A DNA stretch of 64,000 nt from Deltaproteobacteria bacterium (GTDB lineage: Bacteria; Desulfobacterota; Desulfomonilia; UBA1062), in the NCBI GenBank assembly GCA_018433775.1, contig JAHDQN010000040.1:20587-84586 (forward strand). The letters are read 5' to 3'. The notes below the pieces were generated by a model that had not been told where the DNA came from, did not search any database, and worked only from the letters and a program-made list of their open reading frames with translations. Positions 1-64,000 of this stretch are shown one piece after another. Each line of letters begins with the position of its first letter. Within the stretch, counting starts at the first letter, position 1. The position numbers were made by a program, and so were the translations under genes.

Positions 1-440
1 GAAGTTGAATCCAAATGCTCATTGATGCAATCCCATGTAGATTGGCTAAATAAAGGATCTCTTTCAGTAAGGATCAAAAAACCTTGGCCATACTTAATAT
101 GCCATTCCTCATATGAAACCTTGGATATTTTTTTGTGTAGAGTGGTTATAAATGCAATAGCAGTTCTCTCATCTGGACTGAAAATTGGGTGTTCTTTTCT
201 TATATATGGCTTTTCGCCAGGAGTGACAAAGGACCGCTCTTCCTGGGCTTCTTCATAACTTCTATAAATGTCAGCATGTTCAATCCAAATAAGTTTATCA
301 CCATCTTTTGCTATTGCATCAGGGGGATCAGGTTTTTCGATGACAATAAAATTAGTTGTATTCTTTGAATTATACCAGGCAAGGAAGCTATTAATAACCG
401 CATCCTCGTGAGCTCGCTGTATTTGTTCTCTTGGCTTCAT
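1..440 (-). CDS. Hypothetical cassette protein, 5'-complete, 3' end beyond window
   Basis: I translated the minus strand from the ATG at 438-440 to position 1 and found no stop (146+ codons: MKPREQIQRAHEDAVINSFLAWYNSKNTTNFIVIEKPDPPDAIAKDGDKLIWIEHADIY...). It is absent from the ORF track because it is open-ended. It begins 8 nt after attC 448-507. I recognise no domain. Confidence 0.5.
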   Translation of the reverse strand, partial: MKPREQIQRAHEDAVINSFLAWYNSKNTTNFIVIEKPDPPDAIAKDGDKLIWIEHADIYRSYEEAQEERSFVTPGEKPYIRKEHPIFSPDERTAIAFITTLHKKISKVSYEEWHIKYGQGFLILTERDPLFSQSTWDCINEHLDST

Positions 441-447
441 CTTTTAT

Positions 448-507
448 TCCCAACGTGGGCATCAGCGGCGCGGCTCCGCCGCGTCCGCCTGGATGCCTTG
501 GTTGGAT
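448..507 (-). repeat. attC recombination site (cassette boundary)
   Basis: The plus strand reads TCCCAAC...GTTGGAT. The inner stem is AGCGGCGCGGC / GCCGCG(T)CCGC, flanked by GGCATC / GATGCC. The unpaired bases (T, C, G) are all on the 3' arm of the plus strand, as in an attC bottom strand. Confidence 0.7.
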
Positions 508-1208
508 GATCTCTTGCATGTTTGAGGGACAGGCAGAATAAATCCTAATAATGAACTCATAATCAAAACTGCTATCCAAAAGTATATTGACAGGTAGAAA
601 GACCTCATCCCCCATTTGCTTAACTCTCTAGATTTCAATAGAGCTTCTCTTTGTTCTAGTTCTTTGTTTGTGGGTATGTATAATTCAATATTACCACTCT
701 CTGTAATGTAATTTGATTGAACACCATCTTCATAGAACAAAATTCCCGCATAAAATTTGCTTATTTTTGATTTTGTATTAATTGAGTCATTTGTAGAATT
801 AATGCGTGATACGATGATATCACGAATTGTATCTGGAGTCCTGTGAGGCGCTATTTTTTTGAATGTTTGGTATCCAACGACACTCATAAATAAACAAGAT
901 ACGATTATAAAAACACCTACAGCTGAATATATAAGTCCCTTTAAGGTGTAGCCGCTCTTTCGAATATCTCGGATACCAACAATAATCATTGTTGCTACCG
1001 CTGTTGTTAGTGCAACATCGCGAAATACGCGGATAAGCCATTCAATGAGTGCAACTTCGTGCGAAGCACTAAAAGGATCAAAATCAATAAAAATTAGGTA
1101 GAAAAGGTCAACAAAAATATAAAATGCAAAACCTAAAGGGATGATCCATTCACTGATACTTGATGGCCATCGAAATATTTTACTTATTATTGACATACCT
1201 ATTTTCAT
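462..1208 (-). CDS. Hypothetical multi-pass membrane protein (cassette-encoded)
   Basis: 248-aa ORF. Hydrophobic segments include WIIPLGFAFYIFVDLFYLIFI, TAVATMIIVGI, LIYSAVGVFIIVSCLFMSVVG and a C-terminal FYLSIYFWIAVLIMSSLLGFIL. The ATG directly abuts attC 1207-1263, and the stop codon lies inside attC 448-507. Confidence 0.55.
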   Translation of the reverse strand: MKIGMSIISKIFRWPSSISEWIIPLGFAFYIFVDLFYLIFIDFDPFSASHEVALIEWLIRVFRDVALTTAVATMIIVGIRDIRKSGYTLKGLIYSAVGVFIIVSCLFMSVVGYQTFKKIAPHRTPDTIRDIIVSRINSTNDSINTKSKISKFYAGILFYEDGVQSNYITESGNIELYIPTNKELEQREALLKSRELSKWGMRSFYLSIYFWIAVLIMSSLLGFILPVPQTCKRSSNQGIQADAAEPRR

Positions 1209-1263
1209 CCAACGTACCGATCACCGGCGGCTAAAAGCCGTCCGGTGCATTGGCTGGTTGGGC
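1207..1263 (-). repeat. attC recombination site (cassette boundary)
   Basis: The plus strand reads ATCCAAC-GTACCGAT-CACCGGCGGC-TAAAA-GCCG(T)CCGGTG-CATTGGCTG-GTTGGGC. The 3' arm carries an extra T. The central part is nearly identical to attC 2996-3052. Confidence 0.8.
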
Positions 1264-1326
1264 CTTTCGTGCATATATGCAAGGTAATTAATTATAACAT
1301 GCGGGGTTTTATTGCTGTATATAGCT

Positions 1327-2028
1327 TCATTCCTTTTGACTTCTTCTGCTATCTCTTCTGGCTTTTGCAAGTTTAAGCCTTGCTGGCTCGGTATATATTC
1401 TTTCTAGTAGCATAATAGTGAAATCAAGTAAGTCTTCAGCGTCCTCTCGTTTCAGTGTCCCTGCATGTGCACCATCGTTACCATCTTCACGCACACAAGC
1501 AGATAAATCACGTAAGCTCTCTGGAAGTATGCATTGATCAAACATCCATGGTAATCGCAATCCTAAATCACGACGAATACGTTTATTTAAGCCATTTGCA
1601 TCTTCTTCGGGAAGCATTCCCCTTGTAACAATGTCAATACACAAACGAAACATTGTACCAGCAGCATTATTACATCCAACAGCTAGACATGTTGCACCTT
1701 CACGAAAGACCTTTTCCACATCATCTGGTATGTGTTCCGGAGGCTCTGTTGTGGCAGTATCTTTTAAGCTTATGAATCCCTCAATATCAACATAAGTGTT
1801 CACTGCGCCTTTGAAACTTAATAAACCTTTTTCATGTACAAGCTTATAATTACCGTGAACATTTTCTGACAGAACAAATATTGTTGCCCGATGACAATGG
1901 CGACATTTACAGAAGGATTCATACCATTGCTGCCAGTCATATTTTACATACGTAACATGGGCTGCAATAATGTCGAAGGTAATCTTTTGTGCATGACATC
2001 GTGGACAATTTGCTACTAACTCAGCCAT
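1327..2028 (-). CDS. Zinc-ribbon plus DUF4145-like protein (cassette-encoded)
   Basis: 233 aa. The N-terminus has CPRC...CRHC cysteine pairs. The C-terminal helical region resembles DUF4145 (AVGCNNAAGTMFRLCIDIV, DGNDGAHAG, DAEDLLDFTIMLLERIY). The start lies about 40 nt after the attC core, with an AAAGGAA RBS. Confidence 0.55.
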   Translation of the reverse strand: MAELVANCPRCHAQKITFDIIAAHVTYVKYDWQQWYESFCKCRHCHRATIFVLSENVHGNYKLVHEKGLLSFKGAVNTYVDIEGFISLKDTATTEPPEHIPDDVEKVFREGATCLAVGCNNAAGTMFRLCIDIVTRGMLPEEDANGLNKRIRRDLGLRLPWMFDQCILPESLRDLSACVREDGNDGAHAGTLKREDAEDLLDFTIMLLERIYTEPARLKLAKARRDSRRSQKE

Positions 2029-2070
2029 AAAATATTATTCCTTTCACATAAAAAACATTTGTGACTTGAT

Positions 2071-2127
2071 GCCCAACGTAAGGGTCAGCCGCGCGCGTAG
2101 CGCGTCGGCTGCAACCTATGGTTAGGC
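2071..2127 (-). repeat. attC recombination site (cassette boundary)
   Basis: The plus strand reads GCCCAAC...GTTAGGC, a perfect match to RYYYAAC / GTTRRRY. The stem is CAGCCG-CGCG [CGTAG] CGCG-(T)-CGGCTG, with an extra T on the 3' arm. Confidence 0.8.
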
Positions 2128-2130
2128 GAT

Positions 2131-2985
2131 TTAACTAATTGTTAAATTTACTAATTCCTTAAAATCGCTTTCTCTTATTATGCGAAGATACTGCCCCTTT
2201 TTAATCAGCGATTCTGCTTTTCTGTGTTTGGAGCTTTTGTCATGGCCTGCAAGTTTTTTTACATCTTGATCCCCAACTACCAAAATAGTTGTATCCTTCC
2301 TAACCCCGTTAGCTACTGTGCAACCTATTTTTGAAGCCATATCAGCTGCTTCTCGCCGTGGAATATCAAGAGCACCGGTGAAAACTAAGACCTCACCAAA
2401 GAGATATCCCTCTGGATTACCTTCTCTTGAAATGCTGCTTGAAGGATCGATTGGTTGTTCGACACGTCTTAGCCAACCTTGTAAATCGATGCCCGTCTTA
2501 GCAATTGCAGCTAAAAGAATATGTGCAGCAGCTTTTGCATCTTCAAGGGCGTCATGATGCGCAAATTGGTATCCTAAGTTATTGCATACATTTGCAAGGC
2601 CGTACCCACTCCATGCAAATTGTTCCCATGTCCTGCGTGTTACGCGAGCAGAATCTAGCCAAGTACATGAAGGATTGCGAAGGTCATATTTTAAGCAAGC
2701 TTGTTGAATAGCCACTCGATCGAAATGGGTATGACAAACAACAATTCTACCATCTAAGTAATTGTATAAACGACTTGCAGCATCTGGCAGAGTGGGAGAG
2801 CCTTCTACTGTGGATTCATCGATTCCATGTATAGAAATGTTCATCCAATCGAAAAAATCCTCTGGATCGATATATGTCTTCCACTCTTCTTGCAACAATC
2901 CATTTTTGAAGACTGCAAGTCCTATTTGGCAGATTGAAGACATATCAGCATTAGCAGTTTCAAAGTCCAATGCTATAAAGTCCAT
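2131..2985 (-). CDS. DEDDh (DnaQ/epsilon-like) 3'-5' exonuclease fused to a C-terminal BRCT domain (cassette-encoded)
   Basis: 284 aa. Exo I is ALDFETAN, Exo II is CHTHFDRVAI and Exo III is HHDALEDAKAAA. The BRCT-like tail is GEVLVFTGALDIPRREAADMASKIGCTVANGVRKDTTILVVGD. An AGGAGG RBS sits immediately after the attC core (GTTAGGCAGGAGGCATTATG). Confidence 0.8.
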   Translation of the reverse strand: MDFIALDFETANADMSSICQIGLAVFKNGLLQEEWKTYIDPEDFFDWMNISIHGIDESTVEGSPTLPDAASRLYNYLDGRIVVCHTHFDRVAIQQACLKYDLRNPSCTWLDSARVTRRTWEQFAWSGYGLANVCNNLGYQFAHHDALEDAKAAAHILLAAIAKTGIDLQGWLRRVEQPIDPSSSISREGNPEGYLFGEVLVFTGALDIPRREAADMASKIGCTVANGVRKDTTILVVGDQDVKKLAGHDKSSKHRKAESLIKKGQYLRIIRESDFKELVNLTIS

Positions 2986-2995
2986 AATGCCTCCT

Positions 2996-3052
2996 GCCTA
3001 ACGTGCAGATCACCGGCGGCTGAAAGCCGTCCGGTGCATTTGCGGGTTAGCC
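2996..3052 (-). repeat. attC recombination site (cassette boundary)
   Basis: The plus strand reads GCCTAAC-GTGCAGAT-CACCGGCGGC-TGAAA-GCCG(T)CCGGTG-CATTTGCGG-GTTAGCC. Confidence 0.8.
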
Positions 3053-3079
3053 AGCCTACCCATATAATTTTATCTGGCA

Positions 3080-3880
3080 TTACAGCGGAAGACAATAAAT
3101 TAGATCTGTATAGCATTTTTCAACCACATTTTTTGGAAAAGGTAAATGTTCGTAATCACTTCCAATTATCCCTTTATTCAAATTCATTTGGTTGTCACAA
3201 AGGATAATTATGTATTTACCAAGGGCTTTAGCATACGATGTCTCACTAAGAATCCACGAGGTGTCTCCGGGTGTAAAGATACAGATAAAAATATCTTGTG
3301 AATGTATTTTTTGGGCCACTTTATCTGGTATATTCTTTGTTTCATAACCACTTCCTTCTTTAACGTCGAATCCGAGACGTCTGAGAAAGGTGTTGAGTTT
3401 GCCTGAAACATCATTTCCGTATTCATCAAACCTATGTGCTAAAAAAATAGACTTCTTTAACCCATACTTTGATACTTTGGCTGAAACATCTTCGCCGGGA
3501 TTACTGGCTTGGAAAAATGATTTTACATGATCATGTATTGAGCTAATAATATCTAGATCATCTGATCTTACACATACTTCAAGACCTGACTTGCGAATAT
3601 TAATTATAGTTGAAAACCCAAGAGATGCATTTTTGCCCCAATAGTAATGTACATATATTGGCAAAGCATTGGGATAAGTTTCAAGCAAACGCATGAACTC
3701 CTGAAAATTTTCAGCGTGAAGTCTTCTGAATTCACCAATATGCAGACTTAAAGAATGTGAGTCTGATTTTGGTTCTTGTGGTTTATATTTATTGATCTTC
3801 AAGTATTCATCAAATTGCCTAAAGGATGATAGTATATCTAAATTACTTGGGTATACAGAATACTCTCTATCTTCTTGCAT
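3080..3880 (-). CDS. Protein with unknown N-terminal domain and C-terminal TIR-like (DUF1863/TIR_2-like) domain (first cassette)
   Basis: 266 aa. The C-terminal roughly 120 aa (KKSIFLAHRFDEYGNDVSGKLNTFLRRLGFDV...DIFICIFTPGDTSWILSETSYAKALGKYIIIL) follow the TIR-like pattern: a beta-strand, an acidic loop, then an S-W-x3-E motif. I recognise nothing in the N-terminal 140 aa. Confidence 0.5.
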   Translation of the reverse strand: MQEDREYSVYPSNLDILSSFRQFDEYLKINKYKPQEPKSDSHSLSLHIGEFRRLHAENFQEFMRLLETYPNALPIYVHYYWGKNASLGFSTIINIRKSGLEVCVRSDDLDIISSIHDHVKSFFQASNPGEDVSAKVSKYGLKKSIFLAHRFDEYGNDVSGKLNTFLRRLGFDVKEGSGYETKNIPDKVAQKIHSQDIFICIFTPGDTSWILSETSYAKALGKYIIILCDNQMNLNKGIIGSDYEHLPFPKNVVEKCYTDLIYCLPL

Positions 3881-3896
3881 AAATACTGCCCCCTAT

Positions 3897-3967
3897 GGCT
3901 AACAACTTCCTCTACTGCATAATTGCAGCAAAAGTTGCTATATAGCAACTTTTGCTGCAACATTATG
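3897..3967 (-). repeat. Terminal cassette core site plus atypical 38-bp perfect palindrome (array boundary; truncated attC or attI remnant?)
   Basis: GGCTAAC at 3897-3903 is GTTAGCC on the cassette strand, the same core as at 3046-3052. A perfect palindrome TTGCAGCAAAAGTTGCTATATAGCAACTTTTGCTGCAA spans 3923-3960 and extends 5 bp further after a 2-nt bulge. There is no matching GTTRRRY box on the right side. Confidence 0.45.
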
Positions 3968-4311
3968 AATTACGAATATACCATGCTCCTCTTTTCGGAA
4001 GACCTTTCTCCTGGGGGGAGAGCTCGTGAGGGCCGTGCAGGAATCAGGGCAGACTCCGTCAGTAGAAGGTGAACGTGAAGATAGAAAATGGTCTCCTCTC
4101 ATTCATTTCATGCATCGACAAGGTCCGGCCGCCATTCCTGGCGTCCGGGCAATAACCTGTGAATACGATATCATTTTTTCCGCGACAAATCCAGATGAAA
4201 GTGAAAATGCTCAAGCCGCACGGGACTGCACCGTTCATGGCCCTGCCGCTCTGTACGGGCGGTCGAGCGGGCTGAACAGACCCCGCCGGGGTTTCCGGAG
4301 GCGTTACAGCC

Positions 4312-5946
<1,635 letters not shown>

Positions 5947-6085
5947 CTACCGTAGAGATCTGTGGGCCGTCAAGCCACGGACGCCCCGGGTTAACGCTCC
6001 AAGCCTGCACATAAATTCCATAACGACTCTCCCCAAAACTTCGTGCCCGTAATCGCAATCATGCAGTCAAAAAAAACTCTTGAAA

Positions 6086-6120
6086 ACTGCTTGATATTTC
6101 GCATGCGCACTTACGGCAAC
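6086..6120 (-). promoter_or_regulatory. Conserved 35-nt element, copy 1; reads as a sigma-70-like promoter on the minus strand (-35 TTGCCG, 17-nt spacer containing CGCATGCG, -10 TATCAA) upstream of pyrG
   Basis: ACTGCTTGATATTTCGCATGCGCACTTACGGCAAC is nearly identical to 25586-25622. Both copies sit in intergenic DNA upstream of minus-strand operons. Confidence 0.35.
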
Positions 6121-6271
6121 AGATACTGAGAAATCATCGCCTGTACCACACCGCGCGACACCTCCCGGAGGGGGAAAAATCCCTGGCAACAGCCCCCGCG
6201 CACCGACCTCCGGCATAAACCCAGAAAAAACATTCCCGGGCGGCGGCAGGCTGCATCCACGGGCCACGGTC

Positions 6272-9200
6272 TTATTGCCGTGCATACAGGTCCTGCAGCG
6301 ACGACACGCCGAAGCCGCCCGCCTGCAGGGACCTGACGGCCTCGAGGCTCGCCCGCGAGGCCGCGACGGTCGTGGCGTAGGGGACGCTGTAGCGGATGGC
6401 GCTGCGGCGAATGTGGTGCGCGTCCTGCGAGGGTTTTCTGCCGATGCTCGTGTTGATGATCAACTGGATCTCGCGGTTCTTGATGTGGTCGACCACGTTG
6501 GGCCGGCCCTCGCTCACCTTGAGCACCACCTCGGCGTCAACGCCGCTCGCCTGCAGGTGCCGCGCGGTGCCCCGGGTGGCGACGATGCGGAAGCCGAGCC
6601 CGGCAAAGCCCTTTGCCACTTCCGTGATCCGGGCCTTGTGCATGTCGTGGACGCTGACGAACACGGTCCCGGAGTCCGGAAGGCCCGAGCCGGCCGCGAT
6701 CTGCGACTTGGCGAAGGCGGCCCCGAACGAGAAGTCCACCCCCATAACCTCGCCCGTCGACTTCATCTCCGGGCCAAGCCCCACGTCCGCGTCGGGAAAG
6801 CGCTGGAACGGAAACACGGCCTCTTTCACCGAGACGTGGGCAGGCACGACCTGCTCGGTGAAACCGAGCTCTTCAAGCGTCCGGCCCAGCATGACCTTGG
6901 TGGCGATCCGGGCCAGGGGCCTGCCGATTGCCTTGCTCACGAAGGGCACGGTCCTCGACGCCCGGGGGTTCACCTCCAGCACGTACACCTCGCCGTCCTT
7001 GACGGCGTACTGGATGTTCATGAGCCCGACCACCCCGATCTCTTTGGCGATCAGCCGGGTCTGCTCCCTGATCGTCTCCCGTATCTTCTCCGGCAGGGTC
7101 GCGGGCGGCAGCACGCACGCGCTGTCTCCGGAGTGGATGCCCGCCTCCTCGATGTGCTCCATGATCCCGCCGATCACCGTGGTTTGGCCGTCGCAGACCG
7201 CGTCCACGTCGACCTCGACCGCGTCCTCCAGAAAGCGGTCGATGAGCACGGCGTTGCCCGGAAAGAGCTTGAACACGCCGGTGATGAAGGTCTTCAGGGC
7301 TTGAGCGTCGTAGATGATCTCCATGGAGCGGCCGCCCAGCACATACGAAGGCCTGACCAGCACCGGGAAGCCGATCCCATCGGCCGCGGCGAGGGCCTCG
7401 TCAACGGTGAAGGCGATGTCGCTCTGCGGCTGCCTGAGATCGAGCTTCTTCACGATCTCGTTGAACCGCTCCCGGTCCTCGGCCCGGTCGATGGCGTCGG
7501 GCTGGGTGCCCAGGATGGTCACGCCCTCGTTCCACAGGTCCCGGGCGAGGTTGAGCGGGGTCTGGCCCCCGAACTGCACGATCACGCCCTCCGGGCTCTC
7601 GGCCCTGATCACGTGCAGCACGTCCTCCAGGGTGAGCGGCTCGAAGTAGAGCTTGTCCGAGATGTCGTAGTCCGTGCTCACGGTCTCGGGGTTGGAGTTG
7701 ATCATGATGCTCTCATAGCCCATCTCGCGCAGCGCGAACGAGGCGTGCACGCAGCAGTAGTCGAATTCGATCCCCTGGCCGATCCGGTTGGGCCCGCCGC
7801 CGATGATCACCACCTTGGGCCGCCCGGACGGCCTTGTCTCGGTCTCGGTCTCGTAGGTGGAGTAGTAGTAGGGCGTATAGGCCTCGAATTCGGCGGCGCA
7901 GGTGTCCACGAGCTTGTACACCGGCACGATTCCCTCGCGGAAACGCAGCCCCCGCACCCCGTCTTCGCCCATGCCCCAGGCCTCGGCCAGGAAGCGGTCG
8001 GAAAAGCCCATCCGCTTGGCCTCTTCCAGCAGCTCTTTTGAGGGCTTGCTGTTTTTGAGCGTGCCCTCGAACTCCACCAGCTCGCCTATGTGATAAAGAA
8101 ACCAGGGGTCGATCCCGGTCATGGCGTGTATCTCGTCCATGCCCATCCCGCTCCTGAGCGCCTCTGCCAGCCAGAACAGCCGGGCCGAGTTGGGATAGGT
8201 GAGCCGCGAGACGATCTCCTTGCGGTCTGCGGCGGCGCCTGCCTCGACCGGGCTGTTCAGGCCGTACCTGCCGGTCTCGAGCGAGCGGAGTGCCTTGCCG
8301 AGCGCCTCCTTGAAGGTGCGGCCGATGGCCATGGTCTCGCCCACGGACTTCATCGAGGTGGTGAGCAGGTCAGGGGTCTCCGGAAACTTCTCGAAGGTCC
8401 AGCGGGGGATCTTGACCACGCAGTAGTCGATGGCCGGCTCGAACGAGGCACAGGTCTCGCGGGTGATGTCGTTGGGGATCTCGTCCAGGGTGTAGCCCAC
8501 GGCCAGCTTGGCAGCGATCTTGGCGATGGGGAAGCCCGTTGCCTTTGACGCCAGGGCCGACGAGCGCGACACCCGGGGGTTCATCTCGATCACCACGATG
8601 TCCCCGTTCTTCGGGTTGACCGCGAACTGGACGTTGGAGCCGCCCGTCTCAACGCCGATCTCGCGCATGACCGCGACCGCGGCGTTGCGCAGATCCTGGT
8701 ACTCCACGTCGGTCAGGGTCTGGGCCGGGGCCACGGTGATGGAGTCGCCCGTGTGCACGCCCATGGGGTCGAGGTTTTCGATGGAGCAGATGATCACCAC
8801 GTTGTCCGCCCGGTCGCGCATGACCTCGAGCTCGTACTCCTTCCATCCGATCACCGACTCCTCGAGCATGATCTCGGTGATCATGCTCGCGTCGAGCCCG
8901 GCCTTTGCCATGACCTCGAGTTCTTCGGGGTTGTAGGCGATCCCGCCGCCGATCCCGCCCAGGGTGAACGAGGGCCGGACGATGACGGGGAAGCCGATCC
9001 GGCGGGCGATGGCAAACACCTCGTCCATGTTCCGGGCAAACCCGCTCTCCGGGACGCGCAGGCCGATGTTTTCCATGGCATGCCTGAACTTCTCGCGGTC
9101 CTCGGCCTTGTGTATGACCTCGGGTGTGGCACCGATCATCTCTACGCCGTACCTGTCGAGCACCCCCATCTCGTGGACCTTTACCGACACGTTCAGGCCG

Positions 9201-9481
9201 GTCTGGCCGCCCAGGGTCGGGAGTATGGCGTCGGGACGCTCCAGCTCGATTATCCTGGCCACCACCTCGGGCGTTATGGGCTCGATGTAGGTCCTGTCAG
9301 CGAGCTCCGGATCGGTCATGATGGTGGCCGGGTTCGAGTTGATGAGCACGACCCGGCAGCCCTCTTCCTTCAGGGCCTTGCAGGCCTGGACGCCCGAGTA
9401 GTCGAACTCGCACGCCTGGGAGATGACAATGGGTCCTGACCCGATGATGAGTATATTCTTCAGATCATTTCGTCGCGGCAT
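6272..9481 (-). CDS. carB: Carbamoyl-phosphate synthase large subunit
   Basis: 1069 aa. The N-terminus is [30 protein letters not shown], with duplicated ATP-grasp halves and an MGS-like C-terminus. Confidence 0.97.
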
Positions 9482-9758
9482 GGTTTCCTTTTTTCTTGTG
9501 CGGTGAATTATCGCAAGTCGCAGATCAATGTCTCGTGCGGCATATCACGGCTGCACGTCCACTGTCTTCTCCTTTGTGGCGGCGATCGTCGTGCACCGGA
9601 CTCGAGTATCCTCTCTTGACGCAAGGCCTTAAACCGGCGTGCGCGATCTTCTTCAGGCAGGCAATGCCGTGAACAGACTCAGCGCCCGGACCGGGTGCTT
9701 GAGGAGACCGGCCGGGCAGCAGCCGCCCGAACAGGCATGCCTGCAGAATCGGGCCCTG

Positions 9759-10751
9759 TTATGCGCTCAGCTTCGACCCCGCGGGTGCCGGCACGTCGAC
9801 TTCCCTGATCCTGATGCCTCTGGCTTTGAGGGCCTGCCGGCCGGCCAGCAGGTCCCTGCCGGCGATCTTGTCGAGCACATAGATCAGGTTGCCGCCGCGC
9901 TCGGCGTATATCTGCCCGTACGAGATCGGGATCTCAGGGGAGGGGTCGTCGAGAATCGAGCGGGTGATCGGTTCGAGCTTGCGCTCGCCGTTGGCAAGGA
10001 GCATGACGGTCTTTGCCTTGTACACGAGCTCGGCCCCCATCGAGACGGCATACCGGGGAGAGTCTTTCTCGGTGGCGAAATGGCCGTCGGCCACCGCGTT
10101 GGCGACCGTGTTGCCGTCGAGCTTCACGAGCAGGACATTGCTTCCCTTAAAGGGGATGCCCGACTCATGGAAGGCCACGTGGCCCCTGCCGCCCACGCCG
10201 ATGACCTGCAGGTCGATGCCTCCGGCCTTGCGGATCTTGCGGGCATAGCCGTCCAGGATCTCTTTCCTGATCCACCCCAAATATGCGGAGTCCGGGTTGC
10301 TCCGGATGGCAACCGACTTCCCCTTGTCGGTCCCCCTCTCCTCCCAGTCCTGCGGGTTTGCCTTGAGCTCGGCCACGAGCTTTTTCTGCTCGATCAGCGC
10401 GCCGTAGGGCACGTTGGTCTCGATGAACTTGCCCTTGAGAAGGCTGAAGAACTCCTGAATCATAAAAAATGCATAGCTCTCGGGGTGCATGACGCGGAGC
10501 TGGGCGTTCTCGCCCGGCAGGCCCACGTACTCGTCCAGGTTGAAGCTCCGGCAGCGTTTCGAGTCGAACTCGCCCTGGTTCGCCGCCTGTGCGAGATGCT
10601 TGTAGAGCCCTGTGGGCGAGTTGCCCGTCGCAAGCCCCAGCACGGCCTCCTGCTTCTGTTTCAGCACCTGCTGGATTTTATCCTTGGCAATGTCCGCGGC
10701 AACCTCGCTCATCGAGGCAAAATCATCAGTTACGAAAATCTCGATTCCCAT
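9759..10751 (-). CDS. Glucosamine-6-phosphate deaminase/isomerase family protein (NagB-like, with insertion)
   Basis: 330 aa. Motifs are GLATGNSPTGLY and DLQVIGVGGRGHVAFHESG. An insertion of about 60 aa relative to classical NagB lies around residues 120-180. Confidence 0.75.
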   Translation of the reverse strand: MGIEIFVTDDFASMSEVAADIAKDKIQQVLKQKQEAVLGLATGNSPTGLYKHLAQAANQGEFDSKRCRSFNLDEYVGLPGENAQLRVMHPESYAFFMIQEFFSLLKGKFIETNVPYGALIEQKKLVAELKANPQDWEERGTDKGKSVAIRSNPDSAYLGWIRKEILDGYARKIRKAGGIDLQVIGVGGRGHVAFHESGIPFKGSNVLLVKLDGNTVANAVADGHFATEKDSPRYAVSMGAELVYKAKTVMLLANGERKLEPITRSILDDPSPEIPISYGQIYAERGGNLIYVLDKIAGRDLLAGRQALKARGIRIREVDVPAPAGSKLSA

Positions 10752-10794
10752 GGATCTCTCTCTCCTCTCTCGATCTTTCCTGATGTTCCGCGGA

Positions 10795-12165
10795 TTATGA
10801 GGCTGCGGCCTCGCTCATGCCGAGCACCTTTTCCACGAGTTCCGCCAACTGGGTGCAGTATTTCTCCGTGACGTCCACCGACGGGCCTTCTACCATGACC
10901 CGGCACATGTTCTGGGTCCCGGAGTAGCGGACCAGGACGCGCCCCTGGTCGCCGAGCTCGCTCTCGACCTGGCTGATCGCGTCTCTGAGCTCGGGCACTG
11001 TGGAGATGTCCGGCTTGGTCTTCACGTTGACATTGATGAGCTTCTGCGGGTAGATGTCCATGAGCTTCGCCAGCTCCGAGAGCGGCTTGCCGGTCCTGAC
11101 CATGGCGGCTACGAGCTGCATGGCCGTGAGAATGCCGTCGCCCGTGGTGTGGTGGTCGAGGAAGATGAGGTGCCCCGAGTCCTCGCCGCCGATGACCCCG
11201 CCCATTTTGAGCATGTCCTCGAGCACGTAGCGGTCGCCCACCTTTGCGGCGTGATGGCTGAAACCGTACTTTTTGCAGGCCACCCTCAGCCCCAGGTTGC
11301 TCATGACCGTGCTCACCAGGAGATCGTTCTTGAGCCTGCCCTCTTCCTTGAGTATCCGGGCGCAGATGAGCAGGATCTGGTCCCCGCTGATCTCCTGCCC
11401 CTTCTCGTCGACCGCGATGAGCCGGTCCCCGTCTCCGTCGAACGCCAGGCCCACCGCCGCGCCGGTTTCCAGGACCCGCTTCTTCAGGTCAGCGGTATGC
11501 TGCGAGCCGCACGCGTCGTTGATGTTCAGCCCGTTCGGCGAGTTGTGCAGCACCTCGACATCGGCGCCCAGCTCGGTGAAGGCATCGGGCGCGACCCGGT
11601 ACGTGGCGCCGTTGGCGGTGTCCATGACGATCTTCATCTCCTCCATGGAGAGGTCCCGCGGAAAGGTGTTTTTCAGGAACACCACATACCGGCCGTTCAC
11701 GTCTTCCATCCGCAACGCCCGGCCCATGTCCTTGGAAGGGGGCAGGTGCTTTGCCAGTTTGCTGTTCAGGATGAGGTCCTCGATGGTGTCTTCCTGCTCG
11801 TCCGAGAGCTTGAACCCGTTGCCGCCGAAGATTTTGATCCCGTTGTCCTCGTAGGGGTTGTGCGAGGCCGAGATCACGATGCCCGCGTCGGCCCGCATGC
11901 TGTTGGCGATAAAGGCGATCCCCGGCGTGGGAAGCACGCCGACCAGATAAGGGTTGCCGCCCATGGAGGTGATGCCGGCTTCCAGCGAGCTCTCGAGCAT
12001 ATAGCCCGAGATGCGGGTGTCCTTGCCGATGATGATCCGTGTGCGGTGATGCTCCTTCCTGAGGAGATACGTCACCGCCTGGCCCACCAGGAAGGCGATC
12101 TGCGCGTTCATGGGGTATTTGTTCGCCTCCCCGCGTATTCCGTCCGTACCGAATAGCTTGCCCAT
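10795..12165 (-). CDS. glmM: Phosphoglucosamine mutase
   Basis: MGKLFGTDGIRGEANKYPM at the N-terminus and the active-site motif SASHNPYEDNGIK. The ATG at 12165 is preceded by AAAGGAGGA. The track's 40-codon upstream extension is rejected. Confidence 0.93.
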   Translation of the reverse strand: MGKLFGTDGIRGEANKYPMNAQIAFLVGQAVTYLLRKEHHRTRIIIGKDTRISGYMLESSLEAGITSMGGNPYLVGVLPTPGIAFIANSMRADAGIVISASHNPYEDNGIKIFGGNGFKLSDEQEDTIEDLILNSKLAKHLPPSKDMGRALRMEDVNGRYVVFLKNTFPRDLSMEEMKIVMDTANGATYRVAPDAFTELGADVEVLHNSPNGLNINDACGSQHTADLKKRVLETGAAVGLAFDGDGDRLIAVDEKGQEISGDQILLICARILKEEGRLKNDLLVSTVMSNLGLRVACKKYGFSHHAAKVGDRYVLEDMLKMGGVIGGEDSGHLIFLDHHTTGDGILTAMQLVAAMVRTGKPLSELAKLMDIYPQKLINVNVKTKPDISTVPELRDAISQVESELGDQGRVLVRYSGTQNMCRVMVEGPSVDVTEKYCTQLAELVEKVLGMSEAAAS

Positions 12166-12212
12166 GTAAAATCCTCCTTTGATCGTGTGTTCAGCTGGAA
12201 ATAATTCTGCCC

Positions 12213-13436
12213 TTAAAACAACTGCAGGCCGGGCATGGCCTGGGAAACCGCCTTGGCGTGTGATGTAACGACGCTTTCCAGCCATGCCGTCCCTTGATCG
12301 GAAACATCCGCGGGCAGACCCTGGATGGTTTCGATGTAACCGTCCCGTCCTGCCTGCATCGCCCTGTTCAGCCCGCCCAGGAACTCATCTTTCAGCGTTT
12401 CCGCGTCTGAACCAGGGATTGTATCCATCTCAAACATCTCTTTGATTTTATCGCTATTTTTTGTGAACCCGTCCCCGAATTGGGGGGCGCGCTTGGCCAT
12501 TGCCTCGAGCCGCTTCAGGCGTTCCTTGCGGGCGAGCGAGAGCTTGTCGAGGAGGCCTGCGTGGATGAGGGGGCCGAACTCGACCGCGTCCAGGAAGGGC
12601 TTGCGCACGTGGACATACCACTCGCGCAGGGCCGCGAGGTTCGCCAGATAGAGGATGTTGTTCTCCACCACGCGCTTGAGGTTCGGGTACAGGGCCGGCT
12701 GATACTCCCTTACTCCGCCCGGGTGCGGCTCGACCGTGATCAGACAGTTGTCGTCCGGGCAGTCCTGCCTGAGCACCGAGCCCGCGGCCACGACGTTGCC
12801 GAACCCCATGCGGACCGGCCCAACGATCCCCCCCTGGCCTCCGAGGAAGATGGGCGGCCGGTTCAGCATCACGCCCCTGGGCACGTCGCCGAGCAGCGAG
12901 GGGGTCGTCTTGTCGCCGTCCGGGGTGAAGTTGAAGTGGATGTACGAGCTCCCCACCTCGCTGTGGTCCTTGCGGCTGGTTCCCCCGGCCATGAGGCAGT
13001 CGCAGAAGTTGATCAGGCTGCCCAGGGTCACGAAGGGGAAGAGTATGGTCTGCTTGAGCCCCACGCAGTGGGCACCGCCCGCCTCCTCCTCCAGGATCGA
13101 ACCCTCGCGGACATGGGCGCCCAGGCCCATGTTGGATCTGTCGAGGAACACCGACTTGCTGAAATAGCCGCCCTTGAGCTCCACGTCGCGGCCGATCTGG
13201 CAGTCCTCGATCGTGACCGGGCCTTCGCGGCCGATCTGCGCGCCCGATGAGATGACGGTCTTCTCGCCGTAGATCCTGCACCCGGGATAGATCCTGACGC
13301 CCTGCGCGGATATCCGCCCGATGTCGACCTCTTCCCCGATATCGAGGGTCAGGGGGTTGGGGAGATCGATCCCCTTCTCGAGCAACTGCACGATCTTCTC
13401 ATGGCATCGCGGCGTTATGTCCATCGGCACCTCCAT
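12213..13436 (-). CDS. Left-handed beta-helix (hexapeptide-repeat) protein, GlmU acetyltransferase-domain-like, with helical C-terminal extension
   Basis: Hexapeptide-type repeats run through IGRISAQGVRIYPGCRIYGEKTVISSGAQIGREGPVTIEDCQIGRDVELKG. The start is ATG 13436, or ATG 13424 with a GGAGGTG RBS. The track's upstream extension overlaps the preceding gene in another frame. Confidence 0.6.
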   Translation of the reverse strand: MEVPMDITPRCHEKIVQLLEKGIDLPNPLTLDIGEEVDIGRISAQGVRIYPGCRIYGEKTVISSGAQIGREGPVTIEDCQIGRDVELKGGYFSKSVFLDRSNMGLGAHVREGSILEEEAGGAHCVGLKQTILFPFVTLGSLINFCDCLMAGGTSRKDHSEVGSSYIHFNFTPDGDKTTPSLLGDVPRGVMLNRPPIFLGGQGGIVGPVRMGFGNVVAAGSVLRQDCPDDNCLITVEPHPGGVREYQPALYPNLKRVVENNILYLANLAALREWYVHVRKPFLDAVEFGPLIHAGLLDKLSLARKERLKRLEAMAKRAPQFGDGFTKNSDKIKEMFEMDTIPGSDAETLKDEFLGGLNRAMQAGRDGYIETIQGLPADVSDQGTAWLESVVTSHAKAVSQAMPGLQLF

Positions 13437-13498
13437 ATACAGGCCAAATGAACGCCCTTTGTCAAAGAAAAAAATCGGTTCATCGTAATCTCCTTTAC

Positions 13499-16400
13499 TC
13501 AGATTCTTGAAGGCCGGGATTCCCCGATCCGTTCGAATATCAAGCTCGTGATCGTCTCCACGTCCTCCCCGAGCAGCAGCCTCAGGGGCAGACGCTCGAG
13601 ATACGCGTCGTCCCAGGCGACATTGTATTCGTCGACAAGGTTCCTGAGGTCGTTGTACTTCTCGGCCAGGATCTCCTTCTTGCGTTCGACGTCCAGGTCC
13701 TCGCAATAGTCGACGTGGAGCAGGAGCAGGTGCTCCACGGCCCGCAGGGAGTTCAGGAGCGGGACGATCACGATGGAGGCGTGGTCAGATTTGCCCTCGC
13801 CGGCATAGACGTTGCCGGTGCGGACAATGGTCTTTTTGGTGCCCATGAGTGTCCCGGTCTCGTCGAACCGCGAGCGCATGCCCGCGGCGACACCATGTTT
13901 CCCGATTGTCCGGATGGTCGAGCCCTCGGTGGGCCTCCCCTCATCGTCGAGGTTGCCCACGGCATAGAGGGTGTAGCCGTTGATGCGGCTTATCGCATCC
14001 TGCAGGCGCTTGAGCACGATGCCGCCCCTTGCGGGGATGTTCTCGACCGTGAACGACAGGTCTTCGAGCGCATCGAAGATAACGCCCCGTGGGGCCTCCA
14101 CCCGCCTGCTCGTGCCCACGGTAACGGTCTTGGCCTGGTGCCGGATGGCGTCAACGGGCCGCGAGAGCTCGTCGATCGCCCTGCCCAGGGCGGAATCCAG
14201 CTCGTCCAGGGGCGAGGCGGTCACCCGGTGGGCGCCGAACTCGCTCCAGAAATCCTCGATGGGCAGCTTGCCCACCGCGTACTTCAGAAGCAGGGTGATG
14301 TCGGAAGCGGTTTCCACGTTCATTGACGTGAGCATGCCCGATCTCCTCCAGGAGTTGAACATCGCGGAAAAGTCGTCCACGCAACGGTGCAGGTCGCGGT
14401 CTTCGATGCTCTCGTAGATGGAAAGACCTTTCTTCTCCTGGCAGCGCATGATCTCGGACAGGCTCGACCTGAACGGTTTGAAGGCCCCCGCCTGCGCGTC
14501 GAGACTGCACGCGGCATAGTATCCCCAGATGTGCCCTGCCAGGGTGTTGAGGATCACCGAGAGCGGAAAGCCCGAGCGGGGCACGTGGATCACCGAGTCC
14601 GCTATCGCGTCGAAGCGCTTCTCGCCCTGGTCCGCGATGACCACCACGCTCGATGCATGGGCGTGGAAGATGGCCACGTCCTTGACCACGTCTTCGAGCA
14701 CGATGTCCGGGCTCCCGGCCGCGCACACCAGGATCAGGGGCTCGGACGAGAGATCGATGTGCTTCTTGTCCTCGATCACGTCCGAGGAGATGGTCTTGTA
14801 GCACAGCTCGCTGAGCTTGATCCGGATCTCGTCGGACGCGGTCTTGTTTGCGCCGCTTCCCACCACTGCCCAGTATTTCTTTTTTCTCACCAGGTCCCAT
14901 GCCGAGCTCCTGATCGCCTCGCGCGAGGCGATGACCTCCTGCATGAGCTTAGGCGACTGCTCGATCCGGGAAATCTCCCGGACGATCCTTTCGCGGGAGA
15001 GCGCGCCCATAAGCTGCGCCATGAACAGGGCGAGAATATAGCCCGCGGTGATCTGCGAGTAGAACGCCTTGGTCGATGCCACGGACATCTCGATGTCGCG
15101 GCCGTCGCTCGTGTAGAATACCCCGTCCACCTTTGTGGTGATGTCCGACTGCCTCCGGTTCACGATGGCGATCAGGTGCGCGCCCCGCTCCCTGGCCATG
15201 GTCACGGCCCGGTTGGTGTCCGTGGTGGTGCCCGACTGGGTGATGGCGATCACCAGGCAGTCCGTCATGTCTTCGTCGAGGCAGAACCCGCTCAGATCGG
15301 TGGCCTTACGCGCCAGGACCGAGATAGGCGTGCCCTTCAGGTAGATCGCGAGCGCCTCGGCCACGGCAGCGCCCGCAATGGCCGCAGTGCCCTGACCCAC
15401 CACGTAGATCCGTCTGATCACGCCCGAGACGAGCGCATCGCGCACCGCGGCAGGAACCACGGCCTCGTCCAGGTTGAAGGCCACCCTCCGGCCGCCTTCC
15501 ACCCGGTACTTTCCCCGGATGGTCTTCCGGATCGACTCCGGCGCGTCCAGGATCTCCTTAAGGAGAAAATGGGGGAAGGTCCCGCGGTCGATATCCCGGG
15601 TGGTGATCTCGGCGCGCCGGATATCGCCCTGCCCGAGCTCCAGGGGCCGGCCGTCGTAGTACATGGCCTCGATCCCTCCGAGCCCGCCCCCGCCGGCATT
15701 ATCCAGGATGAAGATCTGGCCCCGGGTGCACTCATCGCCCGGGACGCGCTCCCGCTCGCCGTCCATTTTGATGAATAACGGGGTCTCCTCCACCAGGCCG
15801 TAGACCTCGGAGGAGAAGACATACTGGTTCTCGCAGATGCCCACATAGATGGTCTGTCCGCTTCCCTTTACACCAAGAAATACCCTGCCTGGCTCCAGGT
15901 TGCTCTCCATGGCGATGGCGTGCGAGCCCTCGAAGTCGTTCACGGCCCTCCTGAATGCCTCCTTGAGGTCGTGGCCCTGGCAGAGGTACCGCTCGATCAC
16001 GAGCGGGATGATCTTGGTATCGGTGGTCACGCGCGGGTCGATCCGGCACCCTATAGCCTGCAGGCCTTCCTTGAGCGGGAGATGGTTGTCGATGTCGCCG
16101 TTGAGCACGACATTGATGGCCCAGGTGCCGCTCCCGTAGAAGGGATAATGTTTCCTCGCCGTCTGGAAGTCCCACTGCTCGTTCGATTCCCCGTCCATGG
16201 CGAAGTTGTTGACCGGATGGCAGTTCGTCTCGTTGATGGCGCCCACCGAGGCCCAGCGCGTATGCGCCAGGTACATCTGCGAGTTTGGTGCATGATCCAT
16301 CACCAGACGAAGGATGGGGTCTGCGCTTATGGACGCTCTGAGCGATCTCGTGTTGTCTCCCAGGTCTCCGGTGACGAGCGCGGTCTTGTAGGTGAAAATC

Positions 16401-17230
16401 AGGGCTCCGGGCGAGACGTGGATGGATCCGTCCATCAGGTCTCCGGGAGGGCAGCGCCTCATGAAGAGATCGTAAAGACCTGCAGCCTTAATCCTTTCCA
16501 TCACGTCCTTCATCTCCCGCGGGCCGGGAAAGCAGAACGCGGCCTGCACCCCGCAGGAGTCTCTGCCCCGCACCTCGAGCCGGTCGAGGGCATTGAGGGC
16601 GAAGTTGAGCCGCTGGTACTTCTCGAATGCCGTAAGCGCCAGCTGGCGGGAGTCTGCGCAGAGCGACGCGATCTTTTTCTGGTTCCCGAGCACGTCCTCA
16701 TGAAGCGCCCATGAGATGTCCTTGAGAAGGATCAGGGACCTCATGAGGTTCTCCATGTCGAGGGTGGAGAGCGAGGCCGCCTCCTTTTCCAGGATACGCT
16801 CCTCCTGGTCCACGAATGCGTCCATGTCCGCGCACAGGTTCTCGAGGCGGTCGAAAAGCTCCTTGCGAGCGAGCGTCCACTGGTTCCCGGAACTCTGCTT
16901 CAGACGGTACACGTCCTGTTCGAAAACCCGGAGCTCTTTGGGGTCGAGGTACTCATCCGGCGCGATCTCCCTGCCGAGCACCCTGTTCAGTGCACATGCC
17001 CGCACCTGGTCGAAGTGCAGACCGAGTATACGAAGGATGTCGTCACGTGGTGCATCCTCCCCGCCCCTGACGACCAGGATACCGGCCAGGCCGCACAGGA
17101 GCGTGCAGGGCTGGACAGGGAAAAGTACCACGGACCGGGCCGGGAGGTTCTTCGGCTCGCGTCCGATGTACAACCTCCACTGGGCTGTTTTCTTCATCAT
17201 TGCCCGCACTATCGCCTTCATAGCATCCAT
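13499..17230 (-). CDS. Giant GlmS-like protein: class-II (Ntn) glutamine amidotransferase domain with large insertion, two SIS domains, and an extra C-terminal region of about 350 aa
   Basis: 1243 aa. GATase-II motifs are LLCGLAGILVV (Cys at residue 46), RGRDSCGVQ and RWASVGAINETNCHPV. SIS motifs are VGQGTAAIAGA...AITQSGTTTDT and VVGSGANKTASDEIRIKLSE. Confidence 0.7.
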   Translation of the reverse strand: MDAMKAIVRAMMKKTAQWRLYIGREPKNLPARSVVLFPVQPCTLLCGLAGILVVRGGEDAPRDDILRILGLHFDQVRACALNRVLGREIAPDEYLDPKELRVFEQDVYRLKQSSGNQWTLARKELFDRLENLCADMDAFVDQEERILEKEAASLSTLDMENLMRSLILLKDISWALHEDVLGNQKKIASLCADSRQLALTAFEKYQRLNFALNALDRLEVRGRDSCGVQAAFCFPGPREMKDVMERIKAAGLYDLFMRRCPPGDLMDGSIHVSPGALIFTYKTALVTGDLGDNTRSLRASISADPILRLVMDHAPNSQMYLAHTRWASVGAINETNCHPVNNFAMDGESNEQWDFQTARKHYPFYGSGTWAINVVLNGDIDNHLPLKEGLQAIGCRIDPRVTTDTKIIPLVIERYLCQGHDLKEAFRRAVNDFEGSHAIAMESNLEPGRVFLGVKGSGQTIYVGICENQYVFSSEVYGLVEETPLFIKMDGERERVPGDECTRGQIFILDNAGGGGLGGIEAMYYDGRPLELGQGDIRRAEITTRDIDRGTFPHFLLKEILDAPESIRKTIRGKYRVEGGRRVAFNLDEAVVPAAVRDALVSGVIRRIYVVGQGTAAIAGAAVAEALAIYLKGTPISVLARKATDLSGFCLDEDMTDCLVIAITQSGTTTDTNRAVTMARERGAHLIAIVNRRQSDITTKVDGVFYTSDGRDIEMSVASTKAFYSQITAGYILALFMAQLMGALSRERIVREISRIEQSPKLMQEVIASREAIRSSAWDLVRKKKYWAVVGSGANKTASDEIRIKLSELCYKTISSDVIEDKKHIDLSSEPLILVCAAGSPDIVLEDVVKDVAIFHAHASSVVVIADQGEKRFDAIADSVIHVPRSGFPLSVILNTLAGHIWGYYAACSLDAQAGAFKPFRSSLSEIMRCQEKKGLSIYESIEDRDLHRCVDDFSAMFNSWRRSGMLTSMNVETASDITLLLKYAVGKLPIEDFWSEFGAHRVTASPLDELDSALGRAIDELSRPVDAIRHQAKTVTVGTSRRVEAPRGVIFDALEDLSFTVENIPARGGIVLKRLQDAISRINGYTLYAVGNLDDEGRPTEGSTIRTIGKHGVAAGMRSRFDETGTLMGTKKTIVRTGNVYAGEGKSDHASIVIVPLLNSLRAVEHLLLLHVDYCEDLDVERKKEILAEKYNDLRNLVDEYNVAWDDAYLERLPLRLLLGEDVETITSLIFERIGESRPSRI

Positions 17231-17332
17231 TTCCCCCGCGCCGTCGAGTCCTTCCGTCCCGTTTGCACGCAGTACTGCTCGCCCTTCTTAAGTTAGTATG
17301 TATTTTGCAGACAGCAAAAAAACAACTTCTCC

Positions 17333-18493
17333 CTACGAGATGTGCCGCATTCCGGCGGTCAAGCCTGCAGGCGAGCCCATCATTCCAAGAAATTCCCTGA
17401 AGAGATAGCCGGCGTCGTGAGGCCCGGGAGACGCCTCGGGATGATACTGAACGCTGAACGCCCGGTAGGCTGGATACCTGACGCCCTCCAGGGTCTGGTC
17501 GTTGAGATTGACGTGAGTGACCTCGGCATCTTTGGGCAGCGTTTCCGTGACCACGGAAAACCCGTGATTCTGCGAGGTGATCTCCACGCGGCCGGTCAGC
17601 AGGTTCCTCACCGGCTGGTTCACGCCGTGGTGGCCGAACTTGAGCTTCTCGGTCCTGGCGCCGAAGGCCTGGGAGAGTATCTGGTGCCCCAGGCAGATCC
17701 CGAAAATGGGCACCCTGCCCAGCAGGCGCCGGACGGTTTCGATCTCGCAGGCGAGCGGGGCCGGATCGCCCGGACCGTTGGACAGCATGATCCCGTCGGG
17801 CTCAAGCGCCAGGATATCCTCGGCCCGGGTGCGCGAGGGCATCAGAACGACCTGGCACCCCAGGCGCTCCAGGCTTCTGAGGATGTTGTGTTTTGCGCCG
17901 CAGTCGAGCACGACCACACGATGCCCGCTGCCTTTCTGCAGGGGTCCTTCAAGGGGCGCCGCTTTCCCGGACTTCCAGAGATGCGGCCGGGAGCAGGTCA
18001 CCGACGACACGATATCCCTTCCGGTCAGCCCGGGATAGGCGCGCACCTGCTCCAGAAGCTCCGGCACCTTGTCATACCGCGTGGACACGATCCCCCGCAT
18101 GGCGCCCGCGGTCCTGATCCTGCGGGTCAGCGCCCGGGTGTCCACCCCTTCGACCCCGATCCGGCCGAACTCCTCCAGGTAGCTCTGAAGCGTCCCGGTC
18201 GATCTCCAGTTGCTCGGATGGTGCTGATATTCCCTGACCACGAACCCCTTAAGGTGAATGGCGGGGGATTCCCGGTCCTGGTCGTTGATGCCGTAGCTTC
18301 CCATGAGGGGATAGGTCATAACGAGTATCTGCTCGCAATACGACGGATCGGTGAGCGCCTCCTGGTAGCCGGTCATGGCGGTGTTGAACACCACCTCGCC
18401 GCAGGCGTCACCGCCTCCGGCAAAGGCGCGGCCGCGGAAGACCGAACCGTCTTCCAAAACCACGACCGCCGGGCGCTTGTCTCGTGCTGACAT
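17333..18493 (-). CDS. carA: Carbamoyl-phosphate synthase small (glutaminase) subunit
   Basis: MSARDKRPAVVVLEDGSVFRGRAFAGGG at the N-terminus and the GATase-I motifs GICLGHQ and QYHPEA. The ATG at 18493 follows a GGAGAAGGAGGAGGGG RBS. The track's upstream extension is rejected. Confidence 0.95.
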   Translation of the reverse strand: MSARDKRPAVVVLEDGSVFRGRAFAGGGDACGEVVFNTAMTGYQEALTDPSYCEQILVMTYPLMGSYGINDQDRESPAIHLKGFVVREYQHHPSNWRSTGTLQSYLEEFGRIGVEGVDTRALTRRIRTAGAMRGIVSTRYDKVPELLEQVRAYPGLTGRDIVSSVTCSRPHLWKSGKAAPLEGPLQKGSGHRVVVLDCGAKHNILRSLERLGCQVVLMPSRTRAEDILALEPDGIMLSNGPGDPAPLACEIETVRRLLGRVPIFGICLGHQILSQAFGARTEKLKFGHHGVNQPVRNLLTGRVEITSQNHGFSVVTETLPKDAEVTHVNLNDQTLEGVRYPAYRAFSVQYHPEASPGPHDAGYLFREFLGMMGSPAGLTAGMRHIS

Positions 18494-18610
18494 AGAATAC
18501 TCCCCTCCTCCTTCTCCCTTTGCTTCCTTATGCTGTCTGCCTTCTTCGCCTTCCCTGACACTGCAGTGGTAACCAGTCATAGGGTCAGTCACATCATGGG
18601 GTCATCATGG

Positions 18611-18710
18611 GGTCAGGTCTCAACATATGACACCGGGAGTGTCATATGTTGAGACCTGACCCCGATCATGACCGGGAGTGTCATATGTTGAGACCTGACC
18701 CCGATCATGA
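18611..18710. repeat. Composite repeat: 23-bp perfect inverted repeat (5-nt loop) followed by a tandem 39-bp direct repeat (three copies of a 23-mer in total)
   Basis: GGTCAGGTCTCAACATATGACAC (18611-18633) pairs with GTGTCATATGTTGAGACCTGACC (18639-18661). The unit CCGGGAGTGTCATATGTTGAGACCTGACCCCGATCATGA then recurs, with the 23-mer at 18678-18700. The element lies between the glnA stop and the carA start. Confidence 0.85.
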
Positions 18711-18807
18711 CCCTGATCTCTAAGCTCCGCCACTGTAGTACTAAGTATCTGCGTGCAGAAACCCGGCCCGGTGTATACATCAACCGGGCCGGTCCGTCCA
18801 TCATTCT

Positions 18808-20139
18808 TTAGAGCAGCGGCAGATAGGTGTCGATCTCGTACTTGCTGACATGGGTCCTGAAGGCGTCCCACTCCTTCTTCTTGTTTTCTACGAACTTCTC
18901 GAAGATGTGGTCACCCAGGGCCTCCCTCACCAGCGTGCTCCCGGACACCTCCTGGATCGCCTCGAAGAGGTTGCCAGGCAGCGAGGTGATCCCGGCCTCC
19001 TCCCGCGCCTTCTCGTCCATCTCGAAGATATCCTTCTCGATGGGCTCGGGCAGGGTATACCCTTTTTCAATGCCCTCCAGCCCGGCCGCTATCTGCACCG
19101 CAAAGGCCAGGTAGGGGTTGCAGGCCGGGTCAGGCGCCCTGAACTCGATCCGGGTGGCCTTGGCCTTGCCCGGCTTGTACATGGGGACCCTGAGCATTGC
19201 CGAGCGGTTTCTCCTGGCCCAGGACACGTAGACCGGGGCCTCGTAGCCGGGAACGAGCCTCTTGTAGGAGTTCACCCACTGGTTGGTGACCGCGCAGATC
19301 TCCCGGGCGTGGTTGAGAATACCCGCGATGTAGTGCTTGCCCACCTTCGAGAGATGGTACTTGTCGCCCGCGTCGAAAAAGGCGTTGTCGTCGCCCGTGA
19401 ACAGCGACTGGTGGACGTGCATGCCGCTGCCGTTCTCGCAGGCGAGCGGCTTGGGCATGAAGGTGGCGTACACCCCGTGCTGGCGGGCGATCTCCTTGAC
19501 CGTGGTCCGGTAGGTCATGACGATGTCGGCCATGGTGAGCGCCTCTTTGTACCGCAGGTCGATCTCGTGCTGCGACGGGGCGACCTCGTGGTGGCTGTAC
19601 TCCACCTGGATGCCCATCTTCTGCAGGCTGAATATGGTGTCGCGCCGGATGTCGGGGCCCCGGTCGATGGGCAGGCCGTCGAAGTACCCTCCCCTGTCCA
19701 GGATGGTGGTGCACTTGTCGTCTGCGAAGTAGAAGTATTCCAGCTCCGGCCCGAGAAACACGTTGTACCCTTTCTCAGCCGCCCTGGCCAGCACGCGCTT
19801 GAGCGCGTATCGCGGGTCGCCTTCGTAGGGGGTGCCCTCCGGGGTCAGGATGTCGCACACCATGCGGGCCACGGGATAATCCGACGGTCTCCAGGGCAGG
19901 AGCTGGAAGGTGGCGGGGTCCGGCTTGGCGATCATGTCGCTCTCGTGGACCCGGGCAAAGCCCTCGATGGAGGACCCGTCGAAACCCATGCCCTCCTCGA
20001 TGCCTTCTTCAAGTTCCGAGGGCGTCAGATTGAAGCTCTTGAGCCTGCCCAGAACATCGGTGAACCAGAACTGTATGAAGCTGACCTTGTGTTCCTTTAC
20101 AGCCTTCATAACATCTTGCTTTGTCTTGCATTGTAACAT
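18808..20139 (-). CDS. glnA: Glutamine synthetase, type I
   Basis: 443 aa from the ATG at 20139 (GGAGGA RBS): MLQCKTKQDVMKAVKEHKVSFIQFWFTDVLG. Further motifs are GSGMHVHQSL and NPYLAFA. Confidence 0.95.
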   Translation of the reverse strand: MLQCKTKQDVMKAVKEHKVSFIQFWFTDVLGRLKSFNLTPSELEEGIEEGMGFDGSSIEGFARVHESDMIAKPDPATFQLLPWRPSDYPVARMVCDILTPEGTPYEGDPRYALKRVLARAAEKGYNVFLGPELEYFYFADDKCTTILDRGGYFDGLPIDRGPDIRRDTIFSLQKMGIQVEYSHHEVAPSQHEIDLRYKEALTMADIVMTYRTTVKEIARQHGVYATFMPKPLACENGSGMHVHQSLFTGDDNAFFDAGDKYHLSKVGKHYIAGILNHAREICAVTNQWVNSYKRLVPGYEAPVYVSWARRNRSAMLRVPMYKPGKAKATRIEFRAPDPACNPYLAFAVQIAAGLEGIEKGYTLPEPIEKDIFEMDEKAREEAGITSLPGNLFEAIQEVSGSTLVREALGDHIFEKFVENKKKEWDAFRTHVSKYEIDTYLPLL

Positions 20140-20187
20140 GGCTCGTCCTCCATTTTCGTCTTCTTGCATTATCAAGCGTTTCTTTGT

Positions 20188-22521
20188 CTATTCCAGGGGT
20201 TCGTTTTCCCTGAGCTCCCATATCCCGCACGGGCAGGCCCCTGCACAGAACCCGCACCCGATGCAGCGGTCGTCTTCGAGGCAGTACTCAAAGCCGCCTT
20301 CCGGGATGTCCTTCCGGAAGATTGCCTGACGGGGGCAAATCGCCTCGCATACCCCGCAGTCCCTGCATCCGCCGCAGGAGGCGCACATCTCCGAGCACTG
20401 TCCGATGTCCTCCGCAGCCCGGCGCCCCGGGTCGTAGTACTCGAGCCTCACCCGGCCGGCATCCATGGGTGACGGCGCTTCCGGCGGCCCGTGTACGCCT
20501 TTGATCAGCGCATCGATCGACTGCGACACCCTTCTGCCCGCACCGATGGCGTCGGTGATAAGCCCGGGCTTTACGCTGTCTCCGACGGCGTACACCTTTG
20601 GATCGGACGTGCGGCAACCATCGTCCGCCACGATGAAACCGTGACGGCTGTCTATGTCTTCGGGGAGGAATGATATGTCAGGCCGGTCGCCGATTGCAAC
20701 AACTACTGTATCACCCGGGAGAATTTTGCCGTCCGCAAGCTCGACGCCCGTGGCGTTTATCGCCCGTGCCGACACCGGCCAGAGAAACCGGGCACCCGCC
20801 CTTTCCGCAGCCGCGCGCTCGCGGCCGAAGGACGCGGGCTCCCGGACGTCGATCAGGGTGATTTCCTCAGCTCCCAGGCGGCTCGCCTCGGTGGCCGCAT
20901 CGCAGCCCACGTTGCCCGCGCCGATGATCACGACCCTGCCTCCAACCGTGATGTCGCCGCGCTTCGATCTTCGGAGAAAATCCAGTGCAGGCACCGCCAT
21001 CTCGCCACCCGGTATCCCGAGGGTGCAGGGAATCCCGGCACCCACGGCGATGACCGTGAAATCGTGACCTTCTTTCAGAGCCAGGAACTCCTTCTGACCG
21101 AACTCTCCCATTAGCCGTCTGAAAGAAATCTTTTCGAGAACCCGGCCGAGCTCCCTGCGGAACACCTCATCGGGAAAGCGGGTGCCCGGTATGGCCTCCG
21201 CGATCTTCCCGCCCGGCTCGGGCGACCGGTCGTACACCACGGGCTCGTGTCCCTTCATCCAGAGCTGCCAGGCAACGGACAACCCGGCCGGACCGGCCCC
21301 GAGGACCGCGACCTTCGCGCCCGTGGACGCACAAGGCCGGGGCTCGCGGGCATCCAGGCTCGCCCTGCCGAGCACGGTCACATCCACTGGGGTCATATGG
21401 TCCAGATTTCTGGTGCAGCTCTGCATGCACAGGTTCGGGCAGAGGTAACCGCACACCGTGGCCGGAAAAGGTGTGTACTGGAGCGCCAGGTCCACGGCCT
21501 CCTGCACCAGGCCCCTGCGGATGAGCTCCCAGCGCCTCTGCACCGGAATGCCGGCCGGGCAGGCCGCCTGGCAGGGCGGTACATGCTTGTGGTTTTCCCA
21601 TATGGGCGCGAACCTGCGCATCGGGCCGGTCGCGATCACCGGGACCTGGCCGCGGTCCATATCGGTGAGGTCCCCGATCAAGCCTCCCGTTCCCAGCTCC
21701 CGCTCCCATACCCGTGAACGGAACCGTGAAATGGATATCCGTTTCCCGCAGTCCTTCTCATGGGGCTCAAGCGCAGCGAGAAGCCGCCAGGCGGACCGGT
21801 CGCCGCTCAGCACATCGAGAAGATCCTCACGGCCGATGGCCCTCAAGAAATCCTTCATGCCGCTCTGAAGCCATTGCCAGTCCTCGTCGCCGATGCGGGT
21901 CATCCTGACGTCGGCCTCGCTGTAGCTCTTCTGGGTGCCGCGGAAGAAAATCCTGCCGCCCACCATGCCCACGCAGGGATTGTGCCCCAGGATATTGCCC
22001 CGATAATGCGAGCCCAGGCCGCATACCACGGCCACGCCACCGGCCATGAACTCGGCGAACGAATCGCCCACCCCTCCCAGGACCCAGAGCTCGGGCGGTG
22101 AGAACCGGGGGTTGCTCTTGGTCATGGTCATGCCCCTGGCGCCGATGTCGCCGGCAATATAGATCCTGCCCTGGGCCATGGCATTGGCGATGCCGTTGGT
22201 TGCATCGCCGTGCACCACGATGGTAGCACCTGCGTTGAGCCACCCCACATCATCGGATGCATGACCGTGAACCTCGATGAATGTGTGCGGTGATCCCATG
22301 GAGCCGATCCGCTGACCCGGGTGCCCATGGATGTCGATGAGCACCGGCTCCGGGCCGGTATTCCAGAGCCTGCCGCCGATCCCGTGCTGGCCGTAGGCCT
22401 GCACCTCGACCCTGGGGTATCCGCCTGCAACCGCCTTCTGGATGCGCTCTTCCAGAACCCGGGATTCCACCCGGCTCCCCTCTTCCATGCCCTGGATCAC
22501 GACCTTCTCGTGCCGGTTCAT
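20188..22521 (-). CDS. Glutamate synthase GXGXG-domain (GltB domain 3) fused to GltD-like FAD/NAD(P) oxidoreductase and a C-terminal 2x[4Fe-4S] ferredoxin
   Basis: From the ATG at 22521 (MNRHEKVVIQGM). The GXGXG region is GQHGIGGRL...HGHASDDVGWLNAG...GDATNGIANAM. The dinucleotide fold is KVAVLGAGPAGLS. The C-terminal clusters are CGGCRDCGVCEAICP and CIGCGFCAGACP. Confidence 0.8.
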   Translation of the reverse strand: MNRHEKVVIQGMEEGSRVESRVLEERIQKAVAGGYPRVEVQAYGQHGIGGRLWNTGPEPVLIDIHGHPGQRIGSMGSPHTFIEVHGHASDDVGWLNAGATIVVHGDATNGIANAMAQGRIYIAGDIGARGMTMTKSNPRFSPPELWVLGGVGDSFAEFMAGGVAVVCGLGSHYRGNILGHNPCVGMVGGRIFFRGTQKSYSEADVRMTRIGDEDWQWLQSGMKDFLRAIGREDLLDVLSGDRSAWRLLAALEPHEKDCGKRISISRFRSRVWERELGTGGLIGDLTDMDRGQVPVIATGPMRRFAPIWENHKHVPPCQAACPAGIPVQRRWELIRRGLVQEAVDLALQYTPFPATVCGYLCPNLCMQSCTRNLDHMTPVDVTVLGRASLDAREPRPCASTGAKVAVLGAGPAGLSVAWQLWMKGHEPVVYDRSPEPGGKIAEAIPGTRFPDEVFRRELGRVLEKISFRRLMGEFGQKEFLALKEGHDFTVIAVGAGIPCTLGIPGGEMAVPALDFLRRSKRGDITVGGRVVIIGAGNVGCDAATEASRLGAEEITLIDVREPASFGRERAAAERAGARFLWPVSARAINATGVELADGKILPGDTVVVAIGDRPDISFLPEDIDSRHGFIVADDGCRTSDPKVYAVGDSVKPGLITDAIGAGRRVSQSIDALIKGVHGPPEAPSPMDAGRVRLEYYDPGRRAAEDIGQCSEMCASCGGCRDCGVCEAICPRQAIFRKDIPEGGFEYCLEDDRCIGCGFCAGACPCGIWELRENEPLE

Positions 22522-22570
22522 GCGTCCGCCCCCCGATGTCCGGGTGTTTTTTCTGTCATGGCCGGGCACC

Positions 22571-24205
22571 TCACACCACATACCTGATCTGAAGACGCTC
22601 GGCCGCATGAAAGTCGTCGATGCCGAGCGCGTCGGACATGCCGATGGGAAGAGAGGTGGACCTTCCCATGGGCGCGAGGATCTTCTTGAGTTCGGCGTCA
22701 AAGCTCAAAAACACGTCGACCAGCCGCCCGGCCACGTCTTCGGGGTCGAGCCTGCGGTAGAGTCTGGGGTCCTGCGAGGTGATCCCCTTGGGGCATCGGC
22801 CGAGGTTGCAGATGTTGCACCGGTCCCCCTCCGAACCGACGCACCCGGCCGCCGCCTGCATGAGATATTTGCCCACCTGAACCCCGCTTGCACCGAGCAT
22901 GATGAGCGCAGCGGCATTTGCCGCCAGGTTGCCGTTCTTTCCCGCGCCTCCTCCGGCGAAGAGAGGGATCTCGTTCTGCTTGCCGATCTTCACCAGGTTC
23001 AGGTATGCGTCTCGCACATTGGCGGCGATGGGATGGCCCATGTGGTTCATGGACACGTTGTATGCCGCTCCGGTTCCCCCGTCCTCGCCGTCGATGGCCA
23101 AGGCCGCCGCGTACCGGTTGCGCGCGATGTTGTTGAGCACGGCGGTCGTGGTGCTGGTAGCCGATATCTTCGGGTACACCGGCACCCTGAAGCCCCATGC
23201 CATTGAGAGCGACTGGATCATCTTGGCCACGGACTCCTCTATGGAGTATTTGGTCTGGTGCGTGGGCGGCGAGGGCAGGCTCACCCCGGGCGGCACCCCC
23301 CTGATGGCGGCGATGAGCCCGTTCACCTTATGCCACATGAGCAGCCCGCCGTCTCCGGGCTTGGCGCCCTGGCCGTACTTGATCTCGATGGCGCAGGGGT
23401 CTTCCTTCATCTCTGGCAGGGCGTGGATGATCTCGTCCCAGCCGAAATACCCGCTCGCGATCTGGAGGATCACATACTTGAGAAACCGCGACCTGAGCAG
23501 CCGCGGCGGGCACCCGCCCTCGCCCGTGGATATCCTCACGGGCATGCCAAGCTCCTCGTTCAGATAGGCCACGCCCATCTGGAGCCCCTCCCACATGTTC
23601 GGGGAGAGTGCCCCGAACGACATGCCGCCCACGATCAGGGGATAGATCTCCCGCACCGGTGGCGCCCATCCGTCCTCTTTTGCCGAGTTGAGGATCTCCT
23701 CGGGAGGCAGGATGCGCCCCAGGAGGGTCCTGAGCTCGAACTCGTGCCTGCCGGCGTCCAGGGCCGGGTCGGTGAGCATGGAGATGCGGACGAACTTGAT
23801 GCGGTCGAGCACGCTTGCCGTGTCGTTCCGCCTGCCTCCCCGCCGCCTCGGCTCTCCGCCCTGGTTGGCATGAAACTTCAGCTTGTCGGTCTCCTCGCTC
23901 CTTACGGGGAATATGGCGGAGTTGGGGCAGACGAACGAGCACATGCCGCACCCCACGCAGGCATGTGCCGGGTCGGTTTTCTGGTCGATCCCGTAATAAA
24001 CGCGGTAGACGTTTCCCGGCCTCTCGCCCAGGCCCATGAGAACCGGCACCTCCCGCCTGCGGTGCACGCCGAGCTCGATTGCCCTCACCGGGCACACCGC
24101 AGTGCACTGTCCGCACAGGGTGCACCGGTCCCTGTCCCAGCAGACGCGCCAGGGCAGGTCCCTGGGGCTCAGTGCAGATGGGTGCAGGGTTCCCATTGGC
24201 TCCAT
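22571..24205 (-). CDS. Glutamate synthase FMN/central domain (GltB domain 2) with N-terminal 2x[4Fe-4S] ferredoxin
   Basis: From the ATG at 24205 (GGAGG RBS). Cluster motifs are CTLCGQCTAVCP and CVGCGMCSFVCP. The FMN domain shows GGMSFGALS, KPGDGGLL and FAGGGAG. It overlaps the upstream gene's end by 37 nt. Confidence 0.85.
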   Translation of the reverse strand: MEPMGTLHPSALSPRDLPWRVCWDRDRCTLCGQCTAVCPVRAIELGVHRRREVPVLMGLGERPGNVYRVYYGIDQKTDPAHACVGCGMCSFVCPNSAIFPVRSEETDKLKFHANQGGEPRRRGGRRNDTASVLDRIKFVRISMLTDPALDAGRHEFELRTLLGRILPPEEILNSAKEDGWAPPVREIYPLIVGGMSFGALSPNMWEGLQMGVAYLNEELGMPVRISTGEGGCPPRLLRSRFLKYVILQIASGYFGWDEIIHALPEMKEDPCAIEIKYGQGAKPGDGGLLMWHKVNGLIAAIRGVPPGVSLPSPPTHQTKYSIEESVAKMIQSLSMAWGFRVPVYPKISATSTTTAVLNNIARNRYAAALAIDGEDGGTGAAYNVSMNHMGHPIAANVRDAYLNLVKIGKQNEIPLFAGGGAGKNGNLAANAAALIMLGASGVQVGKYLMQAAAGCVGSEGDRCNICNLGRCPKGITSQDPRLYRRLDPEDVAGRLVDVFLSFDAELKKILAPMGRSTSLPIGMSDALGIDDFHAAERLQIRYVV

Positions 24206-25299
24206 CTCCTGACCTCCATCCGCGAGGCATCCACACAGGCGAGGTCGTATTTCATGGGCTGGAATTCGCAGTTTCCTTCCCGGACGGGAATGGCCCCGTC
24301 GAGCCCGCACATCTCGGAAGAGAAGGCGAACATCCCGGGCCTGCCTCCCACAACGCCCGGCCTGAGTTTCTTGCTGTCGTGGACCATGAAGAGTGTCTTG
24401 TCGGGCAGACACCCGATCACACAGTTGGGCCCGTCGATGGTGAGAAAACGGCAGCCGTGCTTGAGCCTTCTCAGAAACGCACTGTCCGGGTGCCTGGTCA
24501 GCTCCTCGTCCTTGAGCGGGGTGATGATGTGTTTGTAGGCATCGATCCCGAGCCCAAGCCGGTTTGCGGTGTAGTGCAGGATATGGGTGAACACCTCGGA
24601 GTCAGACTGATAGCCCGCATATCCGGGAAAACCCCGCGACATCAGATAATCCCGTATAGGCCCGAACGCGGTGTTCTCGCCGTTGGTCATGGTGGCGAAG
24701 CCCTGGAGAAAGAAGGGGTGGCAGGCATAGAGGGTAACGGCATAGTTGGTGTTCTGCCTGCCCTGGGCCATGATCACCCGCGCCTTCAGACTCTTCCGGT
24801 CGAGCCCGAGATATTCGGCTATGGCCAGGGGATCGCCTACTTCCTTGATCATGATCGTGTCCGGCCAGAAGGAAAAGACCATCATGGACCCGTCCTGCTC
24901 GCCCAGCCTCCTCAGGTCGATCCGGATCCTCATGAGCCGCGCCGCGATCTCGGCCTCGCTCAGGCCCTCCCACTCGAAAGGATACTCATACACCCGGATG
25001 AGGTACACGTCGCGTTTCGGGGTGCCCTCGGGCGGCTCCTTGGCGGGCCTGATGGAAAGCTTGAACTTGGTGAGCAGGCCCAGCTCCATCATGTAGCGAT
25101 CGAGCCTCTTGATCCCTTCCTGGGAGAAAACGCCCGAAAGGATGGGAGAACCCCTGAACTGTTCCAGGTCCCCGCCGAGGTCGGTCATGAACAGGCCGAC
25201 CCCGGAACCGTCGTGGCCTTCTTTCATGACGTCCAGGGCACGCAGGGCGACCATGGGCGAGAGCGGCTCGTTACTCGTTATGGCGAACAGACGGCACAC
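24169..25299 (-). CDS. Glutamate synthase glutamine amidotransferase subunit (class-II Ntn, GltB domain 1 type)
   Basis: I propose the GTG start at 25297-25299, which puts Cys directly after the initiator (M-CRLFAITSNEPLSP), as Ntn amidotransferases require. AAGGAGGA lies upstream. The track start at 25392 is rejected. Confidence 0.75.
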   Translation of the reverse strand: MCRLFAITSNEPLSPMVALRALDVMKEGHDGSGVGLFMTDLGGDLEQFRGSPILSGVFSQEGIKRLDRYMMELGLLTKFKLSIRPAKEPPEGTPKRDVYLIRVYEYPFEWEGLSEAEIAARLMRIRIDLRRLGEQDGSMMVFSFWPDTIMIKEVGDPLAIAEYLGLDRKSLKARVIMAQGRQNTNYAVTLYACHPFFLQGFATMTNGENTAFGPIRDYLMSRGFPGYAGYQSDSEVFTHILHYTANRLGLGIDAYKHIITPLKDEELTRHPDSAFLRRLKHGCRFLTIDGPNCVIGCLPDKTLFMVHDSKKLRPGVVGGRPGMFAFSSEMCGLDGAIPVREGNCEFQPMKYDLACVDASRMEVRRWSQWEPCTHLH

Positions 25300-25337
25300 C
25301 TTGTTTTCGTCCTCCTTGTCGTGCTTGGACAGGAAAG

Positions 25338-25353
25338 AGCGAAATCCGTGCCA
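25338..25353 (-). promoter_or_regulatory. Candidate sigma-54 (-24/-12) promoter of the glutamate synthase-glnA operon
   Basis: The minus strand reads TGGCACGGATTTCGCT. GG and GC have the correct spacing, with one mismatch to TGGCACG-N4-TTGC. It lies about 40 nt upstream of the proposed GTG start. Confidence 0.5.
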
Positions 25354-25516
25354 TGGGTGCGGGTCCTGTTCCTTTCCGGAGCATCGGATCAATTTTATTC
25401 CATCGATTCCAGGTATTACAAAATAACATTACCCGGCCGGCACCATGTCTGCATCCGGAATTTCCCGGCGGAGCCGGTTTCCAGTATTTTCCAATAATGT
25501 TCGATCAGATATGCTT

Positions 25517-25532
25517 TGCACAATTTTGTTCC
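25517..25532. promoter_or_regulatory. Near-palindromic candidate enhancer (UAS) site
   Basis: TGCACAATTTTGTTCC matches TGAACAATATTGTACC (33006-33021) at 13 of 16 positions. It lies about 170 bp upstream of the candidate sigma-54 promoter. Confidence 0.3.
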
Positions 25533-25585
25533 ATCCTCCTCTTTCGTCCGCATGATCGTAATCCTTCGGTCAAGACCGCTCCATG

Positions 25586-25622
25586 ACTGCTTAACATATT
25601 TCGCATGCGCACGTACGACAAC
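25586..25622 (-). promoter_or_regulatory. Conserved element, copy 2 (sigma-70-like: -35 TTGTCG, 17-nt spacer with CGCATGCG, -10 TATGTT on the minus strand)
   Basis: ACTGCTTAACATATTTCGCATGCGCACGTACGACAAC, compared with 6086-6120. Confidence 0.35.
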
Positions 25623-25784
25623 GTGTACAAAGAAGGGGAATCCAATGGCATGGACCCCGGGGCTTGCCCTTGAGGTTCATGCCATTGATAAAAAGCTGCC
25701 CGGACAAAGGCTTGCCGGAACCGGTGCGATTTTTTCCGTGCCGATCCGCGGGGCGCGCTCCGCCGGGACTGAACGGGGTTTCGC

Positions 25785-27041
25785 TCAGAACTCGGTGAGC
25801 TCCGGGCCTTTCACCCCGTTGAGGAATTCCTGCACGATCCCGACCCCCCGTTTGAAGTCCGGAAGCGTGGGGGTCAGGACCGAGAGCCGGATGTAATGCG
25901 ACCAGCGGGCACCGTAGATGTCTCCGGGCGTGATTCGGATACCCTGCTCCAGCAGCCTGTCCCGGCAGATCCGGCTGGGTATGGGCGTCCTGATCCACAC
26001 GCAGGCCCCCCCCGGCTCCCACGGCGTGTTCTGTTCGAGATAGGCGCTCCGCTGGGCGAGCTCGTGCCGCAGCCGTTCGATATGCCCGGTCAGCCTCGAC
26101 GAGGTGAACACCGTGAGCAGAGAGCGCTGCAGGATTCCCGAAAGCGAGAGGTCGTTGATCTCCTTGAGATCGAGAATGCTTCTCTGCATGGATTCCGGAA
26201 AGACCGCGAACCCCATGCGCAGACCCGGGCCCAGGACGTTGGAGAGGCTCTTGATGTAGATGACCCGCCCGCGGGTATCCCTGGCCTTTAAGGGGGTGAT
26301 TCCGACAACATCGGAAAGGGGATCGTCCTCGACGATGAAGAAGTTCTTGTCGGAAGCCATGGAGACGAGATCGTCCCGCAAATCTTCCGGCATGGATCTT
26401 CCGGTGGGGATGTGGCCCTGCGGCATGGTGTAGAGCAGGCGGATATCCATGCCTTTGATCCGATCGAGATCGTCTCGGCTCGCGATGCGGGGGACGAAAA
26501 CAACCTCGGCCCCGAGTGACTCGAAGATCCGTACGGCCCCCATGTATCCGGGATCCTCAACGGCCACGGCATCGCCCTTGCTCAGCAGGGAAAGGCCAAG
26601 CAGAAAGAGGGCCTGCTGGGAGCCCGAGGTGACGATCGGGGCGGCGTCGATCCCGGAAGACCTGAGCCATTTCCCGGCCTGCTCGCGCAGGGGCTCGTAC
26701 CCCTGGGGAGGGTCGTACGCGTTGAGCCCTTCGATGGTGAGCCTGAGATGCTGGCTCACCCAGAGCATCAGCTCCTCGGGCGGGCGGATCGCCGCCATGT
26801 CGATATCGCCCCCGGTCAGACTGTGCGCCACAAAGGTGCCCGCGCCCTGCCGGCTCACGACCAGGCCCTGTTCGAAAAGATACCGGTACACGTTTTTCGC
26901 CGTCACCATGCTGATGTTTTCGCTCCTGGCCAGCTCCCTTACGCCGGGCAGCCGCTCTCCCGGCGTCCTGTCCCTGAGGATGCCGTCTGCGAGCCTCCGG
27001 GCGATCTGTTTGTACCGCATGAGATTCTCCTTTTCCATCAT
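25785..27041 (-). CDS. pdxR: MocR/GntR-family regulator with aminotransferase-like domain, PdxR-like
   Basis: The N-terminal GntR wHTH is YKQIARRLADGILRDRTPGERLPGVRELARSENISMVTAKNVYRYLFEQGLV. The C-terminus is a fold-type I aminotransferase-like domain. It is divergent from pdxS across 65 bp. Confidence 0.75.
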   Translation of the reverse strand: MMEKENLMRYKQIARRLADGILRDRTPGERLPGVRELARSENISMVTAKNVYRYLFEQGLVVSRQGAGTFVAHSLTGGDIDMAAIRPPEELMLWVSQHLRLTIEGLNAYDPPQGYEPLREQAGKWLRSSGIDAAPIVTSGSQQALFLLGLSLLSKGDAVAVEDPGYMGAVRIFESLGAEVVFVPRIASRDDLDRIKGMDIRLLYTMPQGHIPTGRSMPEDLRDDLVSMASDKNFFIVEDDPLSDVVGITPLKARDTRGRVIYIKSLSNVLGPGLRMGFAVFPESMQRSILDLKEINDLSLSGILQRSLLTVFTSSRLTGHIERLRHELAQRSAYLEQNTPWEPGGACVWIRTPIPSRICRDRLLEQGIRITPGDIYGARWSHYIRLSVLTPTLPDFKRGVGIVQEFLNGVKGPELTEF

Positions 27042-27106
27042 GACAAATAGTGATACAGTTCTCTATTATCACAATTAATGTTATATAACAATAGGAGTTG
27101 ACCAAT

Positions 27107-27994
27107 ATGAGTGATATCAGTGAAAGAATCATCGTCAACCGTGGGCTGGCACAGATGCTCAAAGGCGGGGTGATCATGGACGTGACCACGGCGGATCAGG
27201 CCCGTATCGCCGAGGATTCCGGGGCCGTGGCGGTTATGGCCCTGGAGCGTGTCCCCGCGGATATCCGCGCCCAGGGCGGTGTCGCCCGGATGAGCGACCC
27301 TGCCGTTATCCGTGCCATCCAGGAGGCAGTGACCATCCCGGTCATGGCCAAGGTGAGGATCGGCCACCTGGTCGAGGCCCAGGTGCTCCAGGCGCTGAAG
27401 ATCGACTATATCGACGAGAGCGAGGTCCTGACGCCCGCGGACGAGAGCAACCACATCGACAAGCACGCCTTCGAGGTGCCGTTCGTGTGCGGCTGCCGCG
27501 ACCTGGGAGAGGCGGCGCGCCGGATCGGCGAGGGCGCGAGCATGATCCGGACCAAGGGAGAGGCAGGCACGGGAAACGTGGTGGAGGCCGTCAGGCACAT
27601 GCGCACCCTCATGGGACAGATCCGTATGCTGCTCTCGATGCGTGAAGACGAGGTCCCGGGATTTGCCAGGGAGATCGCGGCGCCCTTCGAGGTCCTTGCC
27701 GATATCAGGAAATCAGGGGCTCTTCCCGTGGTGAACTTTGCCGCGGGCGGCGTGGCCACCCCGGCGGATGCCGCTCTCATGATGCAGCTCGGGGCTGACG
27801 GCGTGTTCGTCGGGTCGGGCATCTTCAAGTCGGGCGACCCTGCCCGGCGTGCAAAGGCCATCGTGGAGGCCGTGGCCCACTGCGACGACCCCGCCTGGAT
27901 CGCACGGGTTTCCGAAGGCCTGGGCGAGGCCATGTCCGGCCTCGACGTGCGGACCATGCCCGAGGGCGAGCGGCTTGCCGGGCGGGGGCGGTGA
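27107..27994 (+). CDS. pdxS: Pyridoxal 5'-phosphate synthase lyase subunit
   Basis: [27 protein letters not shown]...[10 protein letters not shown]...[20 protein letters not shown]. The ATG at 27107 is 9 nt after GGAG. The track uses a TTG at 27098. Confidence 0.95.
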
Positions 27995-28602
27995 TGGTGA
28001 TCGGGATACTCGCACTCCAGGGAAACGTGCGCGAGCATATGACGAACCTGAACAGACACGACGTGCAGGGACGCCCCGTTCGCCTGCCCGCCGATCTCGC
28101 CGGGATCGAGGGCCTCATCCTTCCGGGTGGTGAGAGCACCGCCATGAGGAATCTCGTCTCGTCCTCCGGGCTCGAAAAACCCGTGGGCGATCTCATCCGA
28201 CAGGGTCTGCCCGTATGGGGAACCTGCGCCGGGGTCGTACTGCTGGCCCGGGGAGGGATCTGGTCCAGCGTCGATATCACGGTGGAGCGCAATGCCTACG
28301 GCTCCCAGGTCTTCAGCCGCCTGGTGCATGGAAGCTCGGCCCTCTCGGAAACGCCGACCCCCATGGTCTTCATCCGCTCGCCCCGGATCACCTCTGCGGG
28401 GCGTGAAGTCGAAGTCCTCGCCGAGGTCGGGGGGGATGTCGTGGCTGTACGGCAGGGCAATATCCTGCTCACGACCTTTCATCCCGAGCTGGTCGACCAC
28501 AGCCCCTTCACTGCCTGTTTCATCGAAATGGTGAGCTCGGCCCGCTCGGATGAAACACCGGTCCCAGGGCACTGCCCGAAAGAGACCGGCCGGGCAGTCT
28601 GA
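27994..28602 (+). CDS. pdxT: Pyridoxal 5'-phosphate synthase glutaminase subunit
   Basis: [15 protein letters not shown]...LILPGGESTAM...WGTCAGVVLLA. The start overlaps the pdxS stop (TGATG). Confidence 0.92.
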   Translation: MVIGILALQGNVREHMTNLNRHDVQGRPVRLPADLAGIEGLILPGGESTAMRNLVSSSGLEKPVGDLIRQGLPVWGTCAGVVLLARGGIWSSVDITVERNAYGSQVFSRLVHGSSALSETPTPMVFIRSPRITSAGREVEVLAEVGGDVVAVRQGNILLTTFHPELVDHSPFTACFIEMVSSARSDETPVPGHCPKETGRAV

Positions 28603-28707
28603 TCACGGTTTCGATCAATGGTATGAACCTTGAGGACAAGGCTGAGGCCCTGTTGAAGCCCGCAAACGGTGGGGAATGTGACCCTTCCGTTTCGTCCACA
28701 GGGTCTC

Positions 28708-30228
28708 TCAGCTCTTTTTCGCCTTGAACCTGTCGACGTCGATCCCGTATTTCTCCACCTTGTACTGGATGATGCGCTTGGTGGTGCCCAGGACCCGCGC
28801 GGCCTTGCTCTGGTTTCCCTTTGCATCCTTGAGGGCATCGACGATAAGGGAGCGCTCGTAGGCGCCGATGAGGCTGGAGAGCTGGCCCTGCTTCTTCTTC
28901 GCCGGAGCCACCACCTTCATCTGCAGCGAGGGCGGCAGGTGCGTGCTGTCGATGGTGTCGCCGCCCGCGAGCAGCACGGCCCGCTCGATGCAGTTTTCCA
29001 GCTCCCGGACGTTCCCGGGCCAGTGATAGGCGAGGAGCGAGTCGATGGCAGGGGTCGAGATCCGCTTGATGTGTTTGCCGAACTCGTGAGCGTATTTCTC
29101 CACGAAGTAGTCGGCCAGGAGCAGGATATCGCCTCCCCGCTCCTTGAGGGCCGGCATGTAGACCGGAAACACGTTGAGACGGTAGTAGAGGTCGGAGCGG
29201 AAACGCCCCGAGGCCGCGTCCTGCTCCAGGTCGCGGTTCGTGGCGGCGATGATGCGCACGTTGACCTTGACCGTCCGGGTGGTGCCCAGGGGTTGGAACT
29301 GCCGCTCCTGGATCACGCGCAGCAGCTTGGCCTGCGCCAGGGGCGAGAGCTCGCCCACCTCGTCAAGGAAGATGGTGCCCCCGTGTGCCTCCTCGAAACG
29401 GCCCCTCCGGCGCTGGCTCGCACCGGTGAACGCGCCTTTCTCGTGCCCGAAAAGCTCGCTCTCGATCAGGGTGTCGGGCATGGCGGCGCAGTTCACCTCG
29501 ATGAAGGGTCCCGCGGCGCGGGGTGAGTTACGGTGAATGGCCCTGGCCACCAGCTCCTTTCCGGTGCCGGTCTCGCCGTGGATGAGAACCGTGGTGTTGG
29601 AATCCGCGACCTGGGAGATCAGCCCGAAGATCTCCTTCATGCCTTTCGAGTTGCCTACGATCTCGGAGGCCGGCCTCTGGGTCCTGCCCAGGATGTTTTT
29701 CAGCCGCCGGTTCTCTTCTTCGATTGCGCGCGTGTGCACCGCCTTGGCGATCAGGCCCGCCACCTCGGAGAGGTATCGGATCTCGTAGTCCTGGCTGTCG
29801 ACCTGCCGGGCCACCTTGTCGGCGGAGAGCACGCCCACGACCTTGCCGTCGTAGATGATGGGCACGCAGAGGAACGAGAGCTCGGAGCGGTCCAGGAACT
29901 TTCTGGCCCCGGTGCGGTCGAGAAAATGCTCCTCCTTGCCCAGGTTCGCGATCACCATGGGCTTGCCGGTCTGGGCCACCTGGCCCGTAATCCCCTCGCC
30001 CGGTTTGTAGGTGATGTCGAGGCCCTCGATGTCCACACCGTGGGCCAGATCCAGGATCGCCTCCCCCGTGTCCCGGTCGAGGATGGAGATCATGCCGCGG
30101 TCCATCCCGGTCTTCTCGCTCAGAGTCTCGAGCACCTGTTCGAGCTGTTCCCGCAAGTCAAGGGGGGTAGCGAGAATCCGGGCCAGATCGTGGAGAACAT
30201 CCAGGTCTTCGTACTCAAAAAGTGTCAT
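28708..30228 (-). CDS. Sigma-54-dependent transcriptional activator with N-terminal GAF domain (NifA-like architecture)
   Basis: The GAF region is DRGMISILDRDTGEA...ITGQVAQTGKPMVI. The AAA+ domain shows VLIHGETGTGKE and ESELFGHEKGAFTGA. The C-terminal Fis-type HTH is NQSKAARVLGTTKRIIQYKVEKYGI. Confidence 0.88.
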   Translation of the reverse strand: MTLFEYEDLDVLHDLARILATPLDLREQLEQVLETLSEKTGMDRGMISILDRDTGEAILDLAHGVDIEGLDITYKPGEGITGQVAQTGKPMVIANLGKEEHFLDRTGARKFLDRSELSFLCVPIIYDGKVVGVLSADKVARQVDSQDYEIRYLSEVAGLIAKAVHTRAIEEENRRLKNILGRTQRPASEIVGNSKGMKEIFGLISQVADSNTTVLIHGETGTGKELVARAIHRNSPRAAGPFIEVNCAAMPDTLIESELFGHEKGAFTGASQRRRGRFEEAHGGTIFLDEVGELSPLAQAKLLRVIQERQFQPLGTTRTVKVNVRIIAATNRDLEQDAASGRFRSDLYYRLNVFPVYMPALKERGGDILLLADYFVEKYAHEFGKHIKRISTPAIDSLLAYHWPGNVRELENCIERAVLLAGGDTIDSTHLPPSLQMKVVAPAKKKQGQLSSLIGAYERSLIVDALKDAKGNQSKAARVLGTTKRIIQYKVEKYGIDVDRFKAKKS

Positions 30229-30334
30229 ACGGCTTTTCCTTTATCGCTTTCGCGTCGTGTCTTCGCATCGCTCATACGGTTTTCTCCCGCGGAATCCCTT
30301 TCCCTCGTTGAAGGATCCGGAACCCGCCTCTTCC

Positions 30335-32923
30335 CTATCCTTCAAAAAAGCACACCACCTTCTGCTGCACCACATTCGAGACGATTCGCACCTTTTTGTC
30401 GCGTACATCGAAGACCCGGACCACGTCCCGGTATCTTCTCTCCTCGGGCAGAACCTTTTCCAGGATATCGGTAAGACCGTCCTGCCACGATGAGTTGTAG
30501 TACACATCCTCTTTCCAGGGGAAAATGGCCACGAAGAAGATCCGGTTCTCCACGAGGTCCTGGAAAAAGTGCGTGCCGTAGGAGAGCTCGGGCATGAGGT
30601 TGCCCTCGATGGATGCGATCTCTCCCAGGACCGTCATATTGCAGATCTCGGAGAAGTGTACCGGCACACCCAGGGAGGGCGTGGTGGTCCCCCACCTGCC
30701 GGGCCCCAGGAGCATGGTGGACAGGTCGGTGCGTACGGGAGCCTGCCGGTTCAGGATTCCCACCACCCGGCCGATGTCGTACTTCCGCTGCAGCGGGAGA
30801 TCCATATAGGCACGGGGCTCCACAGAGATGATGCGGTCGATGGACTGCGAGATGCTGCCTCCCATGAAGTTGCCGTTCATGCGGAACAGGACGTTCCTGT
30901 CGTCCACCTGCCCGGGAAACTCCACGGGCCTCTCCTCGCCGATGGTCTGCAGCGGCCGGCACTGGACCAGATTTATCCGGAATTCGTCCGGGCCCGTGAA
31001 ATTGATCGTGAACTCGATGTCGACGGGATAATCGTAGCCTTTCTCCAAAACCTTCATCATGGATTGCATCAGGGAGGGGAAATCGGAGCTGGAGAGGAAG
31101 TCGTCAAAGGTGATGATCCATGCATCGTGATCCTCCCTGCCGTACTCCCTGAGCCTTTGGCTCGCCTCGTCGTCGAACACAGCGATGCTCTGGAGGGGCA
31201 TGTCGATGCGCTCGCGGGCGAGACCTGCAAACGCACGGGTCTGGAGCTCGTTGTCGTGGATGTTGATCACGTCCACGCTGTGCTGGGAGAAGGCGCGCAG
31301 TTCGTCCATTCCGGCAAAGGGCCGTTTCAGGGGGTCGTCCAGGGCCACCAGCCGGGGATAGTCCCCTTCCACCCGGTCCACGGCCCGAGTTCCCAGACCG
31401 AGCACCATCCTGAGCATGCCTGCCTTCGGGTCCATGCCCTCCTTCCAGACAAAGGTGTTGTAGGACACCCCCACCCCGCCGATATCCGGGAAGAAATACG
31501 GCCCGCGGTAGGAGCCGGACACCCGCTGGACCAGCAGGGCCATCTGCTCGTCCTGGGATTCCAGCCCCCGCTGCCTGCGGTAGATAAGGGCGCTCTCGTC
31601 CATGGTGCTGGCGAAAATCCGCTTCACCGCAGCTTCGAACCCGGCATAGCGCTCCTCGGGCGAGCCCTGGTTCGCGCAGAAGACGCTCTCATACTTGCCG
31701 GCAAAGGCGTTGCCGAAGGAGTCTTCCAGCAGCGAGCTGGAGCGCACGATGATGGGCGACTGTCCGAAGTACTCGATAATCTGGTAGAAGTGCTCCTTGA
31801 TGTCGTCCGGGAACACCCCCTCGCGCATCCTCTCTGCGAGCACCGGCGCCATGCTGAAAAACCCCTCGGGCGTCTTCTGCTCCATGCGCAGCTTCCAGCA
31901 GCCGTTGTTGACGAGATAGGAATAAAAGACGTCGGAGCCGATGTAGAACGAGTCGTGAGGCTCCAGACGGTTGTCCCAGTCCCTGCCCGTGTCCTCGGCC
32001 AGGAGCTTCCGGGAGAGCAGGAGCCCCACGGTCTTGCCGCCGATGAAGCCCGATCCGATGAGGCGCGCCTTGATGTCCAGAAGATCCTCCAGACTCAGGT
32101 GCTCCTTGACCAGGGCGGACATCCGCGGATCGCGGGTGATCATGAGGTCGCAGAGCAGAGAGACCATCCGCCGCCGCTCCTGCTCCCCGGCATTGGACGG
32201 GGTCAGGCCCTCGGCCTCCATGAAGAGCCTGTCCCAGTAATCCAGGTTCCTCCTCGAGCTCTCCGTGAACCGCGACATGTGCGTGAAGAGCTTCGAGGCG
32301 TCAACGCTGCTGGTCACGGGCATGAACCTGTCCCCCTTTTCCAGGTGGGGCAGGAACATGGTGGGAGAATAGCGTTTCCAGACCTTCAGCGGCTGGACAT
32401 AGAAATCGCTGTCACAGTTGTAGGCATCCAGCAGAACCTGGGTGGTCTCCCTGATCCGCGCCACGGTTGCATAGGAATGACGGTTTCTCACCAGGGCGAA
32501 GTAGGCGACGGTCTTGAGCTCGAAGAGGTAGGGACAGGTGATGAGAAAGAAGTTTCCGATCATCAGGTCCGTGGCCCATGCCGAGAGCAGATCGGAAAGG
32601 CTGTCGAACACATAGTACGTCCCTTCCCCCTCGCCGGTGATGATCGTGTGCACCTGGGTGGAGAACGTCTCGAACCCCTGGTTCGAATCCAGGCGATGGA
32701 TGGTGAGACCTTCCCGGGGCCGCACCAGGGGCTCGTGCCGGGCGAAACGCATGTAGACGACCCGGTTGCGGTCATCGAGCGCCCTGGCCACGAACCGCTC
32801 CGCGATGCCCTGATAATCGCGGATGTCGTCAACCTGCCAGACCACGTTGTCGCCCGGCCGCAGCCAGTCGATGACGGGATCGAGGCCTTCGAGACCTGTA
32901 CTGACGTGATCGATCGCCTTCAT
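30335..32923 (-). CDS. PEP/pyruvate-binding (PPDK_N, ATP-grasp) domain protein with degenerate RecA/KaiC-like N-terminal domain
   Basis: The PPDK_N signature is SPIIVRSSSLLEDSFGNAFAGKYESVFC. The N-terminus TGLEGLDPVIDWLRPGDNVVWQVDD resembles KaiC/RAD55-like ATPases but has no GxxxxGK[ST] P-loop. I prefer the ATG at 32923 to the TTG at 32983. Confidence 0.65.
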   Translation of the reverse strand: MKAIDHVSTGLEGLDPVIDWLRPGDNVVWQVDDIRDYQGIAERFVARALDDRNRVVYMRFARHEPLVRPREGLTIHRLDSNQGFETFSTQVHTIITGEGEGTYYVFDSLSDLLSAWATDLMIGNFFLITCPYLFELKTVAYFALVRNRHSYATVARIRETTQVLLDAYNCDSDFYVQPLKVWKRYSPTMFLPHLEKGDRFMPVTSSVDASKLFTHMSRFTESSRRNLDYWDRLFMEAEGLTPSNAGEQERRRMVSLLCDLMITRDPRMSALVKEHLSLEDLLDIKARLIGSGFIGGKTVGLLLSRKLLAEDTGRDWDNRLEPHDSFYIGSDVFYSYLVNNGCWKLRMEQKTPEGFFSMAPVLAERMREGVFPDDIKEHFYQIIEYFGQSPIIVRSSSLLEDSFGNAFAGKYESVFCANQGSPEERYAGFEAAVKRIFASTMDESALIYRRQRGLESQDEQMALLVQRVSGSYRGPYFFPDIGGVGVSYNTFVWKEGMDPKAGMLRMVLGLGTRAVDRVEGDYPRLVALDDPLKRPFAGMDELRAFSQHSVDVINIHDNELQTRAFAGLARERIDMPLQSIAVFDDEASQRLREYGREDHDAWIITFDDFLSSSDFPSLMQSMMKVLEKGYDYPVDIEFTINFTGPDEFRINLVQCRPLQTIGEERPVEFPGQVDDRNVLFRMNGNFMGGSISQSIDRIISVEPRAYMDLPLQRKYDIGRVVGILNRQAPVRTDLSTMLLGPGRWGTTTPSLGVPVHFSEICNMTVLGEIASIEGNLMPELSYGTHFFQDLVENRIFFVAIFPWKEDVYYNSSWQDGLTDILEKVLPEERRYRDVVRVFDVRDKKVRIVSNVVQQKVVCFFEG

Positions 32924-33005
32924 GGAATTATCCCGTAGCACATTTCGATTCACTATTGAAGCCTGTTCATAGTTTTTCAACAATATTTAGCCCATTTATA
33001 TTCTT

Positions 33006-33021
33006 TGAACAATATTGTACC
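33006..33021. promoter_or_regulatory. Near-palindromic candidate enhancer (UAS) site upstream of amtB
   Basis: TGAACAATATTGTACC, with the perfect 10-bp palindrome ACAATATTGT at 33009-33018. A weaker copy, TCAACAATATTTAGCC, sits at 32977-32992. The site lies about 75 bp upstream of the sigma-54 promoter. Confidence 0.3.
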
Positions 33022-33086
33022 ATATACTTTTTGCCATTTGCAGAATTATACCTTATTTATCATAAAGTTATACCTTCCTGGGCAGC

Positions 33087-33102
33087 TGGCACCCCCCTTG
33101 CT
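33087..33102 (+). promoter_or_regulatory. Sigma-54 (-24/-12) promoter of amtB-glnK-glnD
   Basis: TGGCACCCCCCTTGCT is a perfect match to TGGCAC-N5-TTGCW. It lies about 47 nt upstream of the amtB ATG. Confidence 0.7.
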
Positions 33103-33148
33103 CACCCTGAACAAGCATAAGCCTTGTGATGAAAGGAGACCCATTTTT

Positions 33149-34354
33149 ATGATTTCTTCAGGTGATACCGCTTGGATGCTTGTCGCAACCGCACTGGTCA
33201 TGCTCATGACGCCGGGGCTCTCCCTGTTCTACGGAGGCCTCGTGCGCTCGAAGAACGTTCTGGGCACCATGATGCAGAGCTTCATCTGCCTGGGGCTGGT
33301 TTCCGTCCTCTGGATAGCTTATGGTTACAGCCTGGCCTTCTGCGGCGATGCGGGTGGAGTCATCGGCACCTTCCGGTGGGTCGGCCTTAAGGGGGTGGGG
33401 ATCGATGCCGGGCCTTATTCCGACACCATACCCCATCTGCTCTTCGCGGCCTTCCAGCTCATGTTCGCCATCATCACCCCGGCTCTGATCACCGGCGCGT
33501 TTGCCGAACGAATGAAATTCTCCGTGTTTCTCCTCTTTGTCATCCTCTGGAGCACGTTCGTGTATCTTCCGGTGTGCCACTGGGTCTGGGGCGGAGGCTG
33601 GCTGGGCAGGCTGGGAGCGCTCGACTTTGCCGGCGGCACGGTCATCCACGTCAACTCCGGCACGGCCGCACTGATGGCGGTCCTCGTCATCGGGAGGCGC
33701 AAAGGCTACAAAACCCAGCCCATCTATCCCCACAACCTTCCGCTCACCGTGCTCGGCGCATCGCTTCTGTGGTTCGGATGGTTCGGGTTCAATGCGGGCA
33801 GCGCCCTGGCAGCAAACGGAACCGCCACCCTGGCGTTCTTTACCACACAGGTCGCCACTGGCACCGCGGCGCTCTCGTGGATCCTGGCCGAAAAGATCAT
33901 CCGGGGAAAACCCACCACCTTGGGAGCGGTGTCCGGGGCGGTTGCCGGCCTGGTAGCCATCACCCCGGCGGCAGGGTTCGTGGGACCTGTCTCGGCGATC
34001 ATCATCGGCTTCGTGGCGGGAATCCTCTGCTATCTGGCGGTACTGCTCAAGGAGCGGATCGGGTACGACGACTCTCTCGACGTGGTGGCTGTCCACGGCA
34101 TCGGAGGTCTCTGGGGGGCGCTCGCCACCGGTCTGTTCGCTTCGGTGGGGGCCAGCGGCCTGTTCTTTGGGAATGCCCATCAGTTCTTCGTCCAGATAAT
34201 CGGTGCAGGCAGCGCGATCATCTACTCGGGCATTGTCACCACGATCATCCTCCTGGTGCTGAAATACACCGTGGGCCTGCGGGTGAGCGAGGAAGAGGAG
34301 ATCCAGGGCCTGGATGTGAGCCAGCACAACGAATCCGGATACGCTATCCGCTGA
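33149..34354 (+). CDS. amtB: Ammonium transporter
   Basis: 401 aa from the ATG at 33149 (AAAGGAGA RBS): MISSGDTAWMLVATALVMLMTPGLSLFYGGLVR...DFAGGTVIHVNSG...VHGIGGLWGA. The track's upstream extension is rejected. Confidence 0.95.
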   Translation: MISSGDTAWMLVATALVMLMTPGLSLFYGGLVRSKNVLGTMMQSFICLGLVSVLWIAYGYSLAFCGDAGGVIGTFRWVGLKGVGIDAGPYSDTIPHLLFAAFQLMFAIITPALITGAFAERMKFSVFLLFVILWSTFVYLPVCHWVWGGGWLGRLGALDFAGGTVIHVNSGTAALMAVLVIGRRKGYKTQPIYPHNLPLTVLGASLLWFGWFGFNAGSALAANGTATLAFFTTQVATGTAALSWILAEKIIRGKPTTLGAVSGAVAGLVAITPAAGFVGPVSAIIIGFVAGILCYLAVLLKERIGYDDSLDVVAVHGIGGLWGALATGLFASVGASGLFFGNAHQFFVQIIGAGSAIIYSGIVTTIILLVLKYTVGLRVSEEEEIQGLDVSQHNESGYAIR

Positions 34355-34432
34355 TGTGTCCGGACAGTGATGATATCCGGGTCGTACCGGCAGGGGCAAC
34401 GGGATCACGAGCGATGCAACCAGACAGAATAG

Positions 34433-34789
<357 letters not shown>

Positions 34790-34816
34790 GGCCTCGCCGG
34801 CACAGATCGGAGAAAT

Positions 34817-37300
34817 ATGGACGAACCGATGGACAGCGCTGTGAGCGGCCCTGGTCTCGCCCGGGAACTCTCCTCCCGGGCGGACCGGCATATCCGCACC
34901 CTCTTTGACTCGTGCCGACCCCAGGCAATGAGCAGATGGAGCATCGTCGCACTGGGAGGATACGGGAGGCAGGAGATCTGTCCGTTTTCCGATCTCGACA
35001 TCCTCTTTCTCCTGGAGAAAAAGCCTGCGGCACAGGAGATCGAGAACACCCTGAAGGAAACGCTCTACCCCCTGTGGGATGCCGGATTCAACGCCAGCTA
35101 CAGCGTCAGGACCATACACGAGGTTCTCCTTGACGCCCGGTCGGATTTTTTCTTCCATACCTCGCTTCTCGACGCGCGCCACATCTGCGGCTCGGAGACG
35201 GCATACCGGAAGTGCATGCGTGTCCTCGCCTCAGACCGGTCTCTCAACGACGGCAGACAGTTCATCTCCCGGCTGTCGTTCCATACCCGGAAAAGACACG
35301 AGAAGTTCGGTGACGCCTCCTATTTCCTCGAGCCGCACATCAAAGACGGCAGGGGAGGATTGAGAGATCACCAGAGTATCGTCTGGATAGAAAAGGTCCT
35401 GAAGAACGGCCGCAGCGGATTCGCCCCGCTCATCATTCCCGCCGACCGCAGGGAGCTCGACGCCGCAGCGGAATTCATGCTGAAATCCCGGTTCATGCTC
35501 CACAGGCTCGCCGAGGGAAAAACAGACCGGCTGCACCTGGAATACCAGGAGGACCTCGCCGGGATATTGGGATATGGCCCGCGTTCGGGGGAGAGCCCGG
35601 TGGAGGTTTTCCTGCGGGAGTTTCACCTCAGGGCCGTAACCGTACGCACCGTGCTCGACACCATGCTGCGTTTTCTGGACCGGCCCCGGGGCATCCGGTC
35701 TTTCCTGAACAGGAAGAAATGCGATGGACGGTTCATCCTGTTCTCCGGCCTGTTGTCGTTTTTCCGCCCCGAGGAATTGAAAGACGACCCGCTCATCGTC
35801 ATGTCCGCCTTTGTGAAAATGGCGCGCGAGGGCCTTTCCCTGACGCCGGAGGCACGATCGCAGATTAAGAGCCTGAGCGAATACGACACCCCTCTGAAGG
35901 AGAGCGTCGAGGGGTGTTCGGACCTGCTGCACATCCTCCGGAGCCCGGGTGCGGAAAACACCCTGACCTCGATGCTCGAAACCGGTGTTCTGGAGCAGCT
36001 CGTCCCGGAATTCAGCGCAATACGCGGCAGGACCATCTTCGACGTTTACCATACCCATACCGTGGACCTGCACAGCATCCGCACCGTATGCGAGCTGAAC
36101 GGGCTGAAGGACGATGAACAGGGTGTCCTTGCGCGTGTCACCGATCTCGAGGTCCTGTACTTCAGCGCCTTTTTCCACGACATTGGCAAGGGTTATTCCA
36201 AGCCCCATACCGACTCCGGCGCGGAAATCGTCCGCGCCGTGGCCCCGCGGTTCGGGTTCGATCATGACCGGACCGAGCTTGCAGCCTTTCTCGTGAAAAA
36301 CCACCTGATCATGCCGGAGCTCGCTTACGGGCGCGATCTTTCCGAGGAAAAGGTGGTCAGCTCTCTTGCCCGGCTGGTCGCGACCCCCCGGAGGCTCTCC
36401 ATGCTGTACCTCCTGAGCGTGGCGGACTCGCGTGCAACCGGGCCCGAAGCCTGGAACGAATGGAAAGCCGCACTCCTCCGCGAGCTCTATACCCGGACGA
36501 TCAACATCCTTGAGAAAGGGCTGTTCAAAGATCCCGAAAACGCCATGCGCCTGGAGGAGAAATGGCATCGGCTCATCCGGGAGGCAGAGGGTAACGAAAA
36601 CATGTCGGGCCGGCTCTGGGCATTACCCCAGGCGTACATCCTGGCCGGGAATCTGAAAGACATCAAGCGTCACCTGGCCGTAAGCTCAACTCTCTCCGGA
36701 AGGGACGACCTGATCGTGGAGACAGACCGCCGCGCGGGCCATGTTCTCGTCACCTTCATCACCCGCGATCGTCCCGGTCTGTTCTCGCTGCTCGCAGGCC
36801 TTCTCGCCATCAACCGCCTCGAGATCATCTCCGCAAAGATATTTACCTGGTACGACGGTACCGTGATAGACACATTCATGGTAATCACGCCATGGCCCGA
36901 CTACCGGGGATTCAACTCCATGCACCATCAGTTCAGGGACGTTCTCTCCGGGAAGATCAGGCTGGAAGACCGGATCATGCGGATCAAGCCTCTGCGCACC
37001 ACCGGTGACCCCGGAACGGTTCCCTCCGAAGATGCCGCATCCGTTGCTATCGACAACGACACCTCCGACTTCTTCACCATCATCCATGTGCAGGCATGCC
37101 GCAGGGCCGGGCTCATTCACGATCTTTCCCGCGCCCTCAGCTCTCTCGATCTAGACATTCACCGGGCTTTCCTCACGCGCACGTCCGATCTCGTGACCGG
37201 TGTTTTCTACGTGGTGGACAAGGATGGGGAAAAACTATGGGGGGAAAAGGAACAAAACGAGGTTCTCCGGGCTATTCGCGAGGTGATCGGTACCGGTTGA
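34817..37300 (+). CDS. glnD: [Protein-PII] uridylyltransferase/uridylyl-removing enzyme
   Basis: 827 aa. The nucleotidyltransferase motif is GGYGRQEICPFSDLDILFL, the HD domain shows FFHDIGKG, and there are two C-terminal ACT-like regions. Confidence 0.9.
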   Translation: MDEPMDSAVSGPGLARELSSRADRHIRTLFDSCRPQAMSRWSIVALGGYGRQEICPFSDLDILFLLEKKPAAQEIENTLKETLYPLWDAGFNASYSVRTIHEVLLDARSDFFFHTSLLDARHICGSETAYRKCMRVLASDRSLNDGRQFISRLSFHTRKRHEKFGDASYFLEPHIKDGRGGLRDHQSIVWIEKVLKNGRSGFAPLIIPADRRELDAAAEFMLKSRFMLHRLAEGKTDRLHLEYQEDLAGILGYGPRSGESPVEVFLREFHLRAVTVRTVLDTMLRFLDRPRGIRSFLNRKKCDGRFILFSGLLSFFRPEELKDDPLIVMSAFVKMAREGLSLTPEARSQIKSLSEYDTPLKESVEGCSDLLHILRSPGAENTLTSMLETGVLEQLVPEFSAIRGRTIFDVYHTHTVDLHSIRTVCELNGLKDDEQGVLARVTDLEVLYFSAFFHDIGKGYSKPHTDSGAEIVRAVAPRFGFDHDRTELAAFLVKNHLIMPELAYGRDLSEEKVVSSLARLVATPRRLSMLYLLSVADSRATGPEAWNEWKAALLRELYTRTINILEKGLFKDPENAMRLEEKWHRLIREAEGNENMSGRLWALPQAYILAGNLKDIKRHLAVSSTLSGRDDLIVETDRRAGHVLVTFITRDRPGLFSLLAGLLAINRLEIISAKIFTWYDGTVIDTFMVITPWPDYRGFNSMHHQFRDVLSGKIRLEDRIMRIKPLRTTGDPGTVPSEDAASVAIDNDTSDFFTIIHVQACRRAGLIHDLSRALSSLDLDIHRAFLTRTSDLVTGVFYVVDKDGEKLWGEKEQNEVLRAIREVIGTG

Positions 37301-37394
37301 GTAATCGGAAGAGGATTCATCCCTTCACAGGGGAGGTAAAAACAGGGTATAGAGTGCGGGCGGTTTCTGCCGCCATACCAGGGGAGAAGGTGAC

Positions 37395-38174
37395 ATGCTG
37401 AGCAAGAGGATCATCGTATGCCTCGATGTGAGGGACGGGAAGACCACCAAGGGGGTCAGGTTCGAGGGCAACGTGGATATCGGCGACCCGGTGACCATGG
37501 CCAGGGAATACTACGAGCAGGGCGTGGACGAGCTCGTCTTCTACGACATCACGGCGTCGCACGAGAGGCGGGACATCATGATCGACGTGGTCGATCGCGT
37601 GGCCCGCGAGATCTTCATCCCCTTCTCCGTGGGCGGCGGCATCAGGAGCGTCGACGATATGTATCGGGCCCTTGACGCTGGGGCCGAGAAGATCAGCGTG
37701 AACTCGGCCGCGGTGCGCAGCCCGGACATCATCTCCCAGGGTGCCTGCCACTTCGGAAGCCAGTGCATCGTGCTCGGGATGGACGCCAGAAAGGTGCCGG
37801 CCTCACCCGCCATACCCTCGGGCTATGAGGTGGCGATCAACGGCGGCAGGACCTTCACGGGCATGGACGCCCTGCAGTGGGCCAGGAAGGCCCAGGACCT
37901 GGGTGCCGGAGAGATCTGCCTGAACTCCATCGACGCCGACGGCACCAACGACGGCTACGAGCTCGACCTCACCGGCATGATCTCGCGCAGCGTGGGCATT
38001 CCGGTCATCGCCTCGGGCGGGGCAGGCAGGCCGGAACATCTGCGCGACGTCTTCCTCCAGGCCGATGCCGATGCCGCGCTCATCGCCTCCATGGTCCACT
38101 TCGGCCGCTACACCATCCCGGGTATCAAGGCCTTTCTTAAAAACGCCCACATTCCGGTGCGCGACGTGGTCTGA
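37395..38174 (+). CDS. hisF: Imidazole glycerol phosphate synthase cyclase subunit
   Basis: [55 protein letters not shown]...VGGGIRS...IASGGAG. Confidence 0.93.
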
Positions 38175-38429
38175 GCCCGGCTCTTCCACCCAGGAGGCTC
38201 TATCCCGATCTCTCTGCCGGCTTATCGGCCCCGAGAGGTTTCATGACATGAACAGAGACCGGGGCTTCTCTTGCGGGATTTTCCCGGAATCCAGCCGCTG
38301 TCTGCTCTTCGGAACCGGCAACCGCCCCGGGCCGCGAAATGCTCCTCGAGCCGCTCAAACCGGGGCCCCGGGTGATGAAACAGCTCAGGTGATCGCATGC
38401 TCGGCGACTTCTGATGCACGAGCGCGAAA

Positions 38430-40073
38430 TCACTCGCCCGTTGTCCTGAACTTCTTCACGTCGCTTGAGAGTACCGAGGCATCCGCCCTGAGACTGTCAA
38501 GGGTGCAGGCAAGCTCTTCAACGGTGGTGGCGTTGTTCTGTGTGAATGAGTCTATCTGGCTGACGGCTATGGAGAGCTCCTTCATGTTCTGGCTCTGCTC
38601 CATGCTTGCCGTGGTAATCTCTTCCATCATCTTGAAAAAGAAATCGAAGCGCGACATGAGCTCTTCGAGGGACTCGGCCGTCTTTTTCATGAATTCGTCA
38701 CCGGTCTTGATACGGCCCACGGTTCCGTCGATGAGATTCCGGATCTCCCTGGCCGCATCGCCCGAGCGCTGGGCAAGGGCACGGACCTCACCTGCCACCA
38801 CCGCGAATCCTTTCCCGTGCTCGCCTGCCCGGGCGGCCTCCACCGATGCATTGAGGGCCAGGAGGTTTGTCTGGAAGGCCACTTCGTTGACCGTCACCAC
38901 GATATCCCCGATCTTCCGGGAATCCTGGGAAATTTCCCGGGTGGCATCCATCAGCCGGGAGAAGACCTCCCTGTTCTTGTCGATGAGCCCGGTGATGATC
39001 TGGGAGGTTTCCCTCCCCCCCTTCACCACCTGGGTGTTGTGCTGAATCGATCCGTTCATTTCTTCTATCGATGCGGATATCTCCTCAATGGACGCCGACT
39101 GTTCCTGAGTCGCCTGTGACAGGCCCTGTGAGCCCGAGCTCACCTGCTCGATGGAGCCATGGAGTTGTAAAGAGATGTGCCTCACATGCCGTATGATCTC
39201 TTCCAGGTCGTTCATGAACTCGTTGAACCAGTGGGCAAGCTGGCCCACCTCATCGATGCCCCTCACCTCCAGCCGTCTTGTGAGATCGCCCTTGCCTCCC
39301 GCCATGTCCTTGAGCATGCGGGACATGCCGCCAACGGAGGCGGTGATCCCCTTCATGAGAAGATATCCGTTGAGGAAGGTCATGATGACGGTCTGGAGGA
39401 CTATGAGAGGAAAGCTCATCTGGATAGTGGAAAGCGGCATGCCGGCGAATATGGAGAGATAGATGGTGCCGATCAGATCGCCGATTGGAGGGATTGCGAT
39501 GAGAAGAATGATGGCGAAGAGCTTCTGGTTGAGGCTGATTCTCAGATAACCCGTGCCATCTGCGAGGATTCCCTTCCTGCTGCACTCCCGGTAAAAGGGG
39601 GCGAGGCTGTTCTCGGCCACCAGGTAATAGAGCGCCATTCCTGACAATCCGGTCATACCCAGGATATTGCCCCCGAATATGAGCAAATCGAACGGCAGGT
39701 AATCTTTCATGTAAAGGGGCATCACCACGGACAGCCATGCAATCCCGGCCCACCTGATGAATATCAGGACAGCCTCTGCAAAGGGGAGGATCGAAGCACA
39801 GCGCAGGGCATACCTCGCCTCCCGCTCGTCAAGTCCTCCGTCCTCCATCACCCTGACGGCAGGACTCACCAGATGATATTTGACCGCCGCTCCGATAGCC
39901 ACCGAGATCACGGTCTGCAGGAATACCAGGGTGATGCCTTCGAGAAAATGTTCCCTGAACCCTTGAGATATGGGAAGAAAAAACATGATGACCGTCGGCA
40001 CCAGCACGAGATACGTGATTCCCTCCTGGAGCAGGAACGGGCGCAGGGAAAAGACCTTTGTGTACTCCTTCAT
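38430..40073 (-). CDS. Methyl-accepting chemotaxis protein with multi-pass membrane N-terminal region and HAMP domain
   Basis: The signalling domain is EVAFQTNLLALNASVEAARAGEHGKGFAVVAGEVRALAQRS. The N-terminal roughly 250 aa are hydrophobic. The ATG at 40073 is preferred to the TTG at 40079. Confidence 0.9.
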   Translation of the reverse strand: MKEYTKVFSLRPFLLQEGITYLVLVPTVIMFFLPISQGFREHFLEGITLVFLQTVISVAIGAAVKYHLVSPAVRVMEDGGLDEREARYALRCASILPFAEAVLIFIRWAGIAWLSVVMPLYMKDYLPFDLLIFGGNILGMTGLSGMALYYLVAENSLAPFYRECSRKGILADGTGYLRISLNQKLFAIILLIAIPPIGDLIGTIYLSIFAGMPLSTIQMSFPLIVLQTVIMTFLNGYLLMKGITASVGGMSRMLKDMAGGKGDLTRRLEVRGIDEVGQLAHWFNEFMNDLEEIIRHVRHISLQLHGSIEQVSSGSQGLSQATQEQSASIEEISASIEEMNGSIQHNTQVVKGGRETSQIITGLIDKNREVFSRLMDATREISQDSRKIGDIVVTVNEVAFQTNLLALNASVEAARAGEHGKGFAVVAGEVRALAQRSGDAAREIRNLIDGTVGRIKTGDEFMKKTAESLEELMSRFDFFFKMMEEITTASMEQSQNMKELSIAVSQIDSFTQNNATTVEELACTLDSLRADASVLSSDVKKFRTTGE

Positions 40074-40766
40074 GAGCAACCTTCCTTTCCCGATAAAAGG
40101 CTTTTATGTCATATTGTATGTTTATATTATTCATTCATTCTTCCTGGGTATATCGGCGACACAGTGCTGTAAATTTAATCGCATACCTGCCGGCATTGCA
40201 AAGGTTTACGACCGGTAACTTTTAGGGAGTAAGAAAAGAAGGAACCCTGCCCTGGAAGACAGGAAAAGAAACCGGATGTTCGGAAAAGCCGACTCCTTAA
40301 AAACCACCAAACCGAAAGATTCACAAGAATGAACACCATCCGCCCTCAACGGGAAATCAGTGCACGGGGAGGTTCGTGTATGTATGATTTCTTATAGAGA
40401 TATGAATTCTGTATCTCGCGATCTCAGGTTGAGATAGCCAGTTGATATATGCAATGTAGGCTAAGCCTTGTTATCCTCACACGATATATGAACTCTTCAA
40501 AAGACCTGTTTAATGGGAAAGGCTCTCTGCGGTGCCAGGAGAAATGATTGGGACTAATAGTGTAGTTGTAAAATCACCGACGATCCAAGTTTACCTATCC
40601 TCTGTTCGAGCTATACTGATCATTCACTTTTTTTAGGCAAGGGGCGTAATAATTATATTGATGATGGCTACCGATACTATCGGCAGATGACGCTTCGGCG
40701 TGTCACGATTCATTCCAGGCGTTAATTGCCTGGGTAAAGGCAACGTCCAGAGGAGGAGTAGCGATC

Positions 40767-42077
40767 ATGAGGCACCTTCGTATATCCATCATGGGTCTTG
40801 CAGTGTGCGTAGCGGTCATGTTCACGTGCGGATGCAGCGCGGTGCGGTATACCACCACCATGAAGCCTTCCTGCGACAAGGACCTGCAGTACGGCCCGGT
40901 CCGCCTCAACGTGTCGAGCTTCACCTACGAGATGCCTGGTGTTCAGCCCCAGCCGCCGGACATCGACCGGAAGGCGAAAGAGCTCTTCCCGAGCGTGTTC
41001 ACGGACGACCTCGCAGGACTGCCTGTCCACATCGACATCAAGAAAACGTACGACGACACGTCCATGGGCGTCACGAGGCTCCTCTCGCTTACCTTCACGC
41101 TTGGGGTGATCCTGATACCGGGCACCCAGGAGTACGGGTTCATTGTCCGTACGAGCGTGCTGGACTCCCTGGGCGAGCCCCTGGTCGAGAAAGAGGGGAA
41201 GTTCGGAATCGACACGGTGTCATGGGGCAGCTACTGGCCCTGGGGCCTCCTGCCGGTGATCGGGCCCTCCGACCTTCCGAGGGCATCCCTTTTCAGCGGG
41301 AGCAACTTCGCGTCCGGCACGATAGAGTCTCAGACCAAGATCAACGACCACGCCGCCGCGTGCATCGCCGAGATCGCGGCCCGGTCGCTCCAGTCGGCAG
41401 ATCAGGCCAGGCTCGAAGCAGCCTACCGTGAACGGCAGTCCCGCGTGCAGGAGGTCACCATCGACGGCCGGAAGTGCACAAGTTTCCTCACCATGAACCC
41501 GGTGTCCAGGCCGAAGGTTGGCAGCGTCTTCAAGGCGCTCGTGTACGATGGCGAACCGAAGCAGTGGACAAAACCGCTGCATACCGCGGTCGTGGCCCGA
41601 TACGACGAGTCCGGCCGCTGGCGGCCCGTGAAAACCTACCTGCGCCATGCCCGCACGCTCACCTCGGTGAGCGCCCTGATCGAGAACAATATCCCGGTCA
41701 AAGTGGCGGTGCGCACGCCCGAAGCGCCTCCCCTGGAGGACTTCATCGACACCCCGGACCTCTCGGGTGCCGACCGTGCCGAGGTCTTGCGCTGGAGCAA
41801 CTCCATGCTGCTCGATGCCAAGAACCGGTCCCTGGAGAGGCTGCTGCAAGAGGAGAGCAGGGAAACGCTGCTCGCGCTCGCGACCCGTATCGAGCGCTCC
41901 ATCCTGGACCTGAACGAGCAGGCGGAGCGAGCCAAGGACAAGGCCCAGGCCATGGTGGAAAAGGGAGAGGGCGACCCTGCCCCCGAGAGAGAGCTGTCGG
42001 TCCTGTGCCGCCAGCGCATCGAGGTGCTCAAGCCCGTGCTCGCAGCCGTCAAGGTTGCTGCAGCGGGAAAGCAGTAA
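40767..42077 (+). CDS. Putative lipoprotein of unknown function (paralog A)
   Basis: 436 aa. The signal peptide with cysteines is MGLAVCVAVMFTCGCS, behind an AGAGGAGGAG RBS. It is homologous over its full length to 42177-43511. The conserved C-terminal block is PPLEDFIDxPDLSGxDRAxxLRWSN...RELSVLCRQRIE. Confidence 0.7.
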   Translation: MRHLRISIMGLAVCVAVMFTCGCSAVRYTTTMKPSCDKDLQYGPVRLNVSSFTYEMPGVQPQPPDIDRKAKELFPSVFTDDLAGLPVHIDIKKTYDDTSMGVTRLLSLTFTLGVILIPGTQEYGFIVRTSVLDSLGEPLVEKEGKFGIDTVSWGSYWPWGLLPVIGPSDLPRASLFSGSNFASGTIESQTKINDHAAACIAEIAARSLQSADQARLEAAYRERQSRVQEVTIDGRKCTSFLTMNPVSRPKVGSVFKALVYDGEPKQWTKPLHTAVVARYDESGRWRPVKTYLRHARTLTSVSALIENNIPVKVAVRTPEAPPLEDFIDTPDLSGADRAEVLRWSNSMLLDAKNRSLERLLQEESRETLLALATRIERSILDLNEQAERAKDKAQAMVEKGEGDPAPERELSVLCRQRIEVLKPVLAAVKVAAAGKQ

Positions 42078-42176
42078 CAGAGGATCAGGGGGAGCCGGCG
42101 CTTGGGCGCACCAGGCTCAGGTATCAAAAAAGGGATGCCGACATGAACAGTATTCAATGAACAGGGAGGAGCGGCA

Positions 42177-43511
42177 ATGAGAGCATACCGGGCGATGTTG
42201 ATATCGGGCACGATGATCCTGCTGGCCATGCTTCTGACCGGCTGCGCATCGATGCGCATAGCGAGCGCCCTGAAACCCTCGGGCGAAACGGGCCTCGCCC
42301 TCGGCAAGGCGCGCTTCAGCCTCATCGATTACACCGGCACGTACGACAAGGACAATCCGGCCGCGAAGTCCTGGATGGACACGATCACCCGCGATTTCCT
42401 GGCACAGCGGGCCAAAGCCCTTTATCCGGAGATCTTTACGGACGAATGGACGGCGTTGCCGGTCATGGTCAAGGCCGAAAGCACGCTCCACCACAACACA
42501 ATGATACCCGCATTCCTGACAATCCTGACCGCAGGTGTAGTCCCCGTTCCCCAGAAGGCGTCCTTGAACCTGACCGTGTCCTCGGATGCGCGGGACGCGC
42601 TGGGCGAAAGCCTGATCGCCAGGGACAGGAAATTCGAGGTCGAGCAGGTCGCGTGGGTGAGCCTCGTCGGTCCGCTGGGCTGCTTCCCGGTCCCAGGACA
42701 GGCCGACCTGGAGCGGGACAGCGTCTTTCTCTTCATCCCGCTGAGCAAGGATGCCTATTCCAGGACCAAGCTCCCGACGTATGTCGCGGACTGCATCGTC
42801 GAATCCGTGGTCAGGGACCTCCGCGAGGCGGACCCCGGCCTCGTCGACTCCGCCTACAAGGCCCGCGCATCGCGCCTCCAGGAGGTCGCCGTCGACGGCC
42901 GCGCCTTCTGGGTCTTCCTCGCGCCGTCGCTCTCGCAGGAAACCGGGAAACCGGTCGCCTTCACGGCCTTGTTCTACGGTGAGCAGCCGAGGCGCGGGAT
43001 GGTGCCCTATGAACAGGTTGTCGTGGCACGCCGCGACGGCAGCGGCACCTGGGTCCCGGAGACCGGATACCTGCGCCGGGCGAAGAGCCTGACCGCCGTC
43101 GGCGTCCTCATGGACAAGGGCATCCCGGCGAAGGTTGCGGTGCGGGTTGTTAACGAGCCTCCCCTGGAGGACTTCATCGATCTCCCTGACCTCTCCGGCC
43201 CGGATCGAGCCGACAGATTGCGCTGGAGCAACGGCGTTCTGCTCGAAGCCAAGAACAGGTCGCTCACGAAGACGCTGAAGGAAAAAACCGGCGACGAGCT
43301 GCTGACCCTGGTGACCCGCATCGAGAAGGCAATCCTCGATCTGAGCGGTCTGGCCGAACGCGCCAAGGACAACGCCCAGTCGATCGTGGAAAAGGGCCAG
43401 GGCGACCCGGGACCGGACCGTGAGCTCTCCGTCCTGTGCCGCCAGCGGATCGAGATCTTCAAGCCCATCCTGGCCGCAGCCAAGCAGGAAGCGGTGCTTA
43501 CAAGACCATAG
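42177..43511 (+). CDS. Putative lipoprotein of unknown function (paralog B)
   Basis: 444 aa. It has a classical lipobox (LLAMLLTGCAS) and a GGGAGGAG RBS. It is a paralog of 40767-42077, and the two genes share an identical 23-mer, cctcccctggaggacttcatcga. Confidence 0.72.
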   Translation: MRAYRAMLISGTMILLAMLLTGCASMRIASALKPSGETGLALGKARFSLIDYTGTYDKDNPAAKSWMDTITRDFLAQRAKALYPEIFTDEWTALPVMVKAESTLHHNTMIPAFLTILTAGVVPVPQKASLNLTVSSDARDALGESLIARDRKFEVEQVAWVSLVGPLGCFPVPGQADLERDSVFLFIPLSKDAYSRTKLPTYVADCIVESVVRDLREADPGLVDSAYKARASRLQEVAVDGRAFWVFLAPSLSQETGKPVAFTALFYGEQPRRGMVPYEQVVVARRDGSGTWVPETGYLRRAKSLTAVGVLMDKGIPAKVAVRVVNEPPLEDFIDLPDLSGPDRADRLRWSNGVLLEAKNRSLTKTLKEKTGDELLTLVTRIEKAILDLSGLAERAKDNAQSIVEKGQGDPGPDRELSVLCRQRIEIFKPILAAAKQEAVLTRP

Positions 43512-43632
43512 GAGGATACCGGGAGAGACTGCACGCCAACCCTCTCCGGGCGGGGCGCGTGATCCGGAATCCGCTTCCCGGTCCTCGAGAGGCCTTATCC
43601 GAACCGCCGCACCGCCGTTTCCTGGATAGGCC

Positions 43633-46422
43633 TCACAGCGCCCCGGCAATGCGCTTAAGGGCCGCCGGGACATCCTCGTCCAGGATGTGGAGGCGCAGCA
43701 CCCTCCTTCCCTTTTCCTTCAGCGCGTTCCAGTCGCCCAGGGCCTGGGCGCTCTCCAATGTTCCGAACGAGATGGACGATTGCCATGACCCGGGCTCGTC
43801 AGGAATCGCGAGATCATCCGAAACCTGCCGGGTGATCTGGACGAAGAGCCCCCTGCCCTCGTCGCCCTTGTGGAGCTGGCCCGTGGAGTGGAGGTAACGG
43901 GGCCCGTACCCGCTCATGACCGCGATCCTGCGGGTGTCCCTGATCTTCGTGCGGAACCCGTCGAGGGCTTCGCCGATCTCATCCGTTGGCGGCAGATACG
44001 CCTGTATCGCTACGTATGAGGCATCGCCAGCATCTTTCAGAAATGATGCCAGGGCATCGGGCAGGGTTCCTGCCCGCACGTCGCCGTACACGCTGATGTG
44101 CTGGTCCTTCAGCGCCGGGGCGTGCCCGGGGAGCGAACCGGTCTTCCGGAACAGCTCCACCGCCTCTGTCGCTCGTTTCTTCGCGGCCTCCACGTCGGGC
44201 TGATCAAAGGGGTTGACGCCGAGAATGTGCCCTGCCACGGCAGTGGCTGTCTCCCAGAGGTAGAACTGCCCGCCGATATCGCACAGATCGTGGAGCCCGA
44301 TGCGCACCACGGGGTGCCCGGCCTTTTCGAGCCCGTCCAGGATCTTGTCGTGGGTGTGATCGCCTTCAAGCCGCAGGCTCACGAAGAGCCGGTCGTCCCG
44401 GTACTGCCCGGGCGATCCCGGGCGTTCGCGCACGATGGGGACGATGCCCTTGCCCTGCTTGCCCGTGCTCTCGGCAATGAGCTGCTCCACCCAGTCTCCG
44501 AACGAGGCGATCCCGGGCGACAGGAAAAAGGTCGCCTTGTTCCTGCCCGCCAGGGCCGCCTCACCGAGGATCGCGCCGAGGACGCCCCCGGAGTTTGCGC
44601 CCTTCGGGGTGCAGGTTCCGGCCTGGCAGTTCTCGGTCATGACCAGGGCCCTGTCCAGGAGCGACTTGACGTCCACTCCCATGAGCGCCGCAGGCACGAG
44701 CCCGAAATGGGAGAGGGCCGAGTATCTGCCGCCCAGATCGGGTTCGTTGAGGAAGATGTTCCTGAAATTGTACTTCCGGGCCGTTTCCATCAGGGGGGAG
44801 CCCGGATCCGTGATCGCGACGAAGTGCTCCCCGGCATTGTCCGCGCCCAGGGCGTCGGCGGTCACGGTGAAGAAGTATCTGAACAGCGAGAGCGTCTCCA
44901 CCGTGGTGCCCGATTTGGTCGATACGATGAACAGGGTCGTGGCCGGGTCGACCTTCTGGAATTCGGCGGCAAGAAAGTCGGGGTCGGTGCTGTCGATGAC
45001 GTTAAGGTCGAGATATCCCTCGCGCACGCCGAAGATCGACCGCATCACGTCGGGGGCCAGCGATGACCCGCCCATGCCCAGAAGGATCGCGCGGGTGTAT
45101 CCCTTCGATGCCATGTCCCGCGCGAACTGCTCCATCCCGTCCGCGTGATCGAGAATGTCTGCTGGCAGGGAGAGCCAGGCCAGCCGGTTGGTGATTTCCC
45201 CGGGGCTCTCGCTCCACACCGTGTGGTCGTGCGCGTAGATCCGGGACATGACCCCGGCCTTGTCCATCTCCTGAAGGCGGGTATCCACCCTGGCCTGAAG
45301 GTCTCCCAGGGCGGCTGTCATCTGATGCCACCCGGAGATGATGGCCCGCCTCTTGGCCGCGATGCTGTCCATGAGCGAACGGAACGACCCCGCGAACAGA
45401 TCAACGCCGTCTTTCTGCAGCTTGGAGGTCACGGCTTCGAGGTCGATGCCCGCCTGTGCGAGCCGCTCGATCTGCGCGAGGGCCTCCTCAATTCCCGTGC
45501 CCAGCGTGCTCTCCGTCTTTCCGTGGTCGAGAAAGGCCTGGAGCGTGGCTGGTGGAAGGGTGTTGACCGTGTGGGGGCCGATGAGCTCGTCCACGTAGAG
45601 CGTGTCCGGATATTTCGGGTTCTTGGTCCCGGTGCTCGCCCACAGCAGCCTCTGGGGACGCGCTCCCTGCTGCTCGAGCGCCTGCCACCGATCACCGGAG
45701 AAGATCCCGCCGAAAAGCCCGTAGGCAACCTTGGCGTTGGCCACCGCGATCTTCCCCGTGAGGTCGCTCAGGGAATGTCTTTCGAGCTCGGGATCGAGCG
45801 AGGTGTCAACCCTGCTCACGAAAAACGAGGCCACCGAGGCCACGCGGGCGAGGTCACCGCCCGAGGCAAGATATTTTTCCAGGCCGCGCAGGTAGGCGTG
45901 AGCCACCTCCTCGTAGCGCCCCACGGAAAAGAGCAGGGTCACGTTGACGTTGATGCCTTCGGCGATCAGGGTTTCGATCGCAGGCACCCCTTCTGCGGTG
46001 GCAGGGACCTTGATCATGATATTCGGACGCCCCAGGGCCGCAAAGAGCCGCCTGGCTTCGTGGACGGTCTGTTCGGTGTCGTAGGCCAGCACCGGGCTCA
46101 CCTCGATGCTCACATACCCGTCCAGACCCTTTGTGTCGTCATAGACCTTCCGGAACAGGTCCGCTGTCCGGGCGATGTCGTCGAGCGCGAGGTGCTCGTA
46201 GATCTCCTCGATCGACAGGCCGTCCCGCACCAGGGCCGTGAGATAGTCATCGTAATCCGAGCTGCCCGCTATGGCCTTTTCGAAGATCGTGGGGTTTGAC
46301 GTGACTCCGCGGATGCCCTGATCGATGAGTGACTGAAGCTCGCCCGAGGTGATCAGCGACCTGCGGATGTAGTCGAACCATATCGCCTGCCCTATGTGGG
46401 CCAATGTATGGAGTTTCGCCAT
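43633..46422 (-). CDS. Bifunctional transaldolase / glucose-6-phosphate isomerase
   Basis: 929 aa. The N-terminal transaldolase shows IWFDYIRRSL...GVTSNPTIFEKAI. The C-terminal PGI shows ILLGMGGSSLAPDV and STKSGTTVET. Confidence 0.88.
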   Translation of the reverse strand: MAKLHTLAHIGQAIWFDYIRRSLITSGELQSLIDQGIRGVTSNPTIFEKAIAGSSDYDDYLTALVRDGLSIEEIYEHLALDDIARTADLFRKVYDDTKGLDGYVSIEVSPVLAYDTEQTVHEARRLFAALGRPNIMIKVPATAEGVPAIETLIAEGINVNVTLLFSVGRYEEVAHAYLRGLEKYLASGGDLARVASVASFFVSRVDTSLDPELERHSLSDLTGKIAVANAKVAYGLFGGIFSGDRWQALEQQGARPQRLLWASTGTKNPKYPDTLYVDELIGPHTVNTLPPATLQAFLDHGKTESTLGTGIEEALAQIERLAQAGIDLEAVTSKLQKDGVDLFAGSFRSLMDSIAAKRRAIISGWHQMTAALGDLQARVDTRLQEMDKAGVMSRIYAHDHTVWSESPGEITNRLAWLSLPADILDHADGMEQFARDMASKGYTRAILLGMGGSSLAPDVMRSIFGVREGYLDLNVIDSTDPDFLAAEFQKVDPATTLFIVSTKSGTTVETLSLFRYFFTVTADALGADNAGEHFVAITDPGSPLMETARKYNFRNIFLNEPDLGGRYSALSHFGLVPAALMGVDVKSLLDRALVMTENCQAGTCTPKGANSGGVLGAILGEAALAGRNKATFFLSPGIASFGDWVEQLIAESTGKQGKGIVPIVRERPGSPGQYRDDRLFVSLRLEGDHTHDKILDGLEKAGHPVVRIGLHDLCDIGGQFYLWETATAVAGHILGVNPFDQPDVEAAKKRATEAVELFRKTGSLPGHAPALKDQHISVYGDVRAGTLPDALASFLKDAGDASYVAIQAYLPPTDEIGEALDGFRTKIRDTRRIAVMSGYGPRYLHSTGQLHKGDEGRGLFVQITRQVSDDLAIPDEPGSWQSSISFGTLESAQALGDWNALKEKGRRVLRLHILDEDVPAALKRIAGAL

Positions 46423-46571
46423 GTCTTGCGCTCCTTCACAGGTATTGGAAAGTTACTGACCGGTCACCTACCATACAGGAATCAGGGATGAAATCTCAAG
46501 CACCTTTCTCCGCTCAGGAAAATTCTCCGGCGTTTCGCTTTCCGGGCCGTTCTCCCGGGGCTCTCGCTGAC

Positions 46572-47576
46572 TCAAGGCAGGGTGTCCATGATATCCAGCC
46601 CGAAATGGGCTGCCCCTATGAGACCGGCCTTGGGATTGAGAATGACATGGACCGGAAAGGCGGAGATGACTCCCGCGAGCCTGCCCTTGCGGCGATATGC
46701 CTCCATGAACGGGCTCTGCCCGATGATGGACACGAGTCTGGGAGGTATGCCTCCCCCCACGTACACCCCACCGGAGGCGAGGATCTTGAGCGCCAGGTTG
46801 CCGGTCTCCGCCCCGAGAATGGAGAGGAAGACGCGCACCGTCTCCTGACAGATTTCGCAGGTCGTATCCCGATCCAGGGCTGCGTTCACGATGACGGCGG
46901 TGGCATCGGGCTCCCGGACCAGGCTTTCCGCGAGCCAGGCAGGCTCTTCATGCCTGCCCTGGTCCTTCAGGAACGAGTAGATGTTGGGAATGCCGCTGCC
47001 CGAGCATATCCGCTCGTAGCTGACATGCTCGAAGCGGTCCATGAGGTATTTCAGCAGCTCGAGCTCGATGGCGTCCGCGGGGCCGAACTCGGTGTGCCCG
47101 CCCTCGGATGCGTGGGCGAGATAGCGGTCGCCGTCCCAGGTGAGGTATGCCTCGCCCAGGCCGGTCCCGGCCGCGATGACCGCGCGCGGACCCGTGGGGA
47201 TCGGCCTGCCCGCGTTCAGGGTGAGCAGGTCCTCGCCCCTGAGCAGGGGAATGCTGTAGGCAACAGCCTGGAGATCGTTGATCAGGCGCACCCTGTCTAT
47301 ATTCAGCTCGGTCTGGAGATACCCGGCATCGATCTCCCACGGCAGGTTCGTGATCTGAGCGCGTTTTCCCACCACGGGGCCCGCCACGCCGAAGACCGCG
47401 TGATCGACCCCCGTGATATGATGCCGGGTCGAGAACTCCTTGATTATGGCCCTCAGCGAGCTATAAGACCCGCTGGGATAAATGCCCTCGTACAGGGGCC
47501 TTTCGGGACCGCTCTGCGGGGTGTACAGAGCGAGTATGGTCTTGGTCCCTCCGATATCACCTGCAATCAATTTCAT
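46572..47576 (-). CDS. glk: Glucokinase
   Basis: 334 aa: MKLIAGDIGGTKTILALY... and GGVYVGGGIPPR, typical of the Glk family. Confidence 0.85.
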   Translation of the reverse strand: MKLIAGDIGGTKTILALYTPQSGPERPLYEGIYPSGSYSSLRAIIKEFSTRHHITGVDHAVFGVAGPVVGKRAQITNLPWEIDAGYLQTELNIDRVRLINDLQAVAYSIPLLRGEDLLTLNAGRPIPTGPRAVIAAGTGLGEAYLTWDGDRYLAHASEGGHTEFGPADAIELELLKYLMDRFEHVSYERICSGSGIPNIYSFLKDQGRHEEPAWLAESLVREPDATAVIVNAALDRDTTCEICQETVRVFLSILGAETGNLALKILASGGVYVGGGIPPRLVSIIGQSPFMEAYRRKGRLAGVISAFPVHVILNPKAGLIGAAHFGLDIMDTLP

Positions 47577-47796
47577 GGCGTGCTCCGTTTCCTTGGTTTA
47601 TTATATATTATCCGTCATGGCGCTCTCGATGGCAACATGATGAATGGGGTGCTCATACCCTGTTCACCCGTTTCCTTCGAGAAGGGTGCCGAGTTCCCCG
47701 TTTTTCAGACGCCGCCCTTTTTGCAGCACCCGGGAAAGGGCGGGGAATGCCCTCCCCTGCCATCGGCCATTTTCCATCTCGAAGCTGCCTGGGGGA

Positions 47797-48222
47797 TCAC
47801 CCCGGAAAACTCAGCCTGACAAGCTTCTGCGTCTCGAAAATATTTTTCACCTTGTTGACGTAATCTCTTTCCCTGATGGGCTTGCGGATGTATGCGTCCG
47901 CGAGCCTCCCCTCGAAGAGTTCCTCGATGTCTCTGATTTTTGCGCTTCCCGAGCAGATGAGCACCTTGATGTGAGGATATTTGAATTTGACATAGTGGAT
48001 GAACACGATTCCGTCCATGCCGGGGCGGCTGATGTTGGTGGAGATGATATCGATGTCGCCGTGCCTCTCTTCGATCAACTGCAGGGCCGTGTCACTGGAG
48101 GGGGCGGTGAGGATGTCCAGATCATACTCCTCGAAGTTGTTTTCGATGACCGCCCTGATGAATGACCTGACCACCCGTTTGTCATCCACGACCAGGACGA
48201 TCTTTTTTCTCTTCACGCTCAT
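47797..48222 (-). CDS. Stand-alone CheY-like receiver domain protein with Asn at the phospho-acceptor position
   Basis: 141 aa. It has KIVLVVDD (acidic pair), IDIISTNISRPGMDG (canonical DxxxPxMDG with D replaced by N), LICSGS and YIRKP. Confidence 0.8.
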   Translation of the reverse strand: MSVKRKKIVLVVDDKRVVRSFIRAVIENNFEEYDLDILTAPSSDTALQLIEERHGDIDIISTNISRPGMDGIVFIHYVKFKYPHIKVLICSGSAKIRDIEELFEGRLADAYIRKPIRERDYVNKVKNIFETQKLVRLSFPG

Positions 48223-48334
48223 GTGGTGGTGTCCCTTACGAAACTCAGTATACGTGTCTCAGGACAATTTACAAAGAATGCTTCACTCCGGGACGGTATT
48301 GTCCTATACATGAGTGAAGAGGAAATGAAGAATC

Positions 48335-48865
48335 ATGGCGCCTGAAAAAGGGAGAATCCTTCTCCATACCTGCTGCGGACCGTGCGCCACCACCTGCGTG
48401 GAGCGCCTCGTTCCGGATTACGAGGTCATCCTGTTCTTCAGCAACTCGAACATCGCGCCCGAGGCCGAGTATCTCAAGCGCCTGGAGCACGCCGGAAGGC
48501 TCGCGCAGATCCTGGGCATCGCTATCAGGGAGGACGTTTACGATCACCGGGCATGGCTCGAGCACATCAGGGGGCTCGAAGACGAGCCCGAGAGAGGAAA
48601 GAGGTGCGAGAAATGCTTCGCGTTCAGCCTGGCGAGGACCGCGGCCATGGCCGGTGATCTCCGGATTCCGGCCTTCACCACGAGCCTGAGCGTGAGCCGC
48701 TACAAATCCTCGCCCACCATCTTCTCCCTGGGCAGGGCGTATCAGGCGTTCGAGGCGATAGACTTCAAGAAGAGAAACGGCTATGCCCGGAGCATCGAGC
48801 TGAGCCGGCAGTACGGCCTCTACCGGCAGACCTACTGCGGATGCGAATTCAGCATGAGGCCCTGA
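48335..48865 (+). CDS. queH: Epoxyqueuosine reductase QueH (DUF208)
   Basis: 176 aa: ILLHTCCGPCATTCVE...KRCEKCF...YRQTYCGCEFS. Confidence 0.85.
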   Translation: MAPEKGRILLHTCCGPCATTCVERLVPDYEVILFFSNSNIAPEAEYLKRLEHAGRLAQILGIAIREDVYDHRAWLEHIRGLEDEPERGKRCEKCFAFSLARTAAMAGDLRIPAFTTSLSVSRYKSSPTIFSLGRAYQAFEAIDFKKRNGYARSIELSRQYGLYRQTYCGCEFSMRP

Positions 48866-48979
48866 TCCAGCGCACCCCTTACGGGTGCGGGGGTCCTTGA
48901 AGCATGCGCATCCCTCCGCAGCTTCGGAAAGGAGCCGTCTTATCATCAATAGCCAAGAAGGGAGATTCAAGTCTCCGGG

Positions 48980-49351
48980 CTATTCCGCTTCCGCCTTTTT
49001 CTTTGCCTCTTTCTTCACCGGCTGCTCCCCGCCCTCTTCCTTCTTCTTTTTCTTCTTGGGCTTGGCCTCCACTACGGGCGCGGCCTCTTTCTTGCCCTTT
49101 TCCTTCTGAGGCGCGGCCTTTTTCTCTTCCCTGAGTCTGGCCATGTCGAGGAGCTTCTTCTCGTTCGCATCGATCGCGGCGAGCCTGATGTTGGTATCGT
49201 TGATCTTCGCCTTGAGCTTCTTTACCACCGAATCCTTTTCGATCAGCTTCCCGTCGATCCCCATCTCGGCCAGCACGGCCTTGCGCCGGCCCAGTTTCTC
49301 AATCCAGTACGCCTTCTGCGACTCACGTACGCTCCGAAGCTTTGAAGCCAT
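48980..49351 (-). CDS. Hypothetical lysine-rich protein (helical N-terminus, KKKKKK-rich tail)
   Basis: 123 aa with a strong AAAGGAGAA RBS. The C-terminus is KKAAPQKEKGKKEAAPVVEAKPKKKKKKEEGGEQPVKKEAKKKAEAE. Confidence 0.6.
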   Translation of the reverse strand: MASKLRSVRESQKAYWIEKLGRRKAVLAEMGIDGKLIEKDSVVKKLKAKINDTNIRLAAIDANEKKLLDMARLREEKKAAPQKEKGKKEAAPVVEAKPKKKKKKEEGGEQPVKKEAKKKAEAE

Positions 49352-49523
49352 ATGTTCTCCTTTCGCTCTGGATACTCTCGATCATGAAATCGCCCTGCCG
49401 GACTTATGGTCCATAAGCTGCTCCGACAAGGGTGTTTTCCTCTAGCACAGTTTTTTTCGGATTTCCAGCCCGTAAGATCTCGGAAAAGATGGTACGCTTC
49501 GCCTGATATATCAAAAGCTTCTC

Positions 49524-50414
49524 TTACCGGTGTACATCAGGCCCGTTTGAGAGCGAGCCGAACCGGATGGAGACCGCGGCCTCATGGTCGAAGGGCGGGG
49601 CCAGGAGCGACAGCGCCTGTTGCCGGCTGTCGCAGGACTCCACGATGCCGAGCGAGAGCACGAAACCCTCCCGGTCGCACGCCGCTGCGAGCAGGCCCTC
49701 ATGCACGCCGTGACCGCCGTGGGCCGGGACAGCCCCATGCATCCCTCTGCCCTCCATGCTCACCTTCTGGAGACGAGCCCCTTTGAAGTAGGCTCCGAAC
49801 ATCCGGTGCCGGTATTCCCTCCGCTGGATCATGCCGCGGGACCTGACCTCGGGAGAGACAGGCATGCGCAGGATCGAGATCCCGGGATGCCCGGAAAATC
49901 CGGCGAGCAGGCCCTCAAGCTCGTATTCACGCTGGAAGGCGACCAGGAAACCAGGCTGCAGCAGGTCGATGACGTGAAACTGGAATTCCCGGGCGGCATC
50001 CGGAAGCACGAATCCCGAGGAGTCGAGCACCAGGACCTCGAATCCGAGCTTGCGCGCCTTTTCCACGAGTTTTTTAGTCCCGCTCAGACAGGGCAGCAGA
50101 TGCCCCCGGGGAGAGGTCGACCCGATGAAGTACCGGGTAGGCGCGCCATCAGGCTCTCCGGGTCCGCTCGTCTCCTGCATTCCAATGGTGGTGGGCGGGC
50201 CGATGGACGATTGTCCGGGATCACAGTCGATATACGCAACCCTCGTCCGGCTGCTCAGACGCAGGGCCAGGGAGCGGCAGAAGGTGGTCTTGCCCCGGTT
50301 GCCGGCCCCGACGACATACACCATCCGCTCGCCGCGCGCATCGCGTACCACGGAGGCGAGCTCTTCCCACGGCCCCTCCATGCCGGGCAAAAGCGGTTCG
50401 TTCATAAGGTACAT
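49524..50414 (-). CDS. Clp1/Grc3-family P-loop polynucleotide 5'-kinase-like protein
   Basis: 296 aa. RMVYVVGAGNRGKTTFCRSLALRL...AYIDCDPGQSSIGPPTTIG matches the Clp1 pattern V-G-x4-GK[ST]T-x-CR...D-x-GQ. An alternative start is the ATG at 50405. Confidence 0.6.
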   Translation of the reverse strand: MYLMNEPLLPGMEGPWEELASVVRDARGERMVYVVGAGNRGKTTFCRSLALRLSSRTRVAYIDCDPGQSSIGPPTTIGMQETSGPGEPDGAPTRYFIGSTSPRGHLLPCLSGTKKLVEKARKLGFEVLVLDSSGFVLPDAAREFQFHVIDLLQPGFLVAFQREYELEGLLAGFSGHPGISILRMPVSPEVRSRGMIQRREYRHRMFGAYFKGARLQKVSMEGRGMHGAVPAHGGHGVHEGLLAAACDREGFVLSLGIVESCDSRQQALSLLAPPFDHEAAVSIRFGSLSNGPDVHR

Positions 50415-50794
50415 GATCTTTCTTCCGGACGCTCATCTCAAACAGCCCGCTGTATACTTCCCTCATTTCAAGCGCCGGCCCGGCTTTTAGTGACCCGGCT
50501 CTCCCTGCAGCCCGCGGTTCGTTCGTCCGATGTGCGGCCGCCACGGTCTTATTCCATCATGAGCTTCATGTCTCGCCCGCTCCCCGTATCAGGGGGGCAC
50601 CCTGGGTCCGGGTTTCGGATCAGCACTCAGGAGAACCGCCGGAGAGGTGCGCGCACTTCCGTGTTCCGCTCCTTGAATCCGGCCCTGCGGGCCGTACTAT
50701 GTCATTGAGAAACGATCGCTTTGCTCCGGGGATCGGCCCCCTCTGATTTTCAGGGGCTCGGCCCCGGTGGAACCTAAGGAAAGGAGGTGTCTGC

Positions 50795-51406
50795 ATGAGG
50801 GTGCTGGTATTGTTTTATTCATCCTACGGTCATATCTACCGAATGGCAGAGGCCGAGGCCGAAGGCGCGCGACAGGTGAGCGGGGCCGAGGTGGATATCA
50901 GGCGCGTTCCCGAGACGCTCTCGGACGAGATCCTGGCCAAGATGGGGGCCGCGGAGGCCCAGAAGAAGTTCGCCCACATTCCCGTGGCACACGTGAGCGA
51001 TCTGGCCGAGTACGAGGCCATCATATTCGGCACCCCAACCAGGTATGGAAACATGGTCGGCCAGATGCGCCAGTTTCTCGATGCCGCAGGGTCGCTGTGG
51101 GCCGGGGACAAACTGGTGGGAAAAGTGGGGAGCGTGTTCACGAGCAGCGGAACGCAGCACGGCGGCCAGGAGTCGACCATTCTCACCTTTCACGTCAACC
51201 TCCTCCACTTCGGCATGATCCTGGTGGGGCTTCCTTACAGCTTCAAGGGGCAGACGACCCTCGACGGGATCACAGGCTGTTCTCCCTACGGGGCATCGAC
51301 CATTGCCGGCTCCAGCGGCGAGCGGTGGCCGAGCGAGACAGAGCTCGAGGGTGCGCGCTTCCAGGGAAGGATGGTGGCCGAGACCGCGAAGAAGCTCTTT
51401 GCCTGA
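50795..51406 (+). CDS. wrbA: NAD(P)H:quinone oxidoreductase, WrbA type (flavodoxin-like)
   Basis: 203 aa: [20 protein letters not shown]...[12 protein letters not shown]...[17 protein letters not shown]. Confidence 0.88.
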
Positions 51407-51446
51407 CCTCTCTCCCGGCTGGAGGAACTTCGTATCGAGCGGGCGA

Positions 51447-52448
51447 TCAGGTGCGGATGCGCTTTTTGAGCTCTCTGATCAGGGTGGTGCAGACCTGGCC
51501 CGCGTCGGCTACGATGGCCACGTCGGCCATCTTCATCATGGCGGCGTTGGGGTTCTTGTTGACCGCGATGATGAACCCGGCGTTCTTGATCCCCGCCGTG
51601 TGCTGGATGGCGCCCGAGACGCCGAACGAGAAGAGCACCTTGGGGCTGATATGCCTGTCCGCCTGGCCAACCAGGGCGTCCTCGTCCGCCCATTTGGCAT
51701 AGACGACGGGCCTCGTGGCGCCCACCTCGCCGCCCAGCACCCGGGCCAGCTCAAAGAGGTTTTTGAACCTGGTCTTGCTGCCCATGCCCCGTCCCCCGCA
51801 CACCACCACCGGTGCCTCGCCGAGCTTCTGCTCCCGGGAGACCTGCCGCTCGGAGCTGATGAGCCTGATCCTGTCCCTGGGGAGGTCTCCGGGCAGGGGC
51901 ACGTTCACGATTTCTCCGGTTGCCTGGTAGTTATGGGGTATCTCCTGGAACACGCCCGGCCGCACGGTCGCCATCTGTGGCCGTTTCTCCGGGGTGACGA
52001 TCCTGGTGAGGAGGTTCCCGCCGAAGGCGGGAGCGGTCTGCACCAGCAGGCCCGCATCGTCGACGTCCAGACCCACGCAGTCGGCGGTGAGCCCGGTCTT
52101 GAGGCGCTTCGCCAGGCGGGGGGTGAATTCCCTGCCGAACGAGGTGGCGCCCACCAGGATGATCTCCGGGCCATACTGCCGCACGATCCGCTCCATCAGC
52201 GCCACGTAGATATCCGTGCTGTAAAACTTCAGCCCGGGGTTGTCGCAGACATAGACCCTCGCGGCCCCGTGCGCGATGTACTCGCCGACCCACTCGTCCA
52301 CCTCGTGGCCGAACACAGTGGCGCACACCTCGGCGCCGATCTTCTTCGCCAGGTCGGTTGCCCGCGAGAGAAGCTGCAGGGTCACCCGGTTCTGGAAATA
52401 GTTGCGGTAGTCGCCGAACACCCAGATGCTGCGTTTTCTCTGAGCCAT
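51447..52448 (-). CDS. etfA: Electron transfer flavoprotein alpha subunit
   Basis: 333 aa: VVVCGGRGMGS...GATRPVVYAKW...VGQADRHISPKVLFSFGVSGAIQHTAG. Confidence 0.9.
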   Translation of the reverse strand: MAQRKRSIWVFGDYRNYFQNRVTLQLLSRATDLAKKIGAEVCATVFGHEVDEWVGEYIAHGAARVYVCDNPGLKFYSTDIYVALMERIVRQYGPEIILVGATSFGREFTPRLAKRLKTGLTADCVGLDVDDAGLLVQTAPAFGGNLLTRIVTPEKRPQMATVRPGVFQEIPHNYQATGEIVNVPLPGDLPRDRIRLISSERQVSREQKLGEAPVVVCGGRGMGSKTRFKNLFELARVLGGEVGATRPVVYAKWADEDALVGQADRHISPKVLFSFGVSGAIQHTAGIKNAGFIIAVNKNPNAAMMKMADVAIVADAGQVCTTLIRELKKRIRT

Positions 52449-52451
52449 GGG

Positions 52452-53273
52452 TTATTTCACCGCCTTGAGGTCTTTGCGGATCAGGCTCCCGATCGTGTCG
52501 TCGAACCGGTCGAGAAGCTCTTCCACAATCTTCTTGGGCGCCCCTTTGAGCACGATGTTTTCCTTTTTCGCAACGGGCGAGAAGATGTCCATGATCCGCG
52601 TGGCCGATCCCTGCAGGCCTACGGCATCTTCACCCAGGCCCAGATCTCGGGCCCCCACGGTCAGGATGCCGGGCTCCCTGAACGCATCGTGCAGGCCGGC
52701 CATCGAGGCATAGCGCGGCGTGAAGAAGCCGGTGGCCACGGTGACGAGCCCGGGCAGATCCATCTCCAGGGTCTCGAGAAAGTTGTCCGACACCCGTTTG
52801 ATCCGCAGGGCGTTCCCGCGGAGGTCGAGGTCTTCGACCGCGGCGATCGACGGGATGTCCAGCTCCTCGGCAAGCTGGGGCCCCACCTGGGCGGTCTCGC
52901 TGTCGGATGTGTGGCACCCGCAGAGGATCAGGTCGAAGTCGGGGCAGAAGATCTCGATTGCCCGAGCAAGGGTGAACGAGGTGGCCAGGGTGTCCGCGCC
53001 CGCCATCTTCGGGTCAGAGACCATGAGGCAGCGGTCCGCGCCCAGGGCGATGGCCTCCCTGAGGATCTCCTCCGCCATGGGCGGCCCCATGGTCATGGCC
53101 GTGATCTGCCCGCCGCAAAGCTCCTTGAGCATCAGCGCCGCTTCCAGCGCATGCTTGCAGGCGGGGTTCATCATGCCCTCGGCCGCGTCCCTGGTGAGGG
53201 TGCCGGTCACCGGGTCCCACGGAAGGTCGCTCACCATGGGCACCTGCTTCATGCATACGATCATCTTGAGCAT
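52452..53273 (-). CDS. etfB: Electron transfer flavoprotein beta subunit
   Basis: 273 aa from the ATG at 53273 (AGAGGG RBS 8 nt upstream): MLKMIVCMKQVPMVSDL...LILCGCHTSDSETAQVGPQLAE. The track's 500-aa form is an upstream extension overlapping acd. Confidence 0.88.
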   Translation of the reverse strand: MLKMIVCMKQVPMVSDLPWDPVTGTLTRDAAEGMMNPACKHALEAALMLKELCGGQITAMTMGPPMAEEILREAIALGADRCLMVSDPKMAGADTLATSFTLARAIEIFCPDFDLILCGCHTSDSETAQVGPQLAEELDIPSIAAVEDLDLRGNALRIKRVSDNFLETLEMDLPGLVTVATGFFTPRYASMAGLHDAFREPGILTVGARDLGLGEDAVGLQGSATRIMDIFSPVAKKENIVLKGAPKKIVEELLDRFDDTIGSLIRKDLKAVK

Positions 53274-53287
53274 CGTCATCACCCTCT

Positions 53288-54439
53288 TTACACCGGCTCG
53301 GCCAGGATGGCCCGGGATATCACCATGCGCTGGATCTCGCTCGTTCCCTCGTAGATCTCGGTCACCTTGGCGTCGCGGAAGTAGCGCTCCACGTCGTATT
53401 CCTTGCTGTATCCGTAACCGCCGTGGATCTGTACGGCCTTTCCGGTGACCCTCGATGCAGTGGCGCTGGCATAGAGCTTGGCCATGGAGGCCTCCTTGCC
53501 GAAGGGCCTGCCGCTGTCCTTGCATGCGCTGGCACGATATACCAGCAGGCGGGCCGCATCGATCTCGGTGGCCATGTCCGCGAGCATGTTCTGGATGGAC
53601 TGGAACGACGATATGGGCTTCTTGAACTGCTGCCGCTCCCGGGAGTACTTGACCGAGGCTTCGTAGGCCGCCTGGGCGATCCCCACGGCCTGGGCCCCGA
53701 TCCCGATCCTGCCGGTGTCGAGCGCGTCGAGCCCGATCTTCAGGCCGTCGCCTTCGCGGCCGAGCAGGTTCTCCCTTCCGGCCCGGCAGTCCTCGAAGAA
53801 CAGCGATGACACGGGGTTCGCCCGCATGCCGCACAGGTCTTCGATCTCGCCGACGGAGAATCCGGGCATCCCCTTCTCCATGATGAATACGCTCGCGTTC
53901 CGGCCCGGTTTGGCCTGCGGGTCGGTGATGGCGAAGATGAGCGGCAGGCTGCACACCCCGCCGTTGGTCACGAAGATCTTGGTGCCGTTGATCACGTAGT
54001 GCCCGTTGTCAAAGACCGCGTGGGTCTCAACGCCGCCCGCGTCGGAGCCCGCATTGGCCTCGGTGAGGCAGAACGCGCCGATGCACTCCCCGCCCGCGAG
54101 CCTGGGCACGAAGCGCTCCTTCTGCTCTGGTGTGCCGTACTTGAGGATCGGCGATATCCCCACACTGTTGTGGACCGTGAGGCACAGCCCCAATGAGCCG
54201 CTCACCCGGGAGATCTCCTCGATGGCGATCGCATAGCTGATGCTGTCGATCCCGGCACCGCCGTACTCTTTCGGCACCTGGAGCCCGAAAAAGTTCAGGG
54301 GGCGCATCTTCTCGACGACCTCCAGGGGGAACCGGGCCTCCTGGTCGATCTCGTGGGCGATGGGCCCGAGCTCGGCCTCCGCGAACTCCCGCACGCTCTT
54401 GCGGACGAGCTTATGCTTCATGCATGCATCGAATTCCAC
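53288..54439 (-). CDS. Acyl-CoA dehydrogenase (butyryl-CoA dehydrogenase-like)
   Basis: Motifs are CLTEANAGSDAGG and QIHGGYGYSKEYDVERYFRDAKVTEIYEGTSEIQ. I propose the GTG start at 54439, giving MEFDACMKHKLVRKSVREFAE, which aligns with the usual MDFxLTEEQxMIRDxVREFA N-terminus. An alternative is the ATG at 54421. Confidence 0.88.
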   Translation of the reverse strand: MEFDACMKHKLVRKSVREFAEAELGPIAHEIDQEARFPLEVVEKMRPLNFFGLQVPKEYGGAGIDSISYAIAIEEISRVSGSLGLCLTVHNSVGISPILKYGTPEQKERFVPRLAGGECIGAFCLTEANAGSDAGGVETHAVFDNGHYVINGTKIFVTNGGVCSLPLIFAITDPQAKPGRNASVFIMEKGMPGFSVGEIEDLCGMRANPVSSLFFEDCRAGRENLLGREGDGLKIGLDALDTGRIGIGAQAVGIAQAAYEASVKYSRERQQFKKPISSFQSIQNMLADMATEIDAARLLVYRASACKDSGRPFGKEASMAKLYASATASRVTGKAVQIHGGYGYSKEYDVERYFRDAKVTEIYEGTSEIQRMVISRAILAEPV

Positions 54440-54647
54440 AGCAGTTGCCGCTCCTTTGTCATGAACCGTTTCTCGTGTGGTCCGGAGCAGCACCATAACC
54501 CAATTCACCGGAAAGATCAATGGCATGCAATACCCGGTCCGGGCTTAAAAAATGTGTGCGCAGGGCCTTGAATATTCCTGCTTGAGATCCTAGGTAAACG
54601 AATGATATCCATACATATTCAAAACCGACACTCAAGATGGAGGAACC

Positions 54648-56612
54648 ATGGAGCACAAGAAGGAAACCCGCCAGTTCAAGACCGAGGTGCAGCAGCTGAT
54701 GAAGCTCATCATCAACTCGCTCTATTCGCATCCCGAAATCTTTCTGCGGGAGCTGATATCCAACGCCTCGGACGCCATTGACAAGGTCAGGTTCAAGGCC
54801 CAGACCGACCCGGACATCCTCGGGCAGGACGCCGAGCTCAGGATCAGGATCATACCGGGCAAGGAGAACCGCACCATCACCGTGGAGGACAACGGCATCG
54901 GCATGACCTATGACGAGGTGGTGGAGAACATCGGGACCATCGCGCAGAGCGGCACAAAGGCCTTTCTCGACGCCATGGAAAAGGCGAAGAACAAAGAAAG
55001 CCTTCTGCCCGAGCTCATCGGCCAGTTCGGGGTCGGATTCTACAGCGCCTTTATCGTGGCCGAGAAGGTCACGCTCATCACCCGGGCCGCGGGACAGGAC
55101 AAGGCGGTCAGGTGGGAATCTTCGGGAGACGGTTCCTACACCATCGAGGAGACGGACAGGGGGCCGCGCGGCACCAGCGTGATCCTCACGCTCAAACCCC
55201 GCGGCGACGACGAGCCCGACTACACAGACGAGTGGACCATCAGGGGCATCGTGAAGCGCCACTCCGACTTCGTGAGCTATCCCATCGTCATGGACGTCGA
55301 GCGCCGGGAGCCGATCCCGGAGGGCGAGCTCATCAGGGACAAGGAAGGGAATCCCGTGGGCTCCACCACCCGCACCGTGGCGAAGGAAGAGACGCTCAAC
55401 TCCATGAAGGCCATCTGGACCAGGAACAAGTCAGAGGTCGCCGAGGAGGAATACACCGAGTTCTACAAGCACATCAGCCACGACTGGGAGCCCCCCCTTG
55501 CGCATCTCCACATCCGGTTCGAAGGCACCACCGAGTACCAGGCCCTGCTGTACATCCCCTCCCATCTGCCCTTGGACTTCACCCTGAGGGAGCGCAGGCA
55601 CGGCATCCACCTCTACAGCAAGCGGGTCTTCATCATGGACGACTGCCGCGAACTCATGCCCGAATATCTCGGGTTTGTCCACGGCGTGGTGGACGCCCCG
55701 GACCTGAACCTCAACATCAGCCGCGAGATCCTGCAGCAGGATTCTCTGGTGAGGAACATCCGCAAAAACCTTCTCAAGCGAATCTTCGACCTGCTCGAAA
55801 ACATGGAGCCCGAAAAGTACGAACAGTTCTTCTCCGAGTTCGGCGCCATCCTGAAGATCGGCGTCCCCACGGACCACGAAAACCGGGAGCGGATCGCGAA
55901 GCTGCTCAGGTACCGCACCACCAGATCCGAGGGAAAGTTCGTGTCGCTCAAAGACTACGTGGAGCGGATGCAGCCGGACCAGGACGAGATCTACTACATC
56001 ACGGGCGACAACTTCGCCGCCCTTGCCAACAGCCCTCACCTGGAGCGTCTCAAGGAAAAGGATCTGGAGGTGGTGCTCATGACCGACCCCATCGACGAGT
56101 GGGTGGTCCAGCACCTGGGGCAGTTCGATGACAAGAAGTTTACCAGCGCGGAAAAGGGCGATCTGGGCCTGGACAAGCCGGACGACAAAAAAACAGGCGA
56201 GTTCGGCGATTTCTTCGCCTTTCTCAAGGACGAGCTCATGGACCTGGTCAAGGAGGTCAAGCCCTCGACCCACCTGAAGGACTCGCTCTCGTGCCTTTCC
56301 GGCGAGGCGTACGACATGAGCGCCTACATGGAGAAGATCCTTAAGGCCTCGGGCCAGAAGACCGAGCCCGTGAAACGGGTGCTCGAGCTCAACATCGACC
56401 ATCCGGCCATCGCGAACGTCAAGTACGTGTTCGAGAAGGACCGGACCGACCCGGCTCTCAAGGATTATGCCCGGCTCCTCTATGACCTGGCCGTGGTCGC
56501 CGAGGGGGGCAAGGTGGAGGACCCCTCGCGCTTTTCCCGGACCGTGGGCCTGCTCATGGCAGAGGCCATCACCGCGGAAGAGCTCATGGCAGGGGACGCG
56601 ATCGAGGTGTGA
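54648..56612 (+). CDS. htpG: Molecular chaperone HtpG (Hsp90)
   Basis: 654 aa: [37 protein letters not shown]...[12 protein letters not shown]. Confidence 0.96.
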
Positions 56613-56629
56613 GAAGGAAATAAAAAACA

Positions 56630-56661
56630 GGGGACCCTGCTCAGAGCAGGGTCCCCCTTTT
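56630..56661. terminator. Bidirectional rho-independent terminator
   Basis: A perfect 12-bp stem, GGGGACCCTGCT-CAG-AGCAGGGTCCCC, is followed by CTTTT on the plus strand and preceded by AAAAAA (a T-run on the minus strand). It sits between convergent htpG and the 56690-57706 gene. Confidence 0.85.
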
Positions 56662-56689
56662 CCATTTCAGATGAAACTGTCTTTTTACC

Positions 56690-57706
56690 CTATTCCACCC
56701 AGTCGACATCGGACAGCTGGGTAGGATAACTGTTCAAGAAGCCAAGGCAGAGATCGTTTGTTTCGTCAATGAACGCCAATGCCCCCTCTTCGTAATCCGG
56801 CATATCCGCGGAAAGGATCGGCACTACCTCTTCAGGGGTAGCACTCTCGATGTTGTCCAGGGTGGTGACAATATAATAATCTTGCGGGACACCTCCATCT
56901 GCAATAATAGCCCTGAATGCCATATCGCTGTCCACTTCGCCTCCTGCCAGAATTTCCCACTGGGCATCCACGTTCATCCCGGCATCTGTAGACTGGGTGA
57001 TGGAGAACCATCCCTCATCCGGACTCCCCCTCCACTTGAATGCGCAGTGAAAATCATCCTCGCCTTCCGGCTCCGAGACTCCGGCGAACCACAAGTCCAT
57101 GATGCCGGTGCCGATGTCCTTGCATCCGTAAAAGATTCCCGCTTCCCCGCCGTCCAGCAGCACGTCCCGGACAACCACGACCTCTTTGCTGGAATTTGTC
57201 ACAAAAGCCATTTCCGTGATGTACGTTTCACCCTCCACCTCGATTTCTATGGTGACCATCCGATCCACGGAGACTTCATTTTCGAAGAAAGGCACTGTCA
57301 CCGTCCGTGCGGTTGAATCAACGGTCACGTTTAACGTGTATTCGCCGTAAGCCCTCTCATGCTCCCCATCGGAATTCCACAGATCCGACACCTCGTTGAT
57401 CATCTCGATGTATTCATCGATCTTTTCCACGGCGTAGAAAATTCCTTCCCATCCGCTGATGTCGGGGTCGTCGAACAGCTTTTGAAGGACCGTATACTGC
57501 ACAGTCGGGTTCCAGCCTCCCCATGTTGAGAGCGGTTCGGCGGCGCTCTCACCCAGAAACGGCGTGCACGCCATCACGTCCTCTCCGTAAGTGGAAAGCT
57601 GGGATACAACCGGATCATCGTCACTGCTGCTGTTGCAGCCCGAGACTGCCACTATGCCCGCAAAAAGGCAGAGCGCACAAACGCCCAATAGCTTCCTCGT
57701 GATCAT
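56690..57706 (-). CDS. Putative acidic lipoprotein of unknown function
   Basis: 338 aa. It has an AGGAGG RBS and a signal peptide with lipobox (LFAGIVAVSGCNSSSDDD). The mature part is rich in Asp/Glu. Confidence 0.7.
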   Translation of the reverse strand: MITRKLLGVCALCLFAGIVAVSGCNSSSDDDPVVSQLSTYGEDVMACTPFLGESAAEPLSTWGGWNPTVQYTVLQKLFDDPDISGWEGIFYAVEKIDEYIEMINEVSDLWNSDGEHERAYGEYTLNVTVDSTARTVTVPFFENEVSVDRMVTIEIEVEGETYITEMAFVTNSSKEVVVVRDVLLDGGEAGIFYGCKDIGTGIMDLWFAGVSEPEGEDDFHCAFKWRGSPDEGWFSITQSTDAGMNVDAQWEILAGGEVDSDMAFRAIIADGGVPQDYYIVTTLDNIESATPEEVVPILSADMPDYEEGALAFIDETNDLCLGFLNSYPTQLSDVDWVE

Positions 57707-57978
57707 TGTTTACCTCCTGTTGTTGGATTGTATCTTTCCTTCTTCGGCAATTGGGTTGAGAAACTTTCGTTATTTTACGCAATGAAATATTAATTTTAGA
57801 TTTTGTATTATTCCGGGCCTGAGGTTCACCGGCTGATGCGGGCGCTATGCCCGGCACGACAGTATGTCCGGTATGACGAAAAGGAACGAATGAGCGCATG
57901 ACAGTGGATACGAAATCATGCTTGTGATACAAGACAACCGGATTTATCAACTGACAGACAGGGGTTCTTGAGGAAGGT

Positions 57979-58416
57979 ATGAAGAAACTCATCCTGATCC
58001 TGCTCGCCGCAGCCTATGCCGCGAGCCCCTATGACCTGCTGCCGGATTTTCTCATCGGCTGGGGCTGGCTCGACGACCTGTTCGTCGGATATCTCCTGTA
58101 CCGGTATGTGCTCTTCCCGGTCGCGGGCCGATTCGCCAGGACAGAGAGCTCCGGCGGCCGGAGGCGGGAATATGCGGGCCGGGATTCAGCTGCGGGCGGT
58201 CGGCACGATTCCGGAAGCGCGCCCGGCCCCAAAGACCCCTACTCCGTGCTCGGCCTGGACCGTGGGGCGTCAAGGGACGAGATTCAGAAGGCCTACCGGG
58301 AGCTGGCGAACAAGTATCACCCGGACAAGGTCCAGCACCTGGGCGAGGAGTTCAGGATGCTGGCCGAAGAGCGTTTCAAGGAAATCCGCCAGGCATACGT
58401 CTCGCTGACGGAATGA
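57979..58416 (+). CDS. DUF1232 (YkvA-like) membrane domain fused to a J (DnaJ) domain
   Basis: 145 aa. The DUF1232 pattern is [29 protein letters not shown]. The J domain is [32 protein letters not shown]. Confidence 0.8.
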
Positions 58417-58744
58417 GCGCGGCACGCGTTCCCATCCGCATCATTCAGGGTCGAGAAGCCCCTCGGGGCGTCGCAAGGACATCGCCCTGACGGATTCTCC
58501 GGCACACTTTCCTTAGCTGTATGAAAACAAACCCTTGCAGATATCTTTCACGGATACTATAGTGCCTGGCCATGAGCAGCCCGTGTGTCCACAGATAACT
58601 CATAATGATACGCGGTCTGCGGGATATTCATTCTCAAGTATTGAATGGCACGGGACGATAGGGACCTTCAGAAAGCAATACCGATTACCCTCAGGCGAGG
58701 AGAAAGGACGTCGAAGCGCCATGGGAATTTTCCGGAGGAGTGAG

Positions 58745-59125
58745 ATGGGGATAAAGAACGGATCGAACATGGATAATATCGTGGGCCTGCTCGGCAAGGG
58801 CACCGAGTTCGAAGGCAAGCTGATTTTCGAAGGAACCTTACGGATCGACGGCAAATTCAAGGGAGAGGTGATCACCAGCGGGATCCTCGCCGTCGGCGAC
58901 GGCGCCCTGGTCCATGCCGAGATCCAGGCCGATACGATCATCGTGCGCGGAGAGGTTCACGGGAATCTCAAGGCCGCCAAACAGGTGGAGATCAAAGGCA
59001 ACGGCAGGCTTTACGGCAACATCAGCACGCCTTCCCTCATCGTGGACGAAGGGGTGGTTTTCGAGGGGAGCTGTCAGATGACCAACGCCGAGAAGACCGT
59101 CATCCCTCTGGATGTGAAGAAGTAG
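58745..59125 (+). CDS. Bactofilin
   Basis: 126 aa from the ATG at 58745 (GGAGGAG RBS 5 nt upstream; alternative ATG at 58721). The bactofilin beta-helix repeats run FEGKLIFEGTLRIDGKFKGEVITSGILAVGDGALVHAEIQADTIIVRGEVHGNLKAAKQVEIKGNGRLYGNISTPSLIVDEGVVFEG. Confidence 0.85.
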   Translation: MGIKNGSNMDNIVGLLGKGTEFEGKLIFEGTLRIDGKFKGEVITSGILAVGDGALVHAEIQADTIIVRGEVHGNLKAAKQVEIKGNGRLYGNISTPSLIVDEGVVFEGSCQMTNAEKTVIPLDVKK

Positions 59126-59232
59126 CTGCCGGTTTTCCCGCGTCTTTTCTCCATTGCCCCGCCGCATTCCTTTTCACGGGAATACCTGAAATGGACTCCA
59201 GTTACGACAGTACCGGACCCTGCCTGAAAAGA

Positions 59233-60621
59233 CTATGACCGCGTCGAGACCTTGCAGGAGCGGGCGCGCGCATTCCCGGCTCCGACAAGAGGAGCAGGCT
59301 TTCTGTCCGTGCTGCAGCGAACGAAGCAGCTCTTGCGTTCCTTTGCCTGATACATGGCCTCGTCCGCGCGTTTCAGAAGCACCTCGGCGTCATGGCCGTC
59401 TTCGGGAAAGACACTGATCCCGATACTGGTTGAGATGAAATCGATAGTGATGCCCATGATGTGATACGGCATGCACAGCACCTCGACGATCCTCCCCGCC
59501 ACCCGCTCGGCATTGAGGTTTCGCGAATTGGTGAGGATGACCGAAAACTCGTCGCCGCCGAGCCTGCTCACGTAATCGCTTTCGCGCACGGTCCTCCGGA
59601 GTCTGGCCGCCACCTCGGTGAGAAGCCGGTCGCCGGTCTCGTGACCATGAATGTCATTAACCTTCTTGAATGAATCCAGGTCCAGAAAAAGCACCGCTCT
59701 CCTGCCTTCGTAGCGTCTTGCCTCTTTGATGGTTTCGGTGAGCTTTTCCACGAAGGCCTTCCGGTTGAACAGCCCGGTAAGGGGATCGTGATACGCCATA
59801 TAGGTAAGCTCCTGCTCGAACCTCTTGCGTTCGGTGACATCGCGGATGATCCCCTGGAATCCGACCGGATCGCCCTTGCGGTCTTTTTTCAGGGAAACCG
59901 AGGTATCGGCGACGAAACGGGACCCGTCCTTCTTCATGAGCTCCCACTCGATCGACTTGACGGATTCGCCTGTGGTGAAGATCTTGTGGAACGCGCTGAA
60001 GACGTACGCGGCGTTGGTCTCGTCCATCAGCATCCGGTAGTTCATTCCCACCATCTCTTCCTCGGTGTAACCCATGTGTGCGGGAACCCGGTTGTTGAAA
60101 AAGGTGAAGTTGCCCGCCAGGTCAACCTCAAAGTATCCGTCTTCTATGGAGTCGAGAATGATCCGGAAGCGGGTGTCGCTCTCGATGAGGGCATGTTCCG
60201 TCTCCAGGCGTTCGGTGACGTCTCGGGCCACGCCCTGCACCATCTTCTTCCCCTCTTTGTCCGTGACCAGAATATTCTTGTACTCAATGACGTGGGATCG
60301 GCCGTCCCTGGATACCACCTGCATGAGCCCCTCGTCCTTTCCGTTTGAGGTGACCCGCTGGAGATAGTCGTCGAACTGTTTGCGGAAATGCTTCGGCATC
60401 ATGCTGCGGGCGTTTCTGCCCACCACGTCCTCGCGGTACAGCCCGAGCCTCCCGGTATAGTGGGGATTGAGCTCGGTGAAATTGCCTTCCAGATCGTGCT
60501 CGAACACGAACTCGGTGATGTCCTTGGAAATCTCCGCAAAACGCTCGCAGTAGTCTCCCAGCCTCATGTTGAGCTCGGATATCTTCCGCTCCAGATCCCG
60601 GTATGTCGGTTTTCCGGACAT
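59233..60621 (-). CDS. PAS-PAS-GGDEF diguanylate cyclase
   Basis: 462 aa with two PAS-like regions. The GGDEF domain is HDPLTGLFNRKAF...LDLDSFKKVNDIHGHETGD...RESDYVSRLGGDEFSVIL, with the I-site RxxD five residues before GGDEF. Confidence 0.9.
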   Translation of the reverse strand: MSGKPTYRDLERKISELNMRLGDYCERFAEISKDITEFVFEHDLEGNFTELNPHYTGRLGLYREDVVGRNARSMMPKHFRKQFDDYLQRVTSNGKDEGLMQVVSRDGRSHVIEYKNILVTDKEGKKMVQGVARDVTERLETEHALIESDTRFRIILDSIEDGYFEVDLAGNFTFFNNRVPAHMGYTEEEMVGMNYRMLMDETNAAYVFSAFHKIFTTGESVKSIEWELMKKDGSRFVADTSVSLKKDRKGDPVGFQGIIRDVTERKRFEQELTYMAYHDPLTGLFNRKAFVEKLTETIKEARRYEGRRAVLFLDLDSFKKVNDIHGHETGDRLLTEVAARLRRTVRESDYVSRLGGDEFSVILTNSRNLNAERVAGRIVEVLCMPYHIMGITIDFISTSIGISVFPEDGHDAEVLLKRADEAMYQAKERKSCFVRCSTDRKPAPLVGAGNARARSCKVSTRS

Positions 60622-61026
60622 GGAGGCCTTCCTCAGGCAGGACCGGCGGCATGAACGAGGAAATACCGCGTTTCATCCGCTGCTTGCTGCGCGTTCCGGA
60701 GCTTCAAGTATAGACCCCCCCATCAAGTACTTATTAGCATTCAGCACCTATCGGAAAATCTTCAGGAAAAAATTACCTTGATTTCAGGCCCCATGCTGCG
60801 GGCGGTTCGCGATCCGCTTCTACCTTTCACATTTTGCGCAGGCATCTTGACTTCATCCCGCACACCATTATCATTAACCCTACGCCTTGGGTTCACCTTC
60901 AAAAAAGTGAGTATCTCCCCATAGACCCTCACTCGGATTGGACCCAAGGCCTCCCTCTCGACCAGCGGATCCGGACCGGCACGCACATCCTTCACCGCCG
61001 GGGCCGCGCATGCGTACCGTGCACAT

Positions 61027-61764
61027 CTATACGCACATCCCTGTATGGCCCACCGCGCTCAGGTACAGCACGCTCTCCCGGATGCCGTCCACGCCGAGGA
61101 TCTCGTTGACCTCATTGTCGAACAGGGCCCCTGCGTGGCAGCACCCGAGCCCCATGCTGATGCTGGCCAGCGACAGGTTCTGGGCCATGTGCCCCGCCTC
61201 GATATACACGTACCGGTATCCCCGCTGCCGGTATCTCCACACCGTCCTCTGGAACACGGCGGTAAAGACGATGACCGCAGCGGCATGTGCGCACATGGCC
61301 TGGCCCAGTGCGGCCCGGGCCATAGCCTCGCTGAAGTCGCCCAGCTTCAGCTCTTCGAGCTGGTGCGTCTTCACCTGGTAGTGGTATACCCCCTGCTCCA
61401 GCCCTGCGGTCCTGGCGGCGATCACATAGGACTCCACCGGGTAGAGCGCCCCGGCCGAAGGGACCGTGCGGAAGGCAAAGCCCATCTCTTTTCTCTGGAT
61501 GCCGCTCGAGGTCCACAGAAGCGAGGAAAGGTTTTCCAGTGAAATCGGGGTGTCGAGAAAACGCCGGAGGCTCTTTCTCCTCAGCAGGGCTTCGTACAGG
61601 CTCAGGTCGCCGCACCGGTCGATGGCCGGCAGCGCTATCTTGCGCGCATGAGGATAATCCTTGTAGGTGGGCGGCTTCCCGTCCAGATCCAGGGATCCCC
61701 TGGGCATCCGCATCCTGTTGTACTTCGTCTCTCTTTGAAACCTCTCCCCGATTCCATCTTTCAT
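61027..61764 (-). CDS. SagB/ThcOx-type nitroreductase-family dehydrogenase
   Basis: 245 aa from the ATG at 61764 (GGGGAGGGG RBS): RFQRETKY...RRSLRRF...RTVPSAGALYPVESYV...GVYHY...GYRYVYIEAGHMAQNL. Confidence 0.7.
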   Translation of the reverse strand: MKDGIGERFQRETKYNRMRMPRGSLDLDGKPPTYKDYPHARKIALPAIDRCGDLSLYEALLRRKSLRRFLDTPISLENLSSLLWTSSGIQRKEMGFAFRTVPSAGALYPVESYVIAARTAGLEQGVYHYQVKTHQLEELKLGDFSEAMARAALGQAMCAHAAAVIVFTAVFQRTVWRYRQRGYRYVYIEAGHMAQNLSLASISMGLGCCHAGALFDNEVNEILGVDGIRESVLYLSAVGHTGMCV

Positions 61765-61891
61765 GGCACCCCTCCCCCGATTCATCACTGGTGCGAAAAG
61801 GAAAACGTATGTATATCGCACACCCTTAAGCAGCAGGGAAAAGAATCACGCCTTTTGAAAGCGGCGCCCCCCTTCCAGGAGAAGGCGCCCT

Positions 61892-62173
61892 TCAATCCTT
61901 GCGGGATCCGTAGTGCTCATCGAGCAGCTTCCTGGTCACCGACCCCGGCTTCTTCAGAATCTTCGAGCCCCGGGTTATTTTACAGAGGCTGATCTGATGG
62001 CGCGCAGCGATAGTTCTCTGGGCATGTCCGGCATGCAGCTCCTTGAGCAGCTCCCACCTGAGCTCCAGGTCCTTGATCTCCTTGGGGGTGAATATTTCCT
62101 GAAAAAACGAGGCCATCTCCTGATGGTCGTGGATGTCGGCGAATATCTTTTCCAGCTCGTGACGGGCAGTCAT
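61892..62173 (-). CDS. YerC/YecD (TrpR-related) family small DNA-binding protein
   Basis: 93 aa from the ATG at 62173 (AGGAGG RBS): FFQEIFTPKEIKDLELRWELLKELHAGHAQRTIAARHQISLCKITRGSKILK. Confidence 0.7.
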   Translation of the reverse strand: MTARHELEKIFADIHDHQEMASFFQEIFTPKEIKDLELRWELLKELHAGHAQRTIAARHQISLCKITRGSKILKKPGSVTRKLLDEHYGSRKD

Positions 62174-62314
62174 GGCAGCCTCCTGCAAGGGAATTATGGA
62201 TATAATTACAACACAACGATTCCTTTTTCCAGCGGTTCCTTGCTCATCCCGGATGGCGCCCATCCCCGCCGCTCCGCAGGGACAGCCGGCCTCGCGGGGC
62301 TCGTCGTGCCGGGC

Positions 62315-63469
62315 TCAGCGCATTATCCACTGGAGACGGCCCTTCTTCAGGGATATCGCCGCCTTCGGGCACACCTCGAGACAGCAGAGACACCGGATGC
62401 ACGCGCCGTAGTCGAACCGGGGTATCTCTTCTCCCTCTTCCGCCCTGCCGATCGCCTGGGCAGGGCAGATCTCCCTGCACTGATAGCAGAGCGTGCACCG
62501 TCCGGCCACCGGCACCGGGCGGTCGGTGAACAGATCCTTCATGATCCTGCGGAGAAGGGGAACCTGCAGAAGCCGGGTCGCCCCGGCCTTTTGCGGCGCC
62601 TGGAAACCGCGTAGGCGCATTTCGGCGATCCGCTCGCCTACGACCTCGACCTCTTCTCCCGACGAGATCCCGAACCCCCGCTGAAAACCCTCGGTCAGGG
62701 TGGCGCACCGGCTGATATCGAGGCCGCTCACCTGCACACCCACCCAGTCAACAGCCAGGGCATCGAGGCCTGCGACAATCGCATTCATGGGCCTGGGCCT
62801 GCCTGCAGACCCCGGGCCGTCGCCCTCCATGGCGACAATGGCATCCATGAGATGAACCATGGTCATGGGAGGATCGAACCCGTTGAGGAAGGCGCCGTAC
62901 AGGTCCAGAAGAAAGCCGGAAAAATCGTCCTTTTCCGGAAACTTGAGGTGCATCTGAGACTTCCGCAACCCTGGCACGGCCCCGAAAAGATTCTTCACCG
63001 CGGCGGTGATATAGGTGAGCCCGTGGGTCTTGAACTTGGGCAGGTTGACGATCAGGTCCGCATCGAAGAAGGCACGGGCGATCTCGAAGGTCTTCACCCT
63101 CCTGCCCCCGGGGTAGGAGAGCTTTTCGGTTTCGGACAGATCCGCCACCGGGATTCCGAGATCCTTGAGCACCGGCGCGTAACCGGCAGCCTTCAGGGCG
63201 TTGCCGAGGGATGCCACGGCGGGTGACTCAGCCAGGACCGGCCTACCCCCATGTTCTATGACGATCTCGGCGGCCGCGCGGAAAAAATGCGGATGGGTGA
63301 CCACCGCGCTCTGGGGCCGGGCCGCGGAGAGGAGATTCGGCTTCAGGACGACACGTGCCCCGCGAAACGACGAGACTGAGAAGCCGATGTCATTGAGGCC
63401 GCGGAGCATAGTTTCTTTGAGTGCCGGCAGTTCGTAGCCCCTGCATCGCAGAAGCGCAACACTGGTCAT
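62315..63469 (-). CDS. DUF362 domain protein with C-terminal 2x[4Fe-4S] ferredoxin
   Basis: VVLKPNLL...VNLPKFKTHGLTYITAAVKNLFG, then CTLCYQCREICP and CIRCLCCLEVCP. The start is ATG 63469, or alternatively 63490. Confidence 0.72.
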   Translation of the reverse strand: MTSVALLRCRGYELPALKETMLRGLNDIGFSVSSFRGARVVLKPNLLSAARPQSAVVTHPHFFRAAAEIVIEHGGRPVLAESPAVASLGNALKAAGYAPVLKDLGIPVADLSETEKLSYPGGRRVKTFEIARAFFDADLIVNLPKFKTHGLTYITAAVKNLFGAVPGLRKSQMHLKFPEKDDFSGFLLDLYGAFLNGFDPPMTMVHLMDAIVAMEGDGPGSAGRPRPMNAIVAGLDALAVDWVGVQVSGLDISRCATLTEGFQRGFGISSGEEVEVVGERIAEMRLRGFQAPQKAGATRLLQVPLLRRIMKDLFTDRPVPVAGRCTLCYQCREICPAQAIGRAEEGEEIPRFDYGACIRCLCCLEVCPKAAISLKKGRLQWIMR

Positions 63470-63728
63470 GACTGAGGACCTCTCTTTCATCAATGGGTAT
63501 GAACCTTCAACGGCAAGCCTTGTACCCTTTCTAAGCAGCAAGCTTGAACGGGAGTCAGACCCGCCCTTGCGTCCTCCGTAGCGAATGCGAAGGAGGATTG
63601 AGAATGAATGATATTCTTCATAATACCGGATGTATTTTCCCGGTCAATCCGAAGATGATTTGACGCATGAAATCCCCAAGGGTTATAGAAAACGGGAGAA
63701 TCATGCAAGGAGGAGGTGACCGGGAAGG

Positions 63729-64000
63729 ATGAAGCTGATCTCATGGAACGTCAACGGGCTCAGGGCCGCAGTGAAAAGCGGGTTTCAGGAAAAGGTGCAA
63801 ACGCTCGACGCCGATGTCGTATGCATTCAGGAGACAAGAACGGGTAACGGTGAAATCGCTGTCGATCTTCCCGGCTACCTGCAGTACTGGAACAACGCCG
63901 AGAAAAAAGGATATTCGGGAACGGCCGTGTTCTCCCGGAAGGAGCCGCTGTCCGTCTCGTACGGCATGGGCATGCCCGAGCACGACCGGGAGGGGAGGAT
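63729..64000 (+). CDS. xthA: Exodeoxyribonuclease III (partial, runs off right edge)
   Basis: I translated from the ATG at 63729: MKLISWNVNGLRAAVKSGFQEKVQTLDADVVCIQETR...GYSGTAVFSR. It is absent from the ORF track because it is open-ended. Confidence 0.85.
   Translation, partial: MKLISWNVNGLRAAVKSGFQEKVQTLDADVVCIQETRTGNGEIAVDLPGYLQYWNNAEKKGYSGTAVFSRKEPLSVSYGMGMPEHDREGR

Follow-up and report, generated by a model that had tools for sequence, protein, structure and literature searches.

The leader of the split glutamate synthase-glutamine synthetase operon (gltS-glnA) analyzed here very probably comprises a sigma-54-dependent promoter and a tandem enhancer that would be served by a NifA-like activator shared with amtB. 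The operon was studied in a window of 64 kb, which is the whole stretch of DNA that was analyzed, from a high-GC member of the Desulfomonilia/Syntrophales group of the former Deltaproteobacteria. The leader is a 485-nt gap on the minus strand between a MocR-like gene (27041..25785) and the split Fe-S-type glutamate synthase operon (Table 1). Further upstream lie two ORFs of no assigned family, the gene of a GAF-AAA+-HTH activator (30228..28708), and a PPDK_N-like gene, and amtB-glnK-glnD (33149-37300) is found on the strand opposite to that of the gltS operon. The gltS subunit genes and glnA are probably co-transcribed, since the gene junctions overlap or span 12 nt. Pfam, NCBIfam, and PDB sequence searches with the first operon gene returned no match, and its annotation as an amidotransferase subunit rests on the conserved M-C start, the names of homologs, and the operon context. 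Comparisons were performed using 80 orthologous loci of Desulfomonilia, Syntrophales, and Smithella, for which protein identity ranged from 70 to 96%. The nearest genome record is L001 (MAG JAHDKO01), whose first operon protein is 96% identical to that of the window. Because the start (A/G)TG TG(C/T) was present in 80 of the 80 related loci, with a conserved M-C start, the GTG at 25299 was confirmed as the start codon.

Table 1. Coordinates of the features annotated in the 64-kb window. Ranges joined by two dots are given in the direction in which they were recorded; regulatory assignments are predictions.
Feature	Position	Strand	Remarks
gltS-glnA operon	18808..25299	-	Pfam, NCBIfam; gene order same in relatives
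First gltS-type gene, probable Ntn-type amidotransferase subunit	25299-24169	-	begins M-C-R-L-F
Fer4 + Glu_synthase (FMN) subunit, Fe-S/FMN glutamate synthase	ends 22571	-	
GXGXG + GltD-like subunit	22701-20188	-	
glnA	20175-18808	-	12 nt past the GXGXG/GltD-like gene
Shine-Dalgarno GGAGG (25315..25311) and GTG start codon (25299..25297)	25297..25315	-	AGGAGG conserved in alignment
Putative -24/-12 sigma-54 element of gltS, TGGCACGGATTTCGCT	25353..25338	-	GG 25352-25351, GC 25340-25339
Doubtful third site, ATGGAATAAAATTGATCCGA	25384..25403		promoter-proximal; 17.1 bits; direct repeat D2 with UAS1
UAS2, candidate proximal enhancer site, ATCGAACATTATTGGAAAAT	25486..25505		contains CGAACATTATTGGAAA; 18.0 bits
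UAS1, candidate distal enhancer site, ATGGAACAAAATTGTGCAAA	25515..25534		core ACAAAATTGT at 25529..25520; 25.6 bits
Lineage-specific 171-nt insertion	25547..25717	-	upstream of the enhancer; hairpin and 'sigma-70-like' element inside
'Sigma-70-like' element, GTTGTCGTACGTGCGCATGCGAAATATGTTAAGCAGT	25586..25622	-	second copy at 6086-6120
Partial copy of the right-hand ~84 nt of the insertion	6030..6120	-	~100 nt upstream of pyrG (CTP synthase)
GAF-AAA+(GAFTGA)-HTH_8 sigma-54 activator, candidate dyad binder	28708..30228	-	Pfam GAF, Sigma54_activat, HTH_8
Candidate amtB enhancer	32975..33023		direct repeat D1, 29-bp spacing
Weaker amtB site, TCAACAATATTTAGCC	32977-32992		29 bp upstream of the strong site
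Strong amtB site, TTTGAACAATATTGTACCAT	33004-33023		27 bits; best matrix match of the window
Perfect sigma-54 promoter match of amtB-glnK-glnD, TGGCACCCCCCTTGCT	33087..33102	+	
amtB	33149-34354	+	
glnK	34451-34789	+	
glnD	34817-37300	+	

The putative -24/-12 element of the gltS operon matches TGGCAC-N5-TTGCW at 10 of the 11 specified positions, with GG and GC 10 nt apart, and the single mismatch is at -14, where the -12 part reads TCGCT, not TTGCW. A first-pass annotation of this DNA had reported a one-mismatch motif about 40 nt before the proposed GTG; its coordinates were right, and the distance from the end of the motif to the GTG is 38 nt, with GGAGG in between and on the correct strand. 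The transcription start was inferred to be near 25327, 12 nt being the usual distance from the -12 GC. In the 64-kb window the sigma-54 pattern was found twice, before gltS and before amtB, where 1.5 matches were expected from shuffled sequence, so that the gltS match taken alone is not significant in the window. Seven sigma-54-like matches of 9/11 or better were present, and by position those of gltS and amtB are the ones that immediately precede a gene start and have the appropriate orientation. The motifs might accordingly be read as chance matches in AT-rich intergenic DNA with no function, which is consistent with a pattern no commoner in the window than in shuffled sequence.

Comparison with other genomes was decisive for the reality of both the sigma-54 motif and the paired sites described below. 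Of the 80 orthologous loci, 76 had enough upstream DNA, and 67 of these 76 carry the pattern TGGCAY-N5-TNGCW, with GG and GC, 51-149 nt ahead of the same start codon. The background was taken from the same loci, where this pattern occurred elsewhere at 1.0e-4 per position, giving 0.014 matches expected per locus. The family logo of the motif is TGGCAYGrnTyT(G/C)GCW; across the 67 loci the T at -15 is invariant, and T is present at -14 in only one. In an alignment of 18 loci, invariant TGGCA..T.T.GC columns coincide with the element, and the leader contains only four conserved islands (UAS1, UAS2, the -24/-12 element, and the Shine-Dalgarno/start region), the rest being unalignable. Together the islands form a well-defined phylogenetic footprint, that of a sigma-54 promoter. 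In several loci, additional far-upstream sigma-54 matches (AGGCAGCC..GCTGCT) were located in or beside the upstream activator gene and were rejected as false positives; by our own reading, and not from the output of a tool, their positions coincide with the HTH-coding part of the activator gene.

Upstream of the -24/-12 element are two palindromes. The center of UAS1 is 172 bp upstream of the -24 GG, in the same place as in loci of the Desulfomonilia clade (-172/-181), and UAS2 is centered between UAS1 and the GG, 29 bp from the former and 143 bp from the latter. Relative to the inferred transcription start the two are at about -168 and -197, which is farther from the promoter than the amtB sites are. 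The palindrome TGCACAATTTTGTTCC (25517-25532) had been reported previously to resemble the site upstream of amtB (TGAACAATATTGTACC, 33006-33021), and an identity of 13 of 16 positions was confirmed in a count by eye. UAS2 (25486-25505) and the weaker amtB site (32977-32992) were absent from the first-pass annotation. The palindrome pattern was found seven times in the 64-kb window, where 2.7 occurrences were expected.

A dyad matrix was derived from 43 further genomes, which contributed 86 sites; the two closest relatives of the window were left out. It was seeded with the core pattern from the window, and the 29-bp spacing and the flank preferences are independent of that seed. The matrix consensus, tGnaACAAwwTTGTnCca, is an 18-bp dyad with the core ACAAwwTTGT, in which ACA and TG are near-invariant. 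The 64-kb window was scanned with a threshold of 15 bits (0.36 matches in shuffled sequence), and the matches were confined to four loci, all in the gltS leader or before amtB; the dyad is specific to these two regions of the window. Palindromes were present in about 67 of the loci compared, and pairs spaced exactly 29 bp in 41 of them, while pairs spaced 28-30 bp numbered zero in 423 kb of coding sequence of the loci. Compared with coding DNA, the 300 nt upstream contained copies of the core ACAATATTGT with at most two mismatches at a 25-fold higher density. The distance to the promoter is typical of each clade, with pairs at -172/-143 or -181/-152 from the GG in Desulfomonilia, -138/-109 in Syntrophales, and -123/-94 in Smithella. 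That the paired palindromes constitute the enhancer (UAS) of the putative gltS sigma-54 promoter, and are candidate activator sites, is strongly supported by these comparisons. The reading of the motifs as chance matches is refuted by the same comparative data, that is, by the sigma-54 motif in 67 of 76 loci where chance would give 0.014 per locus, by the recurrence of the 29-bp pairs, and by a flanking leader that is not conserved, and its probability was deemed negligible.

A third, promoter-proximal site of the gltS leader (25384-25403) was left as doubtful because ATA replaces the invariant ACA and because the site is not kept in L161, where TTG is changed to CAG. Strong promoter-proximal sites are present in other clades at -23 or -32 from the GG.

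The amtB side was found to have the same arrangement. The sigma-54 match is 47 nt before the amtB start, and the two dyads are 75 and 104 bp upstream of it, with the strong site at 75 bp from the GG. Relatives likewise carry a dyad before the amtB sigma-54 motif, and the site-to-promoter spacing of ~75 bp is repeated in, for example, L003, L008, L013, L015, L019, and L020.

The regulator gene with the best claim to these sites encodes the NifA-like protein at 28708-30228. It is an enhancer-binding protein with the GAFTGA motif; rpoN was not seen among the annotated ORFs of the window. In most of the 80 loci, the gltS operon is immediately preceded, in the same orientation, by the gene of an ortholog of 65-98% identity over the full length, and in many of them amtB is divergent from the activator gene. 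From this synteny in relatives, the ancestral gene order would be amtB <-> activator - gltS x3 - glnA. In the window the activator gene is 3.2 kb upstream of the sites with three genes inserted between, and the window, L001, and L018 have gained two ORFs and a MocR-like regulator between the activator and the operon. Across the whole locus set, the activator is the one regulator gene that is syntenic with the dyads. Based on this synteny, the symmetry of the dyads, their pairing, and their fixed distances to two sigma-54 promoters, the activator was considered the likeliest binder, and it most likely binds the dyads at both gltS and amtB. A common enhancer-binding protein for the two operons, as first suggested from the resemblance of their palindromes, is thus also favored here by a shared dyad, its specificity to both regions, and a syntenic candidate.

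The palindromes could instead be operators of another factor, such as a nitrogen repressor, a protein of the NtcA/CRP or GlnR/TnrA type, or the MocR-like protein, a possibility that was judged quite improbable. Some copies read GTAC-N6-GTAC and so resemble the NtcA site GTA-N8-TAC, but the core of the family is ACA-N4-TGT, and the T and A required by GTA-N8-TAC occur in just 27% and 12% of sites. Palindrome readings of both the NtcA type (GTA-N8-TAC) and the TnrA/GlnR type were therefore rejected on position frequencies, the invariant bases being ACA...TG. The MocR-like gene (25785-27041) does adjoin the leader, but it is confined to the window, L001, and L018, while the sites are present in about 67 loci. 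In some clades (Syntrophales, Smithella) a dyad is also found ~35 nt downstream of sigma-54 motifs, ahead of glnA and of the activator gene itself, which is a place more typical of repressors. Set against this are the fixed distances to sigma-54 promoters that are kept at two operons, and the fact that the activator, with its Fis-type HTH, is the sole regulator syntenic with the sites across the set. If the activator is indeed the binding protein, the dyads ~35 nt downstream of promoters would mean either that enhancers can act from downstream or that this protein represses its own synthesis.

The closest solved structure to the activator is NifA (9qq6_C, full length, E = 1e-109), and the NCBIfam NifA model (TIGR01817) was the top match with 518.7 bits, which is below its cutoff of 528.85. 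Annotation of the protein as NifA was rejected on the grounds of this score, of its putative site (ACA-N4-TGT, not TGT-N10-ACA), and of the lack of linked nif genes, none of which were seen in the window or the 80 loci. Annotation as NtrC was rejected because the N-terminal domain is a GAF domain and a receiver domain is lacking; a linked NtrB-like kinase gene was found neither in the window nor in the loci. A literature search returned no paper in which this GAF-type activator, the motif, or the regulon is described.

In the proposed mechanism, RNA polymerase with sigma-54 would sit on the -24/-12 element as a closed complex, and the NifA-like one-component activator (28708-30228) would bind the two dyads via its Fis-type HTH and then oligomerize. 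Contact with the polymerase would be made through DNA looping, with ATP used to open the promoter. The amtB-glnK-glnD operon would be driven by the same activator from the equivalent pair of sites, so that gltS-glnA and amtB-glnK-glnD would constitute a single ammonium-assimilation regulon, presumably switched on under nitrogen limitation. The latter could be sensed via the GAF domain, either as 2-oxoglutarate or through PII/GlnK. Responsiveness to nitrogen is suggested by gene content.

In enteric bacteria, the NtrC dyads of the well-known glnAp2 promoter are located at -108/-140; the NtrC site is TGCACC-N5-GGTGCA, and the NifA site, TGT-N10-ACA, is found upstream of nif promoters. The gltS leader resembles glnAp2 in that a putative sigma-54 promoter of ammonium-assimilation genes is preceded, at a distance of over 100 bp, by two dyads ~30 bp apart; the pair is at -143/-172 from the GG in the window and at -109/-138 in Syntrophales. 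A further likeness is that NtrC also controls amtB-glnK, as the dyad of the present system is shared by gltS and amtB. By this analogy, control at the gltS leader would work like that of NtrC at glnAp2 and would represent an ordinary kind of nitrogen switch. The differences are in the protein, the site, and the target. Unlike NtrC, the activator has an N-terminal GAF domain in place of a receiver and no linked NtrB-like kinase; the dyad has the core ACAAwwTTGT, not TGCACC-N5-GGTGCA; and, unlike glnAp2, the target is a split, Fe-S-containing gltS-type operon joined to glnA. With NifA the activator shares the architecture of GAF, sigma-54 AAA+, and Fis-type HTH domains, whereas its predicted targets are gltS/glnA and amtB and its site is ACA-N4-TGT. 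In Geobacter sulfurreducens, which also belongs to the former Deltaproteobacteria, the homologous split GOGAT operon GSU1235-1239 has an RpoN promoter that is a computational prediction only, with no activator site assigned (PMC2725144). Tandem sites of Geobacter GnfM were identified by footprinting upstream of the RpoN promoters of nitrogen genes, and include promoter-overlapping sites that serve repression (PMC2995071). GnfM, however, is a response regulator phosphorylated by GnfL, whereas the present activator is a one-component GAF protein.

A broader proposal, in which ammonium assimilation throughout Desulfomonilia, Syntrophales, and Smithella (syntrophic/anaerobic Thermodesulfobacteriota) has a one-component NifA-like GAF activator as its master regulator in place of NtrBC, with a regulon of gltS, glnA, and amtB-glnK-glnD and with its own 18-bp dyad in 29-bp pairs, was considered evenly balanced between being right and being wrong. 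The analysis pinpoints a predicted promoter and the DNA sites that would switch GS-GOGAT and ammonium uptake, with a single protein probably sensing nitrogen status, and thereby provides a well-supported, testable regulon for syntrophic anaerobes that are uncultured or difficult to grow and that commonly inhabit digesters and sediments. With the dyad motif and the constant 29-bp spacing, this candidate regulon can be annotated directly in hundreds of metagenome-assembled genomes. An architecture of the NifA type would here be employed in general nitrogen assimilation and not in nitrogen fixation; the general picture of sigma-54 nitrogen control is unchanged.

The first-pass annotation had also pointed to a conserved element at 25586-25622 and had proposed dual control, with a constitutive or other promoter in addition to the sigma-54 promoter. 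The element is present and does have a second copy (6086-6120, 86% over 37 nt), but it was found to be inside a lineage-specific insertion of 171 nt, a context that the earlier annotation missed. The insertion is present in the window and in L001; it is not in L018 or L161 (94-95% protein identity), in which the junction is identical, and the other 78 loci are also without it. It contains a hairpin with a 14-bp stem (inverted repeat I2, arms 25643-25656 / 25674-25687) and a T-rich tail, which forms a terminator-like site on the minus strand, after which the element comes. The partial copy upstream of pyrG is 74% identical to the insertion of L001 over 84 nt. A search for terminal inverted repeats of the insertion found none, and its flanks show no more than a possible direct repeat of 3-5 nt (CGG..), so the insertion could not be called a mobile element.

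Under dual control, the element would be a sigma-70-type promoter, constitutive or separately regulated, from which transcription would run across the enhancer and the sigma-54 promoter into the operon. Its hexamers TTGTCG and TATGTT are 17 nt apart, the pyrG copy reads TTGCCG-17-TATCAA, and both copies face a downstream gene. Moreover, the terminator-like hairpin just upstream would insulate the element from the MocR-like gene, and a fresh promoter at that place would therefore make sense. The sigma-70 test, which called for a hexamer spacing of 16-18 nt, a minimum of 9 matches in 12, and the key positions of the -10 hexamer, did not report the element, which at 8 of 12 positions is under the threshold, and the pyrG copy also fails the scan, the T at -10 position 6 being missing. 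L001 has a degenerate -10 hexamer, TGTCTT, even though it retains the supposed spacer (GTGYGCATGCGAAAT). Since L018, L161, and every other locus but that of L001 are without the insertion that hosts the element, the element is not needed for expression of the operon. It is missing from 79 of the 80 gltS loci and from L161, a metagenome scan for its core gave zero matches, and it was absent from 80 metagenome pyrG loci, which are only 57-66% identical. A conserved pyrG/gltS regulatory element was rejected on these results. Dual control by a sigma-70-type promoter was consequently deemed improbable, although a weak promoter within 25586-25622 is possible. The element is best regarded as a real two-copy repeat that is recent and outside the conserved control of gltS. 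Of the dual-control proposal, the half concerning the sigma-54 promoter and the shared enhancer is strongly supported by its occurrence in 67 of 76 loci, the footprint, and the synteny, whereas the second promoter, at 8 of 12 positions and inside the insertion, is not supported.

Other candidate signals in the leader were also evaluated. The promoter scan reported a sigma-70-like match, TTGTAA-18-TAAAAT (25421..25392), which was rejected because it is a single match where 0.4 were expected and lies in a non-conserved, AT-rich spacer. Rfam searches returned nothing at the gathering score for the whole window, nothing at E values up to 5 for 25250-25850, and two chance-level matches only for 5900-6300. 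The fold of the 421-nt leader (z = -1.65) is not unusually stable, and since it is ordinary and Rfam was empty, a riboswitch or leader RNA in the gltS leader was rejected as unsupported. Between the enhancer and the promoter of the window, the IHF consensus WATCAANNNNTTR had no match with up to one mismatch; of the 67 loci, 16 had such a match where nine were expected, which represents a weak enrichment.

At the promoter of the gltS-type glutamate synthase operon, the base at -14 (window position 25341) was compared across 67 related loci and was G in 43, C in 15, A in 8, and T in a single locus (1/67), so that the consensus T directly 5' of the -12 GC is almost absent from this promoter family. 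The T at -15 was invariant in the same 67 loci. The distance between the promoter-proximal palindrome and the GG of the -24 element shifted by approximately 10 bp from clade to clade, and these steps suggest that the palindromes are constrained to a single helical face. In the window, the promoter-proximal palindrome was weak and was not retained in the related locus L161.

In Syntrophales loci, a canonical TGGCAC-N5-TTGCT was located immediately after the stop codon of the gltD-like gene, ahead of glnA, and was followed approximately 35 nt downstream by an activator-type palindrome. This layout is missing ahead of glnA in the window because only 12 nt precede the gene there. In Smithella-type loci, the activator gene itself was preceded by a sigma-54 promoter and then a palindrome. 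A palindrome placed downstream of a sigma-54 promoter may serve as a downstream enhancer or in autoregulation.

The gltS leader of the window contained an insertion that includes a hairpin and, after it, a core of 37 nt, which reads GTTGYCGTAMGTGYGCATGCGAAAT..AAGCAGT. The insertion was present in the window and in L001 and was lacking in L018 and L161, which have the same junction. No match was obtained in Rfam, no terminal inverted repeats were found, and no further copies were found beyond those in the gltS leader and near pyrG. The window, L001, and L018 were the only loci with three genes separating the activator from the operon; the activator gene adjoined the operon leader in most of the others. 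The two overlapping ORFs among these three genes had no match in Pfam or NCBIfam.

The first gene of the gltS operon was without a match in Pfam and NCBIfam, and among solved structures it retrieved only the GlmS amidotransferase domain (E about 0.6). Its homologs number in the thousands and are named 'glutamate synthase'; the product is a widespread, poorly modelled amidotransferase subunit. The wider neighbourhood was a cluster of nitrogen-assimilation and glutamine-using genes. The PPDK_N protein was encoded in the same position in L004, L005, L006, L010, L011, L012, and L014, and its gene might be part of the same nitrogen locus.

Features of the window and of related loci (L numbers) fetched for comparison
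Feature	Locus	Position	Remark
Promoter and palindrome ahead of glnA	L045, L056, L058, L060, L061, L071	about 11090-11170 or equivalent	
Promoter and palindrome ahead of activator gene	L028, L029, L038, L048, L050, L055	about 3970-4160	
Promoter-proximal palindrome	L009, L019, L023		centre -32 from GG
Promoter-proximal palindrome	Smithella loci		centre -23 from GG
Promoter-proximal palindrome	window	25384-25403	centre about -42 from GG
Insertion	window	25547-25717	171 nt
Partial second copy of insertion (right-hand ~84 nt)	window	6030-6120	~100 nt ahead of pyrG
Three genes: a MocR/PdxR-like GntR-aminotransferase regulator, plus a pair of overlapping ORFs	window	25785-28572	between activator and gltS operon
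First gltS operon gene	window	24169-25299	376 aa; conserved M-C start
Nitrogen/glutamine cluster	window	4312-38174	pyrG, carB, carA, glnA, three gltS-type genes, amtB-glnK-glnD
Protein with SIS and GATase_6/7 domains	window	13499-17230	1243 aa; cluster member
His_biosynth-family gene	window	37395-38174	cluster member
Large protein with PPDK_N (PEP-utilising, ATP-binding) domain	window	30335-32922	between activator and amtB

What the first reader, a model, noticed from the sequence alone, without database searches (positions are those of the whole stretch)
28708..32923. Operon pairing a PEP/pyruvate-binding-domain protein (degenerate KaiC-like N-terminus) with a GAF-sigma-54 activator, a possible non-canonical nitrogen signalling pair
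The 862-aa protein has a PPDK_N ATP-grasp signature (IVRSSSLLEDSFGNAFAGKYES). Its N-terminal RecA/KaiC-like fold lacks a Walker A motif, and I could not find a classical phosphohistidine swivel motif (GGxTSHAA). It lies immediately upstream of, and co-oriented with, a NifA-like GAF/AAA+/HTH activator, and is divergent from amtB-glnK-glnD. By position it occupies the place an NtrB-type sensor would hold. It might modify or sense metabolites (ATP, PEP, 2-oxoglutarate) to control the activator. That role is speculation.
Basis: inference. Interest (0 to 1): 0.5.

Follow-up and report, generated by a model that had tools for sequence, protein, structure and literature searches.

The report
Uncharacterised ATP-grasp protein in nitrogen clusters
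A large, strongly conserved protein of unknown function (dead KaiC-like domain, intact PEP-synthase-type ATP-binding domain, novel C-terminal domain) is co-transcribed with the likely master activator of ammonium assimilation and sits in nitrogen or glutamine gene clusters in several anaerobic phyla, so it is a good candidate for an undescribed part of bacterial nitrogen control.

Summary
Window 30335-32923 (-) encodes an 862-aa protein. It has a KaiC/RecA-fold N-domain with no Walker A, an intact PPDK_N ATP-grasp domain, and a family-specific C-terminal domain. It is followed on the same strand by a NifA-type GAF/AAA+/HTH activator and is divergent from amtB-glnK-glnD.

The pair recurs in about 30 of 80 related genome loci from at least two phyla. 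It occurs in both gene orders and is often translationally coupled. A perfect sigma-54 promoter with tandem ACA-N4-TGT sites precedes the divergent amtB operon in both phyla. One subgroup fuses a NifA-type GAF directly to the large protein.

However, the protein is not NtrB-like and is not tied to this activator. In 67 of 80 loci it lies among nitrogen-assimilation genes (GDH, GOGAT, GS, amtB-glnK, carAB), next to different regulators (the activator, NrpR, LysR) or none. A divergent gut/rumen clade still shows glutamine-amidotransferase neighbours, but more weakly (21 of 80).

No canonical phosphohistidine swivel domain was detected. A nearly invariant GTH motif is only a candidate. I favour an ATP-driven regulatory phosphotransferase linked to glutamine/2-oxoglutarate status. 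The rival is a small-molecule dikinase at the glutamine node. I found no published description.

The parts
30335..32923 (-). Gene for the 862-aa 'PPDK-like' protein (PPDKL), whole ORF with stop codon
   Evidence: ORF and translation. A 100% identical protein exists in public data. Pfam gives PPDK_N only.
32045..32923 (-). PPDKL residues 1-293: KaiC/RecA-fold pseudo-ATPase domain (about residues 1-225) plus helical linker. No Walker A.
30923..32044 (-). PPDKL residues 294-667: PPDK_N-type ATP-grasp domain with conserved nucleotide-site residues
30335..30922 (-). PPDKL residues 668-862: family-specific C-terminal domain with GPGRWGTTTP and ELSxGTHFFQDLVE motifs (H785 is a candidate catalytic residue)
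   Evidence: Conservation. No Pfam hit. No PDB sequence hit with a profile. hhalign against phosphohistidine swivel domains gives probability 0.2-0.3%.
28708..30228 (-). NifA-type enhancer-binding protein: GAF (residues 23-165), AAA+ with GAFTGA (residues 190-356), HTH_8 (residues 458-494)
   Evidence: Pfam and NCBIfam. GAFTGA and Walker A are read in the translation.
32952..32980 (-). Sigma-70-like promoter (TTGAAA-17-AATAGT) upstream of PPDKL. The likely start of a PPDKL-activator operon.
   Evidence: Consensus scan only. No sigma-54 promoter lies on this strand.
32980..33018 (.). Tandem candidate activator sites ACAATATTTA (32980-32989) and ACAATATTGT (33009-33018), 29 bp apart, in the shared intergenic region
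   Evidence: ACA-N4-TGT recurs at about -90 and -120 from the sigma-54 promoter in the Planctomycetota-type loci and at -78 to -80 here, in L003 and in L005. There are 31 matches in 21 regions of 200 nt against 1.3 expected (maximum 7 in 1000 shuffles). Binding by the activator is inferred.
33087..33102 (+). Perfect sigma-54 promoter TGGCAC-N5-TTGCT for amtB-glnK-glnD
   Evidence: The only zero-mismatch match in the window. An equivalent promoter is at the same place in related loci.
33149..37300 (+). amtB (33149-34354), glnK (34451-34789), glnD (34817-37300): the divergent target operon
   Evidence: Pfam and NCBIfam. Start codon and RBS read from sequence.
25338..25529 (-). Second candidate regulon promoter: sigma-54-like TGGCACGGATTTCGCT (25338-25353) with ACAAAATTGT (25520-25529) and ACATTATTGG (25491-25500), 29 bp apart, upstream of the GOGAT-glnA-carA cluster
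   Evidence: The same promoter is in L003. Function is inferred.

Best explanation
PPDKL belongs to a large uncharacterised family. It has three parts: a KaiC-fold domain that has lost its nucleotide site, a PEP-synthase/PPDK-type ATP-grasp domain whose ATP-site residues are intact, and a family-specific C-terminal domain with a nearly invariant His (H785).

In this window it is probably transcribed from a sigma-70-type promoter together with a NifA-type GAF/AAA+/HTH activator. That activator most likely binds tandem ACA-N4-TGT sites. It would then switch on the divergent sigma-54 promoter of amtB-glnK-glnD and a second sigma-54 promoter in front of the GOGAT-glnA-carA cluster.

My best reading is that PPDKL is an ATP-driven regulatory phosphotransferase coupled to glutamine/2-oxoglutarate (nitrogen) status. 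That would make it comparable in role, though not in ancestry, to EI-Ntr, GlnD or NifL. It would work with whichever nitrogen regulator the lineage uses, which here is the co-transcribed activator.

Shown: the architecture, conservation of the ATP site, the gene contexts, the promoter and site conservation, and the GAF fusion.
Inferred: catalysis, the signal, the target, and any contact with the activator.
For: - Architecture and intact ATP site.
- Tight pairing with the activator in two gene orders and at least two phyla.
- The activator-PPDKL operon lacks a sigma-54 promoter, while the divergent amtB operon has a perfect one with conserved tandem sites. This is the usual layout of regulator genes facing their target.
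- A NifA-type GAF is fused to PPDKL in about 1055-aa variants, with E 9e-41 to this activator's GAF. That GAF is weakly related to the PtsP GAF. The EI-Ntr GAF binds glutamine and gates autophosphorylation (PMC4848567).
- PPDKL is adjacent to NrpR in 13 loci and directly follows glnK in L070.
- A RelA/SpoT-like synthetase lies beside it in 7 loci of a divergent clade.
- 67 of 80 loci carry core nitrogen-assimilation genes, none of which leaves an obvious pathway gap for a new enzyme.
- The window itself is a glutamine-enzyme supercluster.
Against: - There is no biochemical or genetic evidence of any kind.
- More than half of the loci lack an adjacent regulator. There the gene sits in apparent operons with enzymes: GDH>PPDKL, GltB-GltD>PPDKL, CarB>PPDKL>GltB.
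- It is 56-60% identical across phyla over 860 aa. That is more typical of a central enzyme than of a sensor.
- No phosphohistidine swivel domain was detected, so the phosphotransfer route is unknown.
- The tandem-double relatives have no nitrogen context.
- In a divergent gut/rumen clade only 21 of 80 loci show nitrogen or glutamine neighbours.
- The 80 loci come from MAGs and are not phylogenetically independent.
Confidence: 0.42

Rival explanations
1. PPDKL is a metabolic dikinase or kinase acting on a small molecule of the glutamine/glutamate/2-oxoglutarate node. It would resemble L-glutamine kinase Cj1418, which was once annotated as PEP synthase/PPDK. On this reading PPDKL is simply a member of the nitrogen regulon, not a regulator.
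For: - The ATP site is intact and sequence conservation is very high.
- It sits in apparent operons with GDH, GOGAT and carAB, overlapping carB by 11 nt in L086.
- Glutamine-amidotransferase neighbours appear in the window and in the divergent clade: NadE, class-II GATase, GATase-I.
- There is a precedent for a PPDK-superfamily enzyme phosphorylating glutamine (PMC10971088 and PMC6429109).
- ACA-N4-TGT-type palindromes lie upstream of PPDKL in some loci that lack the activator, L038 and L058. That would suit a regulated target gene.
Against: - No conserved partner genes would consume an unusual product. In Campylobacter, by contrast, Cj1416 and Cj1417 follow Cj1418.
- Central ammonium assimilation has no known missing ATP-dependent step (my knowledge).
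- The GAF fusion, the pseudo-KaiC domain and the translational coupling to a transcription factor fit signalling better.
- I could not compare the sequence with Cj1418.
Confidence: 0.3
2. PPDKL is the dedicated sensor or anti-activator of the adjacent activator, in the position of NtrB or NifL, and has no role apart from it.
For: - Conserved adjacency and translational coupling with the activator.
- The regulator-type layout facing the sigma-54 target operon.
- The GAF-PPDKL fusion as a Rosetta-stone hint.
- nifL-nifA are also translationally coupled (my knowledge).
Against: - About 50 of 80 loci have PPDKL without this activator within 7-10 kb. There it is paired with GDH, NrpR, LysR, GOGAT or carAB.
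- In loci with GAF-PPDKL, a full-length activator with its own GAF is still present (L008, L042).
- There are no kinase or PAS domains.
Confidence: 0.12
3. PPDKL is an ordinary PEP synthase/PPDK paralogue for gluconeogenesis or anaplerosis, and its neighbours are coincidental.
For: The PPDK_N domain. Databases name it 'phosphoenolpyruvate synthase' in Geobacter sp. OR-1.
Against: - There is no PEP-utilizers or PEP-utilizers_C domain.
- It scores 52 bits or less against PpsA, PPDK and RPH models whose cutoffs are 456-1700 bits.
- 67 of 80 loci have nitrogen neighbours in at least six different arrangements.
Confidence: 0.03

Closest known systems
Rifampin phosphotransferase, PEP synthase and PPDK (PPDK_N dikinase superfamily)
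   Different: No detectable swivel phosphohistidine domain and no PEP/pyruvate TIM-barrel. It carries an extra N-terminal KaiC-fold pseudo-ATPase and a family-specific C-terminal domain. Its context is nitrogen assimilation, not gluconeogenesis or antibiotic resistance.
KaiC, RecA and FlaH-type ATPases, and degenerate relatives such as BcsE and Elp4-6
   Different: Walker A is absent in every family member checked. The domain is therefore probably a scaffold or a binding or oligomerisation module, not an ATPase.
EI-Ntr (PtsP) of the nitrogen PTS
   Same: In the about 1055-aa variants a NifA/PtsP-type GAF precedes a phosphotransferase-superfamily enzyme. The setting is nitrogen/glutamine. In some loci a RelA/SpoT-like gene lies alongside, recalling the EI-Ntr to SpoT signalling of Caulobacter.
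   Different: EI-Ntr uses PEP and has the swivel His and PEP-binding domains but no ATP-grasp. PPDKL has the ATP-grasp and lacks both. Any similarity is functional analogy, not homology outside the GAF.
NifL-NifA and NtrB-NtrC regulatory pairs
   Same: A large nucleotide-binding protein is co-transcribed, often translationally coupled, with a sigma-54 activator that faces its nitrogen target operon.
   Different: No PAS, HisKA or GHKL domains. The activator has GAF rather than a receiver domain. PPDKL also occurs widely without the activator.
L-glutamine kinase Cj1418 (Campylobacter jejuni)
   Same: A PPDK/PEP-synthase-like enzyme whose substrate is glutamine. This shows the superfamily can act at the glutamine node.
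   Different: Cj1418 works in capsule phosphoramidate synthesis with dedicated downstream enzymes. I could not compare sequences. The only hint is a weak NCBIfam hit to PRK05849 (21 bits), whose identity with Cj1418 I could not verify.
GlnD and GlnE (large covalent-modification enzymes of nitrogen control)
   Same: Size, nucleotide use and position inside nitrogen gene clusters. This is a possible analogous role.
   Different: They have an unrelated fold (nucleotidyltransferases). glnD is itself present in this window, so PPDKL is not simply its replacement.

Membership tests
PEP synthase / PPDK (pyruvate dikinases) | N-terminal PPDK_N ATP-grasp nucleotide-binding domain | tested here: met
PEP synthase / PPDK (pyruvate dikinases) | Swivel phosphohistidine domain (PEP-utilizers, GGxTSHAA) | tested here: not met
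   No Pfam hit at E<=10. A profile search of PDB finds none. hmmsearch --max against E. coli PpsA and PtsI finds nothing. hhalign probability is 0.2-0.3%. No GG..[ST]H motif. A fold-level test of the C-domain alone was not possible.
PEP synthase / PPDK (pyruvate dikinases) | C-terminal PEP/pyruvate-binding TIM barrel (PEP-utilizers_C) and a curated equivalog score | tested here: not met
   No such Pfam hit. Best NCBIfam PpsA score is 52 bits against a cutoff of 883.
Rifampin phosphotransferase / PigC-type | ATP-grasp, substrate-binding domain and C-terminal swivel His domain; curated model score | tested here: not met
   RPH model 28 bits against 999, PigC 35 against 1300. The structural match covers the ATP-grasp only.
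KaiC / RecA-superfamily ATPases | RecA-like core fold | tested here: met
KaiC / RecA-superfamily ATPases | Walker A P-loop (GxxxxGK[ST]) | tested here: not met
   Absent in the window protein and in all 65 aligned relatives. The P-loop position reads GDNVVWQVDD.
NtrB-type sensor histidine kinase / NifL | HisKA (or PAS) and HATPase_c/GHKL domains | tested here: not met
   Pfam finds PPDK_N only. No GHKL or PAS matches in the fold searches.
NifA (nif-specific activator) - for the 506-aa neighbour | GAF + sigma-54 AAA+ (GAFTGA) + Fis-type HTH architecture | tested here: met
   Pfam GAF, Sigma54_activat and HTH_8. GAFTGA is read in the translation.
NifA (nif-specific activator) - for the 506-aa neighbour | Curated equivalog score and association with nif genes | tested here: not met
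   TIGR01817 scores 518.7 against a cutoff of 528.85. No nif gene among the annotated window ORFs. The candidate site ACA-N4-TGT differs from the NifA UAS TGT-N10-ACA, which has no match in the upstream regions.
EI-Ntr (PtsP)-like nitrogen phosphotransferase | N-terminal NifA/PtsP-type GAF fused to the phosphotransferase | tested here: inconclusive
   Absent in the window protein. Present in about 1055-aa relatives, with E 9e-41 to the window activator's GAF and E 3e-4 to the E. coli PtsP GAF.
EI-Ntr (PtsP)-like nitrogen phosphotransferase | PEP-dependent autophosphorylation on the swivel His, gated by glutamine/2-OG | not testable with these tools
   Needs biochemistry. The EI domains are absent by sequence.

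The most novel reading that the evidence does not exclude
PPDKL is an unrecognised signal enzyme of nitrogen control in anaerobic phyla (Desulfobacterota-like, Planctomycetota, Omnitrophota, Spirochaetota, gut and rumen taxa). It would be an ATP-driven counterpart of EI-Ntr, GlnD or GlnE that reads glutamine/2-oxoglutarate. It would read the signal through a GAF domain, either in cis or borrowed from the co-translated activator. It would then phosphorylate or gate nitrogen regulators or enzymes (the activator, PII, GDH, GS), using a new kind of phospho-acceptor domain built around the GTH motif.
Probability: 0.2. Interest if true: 0.85.

Novelty: new variant of a known kind. Interest (0 to 1): 0.6.

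Why it matters
Nitrogen control is textbook material for enterobacteria (GlnD/PII/NtrBC/GlnE), cyanobacteria and methanogens. It is poorly known for most anaerobic phyla.

This is a family of several hundred 50%-identity clusters. It is about 57-60% identical between phyla and sits inside ammonium-assimilation clusters, yet it is annotated only as 'PEP/pyruvate-binding domain protein'.

If it is regulatory, it adds a new player and perhaps a new phosphotransfer chemistry to nitrogen signalling. It would also explain how NifA-type activators that lack NtrB or NifL are controlled. If it is metabolic, it points to an unknown ATP-dependent reaction at the glutamine node.

Separately, the work yields a testable regulon: a GAF activator, tandem ACA-N4-TGT sites and sigma-54 promoters, conserved between phyla.

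Tried and rejected
1. A single-sequence AlphaFold model was useless (pLDDT 35). The MSA-based model was used instead.
2. Hand alignment suggested the C-terminal domain is a divergent PEP-utilizers swivel domain, with GTH matching TSH. Pfam at E<=10, a PDB profile search, hmmsearch --max against E. coli PpsA/PtsI and two hhalign runs gave no support. The idea is kept only as a candidate.
3. The afdb50 fold library was unavailable.
4. Six literature searches were run. Four looked for any description of this family or pairing and found none. Two others gave only analogies: glutamine kinase and EI-Ntr. The primary glutamine-kinase papers are not held.
5. The NifA UAS TGT-N10-ACA has no match in any upstream region.
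6. The NrpR operator GGAA-N6-TTCC is essentially absent upstream of PPDKL in loci of the NrpR type.
7. An HPr-like motif that I read by eye in a 513-aa neighbour (cluster c22) got no Pfam support.
8. The tandem-double relatives (about 1470-1500 aa) were examined as a clue to function. Their contexts are unrelated to each other and to nitrogen.
9. The glutamine-kinase (Cj1418) relationship could not be tested for lack of the sequence.

Full report
**What is there**

On the minus strand, 30335-32923 encodes an 862-aa protein and 28708-30228 encodes a 506-aa protein. The two genes are 106 nt apart, and no terminator-like site lies between them.

The large protein has a single Pfam match, PPDK_N, at residues 294-667 with E 1.4e-46. 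Neither flank matches anything, even at E<=10. All curated NCBIfam models for PEP synthase, PPDK, rifampin phosphotransferase and PigC/RedH score far below their cutoffs, the best being 52 bits against 883.

The small protein has GAF, a sigma-54 AAA+ domain with GAFTGA, and HTH_8. It scores just below the NifA equivalog cutoff, 518.7 against 528.85.

amtB, glnK and glnD lie divergently on the plus strand.

**Structure of the large protein (here called PPDKL)**

A single-sequence model failed. A model built from 45 relatives is good, with pLDDT 83.9 and pTM 0.79.
- Foldseek agrees.
- No Walker A exists in the first 300 residues of this protein or of 65 relatives.
- In relatives down to 30% identity, K297, R394-S397, E400 and D401 are invariant. 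E637, Q654, R656, the GPGRxGT loop and H785 are at least 90% conserved. I assign the first group to the ATP site from my knowledge of PPDK and RPH. On that basis the ATP-grasp looks catalytically competent.

The C-terminal 195 residues carry the motif ELSxGTHFFQDLVE. I suspected a divergent swivel phosphohistidine domain. Pfam, a PDB profile search, hmmsearch --max against E. coli PpsA/PtsI and two hhalign runs all gave no support, with probability 0.2-0.3%. So a defining feature of dikinases was tested by sequence and not met. A fold-level test of that domain alone remains to be done.

**Size of the family**

The full protein finds more than 8000 sequences. Those from MAGs labelled Deltaproteobacteria, Planctomycetota, Omnitrophota, Spirochaetota and others are 56-60% identical.

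The N-domain alone finds 913 clusters at 50% identity with E<=1e-3, and 187 with E<=1e-30. Among the 150 best listed hits, the full-length ones (about 825-920 aa) carry the domain at their N-terminus. The one exception is the tandem-double protein P0009.

Two variants exist:
- A form of about 1055 aa with an N-terminal GAF.
- Tandem doubles of about 1470-1500 aa.

**Gene neighbourhoods**

I clustered ORFs within 7 kb of the gene in 80 genome loci and named the clusters with Pfam. In 67 of 80 loci there is at least one core nitrogen-assimilation gene nearby.

| Neighbour | Loci |
|---|---|
| GDH | 36 |
| This type of GAF activator (ORF clustering) | 25 |
| This type of GAF activator (tblastn, within the +/-10 kb flanks) | about 30 |
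| GlnK | 19 |
| AmtB | 18 |
| GltB | 16 |
| NrpR | 13 |
| GS-I | 10 |
| GltD-like | 9 |
| CarAB | 6 |
| GS-III | 6 |

There are at least six arrangements:
- activator>PPDKL>, divergent from amtB-glnK-GS-gltB (Planctomycetota type).
- PPDKL>activator>, divergent from amtB-glnK (the window's clade).
- LysR< GDH>PPDKL>.
- PPDKL> <NrpR <GDH.
- GltB>GltD>PPDKL>.
- CarA>CarB>PPDKL>GltB>GltD> (Omnitrophota).

The junctions are tight:
- A 3-nt spacer between the activator's stop codon and the PPDKL ATG in most Planctomycetota-type loci.
- A 4-nt overlap in L004.
- 0-15 nt after carB in Omnitrophota.
- An 11-nt overlap with carB in L086.

The window itself fits this picture. Between 4312 and 25392 on the minus strand lie pyrG, carB, a GlmM-like gene, a GlmS-like gene, carA, glnA and a split GOGAT. 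pdxST and a hisF-like gene are also nearby. Nearly all of these encode glutamine-using enzymes.

**A harder test on a divergent clade**

I fetched 80 metagenome loci of a clade only 41-46% identical to its own query and about 38% identical to the window protein. Many appear to come from gut or rumen samples. The flanks are short, with medians of 2.6 and 3.7 kb.
- 14 loci have assimilation genes nearby.
- 21 loci qualify once glutamine amidotransferases are counted (glutamine-dependent NadE, class-II GATase, GATase-I/C26, an AmtB-PII fusion).
- A RelA/SpoT-like gene is adjacent in 7 loci.

The association therefore weakens here but keeps the same theme. The tandem-double variants show no nitrogen context at all.

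**The activator and its targets**

The only perfect TGGCAC-N5-TTGC in the window is at 33087-33102 (+). It lies 47 nt upstream of the likely amtB start at ATG 33149. Related loci carry an equivalent promoter at the same position on the amtB side, not in front of the activator-PPDKL operon.

Upstream of these promoters I found tandem ACA-N4-TGT sites with AT-rich centres, 29-30 bp apart.
- They sit at about -90 and -120 in the Planctomycetota-type loci.
- They sit at -78 to -80 here, in L003 and in L005, with a degenerate second copy in the window.
- There are 31 matches in 21 regions of 200 nt, against 1.3 expected and a maximum of 7 in 1000 shuffles.

The same pair, 29 bp apart, sits upstream of a one-mismatch sigma-54 promoter at 25338-25353 (-). 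That promoter precedes the GOGAT-glnA cluster.

I infer that the GAF activator is the main activator of ammonium assimilation in this organism. It takes the role of NtrC, but has NifA architecture and a site unlike either. The NifA UAS TGT-N10-ACA has no match in these regions. PPDKL's own promoter looks sigma-70-like and overlaps the first site, which would allow autoregulation. That last point is inference.

**How PPDKL most likely works**

Points in favour of a regulatory role:
- It is co-transcribed and often translationally coupled with a transcription factor facing its target.
- It neighbours NrpR, glnK and a RelA/SpoT-like gene.
- Its scaffold is a pseudo-KaiC domain.
- In one subgroup it is fused to a GAF 38% identical to this activator's GAF, E 9e-41. 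In those loci the activator keeps its own GAF.

That GAF class is distantly related to the GAF of EI-Ntr. The EI-Ntr GAF binds glutamine and gates autophosphorylation (PMC4848567). An ATP-driven analogue of EI-Ntr is therefore the closest working model.

Points in favour of a metabolic role:
- Very high sequence conservation.
- Operons with GDH, GOGAT and carAB.
- The precedent of Cj1418, a 'PEP synthase/PPDK' that is in fact an L-glutamine kinase (PMC10971088 and PMC6429109).

Against the metabolic view, no conserved partner genes would use an unusual product.

I put the regulatory phosphotransferase at 0.42, the small-molecule enzyme at 0.30, a strictly activator-dedicated NtrB/NifL-like partner at 0.12, and an ordinary PEP synthase paralogue at 0.03. 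The remainder is left to explanations I have not considered. All of the mechanism is inference. Nothing here shows catalysis, a target, or contact with the activator.

**Comparison with known systems, and novelty**

- PPDKL is not a PEP synthase or PPDK, because two of three defining domains are not met.
- It is not an active KaiC-type ATPase.
- It is not a histidine kinase.
- It shares one domain with the dikinase superfamily and one fold with KaiC, in an arrangement I did not find described.
- Four literature searches for the family or the pairing found nothing, though the held library is incomplete.

I rate it a new variant of a known kind, with moderate to high interest. It is widespread, strongly constrained and embedded in a textbook pathway. 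It can be tested directly with standard biochemistry and a sigma-54 reporter.

**Caveats**

- The loci come mostly from MAGs and are not independent, since many Planctomycetota share synteny.
- ORFs were called mechanically.
- 'Best 80' sampling favours close relatives.
- Promoter and site calls are pattern matches.

Noticed in passing
window 1-4200: There is a sharp composition break. GC is about 0.33-0.46 up to about 4100 and then about 0.61-0.65 for the rest of the window. The low-GC part holds an RNase_T-like exonuclease (2131-2985, -) and an ORF with no Pfam hit (3080-3880, -). No tRNA gene is found anywhere in the window. This could be a foreign island or an assembly chimera.
   Followed up: partly
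window 4312-25392 (-), 27098-28602 (+), 37395-38174 (+): A 'glutamine supercluster': pyrG, carB, a GlmM-like mutase, a 1243-aa GATase_6+SIS (GlmS-like) protein, carA, glnA and a split archaeal-type GOGAT (a Glu_synthase+Fer4 subunit and a GXGXG+GltD-like fusion). pdxS/pdxT and a hisF-like gene are also present. Nearly every gene encodes a glutamine-using or glutamine-making enzyme.
   Followed up: partly
window 25338-25529 (-): A second sigma-54-like promoter (TGGCACGGATTTCGCT) has the same tandem ACA-N4-TGT-type sites 29 bp apart. It lies upstream of a gene starting at GTG 25299 (Met-Cys-Arg..., no Pfam hit) that heads the GOGAT-glnA cluster. The same promoter is present in L003.
   Followed up: partly
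L011, L013, L014, L020, L022-L027, L033, L039, L045, L048, L052 (about 90 and 120 nt upstream of the sigma-54 promoter): A candidate enhancer motif, wACA-N4-TGTw, is conserved between phyla. It occurs as two copies 29-30 bp apart and is distinct from the NifA (TGT-N10-ACA) and NtrC sites. Similar 14-bp palindromes (GAACAAATTTGTTC) lie just upstream of PPDKL in L038 and L058, which lack a nearby activator.
   Followed up: partly
window 25785-27041 (-) and 27098-28602 (+): A MocR/PdxR-like GntR-aminotransferase regulator is divergent from pdxS-pdxT. This is the classic PdxR arrangement, wedged between the activator and the GOGAT cluster.
   Followed up: no
window 43633-46422 (-): A 929-aa ORF combines a transaldolase domain with a phosphoglucose isomerase domain (TAL-PGI fusion).
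   Followed up: no
L085 (Geobacter sp. OR-1, 9001-13419), L087, L088/L089: Tandem-double PPDKL relatives (about 1470-1500 aa) have a first copy without the KaiC-like domain and a second copy with substitutions in conserved motifs (RLSS for RSSS, APGRLG for GPGRWG in P0007). Their contexts are unrelated to nitrogen. In Geobacter sp. OR-1 the gene lies between an alpha-amylase-family gene and pgi.
   Followed up: partly
L092, L105, L115, L123, L131, L137, L141: In the divergent gut/rumen clade a roughly 330-aa RelA/SpoT-domain protein (small alarmone synthetase-like) lies next to or near PPDKL. This recalls the glutamine to EI-Ntr to SpoT link in Caulobacter.
   Followed up: no
L137 8324-10132 (+): AmtB and PII are fused into one 602-aa ORF (Ammonium_transp + P-II), near PPDKL.
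   Followed up: no
L011, L013, L020, L022, L024, L025, L033, L045, L052 (for example L025 7262-8065, -): A conserved roughly 267-aa ORF with no Pfam hit is the first gene after the sigma-54 promoter, ahead of amtB, in Planctomycetota-type loci. Its sequence looks like a signal peptide followed by a beta-rich region, so it may be an outer-membrane channel for ammonium. This was judged by eye only.
   Followed up: no

Follow-up and report, generated by a model that had tools for sequence, protein, structure and literature searches.

A predicted sigma-54 promoter with paired upstream activator sites in front of amtB-glnK-glnD and its relation to a divergently encoded NifA-like activator

Positions 32977-33102 of the DNA analysed here, a stretch of 64 kb from a Deltaproteobacteria bacterium referred to as the window, very probably form the control region of the amtB-glnK-glnD operon, which is predicted to rely on sigma-54, a NifA-like activator and a bend in the DNA, and to share this mode of control with the glutamate-synthase (glt) operon. 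The sequence features of the region support its reading as a sigma-54 promoter with upstream activator sites, and they likewise support control of the amtB promoter by the adjacent GAF-type activator via these sites. Comparison with related loci demonstrated four elements (a distal site, a proximal palindrome, an IHF-like box and a -24/-12 promoter), their geometry and a link between the motif and the activator family.

The spacer in question (32924-33148) comprises 225 bp with a G+C content of 37-42%, in a genome of about 60% G+C, and lies between two divergent transcription units. On the plus strand, amtB (33149-34354), coding for an ammonium transporter of 401 aa (Pfam PF00909, 441 bits; TIGR00836), is followed by glnK (34451-34789), coding for a PII protein of 112 aa (PF00543) that retains the T-loop Tyr51 (YRGAEY), and by glnD (34817-37300), coding for a PII uridylyltransferase of 827 aa (TIGR01693, 571.5 bits, over the cut-off). 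A terminator search on the plus strand, from amtB through past glnD, yielded no candidate, leaving the three genes unseparated. The amtB leader revealed neither an Rfam family nor a terminator, and its reading as a leader RNA or attenuator was dropped for this reason. The minus-strand unit is led by a gene for an 862-aa PPDK_N-like protein (30335-32923, ATG at 32923), behind which lies the gene of the candidate cognate activator (28708-30228), a protein of 506 aa with the architecture GAF-AAA+-HTH_8. An earlier reading made from the sequence alone had described the region as divergent from an operon encoding a sigma-54 activator; the divergent operon does encode it, but as the second gene, behind the PPDK_N-like one.

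Relatives were gathered through the PPDK_N-like protein, for which one record with an identical sequence exists. In two NCBI assemblies, L163 and L162, the protein is 96% and 93% identical, respectively, and the gene order is unchanged, and in four further relatives (L164-L167, of which L166 and L167 are labelled Desulfomonilia bacterium) it is 72-76% identical; in addition, the metagenome contig L083 encodes an activator 79% and an AmtB 74% identical to those of the window. Seven related genomes keep the four blocks in register, namely gAACAATwwTyAGCCC, then ACAwTATTGT 29-30 bp downstream, the box TATCAnnnnGTTA and the -24/-12 element, with diverged DNA between them. With neighbouring proteins being 72-96% identical, these loci are not near-identical copies. 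A global MAFFT alignment of the window spacer with that of L083 was uninformative, and an anchor-based comparison together with the closer relatives was used instead.

The predicted sigma-54 promoter of amtB, TGGCACCCCCCTTGCT (33087-33102, plus strand), reads TGGCAC-N5-TTGCT and matches the consensus at 16/16 positions, with its GG and GC exactly 10 nt apart, being the only zero-mismatch TGGCAC-N5-TTGCW in the 64-kb window. The sequence-only reading had placed a perfect promoter here, about 47 nt before the amtB ATG, and this agrees with the 46 nt that we measured between the promoter and the ATG at 33149, a distance that includes AGGAG at 33134-33138. When one mismatch was allowed, the window contained two matches against 1.5 expected, a count that is not significant by itself; both are correctly oriented and situated 38-46 nt ahead of the starts of nitrogen genes. 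The promoter is kept in L163, L162, L164, L166, L083 and L167, the relatives reading TGGCACCnCCCTTGCT or TGGCACACCTGTTGCT. Setting the C of the GC doublet to -12, we infer a transcription start near 33113 and a leader of about 36 nt. Among the window ORFs scanned rpoN was not found, and ihf genes are absent from the 64-kb window; since an intact enhancer-binding protein is encoded, sigma-54 should be present in the genome.

Upstream of this promoter, two predicted activator sites were found on the plus strand. The proximal one, TGAACAATATTGTACC (33006-33021, centre about -100), contains the exact core palindrome ACAATATTGT (33009-33018) and begins 78 bp before TGGCAC (79 bp in L083), and the palindromic site noticed earlier at this position is thereby substantiated. 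The distal one, TCAACAATATTTAGCC (32977-32992, centre about -129), begins 29 bp further upstream, measured start to start, and combines an intact half-site ACAAT with AGCC(C) as its 3' half. Within the 64-kb window, the exact pattern ACA[AT]4TGT occurs only twice, as ACAATATTGT at 33009 and as ACAATTTTGT at 25520, both being located no more than 250 bp upstream of the two best sigma-54 promoters, those of amtB and glt; shuffling each upstream region gave a joint probability of about 3.5e-5 for this placement. Both strong sites fit the pattern TGnACAATwTTGTnCC, and at a distance of exactly 29 bp each is accompanied by a weaker one, with 8/10 core matches at amtB and 9/10 at glt, a quality reached by about 1% of the positions in these regions.

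The second of these promoters, TGGCACGGATTTCGCT (25338-25353, minus strand), is predicted to be sigma-54-dependent as well. After 38 nt it is followed by the GTG (25299) of a split glutamate-synthase operon, the product of which starts with V-C-R-L-F, the Cys being the N-terminal nucleophile of the amidotransferase. Its predicted pair of activator sites (25488-25532, minus strand) consists of ACAAAATTGT (25529-25520), which is the ACAATTTTGT at 25520 read on the minus strand, and ACATTATTGG (25500-25491); their centres fall at about -198 and about -168, and their spacing is 29 bp. The glt promoter of L164 is identical to that of the window, and according to an alignment the two-site array and the promoter are conserved in L164, L167 and L001. 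An enhancer-type arrangement, with inverted-repeat sites of one motif at 29-bp spacing, is common to the amtB and glt promoters.

At amtB, the proximal palindrome is kept in L163, L162, L164, L166 and L083, the last of which carries three sites at 30-bp steps. In L163, L162, L164 and L166 the distal element is kept as gAACAATwwTyAGCCC at a distance of 29-30 bp to the proximal one, and its non-palindromic AGCCC half is likewise conserved. Judged by this conservation, what had been called a weaker copy, 29 bp from the strong one, is a genuine conserved element. It is not palindromic, and its AGCCC half could serve another factor or the divergent promoter.

The position of both sites raises the question of the promoter they serve, as they might mainly be operators by which the divergent operon of the PPDK_N-like protein and the activator regulates itself, their placement relative to amtB being incidental. 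They precede the ATG at 32923 by 54-98 bp and coincide in part with a weak minus-strand match to a sigma-70-like promoter, and in L002, L003, L006, L008, L009, L014 and L168 the palindrome is found just upstream of the regulator's own gene. In L164 and L166, however, where the intergenic region measures about 420 bp, the sites hold their distance to the amtB promoter and are more than 250 bp away from the divergent gene; the same pair stands before glt, which has no regulator gene diverging from it, and no sigma-54 promoter was found on the minus strand of the spacer. We regard a mainly autoregulatory function as highly improbable, but a dual role of the sites, in amtB activation and in autoregulation, is possible.

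Between the sites and the promoter lies the IHF-like box TATCATAAAGTTA (33058-33070, plus strand), which corresponds to WATCAANNNNTTR with one mismatch and is centred at about -49. Window-wide, the IHF pattern occurs at chance level, so that the support for the box comes from its positional conservation and not from pattern frequency: it is centred at -49/-50 in the window, L083, L084 and L087, the consensus is perfect in L163 and L162 and shows one mismatch each in L164 and L166, and a box is also present in L167 (the boxes of L163, L162, L164, L166 and L167 were identified by reading the sequences). We infer from this an involvement of IHF at the amtB promoter. The same stretch had attracted attention for tandem direct repeats at about 33046-33076. 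Two copies of TTATACCTT are indeed present on the plus strand (33046-33054 and 33068-33076, the second overlapping the 3' end of the box), but the first is missing from L163, L162, L164, L166 and L083, having been lost already in L163, whose neighbouring PPDK_N-like protein is 96% identical. The repeat, not being conserved, was dropped as a functional element, the conserved element of this stretch being the IHF-like box at 33058-33070; TTATACCTT is probably not an element of its own and is best accounted for by chance.

Chance might in principle also account for the palindromes and the box together with the repeat, all of them having arisen in an AT-rich spacer beside a sigma-54 match that is itself either real or fortuitous. 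At the G+C content of this spacer, short AT-rich motifs occur frequently, and the window-wide counts of sigma-54, IHF and Desulfovibrionales-matrix matches (for the latter, see below) are all at chance level. Set against this are the four blocks standing in register in relatives with otherwise diverged spacers, the joint shuffle probability given above, and the enrichment of the motif in other loci, both ahead of amtB and in the vicinity of the activator gene, which together render a chance origin hardly credible.

The activator itself looks functional, with Walker A (GETGTGKE), GAFTGA and Walker B (DEVGE) motifs all intact; it has no CXXXXC motif. An exact-sequence look-up returned no record. 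Its best match among solved structures is A. vinelandii NifA, aligned over residues 8-498 with E = 1e-109, and its GAF domain is of the NifA/Nlh1 type. It had been proposed that the protein carries a GAF domain in place of an NtrC-type receiver, and that no ntrB is present in the window; the domain search showed a GAF and no REC domain, and neither ntrB nor ntrC was found among the window ORFs scanned, nor a histidine kinase near the activator.

To what extent the palindrome belongs to this activator was assessed at 18 loci with full-length orthologues, 43-69% identical and of deltaproteobacterial, spirochaete, acidobacterial, verrucomicrobial and Bacteroidales origin. ACA[AT]4TGT was found 24 times in the 11.2 kb of activator-gene flanks versus four times in the remaining 204 kb, a roughly 110-fold higher density, and six loci (L001, L003, L004, L007, L008 and L012) possess arrays of palindromes spaced by 29-31 bp. 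Control loci with a classical NifA or a DVU1949-like gene (L019-L022) showed no palindrome. The neighbours of the orthologues are amtB-glnK in L002, L011 and L016, amtB alone in L012, amtB-glnK-glnD in L083, glnD in L007, glnA in L004, genes for a type III glutamine synthetase and gltB in L013, gltB in L014 and a split glt in L001. In the planctomycete locus L168, the activator gene, a hypothetical gene, amtB, a PII gene and glnA follow each other in this order, together with a perfect sigma-54 promoter and a pair of palindromes at 29-bp spacing. Moreover, 7 of 23 unrelated metagenomic amtB loci with a sigma-54-like promoter display a palindrome within 400 bp; shuffles averaged 0.17 such loci and did not exceed 2. 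The suggestion of the sequence-only reading that the adjacent activator is the candidate regulator has thus gained weight, the palindrome tracking the activator gene across phyla.

A different view would accept the promoter as real and have the palindromes bound by a regulator encoded elsewhere, be it a response regulator of the NtrC type, a further enhancer-binding protein or a nitrogen-gene repressor. The visible part of the genome amounts to only 64 kb, the sites of L164-L166 are present where no activator gene adjoins, and the DNA-binding domain of the activator is nearer to that of DVU0569, for which a different motif is predicted, than to that of DVU1949, for which the predicted motif is similar. 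On the other side stand the enrichment of the palindrome in the flanks of activator orthologues in several phyla, its absence from the controls L019-L022 and the lack of any TGCACC-N5-GGTGCA site, and positions of -100 to -200 suit activation and not repression. We consider such a regulator quite improbable and retain the adjacent activator as the predicted cognate one.

A related circuit has been described for D. vulgaris and other Desulfovibrionales, where a nitrogen regulon of DVU1949 was predicted by comparative genomics alone (Kazakov et al. 2015, PMC4641369). Among the targets are genes for glutamine synthetase and glutamate synthase and, under a sigma-54 promoter, DVU1231-1233, which code for an ammonium transporter, PII and a probable uridylyltransferase; the consensus of the 98 sites, TTTACAAATTTGTAAA, is a 16-bp palindrome built around ACA-N4-TGT, and the sites often come in pairs spaced by 30-32 bp (PMC4641369). 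The window shares with this regulon the ACA-N4-TGT core, a one-component sigma-54 activator and the amt-PII-glnD and GS/GOGAT targets, but differs in the flanks of the motif, TGnACAAT..TTGTnCC. The motif and circuit put forward earlier for the window are not new in every part, the core and an amt-PII-glnD target operon having already been predicted for DVU1949 (PMC4641369). In the literature searched, we found no paper on DVU1949 beyond that of 2015, and the regulon is experimentally untested there. A matrix built from the 98 sites scored 13.4 at one site of each promoter, these being the joint top two matches in the window and exceeding the 10th percentile of the training sites. As a window-wide test the matrix was not discriminating, with two matches observed versus 2.4 expected (block shuffle) and a score of -0.5 for the distal amtB site at 32977.

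The activator is not an orthologue of DVU1949. Identity to the DNA-binding domain of DVU1949, which resembles that of classical NifA, amounts to 13/42 for the window activator and to 25/42 for the DVU1949-like L019, and in a neighbour-joining tree, L019 groups with classical NifA, apart from the clade of the window activator. Nor is it a classical NifA, since its score with TIGR01817 (518.7 bits) remains below the cut-off of 528.85 and it falls outside the clade of L020-L022 in the tree. Like classical NifA, it has the GAF-AAA+-HTH order with GAFTGA, and its locus has upstream sites and an IHF-like box. Unlike NifA systems, it has no CXXXXC motif, there is no NifL, the window targets are assimilation genes and the sites are not of the classical type, no TGT-N10-ACA being found in either the amtB or the glt control region. 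No nif genes were detected among the window ORFs scanned.

In enterobacteria, NtrB/NtrC mediate sigma-54 control of glnAp2 and of glnK-amtB, with two strong sites near -110/-140. The window resembles NtrC at glnAp2 in the sigma-54-type control of amtB/glnK and GS/GOGAT genes, in sites about three helical turns apart and in a PII/GlnD module within the target operon, but a GAF domain replaces the receiver in its activator, there is no nearby kinase, the motif is different and the gene order is amtB-glnK-glnD. The protein was not assigned to NtrC, considering its GAF instead of a REC domain, the missing kinase and the missing TGCACC-N5-GGTGCA, the closest match having four mismatches and being the promoter itself. 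Two further readings of the palindrome were set aside: an ArgR-like one does not agree with an array spacing of 29 bp instead of 21 bp, an NtcA-like one does not agree with GTA-N5-TAC instead of GTA-N8-TAC, and neither accords with the association of palindrome and activator gene.

In a review, EbpA of the Leptospira interrogans EbpA-RpoN pathway is presented as a GAF-containing, non-NtrC enhancer-binding protein that was found experimentally to activate amtB via sigma-54 (PMC12655853, citing Hu et al. 2017). Compared by description, EbpA differs from the window activator in being FhlA-like with two GAF domains (PMC12655853). Geobacter possesses with GnfL/GnfM a deltaproteobacterial sigma-54 nitrogen regulon that lacks a classical NifA, but unlike the window activator, GnfM is a two-component response regulator, and the leaders of glnK and amtB in Geobacter contain a terminator/antiterminator (PMC2995071), of which the window shows none. 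By sequence comparison, the window activator is placed outside the DVU1949, NifA and NtrC families; its predicted mode of action resembles that of the DVU1949 regulon and of NtrC at glnAp2.

With centres at -100/-129 for amtB, about -110/-140 at related promoters and a box near -50, the arrangement corresponds to classical enhancer geometry and suggests the following mechanism. Sigma-54 RNA polymerase would sit on TGGCAC-N5-TTGCT as a closed complex, and the NifA-like activator, whose gene is 3 kb distant, would occupy the two sites near -100/-129 as dimers, separated by about three helical turns, and assemble there into an active ATPase ring. Bending of the DNA at the IHF-like box near -49 would carry this ring over to the polymerase, where it would open the amtB promoter by hydrolysing ATP; the same activator would drive the glt-glnA operon from the equivalent pair of sites. 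For NifA proteins, the established background points to sensing of 2-oxoglutarate and/or PII, and these are for this reason also the most likely input here, the GAF domain of the activator probably reporting nitrogen limitation through 2-oxoglutarate and/or GlnK. As GlnD would set the modification state of GlnK, the amtB-glnK-glnD operon would constitute a feed-forward loop.

Our understanding of how sigma-54 promoters work is unchanged by the amtB finding, and the type of circuit is already known, but this activator family and this lineage are unstudied. The family is spread over Desulfomonilia/Syntrophales relatives, Spirochaetes, Acidobacteria, Verrucomicrobia, Bacteroidales and Planctomycetes, and its clade adjoins genes of ammonium uptake and GS/GOGAT, not nif genes, and probably controls them. 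A gene for a protein of about 860 aa recurs beside the activator or amtB-glnK-glnD in a conserved neighbourhood. In the window, this 862-aa protein comprises a KaiC/RecA-like N-domain that has no Walker A, an ATP-grasp domain of PEP-synthase type and a C-domain of no assigned family; a Pfam search of its N- and C-terminal thirds gave no match, and its structural model (mean pLDDT 83) displays an ATP-grasp domain of the rifampin-phosphotransferase/PEP-synthase type. It is tempting, though rather doubtful, to see in the unnamed single-GAF activator family the master switch of ammonium assimilation in bacteria devoid of NtrBC, with the co-conserved 860-aa protein, whose KaiC-like domain would be a pseudo-ATPase, as a status transducer or modifier working alongside it. 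If this were true, the latter would be a new transducer or modifier of nitrogen or carbon status, with a role analogous to that of NifL or a glutamine-directed kinase.

The analysis provides a testable regulon with motif, geometry, targets and candidate regulator for little-studied anaerobes, Desulfomonilia and Syntrophus-like bacteria among them, a model that appears transferable to Spirochaetes, Acidobacteria, Verrucomicrobia and Planctomycetes. As regards annotation, a NifA-like gene is no evidence of nitrogen fixation. The less ordinary lead may lie in the activator clade together with an uncharacterised large protein family, the PPDK_N-like genes that repeatedly accompany nitrogen genes.

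Downstream of the predicted sigma-54 promoter of the glt control region, a single-strand run of glutamine-producing and glutamine-consuming genes extends over positions 4312-25299 (-). It includes three split glutamate-synthase genes, glnA, carA, a gene for a 1243-aa GlmS-like protein with SIS and amidotransferase domains, genes resembling those of phosphoglucosamine mutase and NagB, carB and the CTP synthase gene. The first glt gene (24169-25299, -; 377 aa) encodes a product with the N-terminus V-C-R-L-F and gave no match in Pfam or NCBIfam at E <= 0.001. Despite the missing domain match, this product is conserved, showing 70% identity in L001, a locus with an activator orthologue and split glt genes, and L164 and L167, two of the loci found via the PPDK_N-like protein, carry at the corresponding place genes of 376-397 aa that likewise have no Pfam match. 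Presumably, the gene encodes a divergent form of the glutamate-synthase amidotransferase subunit.

The stretch that separates the glt control region from the activator gene holds a MocR/GntR-aminotransferase regulator gene in divergent orientation to pdxS-pdxT (25785-28602), the typical PdxR-type arrangement; this order is kept in the related loci L162 and L163. Elsewhere in the window, transaldolase and phosphoglucose isomerase domains are fused in one protein of 929 aa (43633-46422, -), the gene of which adjoins a glucokinase gene (46572-47576).

Positions 1-4000 form a low-GC island (34-42% G+C vs. about 60%) that was probably acquired horizontally. Among its ORFs, one encodes a DUF4145 protein, another an RNase_T exonuclease that also has a BRCT domain, and two gave no match in Pfam. 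The palindrome search gave one chance match inside this island, at 1874. At two amtB loci of the comparison set, L106 (~5786-5860) and L110 (~400-560), ACA-W4-TGT palindromes are located between a perfect sigma-54 promoter and amtB, i.e., downstream and not upstream of the promoter, which could reflect repression or a second promoter. A second Desulfovibrionales activator, the AnfA/VnfA-like DVUA0143, is a predicted nitrogenase regulator, and its assigned motif, CGACA-N4-TGTCG, likewise has the core ACA-N4-TGT (PMC4641369, supplement). This core may be shared among several NifA-related families with differing recognition helices.

The gene of the PPDK_N-like protein (30335-32923, -; 862 aa) was compared across loci L162-L170. 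Identity within this family of ~860-aa proteins amounts to 59-60% between phyla, and in six Desulfomonilia-like loci the gene is divergently oriented to amtB-glnK-glnD. In a planctomycete, the family gene adjoins genes for a GAF-type activator, AmtB and PII as well as glnA, while the gene of a variant with an N-terminally fused GAF domain comes after carA-guaA-carB. A structure model (pLDDT 83) displays a KaiC/RecA-like N-domain without Walker A, followed by an ATP-grasp domain resembling that of rifampin phosphotransferase and PEP synthase. The PPDK_N-like protein may be a kinase or signal transducer with a link to nitrogen.

Follow-up and report, generated by a model that had tools for sequence, protein, structure and literature searches.

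The window analysed here, a 64-kb stretch of DNA, contains two adjacent genes encoding large, exported and mutually similar proteins, and the question raised by this locus is to which family these proteins belong and what such a pair might do in the cell envelope. An initial annotation had described them as a homologous tandem pair of lipoproteins with a more conserved C-terminal module, and had recognised no described family.

Features and ancestry of the gene pair

Gene 1 (positions 40767..42077, + strand) encodes a protein of 436 aa and gene 2 (42177..43511, + strand) a protein of 444 aa, the latter being identical to the database protein P0001. Both ORFs were found exactly where they had been annotated. 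The two proteins were 42% identical over their full length (BLASTP, E = 2e-113), which is far beyond chance and confirms that they are full-length paralogues. Identity was 32% in the N-terminal domain, 42% in the middle domain and 65% in the C-terminal segment of about 118 aa; the motif string quoted for this segment was present in the BLASTP alignment, and its stronger conservation was therefore also confirmed.

Both N-termini exhibited a positively charged start and a hydrophobic core, followed by a cysteine. The signal peptide of gene 1 (40767..40835, + strand) ends in a degenerate lipobox (FTCG-C23, or TCGC, as opposed to LSGC in its orthologues), whose C23 aligns with the conserved lipobox cysteine of the family. 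In gene 2 (42177..42245, + strand), sequence and lipobox statistics indicated a canonical lipobox (LTG-C23, i.e., LTGC), with an alanine at position +2. The lipobox cysteine was nearly invariant in an alignment of 49 sequences and was present in 68 of the 69 full-length homologues (consensus LSGC), the lone exception being truncated at its N-terminus. Both proteins are thus predicted lipoproteins, as initially annotated, with a signal peptide and a lipobox containing an invariant cysteine.

A strong Shine-Dalgarno sequence lies ahead of both genes, GAGGAGGAG at 40750-40758 for gene 1 and GGGAGGAG at 42164-42171 for gene 2, the latter located in the 99-bp spacer between the genes (42078..42176, + strand). 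No terminator-like site was detected in this spacer, and the two genes are therefore probably co-transcribed. Upstream of gene 1, an AT-rich intergenic region of 687 bp (40080..40766; 41-46% GC according to the composition profile) separates the pair from a divergently transcribed MCP gene (HAMP + MCPsignal). This region probably holds a promoter; a single sigma-70-like site was observed at 40590-40617, a frequency no higher than expected by chance. Rfam, repeat, small-ORF, plasmid and terminator searches of the region returned nothing meaningful. The neighbours of the pair in the window, the MCP gene and tal-pgi, place it in a context of chromosomal housekeeping genes.

Gene 1 (family profile E = 3e-188) was 81-82% identical to the first array gene of loci L008 and L001, and gene 2 was 81% identical to the second gene of L008. 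Genes 1 and 2 fall in separate old paralogue clades (g1-type and g2-type, respectively), which are stable, have positional orthologues in other species and show a conserved gene order; they are therefore ancient paralogues. We rejected both gene conversion and a local duplication of recent date, because dS between the two C-terminal modules reached 0.77 and the clades are separate and old, so that the annotated tandem duplication does not hold if it was meant as a recent event. The dN/dS of the pair versus orthologues ranged from 0.21 to 0.42, and that of genomes that keep the partner genes described below, compared with each other, from 0.25 to 0.29. The pair is intact and, as judged from these substitution rates (dN/dS 0.2-0.4), under purifying selection.

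Domain architecture and fold

Scans of both proteins against Pfam, NCBIfam and PADLOC gave no match above threshold. When the 49 members of the alignment were all scanned permissively against Pfam, no match exceeded the threshold and no weak match recurred, and a profile search of PDB sequences yielded nothing beyond noise. These searches agree with the initial view that no described family accounts for the pair. The homologues formed clusters with 450 representatives at 50% identity.

To describe the fold, we used an AF2 model of the gene 2 protein, which was confident overall (pLDDT 87.7) and was characterized, from the N- to the C-terminus, by an alpha/beta domain, a beta domain and a three-helix bundle. 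The alpha/beta domain (residues 24-232; 42246..42872, + strand) exhibited an LptE/CsgG/PqiC/TraT/HpaA-like fold. Its neighbours in the fold search were outer-membrane lipoproteins (CsgG, TraT, HpaA, LptE and PqiC-like), with HpaA and TraT among the best; PelC was absent from the best structural matches listed. PelC has been placed within the LptE/CsgG/PqiC alpha/beta core fold group (PMC13631591).

A hydrophobic insert was found in the N-terminal domain of both proteins: TRLLSLTFTLGVILIPG in gene 1 (41073..41123, + strand) and HNTMIPAFLTILTAGVVPV in gene 2 (42492..42548, + strand; residues 106-124, between two core strands), each with a Kyte-Doolittle mean of about 2.0 (15-residue window for gene 1). 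This candidate membrane-embedded segment, the only hydrophobic insert in the model, appeared as one short helix and was the least confident part of the N-terminal domain (pLDDT 66 at residues 111-120). Its hydrophobicity was retained throughout the family and in the larger set of N-module proteins. The middle domain of gene 2 (residues 233-326; 42873..43154, + strand) is beta-rich according to the AF2 secondary structure and basic (pI ~10).

Both proteins end in a three-helix module that matches the family profile. In gene 2, the linker EPPLEDFIDLPDLSG and the module (43155..43508, + strand) comprise helices at residues 344-369, 372-406 and 412-441, modelled with pLDDT >90. The corresponding segment of gene 1 (residues 319-436; 41721..42074, + strand), which begins with the linker PPLEDFID, is 65% identical to that of gene 2 and homologous to the bundle modelled there. 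The bundle appeared well folded, with many invariant polar residues, and most invariant or near-invariant positions of the 49-sequence alignment clustered in it. In the gene 2 module, taken as residues 327-444, an invariant surface comprises R349, W350, N352, K359, N360 and R422-R424.

The pair shares with CsgG, the curli secretion channel, an alpha/beta (ABD-like) core in a lipoprotein. CsgG, however, has two amphipathic transmembrane beta-hairpins, which build a 36-strand barrel in a nonamer, whereas the proteins described here have one short hydrophobic helix and two additional domains. The CsgG model of Pfam (PF03783) matched neither the window proteins nor the 49 aligned members at E ≤ 1, and no csgE-, csgF-, csgA- or csgB-like neighbours were found; the neighbouring genes encode a TPR protein and a protein without annotation, and those in the window are the MCP gene and tal-pgi. 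TraT, a decameric surface-exclusion lipoprotein of conjugation, is a single-domain protein of about 225 aa, often plasmid-borne in tra operons; it differs from the present proteins, which have 436 and 444 aa, three domains, a chromosomal context and no sequence similarity to it (no Pfam or NCBIfam match), and it lacks a TPR or third-protein partner. Likeness to LptE, PqiC (DUF330) and PelC is at the level of the fold only, with no sequence match and a different domain architecture, and their cognate partners LptD, the MCE protein PqiB and PelB were absent from all gene tables of the family loci.

The C-terminal module and its partner genes

Among the 17 assessable distinct loci, 12 showed one to four tandem lipoprotein copies, followed by genes for a periplasmic TPR protein of about 520 aa and a secreted third protein of about 370 aa. 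This partnership tracked the C-terminal module. Indeed, the module recurred (E from 1e-24 to 1e-30) on unrelated PEGA, DUF2846, PDZ and short lipoprotein fronts, beside homologues of the TPR and third proteins, and the middle and C-terminal parts travelled together in relatives bearing other N-termini. A caspase-fused N-module protein was not located beside such homologues. The C-terminal module is therefore a separable unit, carried by lipoproteins with quite different N-terminal parts. The diversification on a common scaffold that had been suggested initially is supported in this sharper form, of varied N-termini beside one TPR and one third protein; nothing pointed to sensing, one of the functions offered with it.

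The TPR partner was recognised only by generic TPR models of Pfam and NCBIfam (about 25 matches, all below cutoff) and so has no recognisable porin domain. Searches of Pfam, NCBIfam, PADLOC and PDB gave no match for the third partner, and its AF2 model was poor (pLDDT 44, pTM 0.20). The gene tables of the clusters contained no conserved outer-membrane beta-barrel, ATPase or peptidase, and no glycosyltransferase or synthase was found near the system. An anti-phage defence role, raised by the caspase-fused relatives, was rejected for the family, given that every component is exported and that PADLOC gave no matches.

Literature searches yielded no description of a system combining C-module lipoproteins, a TPR protein and this third protein, and the gene pair belongs to a previously undescribed cell-envelope gene system. 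This system was found mainly in anaerobic Deltaproteobacteria-type lineages, and the whole cluster is present in the cultured Desulfuromonas sp. AOP6, at AP022810.1 326600-347916. The system resembles Pel exopolysaccharide export in Pseudomonas aeruginosa, where PelC works with the large TPR-containing PelB of the same operon: in both cases, a lipoprotein with an alpha/beta core, located in the outer membrane for PelC and probably so here, is encoded together with a TPR partner. However, the TPRs of PelB are joined to a beta-barrel porin encoded in a polysaccharide synthesis operon, whereas the TPR protein here has no such domain, and PelC lacks the extra beta domain and three-helix module of the lipoproteins described here.

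A candidate docking role and its alternatives

We give about even weight to the reading that the paralogues are non-redundant, outer-membrane-anchored subunits of an undescribed envelope lipoprotein system, which use the helical module to dock to a TPR scaffold. Each protein would be exported and carry a lipid anchor at Cys23, most probably on the periplasmic side of the outer membrane. The N-terminal domain belongs by fold with LptE, CsgG, PqiC, PelC, TraT and HpaA, outer-membrane lipoproteins most of which form rings, and the present proteins may likewise oligomerise; the conserved hydrophobic insert of this domain might dip into the membrane. The basic beta domain comes next and then the highly conserved three-helix module of about 100 residues, which could attach differing lipoprotein heads to one shared scaffold in the periplasm, composed of the dedicated TPR protein and the secreted, putatively helical third protein. 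The window pair would have been split from its partner genes by a rearrangement, but it is still maintained by selection. More tentatively, the module may be a dedicated periplasmic counterpart of dockerin, recruiting interchangeable heads (CsgG-like, PEGA, DUF2846, PDZ) onto a TPR superhelix and the third protein; the result would be a modular complex, associated with the outer membrane and hitherto unrecognised, of Desulfobacterota and other anaerobes. The analogy with cohesin and dockerin of cellulosomes is functional only, namely a small conserved module on many unrelated proteins and a repeat-rich scaffold; the two are related neither in sequence nor in fold, and the present module, a three-helix bundle with putative binding, occurs on periplasmic or outer-membrane lipoproteins, with a TPR protein as scaffold.

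If docking is correct, the common helical module, the dedicated TPR protein and the third secreted protein would be the signature of a new envelope system, conserved and built from several proteins, in anaerobes that have received little study (such as Syntrophaceae-like, Desulfobacterales and Desulfuromonadales lineages), and the docking hypothesis is directly testable in Desulfuromonas sp. AOP6. The three domains could become family models, providing annotation for several hundred clusters now termed "hypothetical", and would extend the LptE/CsgG/PqiC/PelC/TraT class to multi-domain and caspase-carrying forms.

That one module recurs behind a variety of unrelated N-terminal parts, with the two partner genes adjacent in every case, would also be expected of a sorting or export tag, with the TPR/third-protein machinery delivering diverse lipoproteins to the cell surface or to a particular envelope site, a logic similar to that of T9SS C-terminal domains and Slam-dependent surface lipoproteins. 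One TPR partner did show a weak, sub-threshold TPR_Slam match (E = 5e-4), but this was one of the generic TPR matches mentioned above; with no conserved beta-barrel, ATPase or peptidase in the cluster, and with a well-folded module rich in invariant polar residues, we regard a tag as rather unlikely. The same doubt applies to surface-exposed adhesins or protective/exclusion factors (HpaA/TraT-like) diversified by phage, predators or partner cells. The high structural rank of HpaA and TraT, the divergent N-domains and an evolution relatively fast for bacterial genes (dN/dS 0.2-0.5) are consistent with exposure; however, dN/dS was near or above 1 in no domain, the old and ordered clades show no rapid turnover, the conserved partners are of periplasmic type, and TraT and HpaA each consist of one domain, with neither the beta domain nor the helical module.

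Coupling of the proteins, as envelope sensors or ligand binders, to the adjacent MCP would fit the divergent MCP gene 687 bp upstream. It was rejected, and we consider it very improbable, because the two are not neighbours elsewhere: in every other locus examined, the surroundings of the family were free of MCP, tal-pgi and hisF homologues. Moreover, the upstream flank is non-syntenic even with the closest relative, L008, the 687-bp region marking the breakpoint, and no sensor-type domain was detected. Homology to L008 spans only 40746-43492, so that synteny breaks at both ends of the pair, downstream at 19 nt short of the gene 2 stop codon, at the very point where the TPR gene follows in L008. 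As neither a TPR nor a third-protein gene was found in the 64-kb window (tblastn and hmmsearch), the pair could be a functionless remnant left after a rearrangement removed these genes. This appears improbable, since both ORFs are intact with strong RBSs, dN/dS versus orthologues is similar to that of partner-keeping genomes, and every nearly invariant C-module residue visible in the alignment is kept; the partners could also lie elsewhere in the genome, as the window covers 64 kb of a 117-kb contig. A protein 84% identical to the third protein of L008 (P0225) was observed in samples other than the Logan sample of the window.

Tandem lipoprotein genes without an assigned family

Two ORFs of 436 and 444 aa, each with a strong Shine-Dalgarno sequence upstream, were found on the plus strand exactly where the initial annotation had placed them, at 40767-42077 (gene 1) and 42177-43511 (gene 2). 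They are separated by a 99-bp spacer, in which a terminator scan detected no terminator-like site. The two products were homologous from end to end (BLASTP, 42% identity, E = 2e-113), and identity rose from 32% in the N-terminal domain through 42% in the middle one to 65% over the last ~118 residues. The C-terminal module is indeed better conserved between the paralogues than the rest, as had been proposed, and the motif string quoted for it was recovered in the same alignment.

A signal peptide followed by a lipobox was present at both N-termini, as previously read from the sequence: LTG-C in gene 2, and a degenerate TCG-C in gene 1, which is LSG-C in the gene 1 orthologues. The lipobox cysteine was nearly invariant in a 49-sequence family alignment and was kept in 68 of 69 full-length homologues, the sole exception being truncated at its N-terminus. 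At lipobox position +2, 50 of the 55 scored members had G, A, S or T, and none had Asp.

The view that the proteins match no described family held in searches of Pfam, NCBIfam, PADLOC and PDB sequences. Neither protein gave a Pfam or NCBIfam match above threshold, a permissive scan of all 49 aligned members revealed no recurring weak Pfam match, PADLOC was negative, and a profile search against all PDB sequences returned noise only. All 76 homologous clusters, which came from Deltaproteobacteria-type sources (Syntrophaceae, Desulfobacteraceae, Desulfuromonas sp. AOP6, and Desulfuromonadales), lacked a Pfam domain and, where the source gave any name, were called "hypothetical". Scanning one genome per species yielded 20 loci, mostly in Deltaproteobacteria-type MAGs, the other hosts being Desulfomonilia, one Lentisphaerota MAG, and one Thermodesulfovibrionales MAG. 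No description of the system was found in the searchable literature. Uncharacterised envelope clusters are commonplace.

Predicted structure and separate modules

The AlphaFold2 model of gene 2, built with the family alignment, was confident (mean pLDDT 87.7, pTM 0.77) and comprised three parts: an alpha/beta domain with a long beta-hairpin (~residues 24-232); a beta-rich, basic middle domain (residues 233-326, pI ~10); and a three-helix bundle (helices 344-369, 372-406, and 412-441), preceded by the conserved linker EPPLEDFIDxPDLSG. Linker and bundle hold most of the invariant or near-invariant residues of the 49-sequence alignment (R349, W350, N352, K359, N360, E383, G409-D410-P411, R415-E416-L417, and R422-Q423-R424). 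An insert of ~17-20 residues between two core strands (TMIPAFLTILTAGVVPVP in gene 2; family consensus AxLTGFTLGxIPFPG) is the only strongly hydrophobic stretch besides the signal peptide, with which its hydropathy is on a par. This hydrophobicity is kept across the family and in more distant proteins carrying the N-terminal domain (N-module). The insert was also the lowest-confidence portion of the N-domain model (pLDDT 66); a useful parallel is TraT, whose membrane-inserting hydrophobic helices are poorly modelled by AlphaFold (PMC11733297).

Foldseek ranked HpaA, TraT, pre-pore CsgG, and LptE highest (E = 5e-4 to 1e-2), which points, with moderate strength and at the level of fold, to a resemblance to this already known fold class; no sequence-level membership in HpaA-, TraT-, CsgG-, LptE-, PqiC-, or PelC-type families was detected. 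PqiC-, LptE-, PelC-, and CsgG-like proteins are outer-membrane lipoproteins sharing one alpha/beta core, most of which form homo-oligomeric rings; the structural homologues listed in that work also include one flagellar protein from Vibrio and one protein from Helicobacter (PMC13631591).

When 1.84 billion representatives were searched exhaustively with a profile, 450 proteins matched at E <= 0.001, and among these the modules were seen separately. Some lipoproteins of 230-270 aa carry the N-module by itself; in other proteins it is fused to catalytically intact caspase (Peptidase_C14) domains, as in L030 (4849-6465; GCA_030145195.1, JAQYVY010000048.1) and several other representatives (P0159, P0153, P0152, P0176, and P0190). 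N-module proteins keep the lipobox cysteine, a YPxxF motif, W160, and a TPLGLIPVPGxSD loop throughout. The middle and C-terminal parts co-occur behind other N-termini, and the C-module alone ends 245-350-aa proteins with PEGA, DUF2846, or unannotated fronts. Next to the L030 gene are a RhuM-family gene and one for a phage-type integrase, a setting suggestive of a mobile island.

Partner genes of the C-terminal half

Elsewhere, one to four tandem family copies are followed by, or convergent with, genes encoding a TPR protein (~520 aa) and an unannotated third protein (~350-380 aa), both with a signal peptide. Both partners proved homologous when a Syntrophaceae MAG (L001) was compared with Desulfuromonas sp. 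AOP6, with 40% identity for the TPR proteins (E = 2e-94) and 36% for the third proteins (E = 2e-46). The conserved, ~370-aa third protein (L001 15670-16821; L008 10956-12107) has a type-I signal peptide, a moderately hydrophobic and potentially transmembrane helix (~residues 84-103), and a long charged helix. Its AlphaFold pLDDT was only 44 despite a 31-sequence alignment, which suggests that it may fold only inside a complex. Directly upstream of the four-copy array of L001, two small ORFs (8119-8424) encode a Cys-rich 39-aa product with a hydrophobic N-terminus and a 60-aa product; tblastn revealed no counterparts in the window.

Among distinct loci with enough flanking sequence, the partners were present in 12 and absent from 5 (the window, L016, L023, L024, and the distant L027). 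The partnership tracks the C-terminal half, not the N-domain. The caspase-fused protein of L030 stands alone, without partners. The L033 lipoprotein, which has just the middle and C modules in common with the family, adjoins homologues of the TPR protein (E = 8e-106, profile positions 49-524) and of the third protein (E = 2e-16). In L034-L037, which carry the most distant third-protein homologues, a TPR homologue (E = 1e-86 to 1e-91) and the third protein precede three tandem proteins, one of them a PDZ+TPR protein; all three combine an unrelated front with a C-module at the end (E = 1e-24 to 1e-27). Because partner genes accompany the C-terminal half behind unrelated fronts, the helical module singled out in the initial annotation is the signature of a wider system. 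The three-domain architecture, the C-module, and the three-component cluster lie outside Pfam, NCBIfam, PADLOC, and PDB coverage; the known kind to which the system compares is an outer-membrane lipoprotein with a TPR partner.

The window copy and possible function

In L008, the closest relative within the species collection, the gene order is 436-446-TPR-383, and the window's pair shares 81% identity with the two lipoproteins there. Nucleotide homology (85.6%) is confined to window positions 40746-43492: it sets in 21 nt upstream of the start codon of gene 1 and breaks off 19 nt short of the stop codon of gene 2, and the flanks on both sides are unrelated. The upstream breakpoint coincides with a 687-bp, AT-rich (41-46% GC) non-coding spacer (40080-40766) separating gene 1 from a divergent MCP gene; this spacer matched neither Rfam nor plasmid sequences and contained no repeat and no convincing small ORF. 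No TPR or third-protein homologue was found in the whole 64-kb window, part of a 117-kb contig; the one candidate third-protein sequence of fitting divergence came from different samples. A neighbour-joining tree set genes 1 and 2 apart, each in an old clade of its own together with its positional orthologues from L001, L008, and L009; the duplication therefore long predates these species, with gene order conserved, which suggests non-redundant subunits rather than a recent amplification.

We give roughly even chances to a reading in which, in outline, both proteins are lipoprotein subunits anchored in the outer membrane and use their C-terminal three-helix module to dock onto a scaffold in the periplasm, made up of the dedicated TPR and third proteins; we are less sure of the details. 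The N-domain would belong to the ring-forming LptE/CsgG/PqiC/PelC/TraT structural class, its hydrophobic segment may insert into the membrane, and any physiological role is likewise putative. PelC with the TPR-bearing PelB is the closest functional analogy, and dockerin-cohesin a looser one, with variable modules recruited to one scaffold. The modular pattern, with its presumed docking, is clear and unusual, and is directly testable in a cultured organism.

The C-module might instead be a sorting tag, which we consider unlikely; we rate just as low a role as surface-exposed adhesin or exclusion proteins. That the partner-less pair is a stranded, functionless remnant seems less probable still: both ORFs are intact, without visible decay, and their dN/dS against orthologues (0.21-0.42) compares with 0.25-0.29 between two partner-keeping genomes. 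Copies without partners are not unique to the window: a deep-branching clade of the family (L016_g2, L023_g1, and L024_g1; L016 7941-9281 and 10560-11945, L023 454-1758, L024 1118-2464) likewise has no TPR or third-protein genes nearby. Sensing coupled to the neighbouring MCP is very improbable; no MCP, tal-pgi, or hisF homologue was found nearby in any other locus.

Downstream, the pair is flanked by a convergent gene for a 929-aa transaldolase-phosphoglucose isomerase fusion (43633-46422), followed by genes for a glucokinase (46572-47576) and a stand-alone response-regulator receiver (47797-48222), all on the minus strand, which together form a compact sugar-phosphate group. Finally, GC content was sharply lower at window positions 1-4000 (39% versus about 60% elsewhere in the window). 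Four ORFs (248, 233, 284, and 266 aa) lie on the minus strand of this segment: one has a DUF4145 domain, one encodes an RNase_T/DEDDh-type exonuclease, and two are without a Pfam match. The segment looks like a horizontally acquired, possibly defence-related island.
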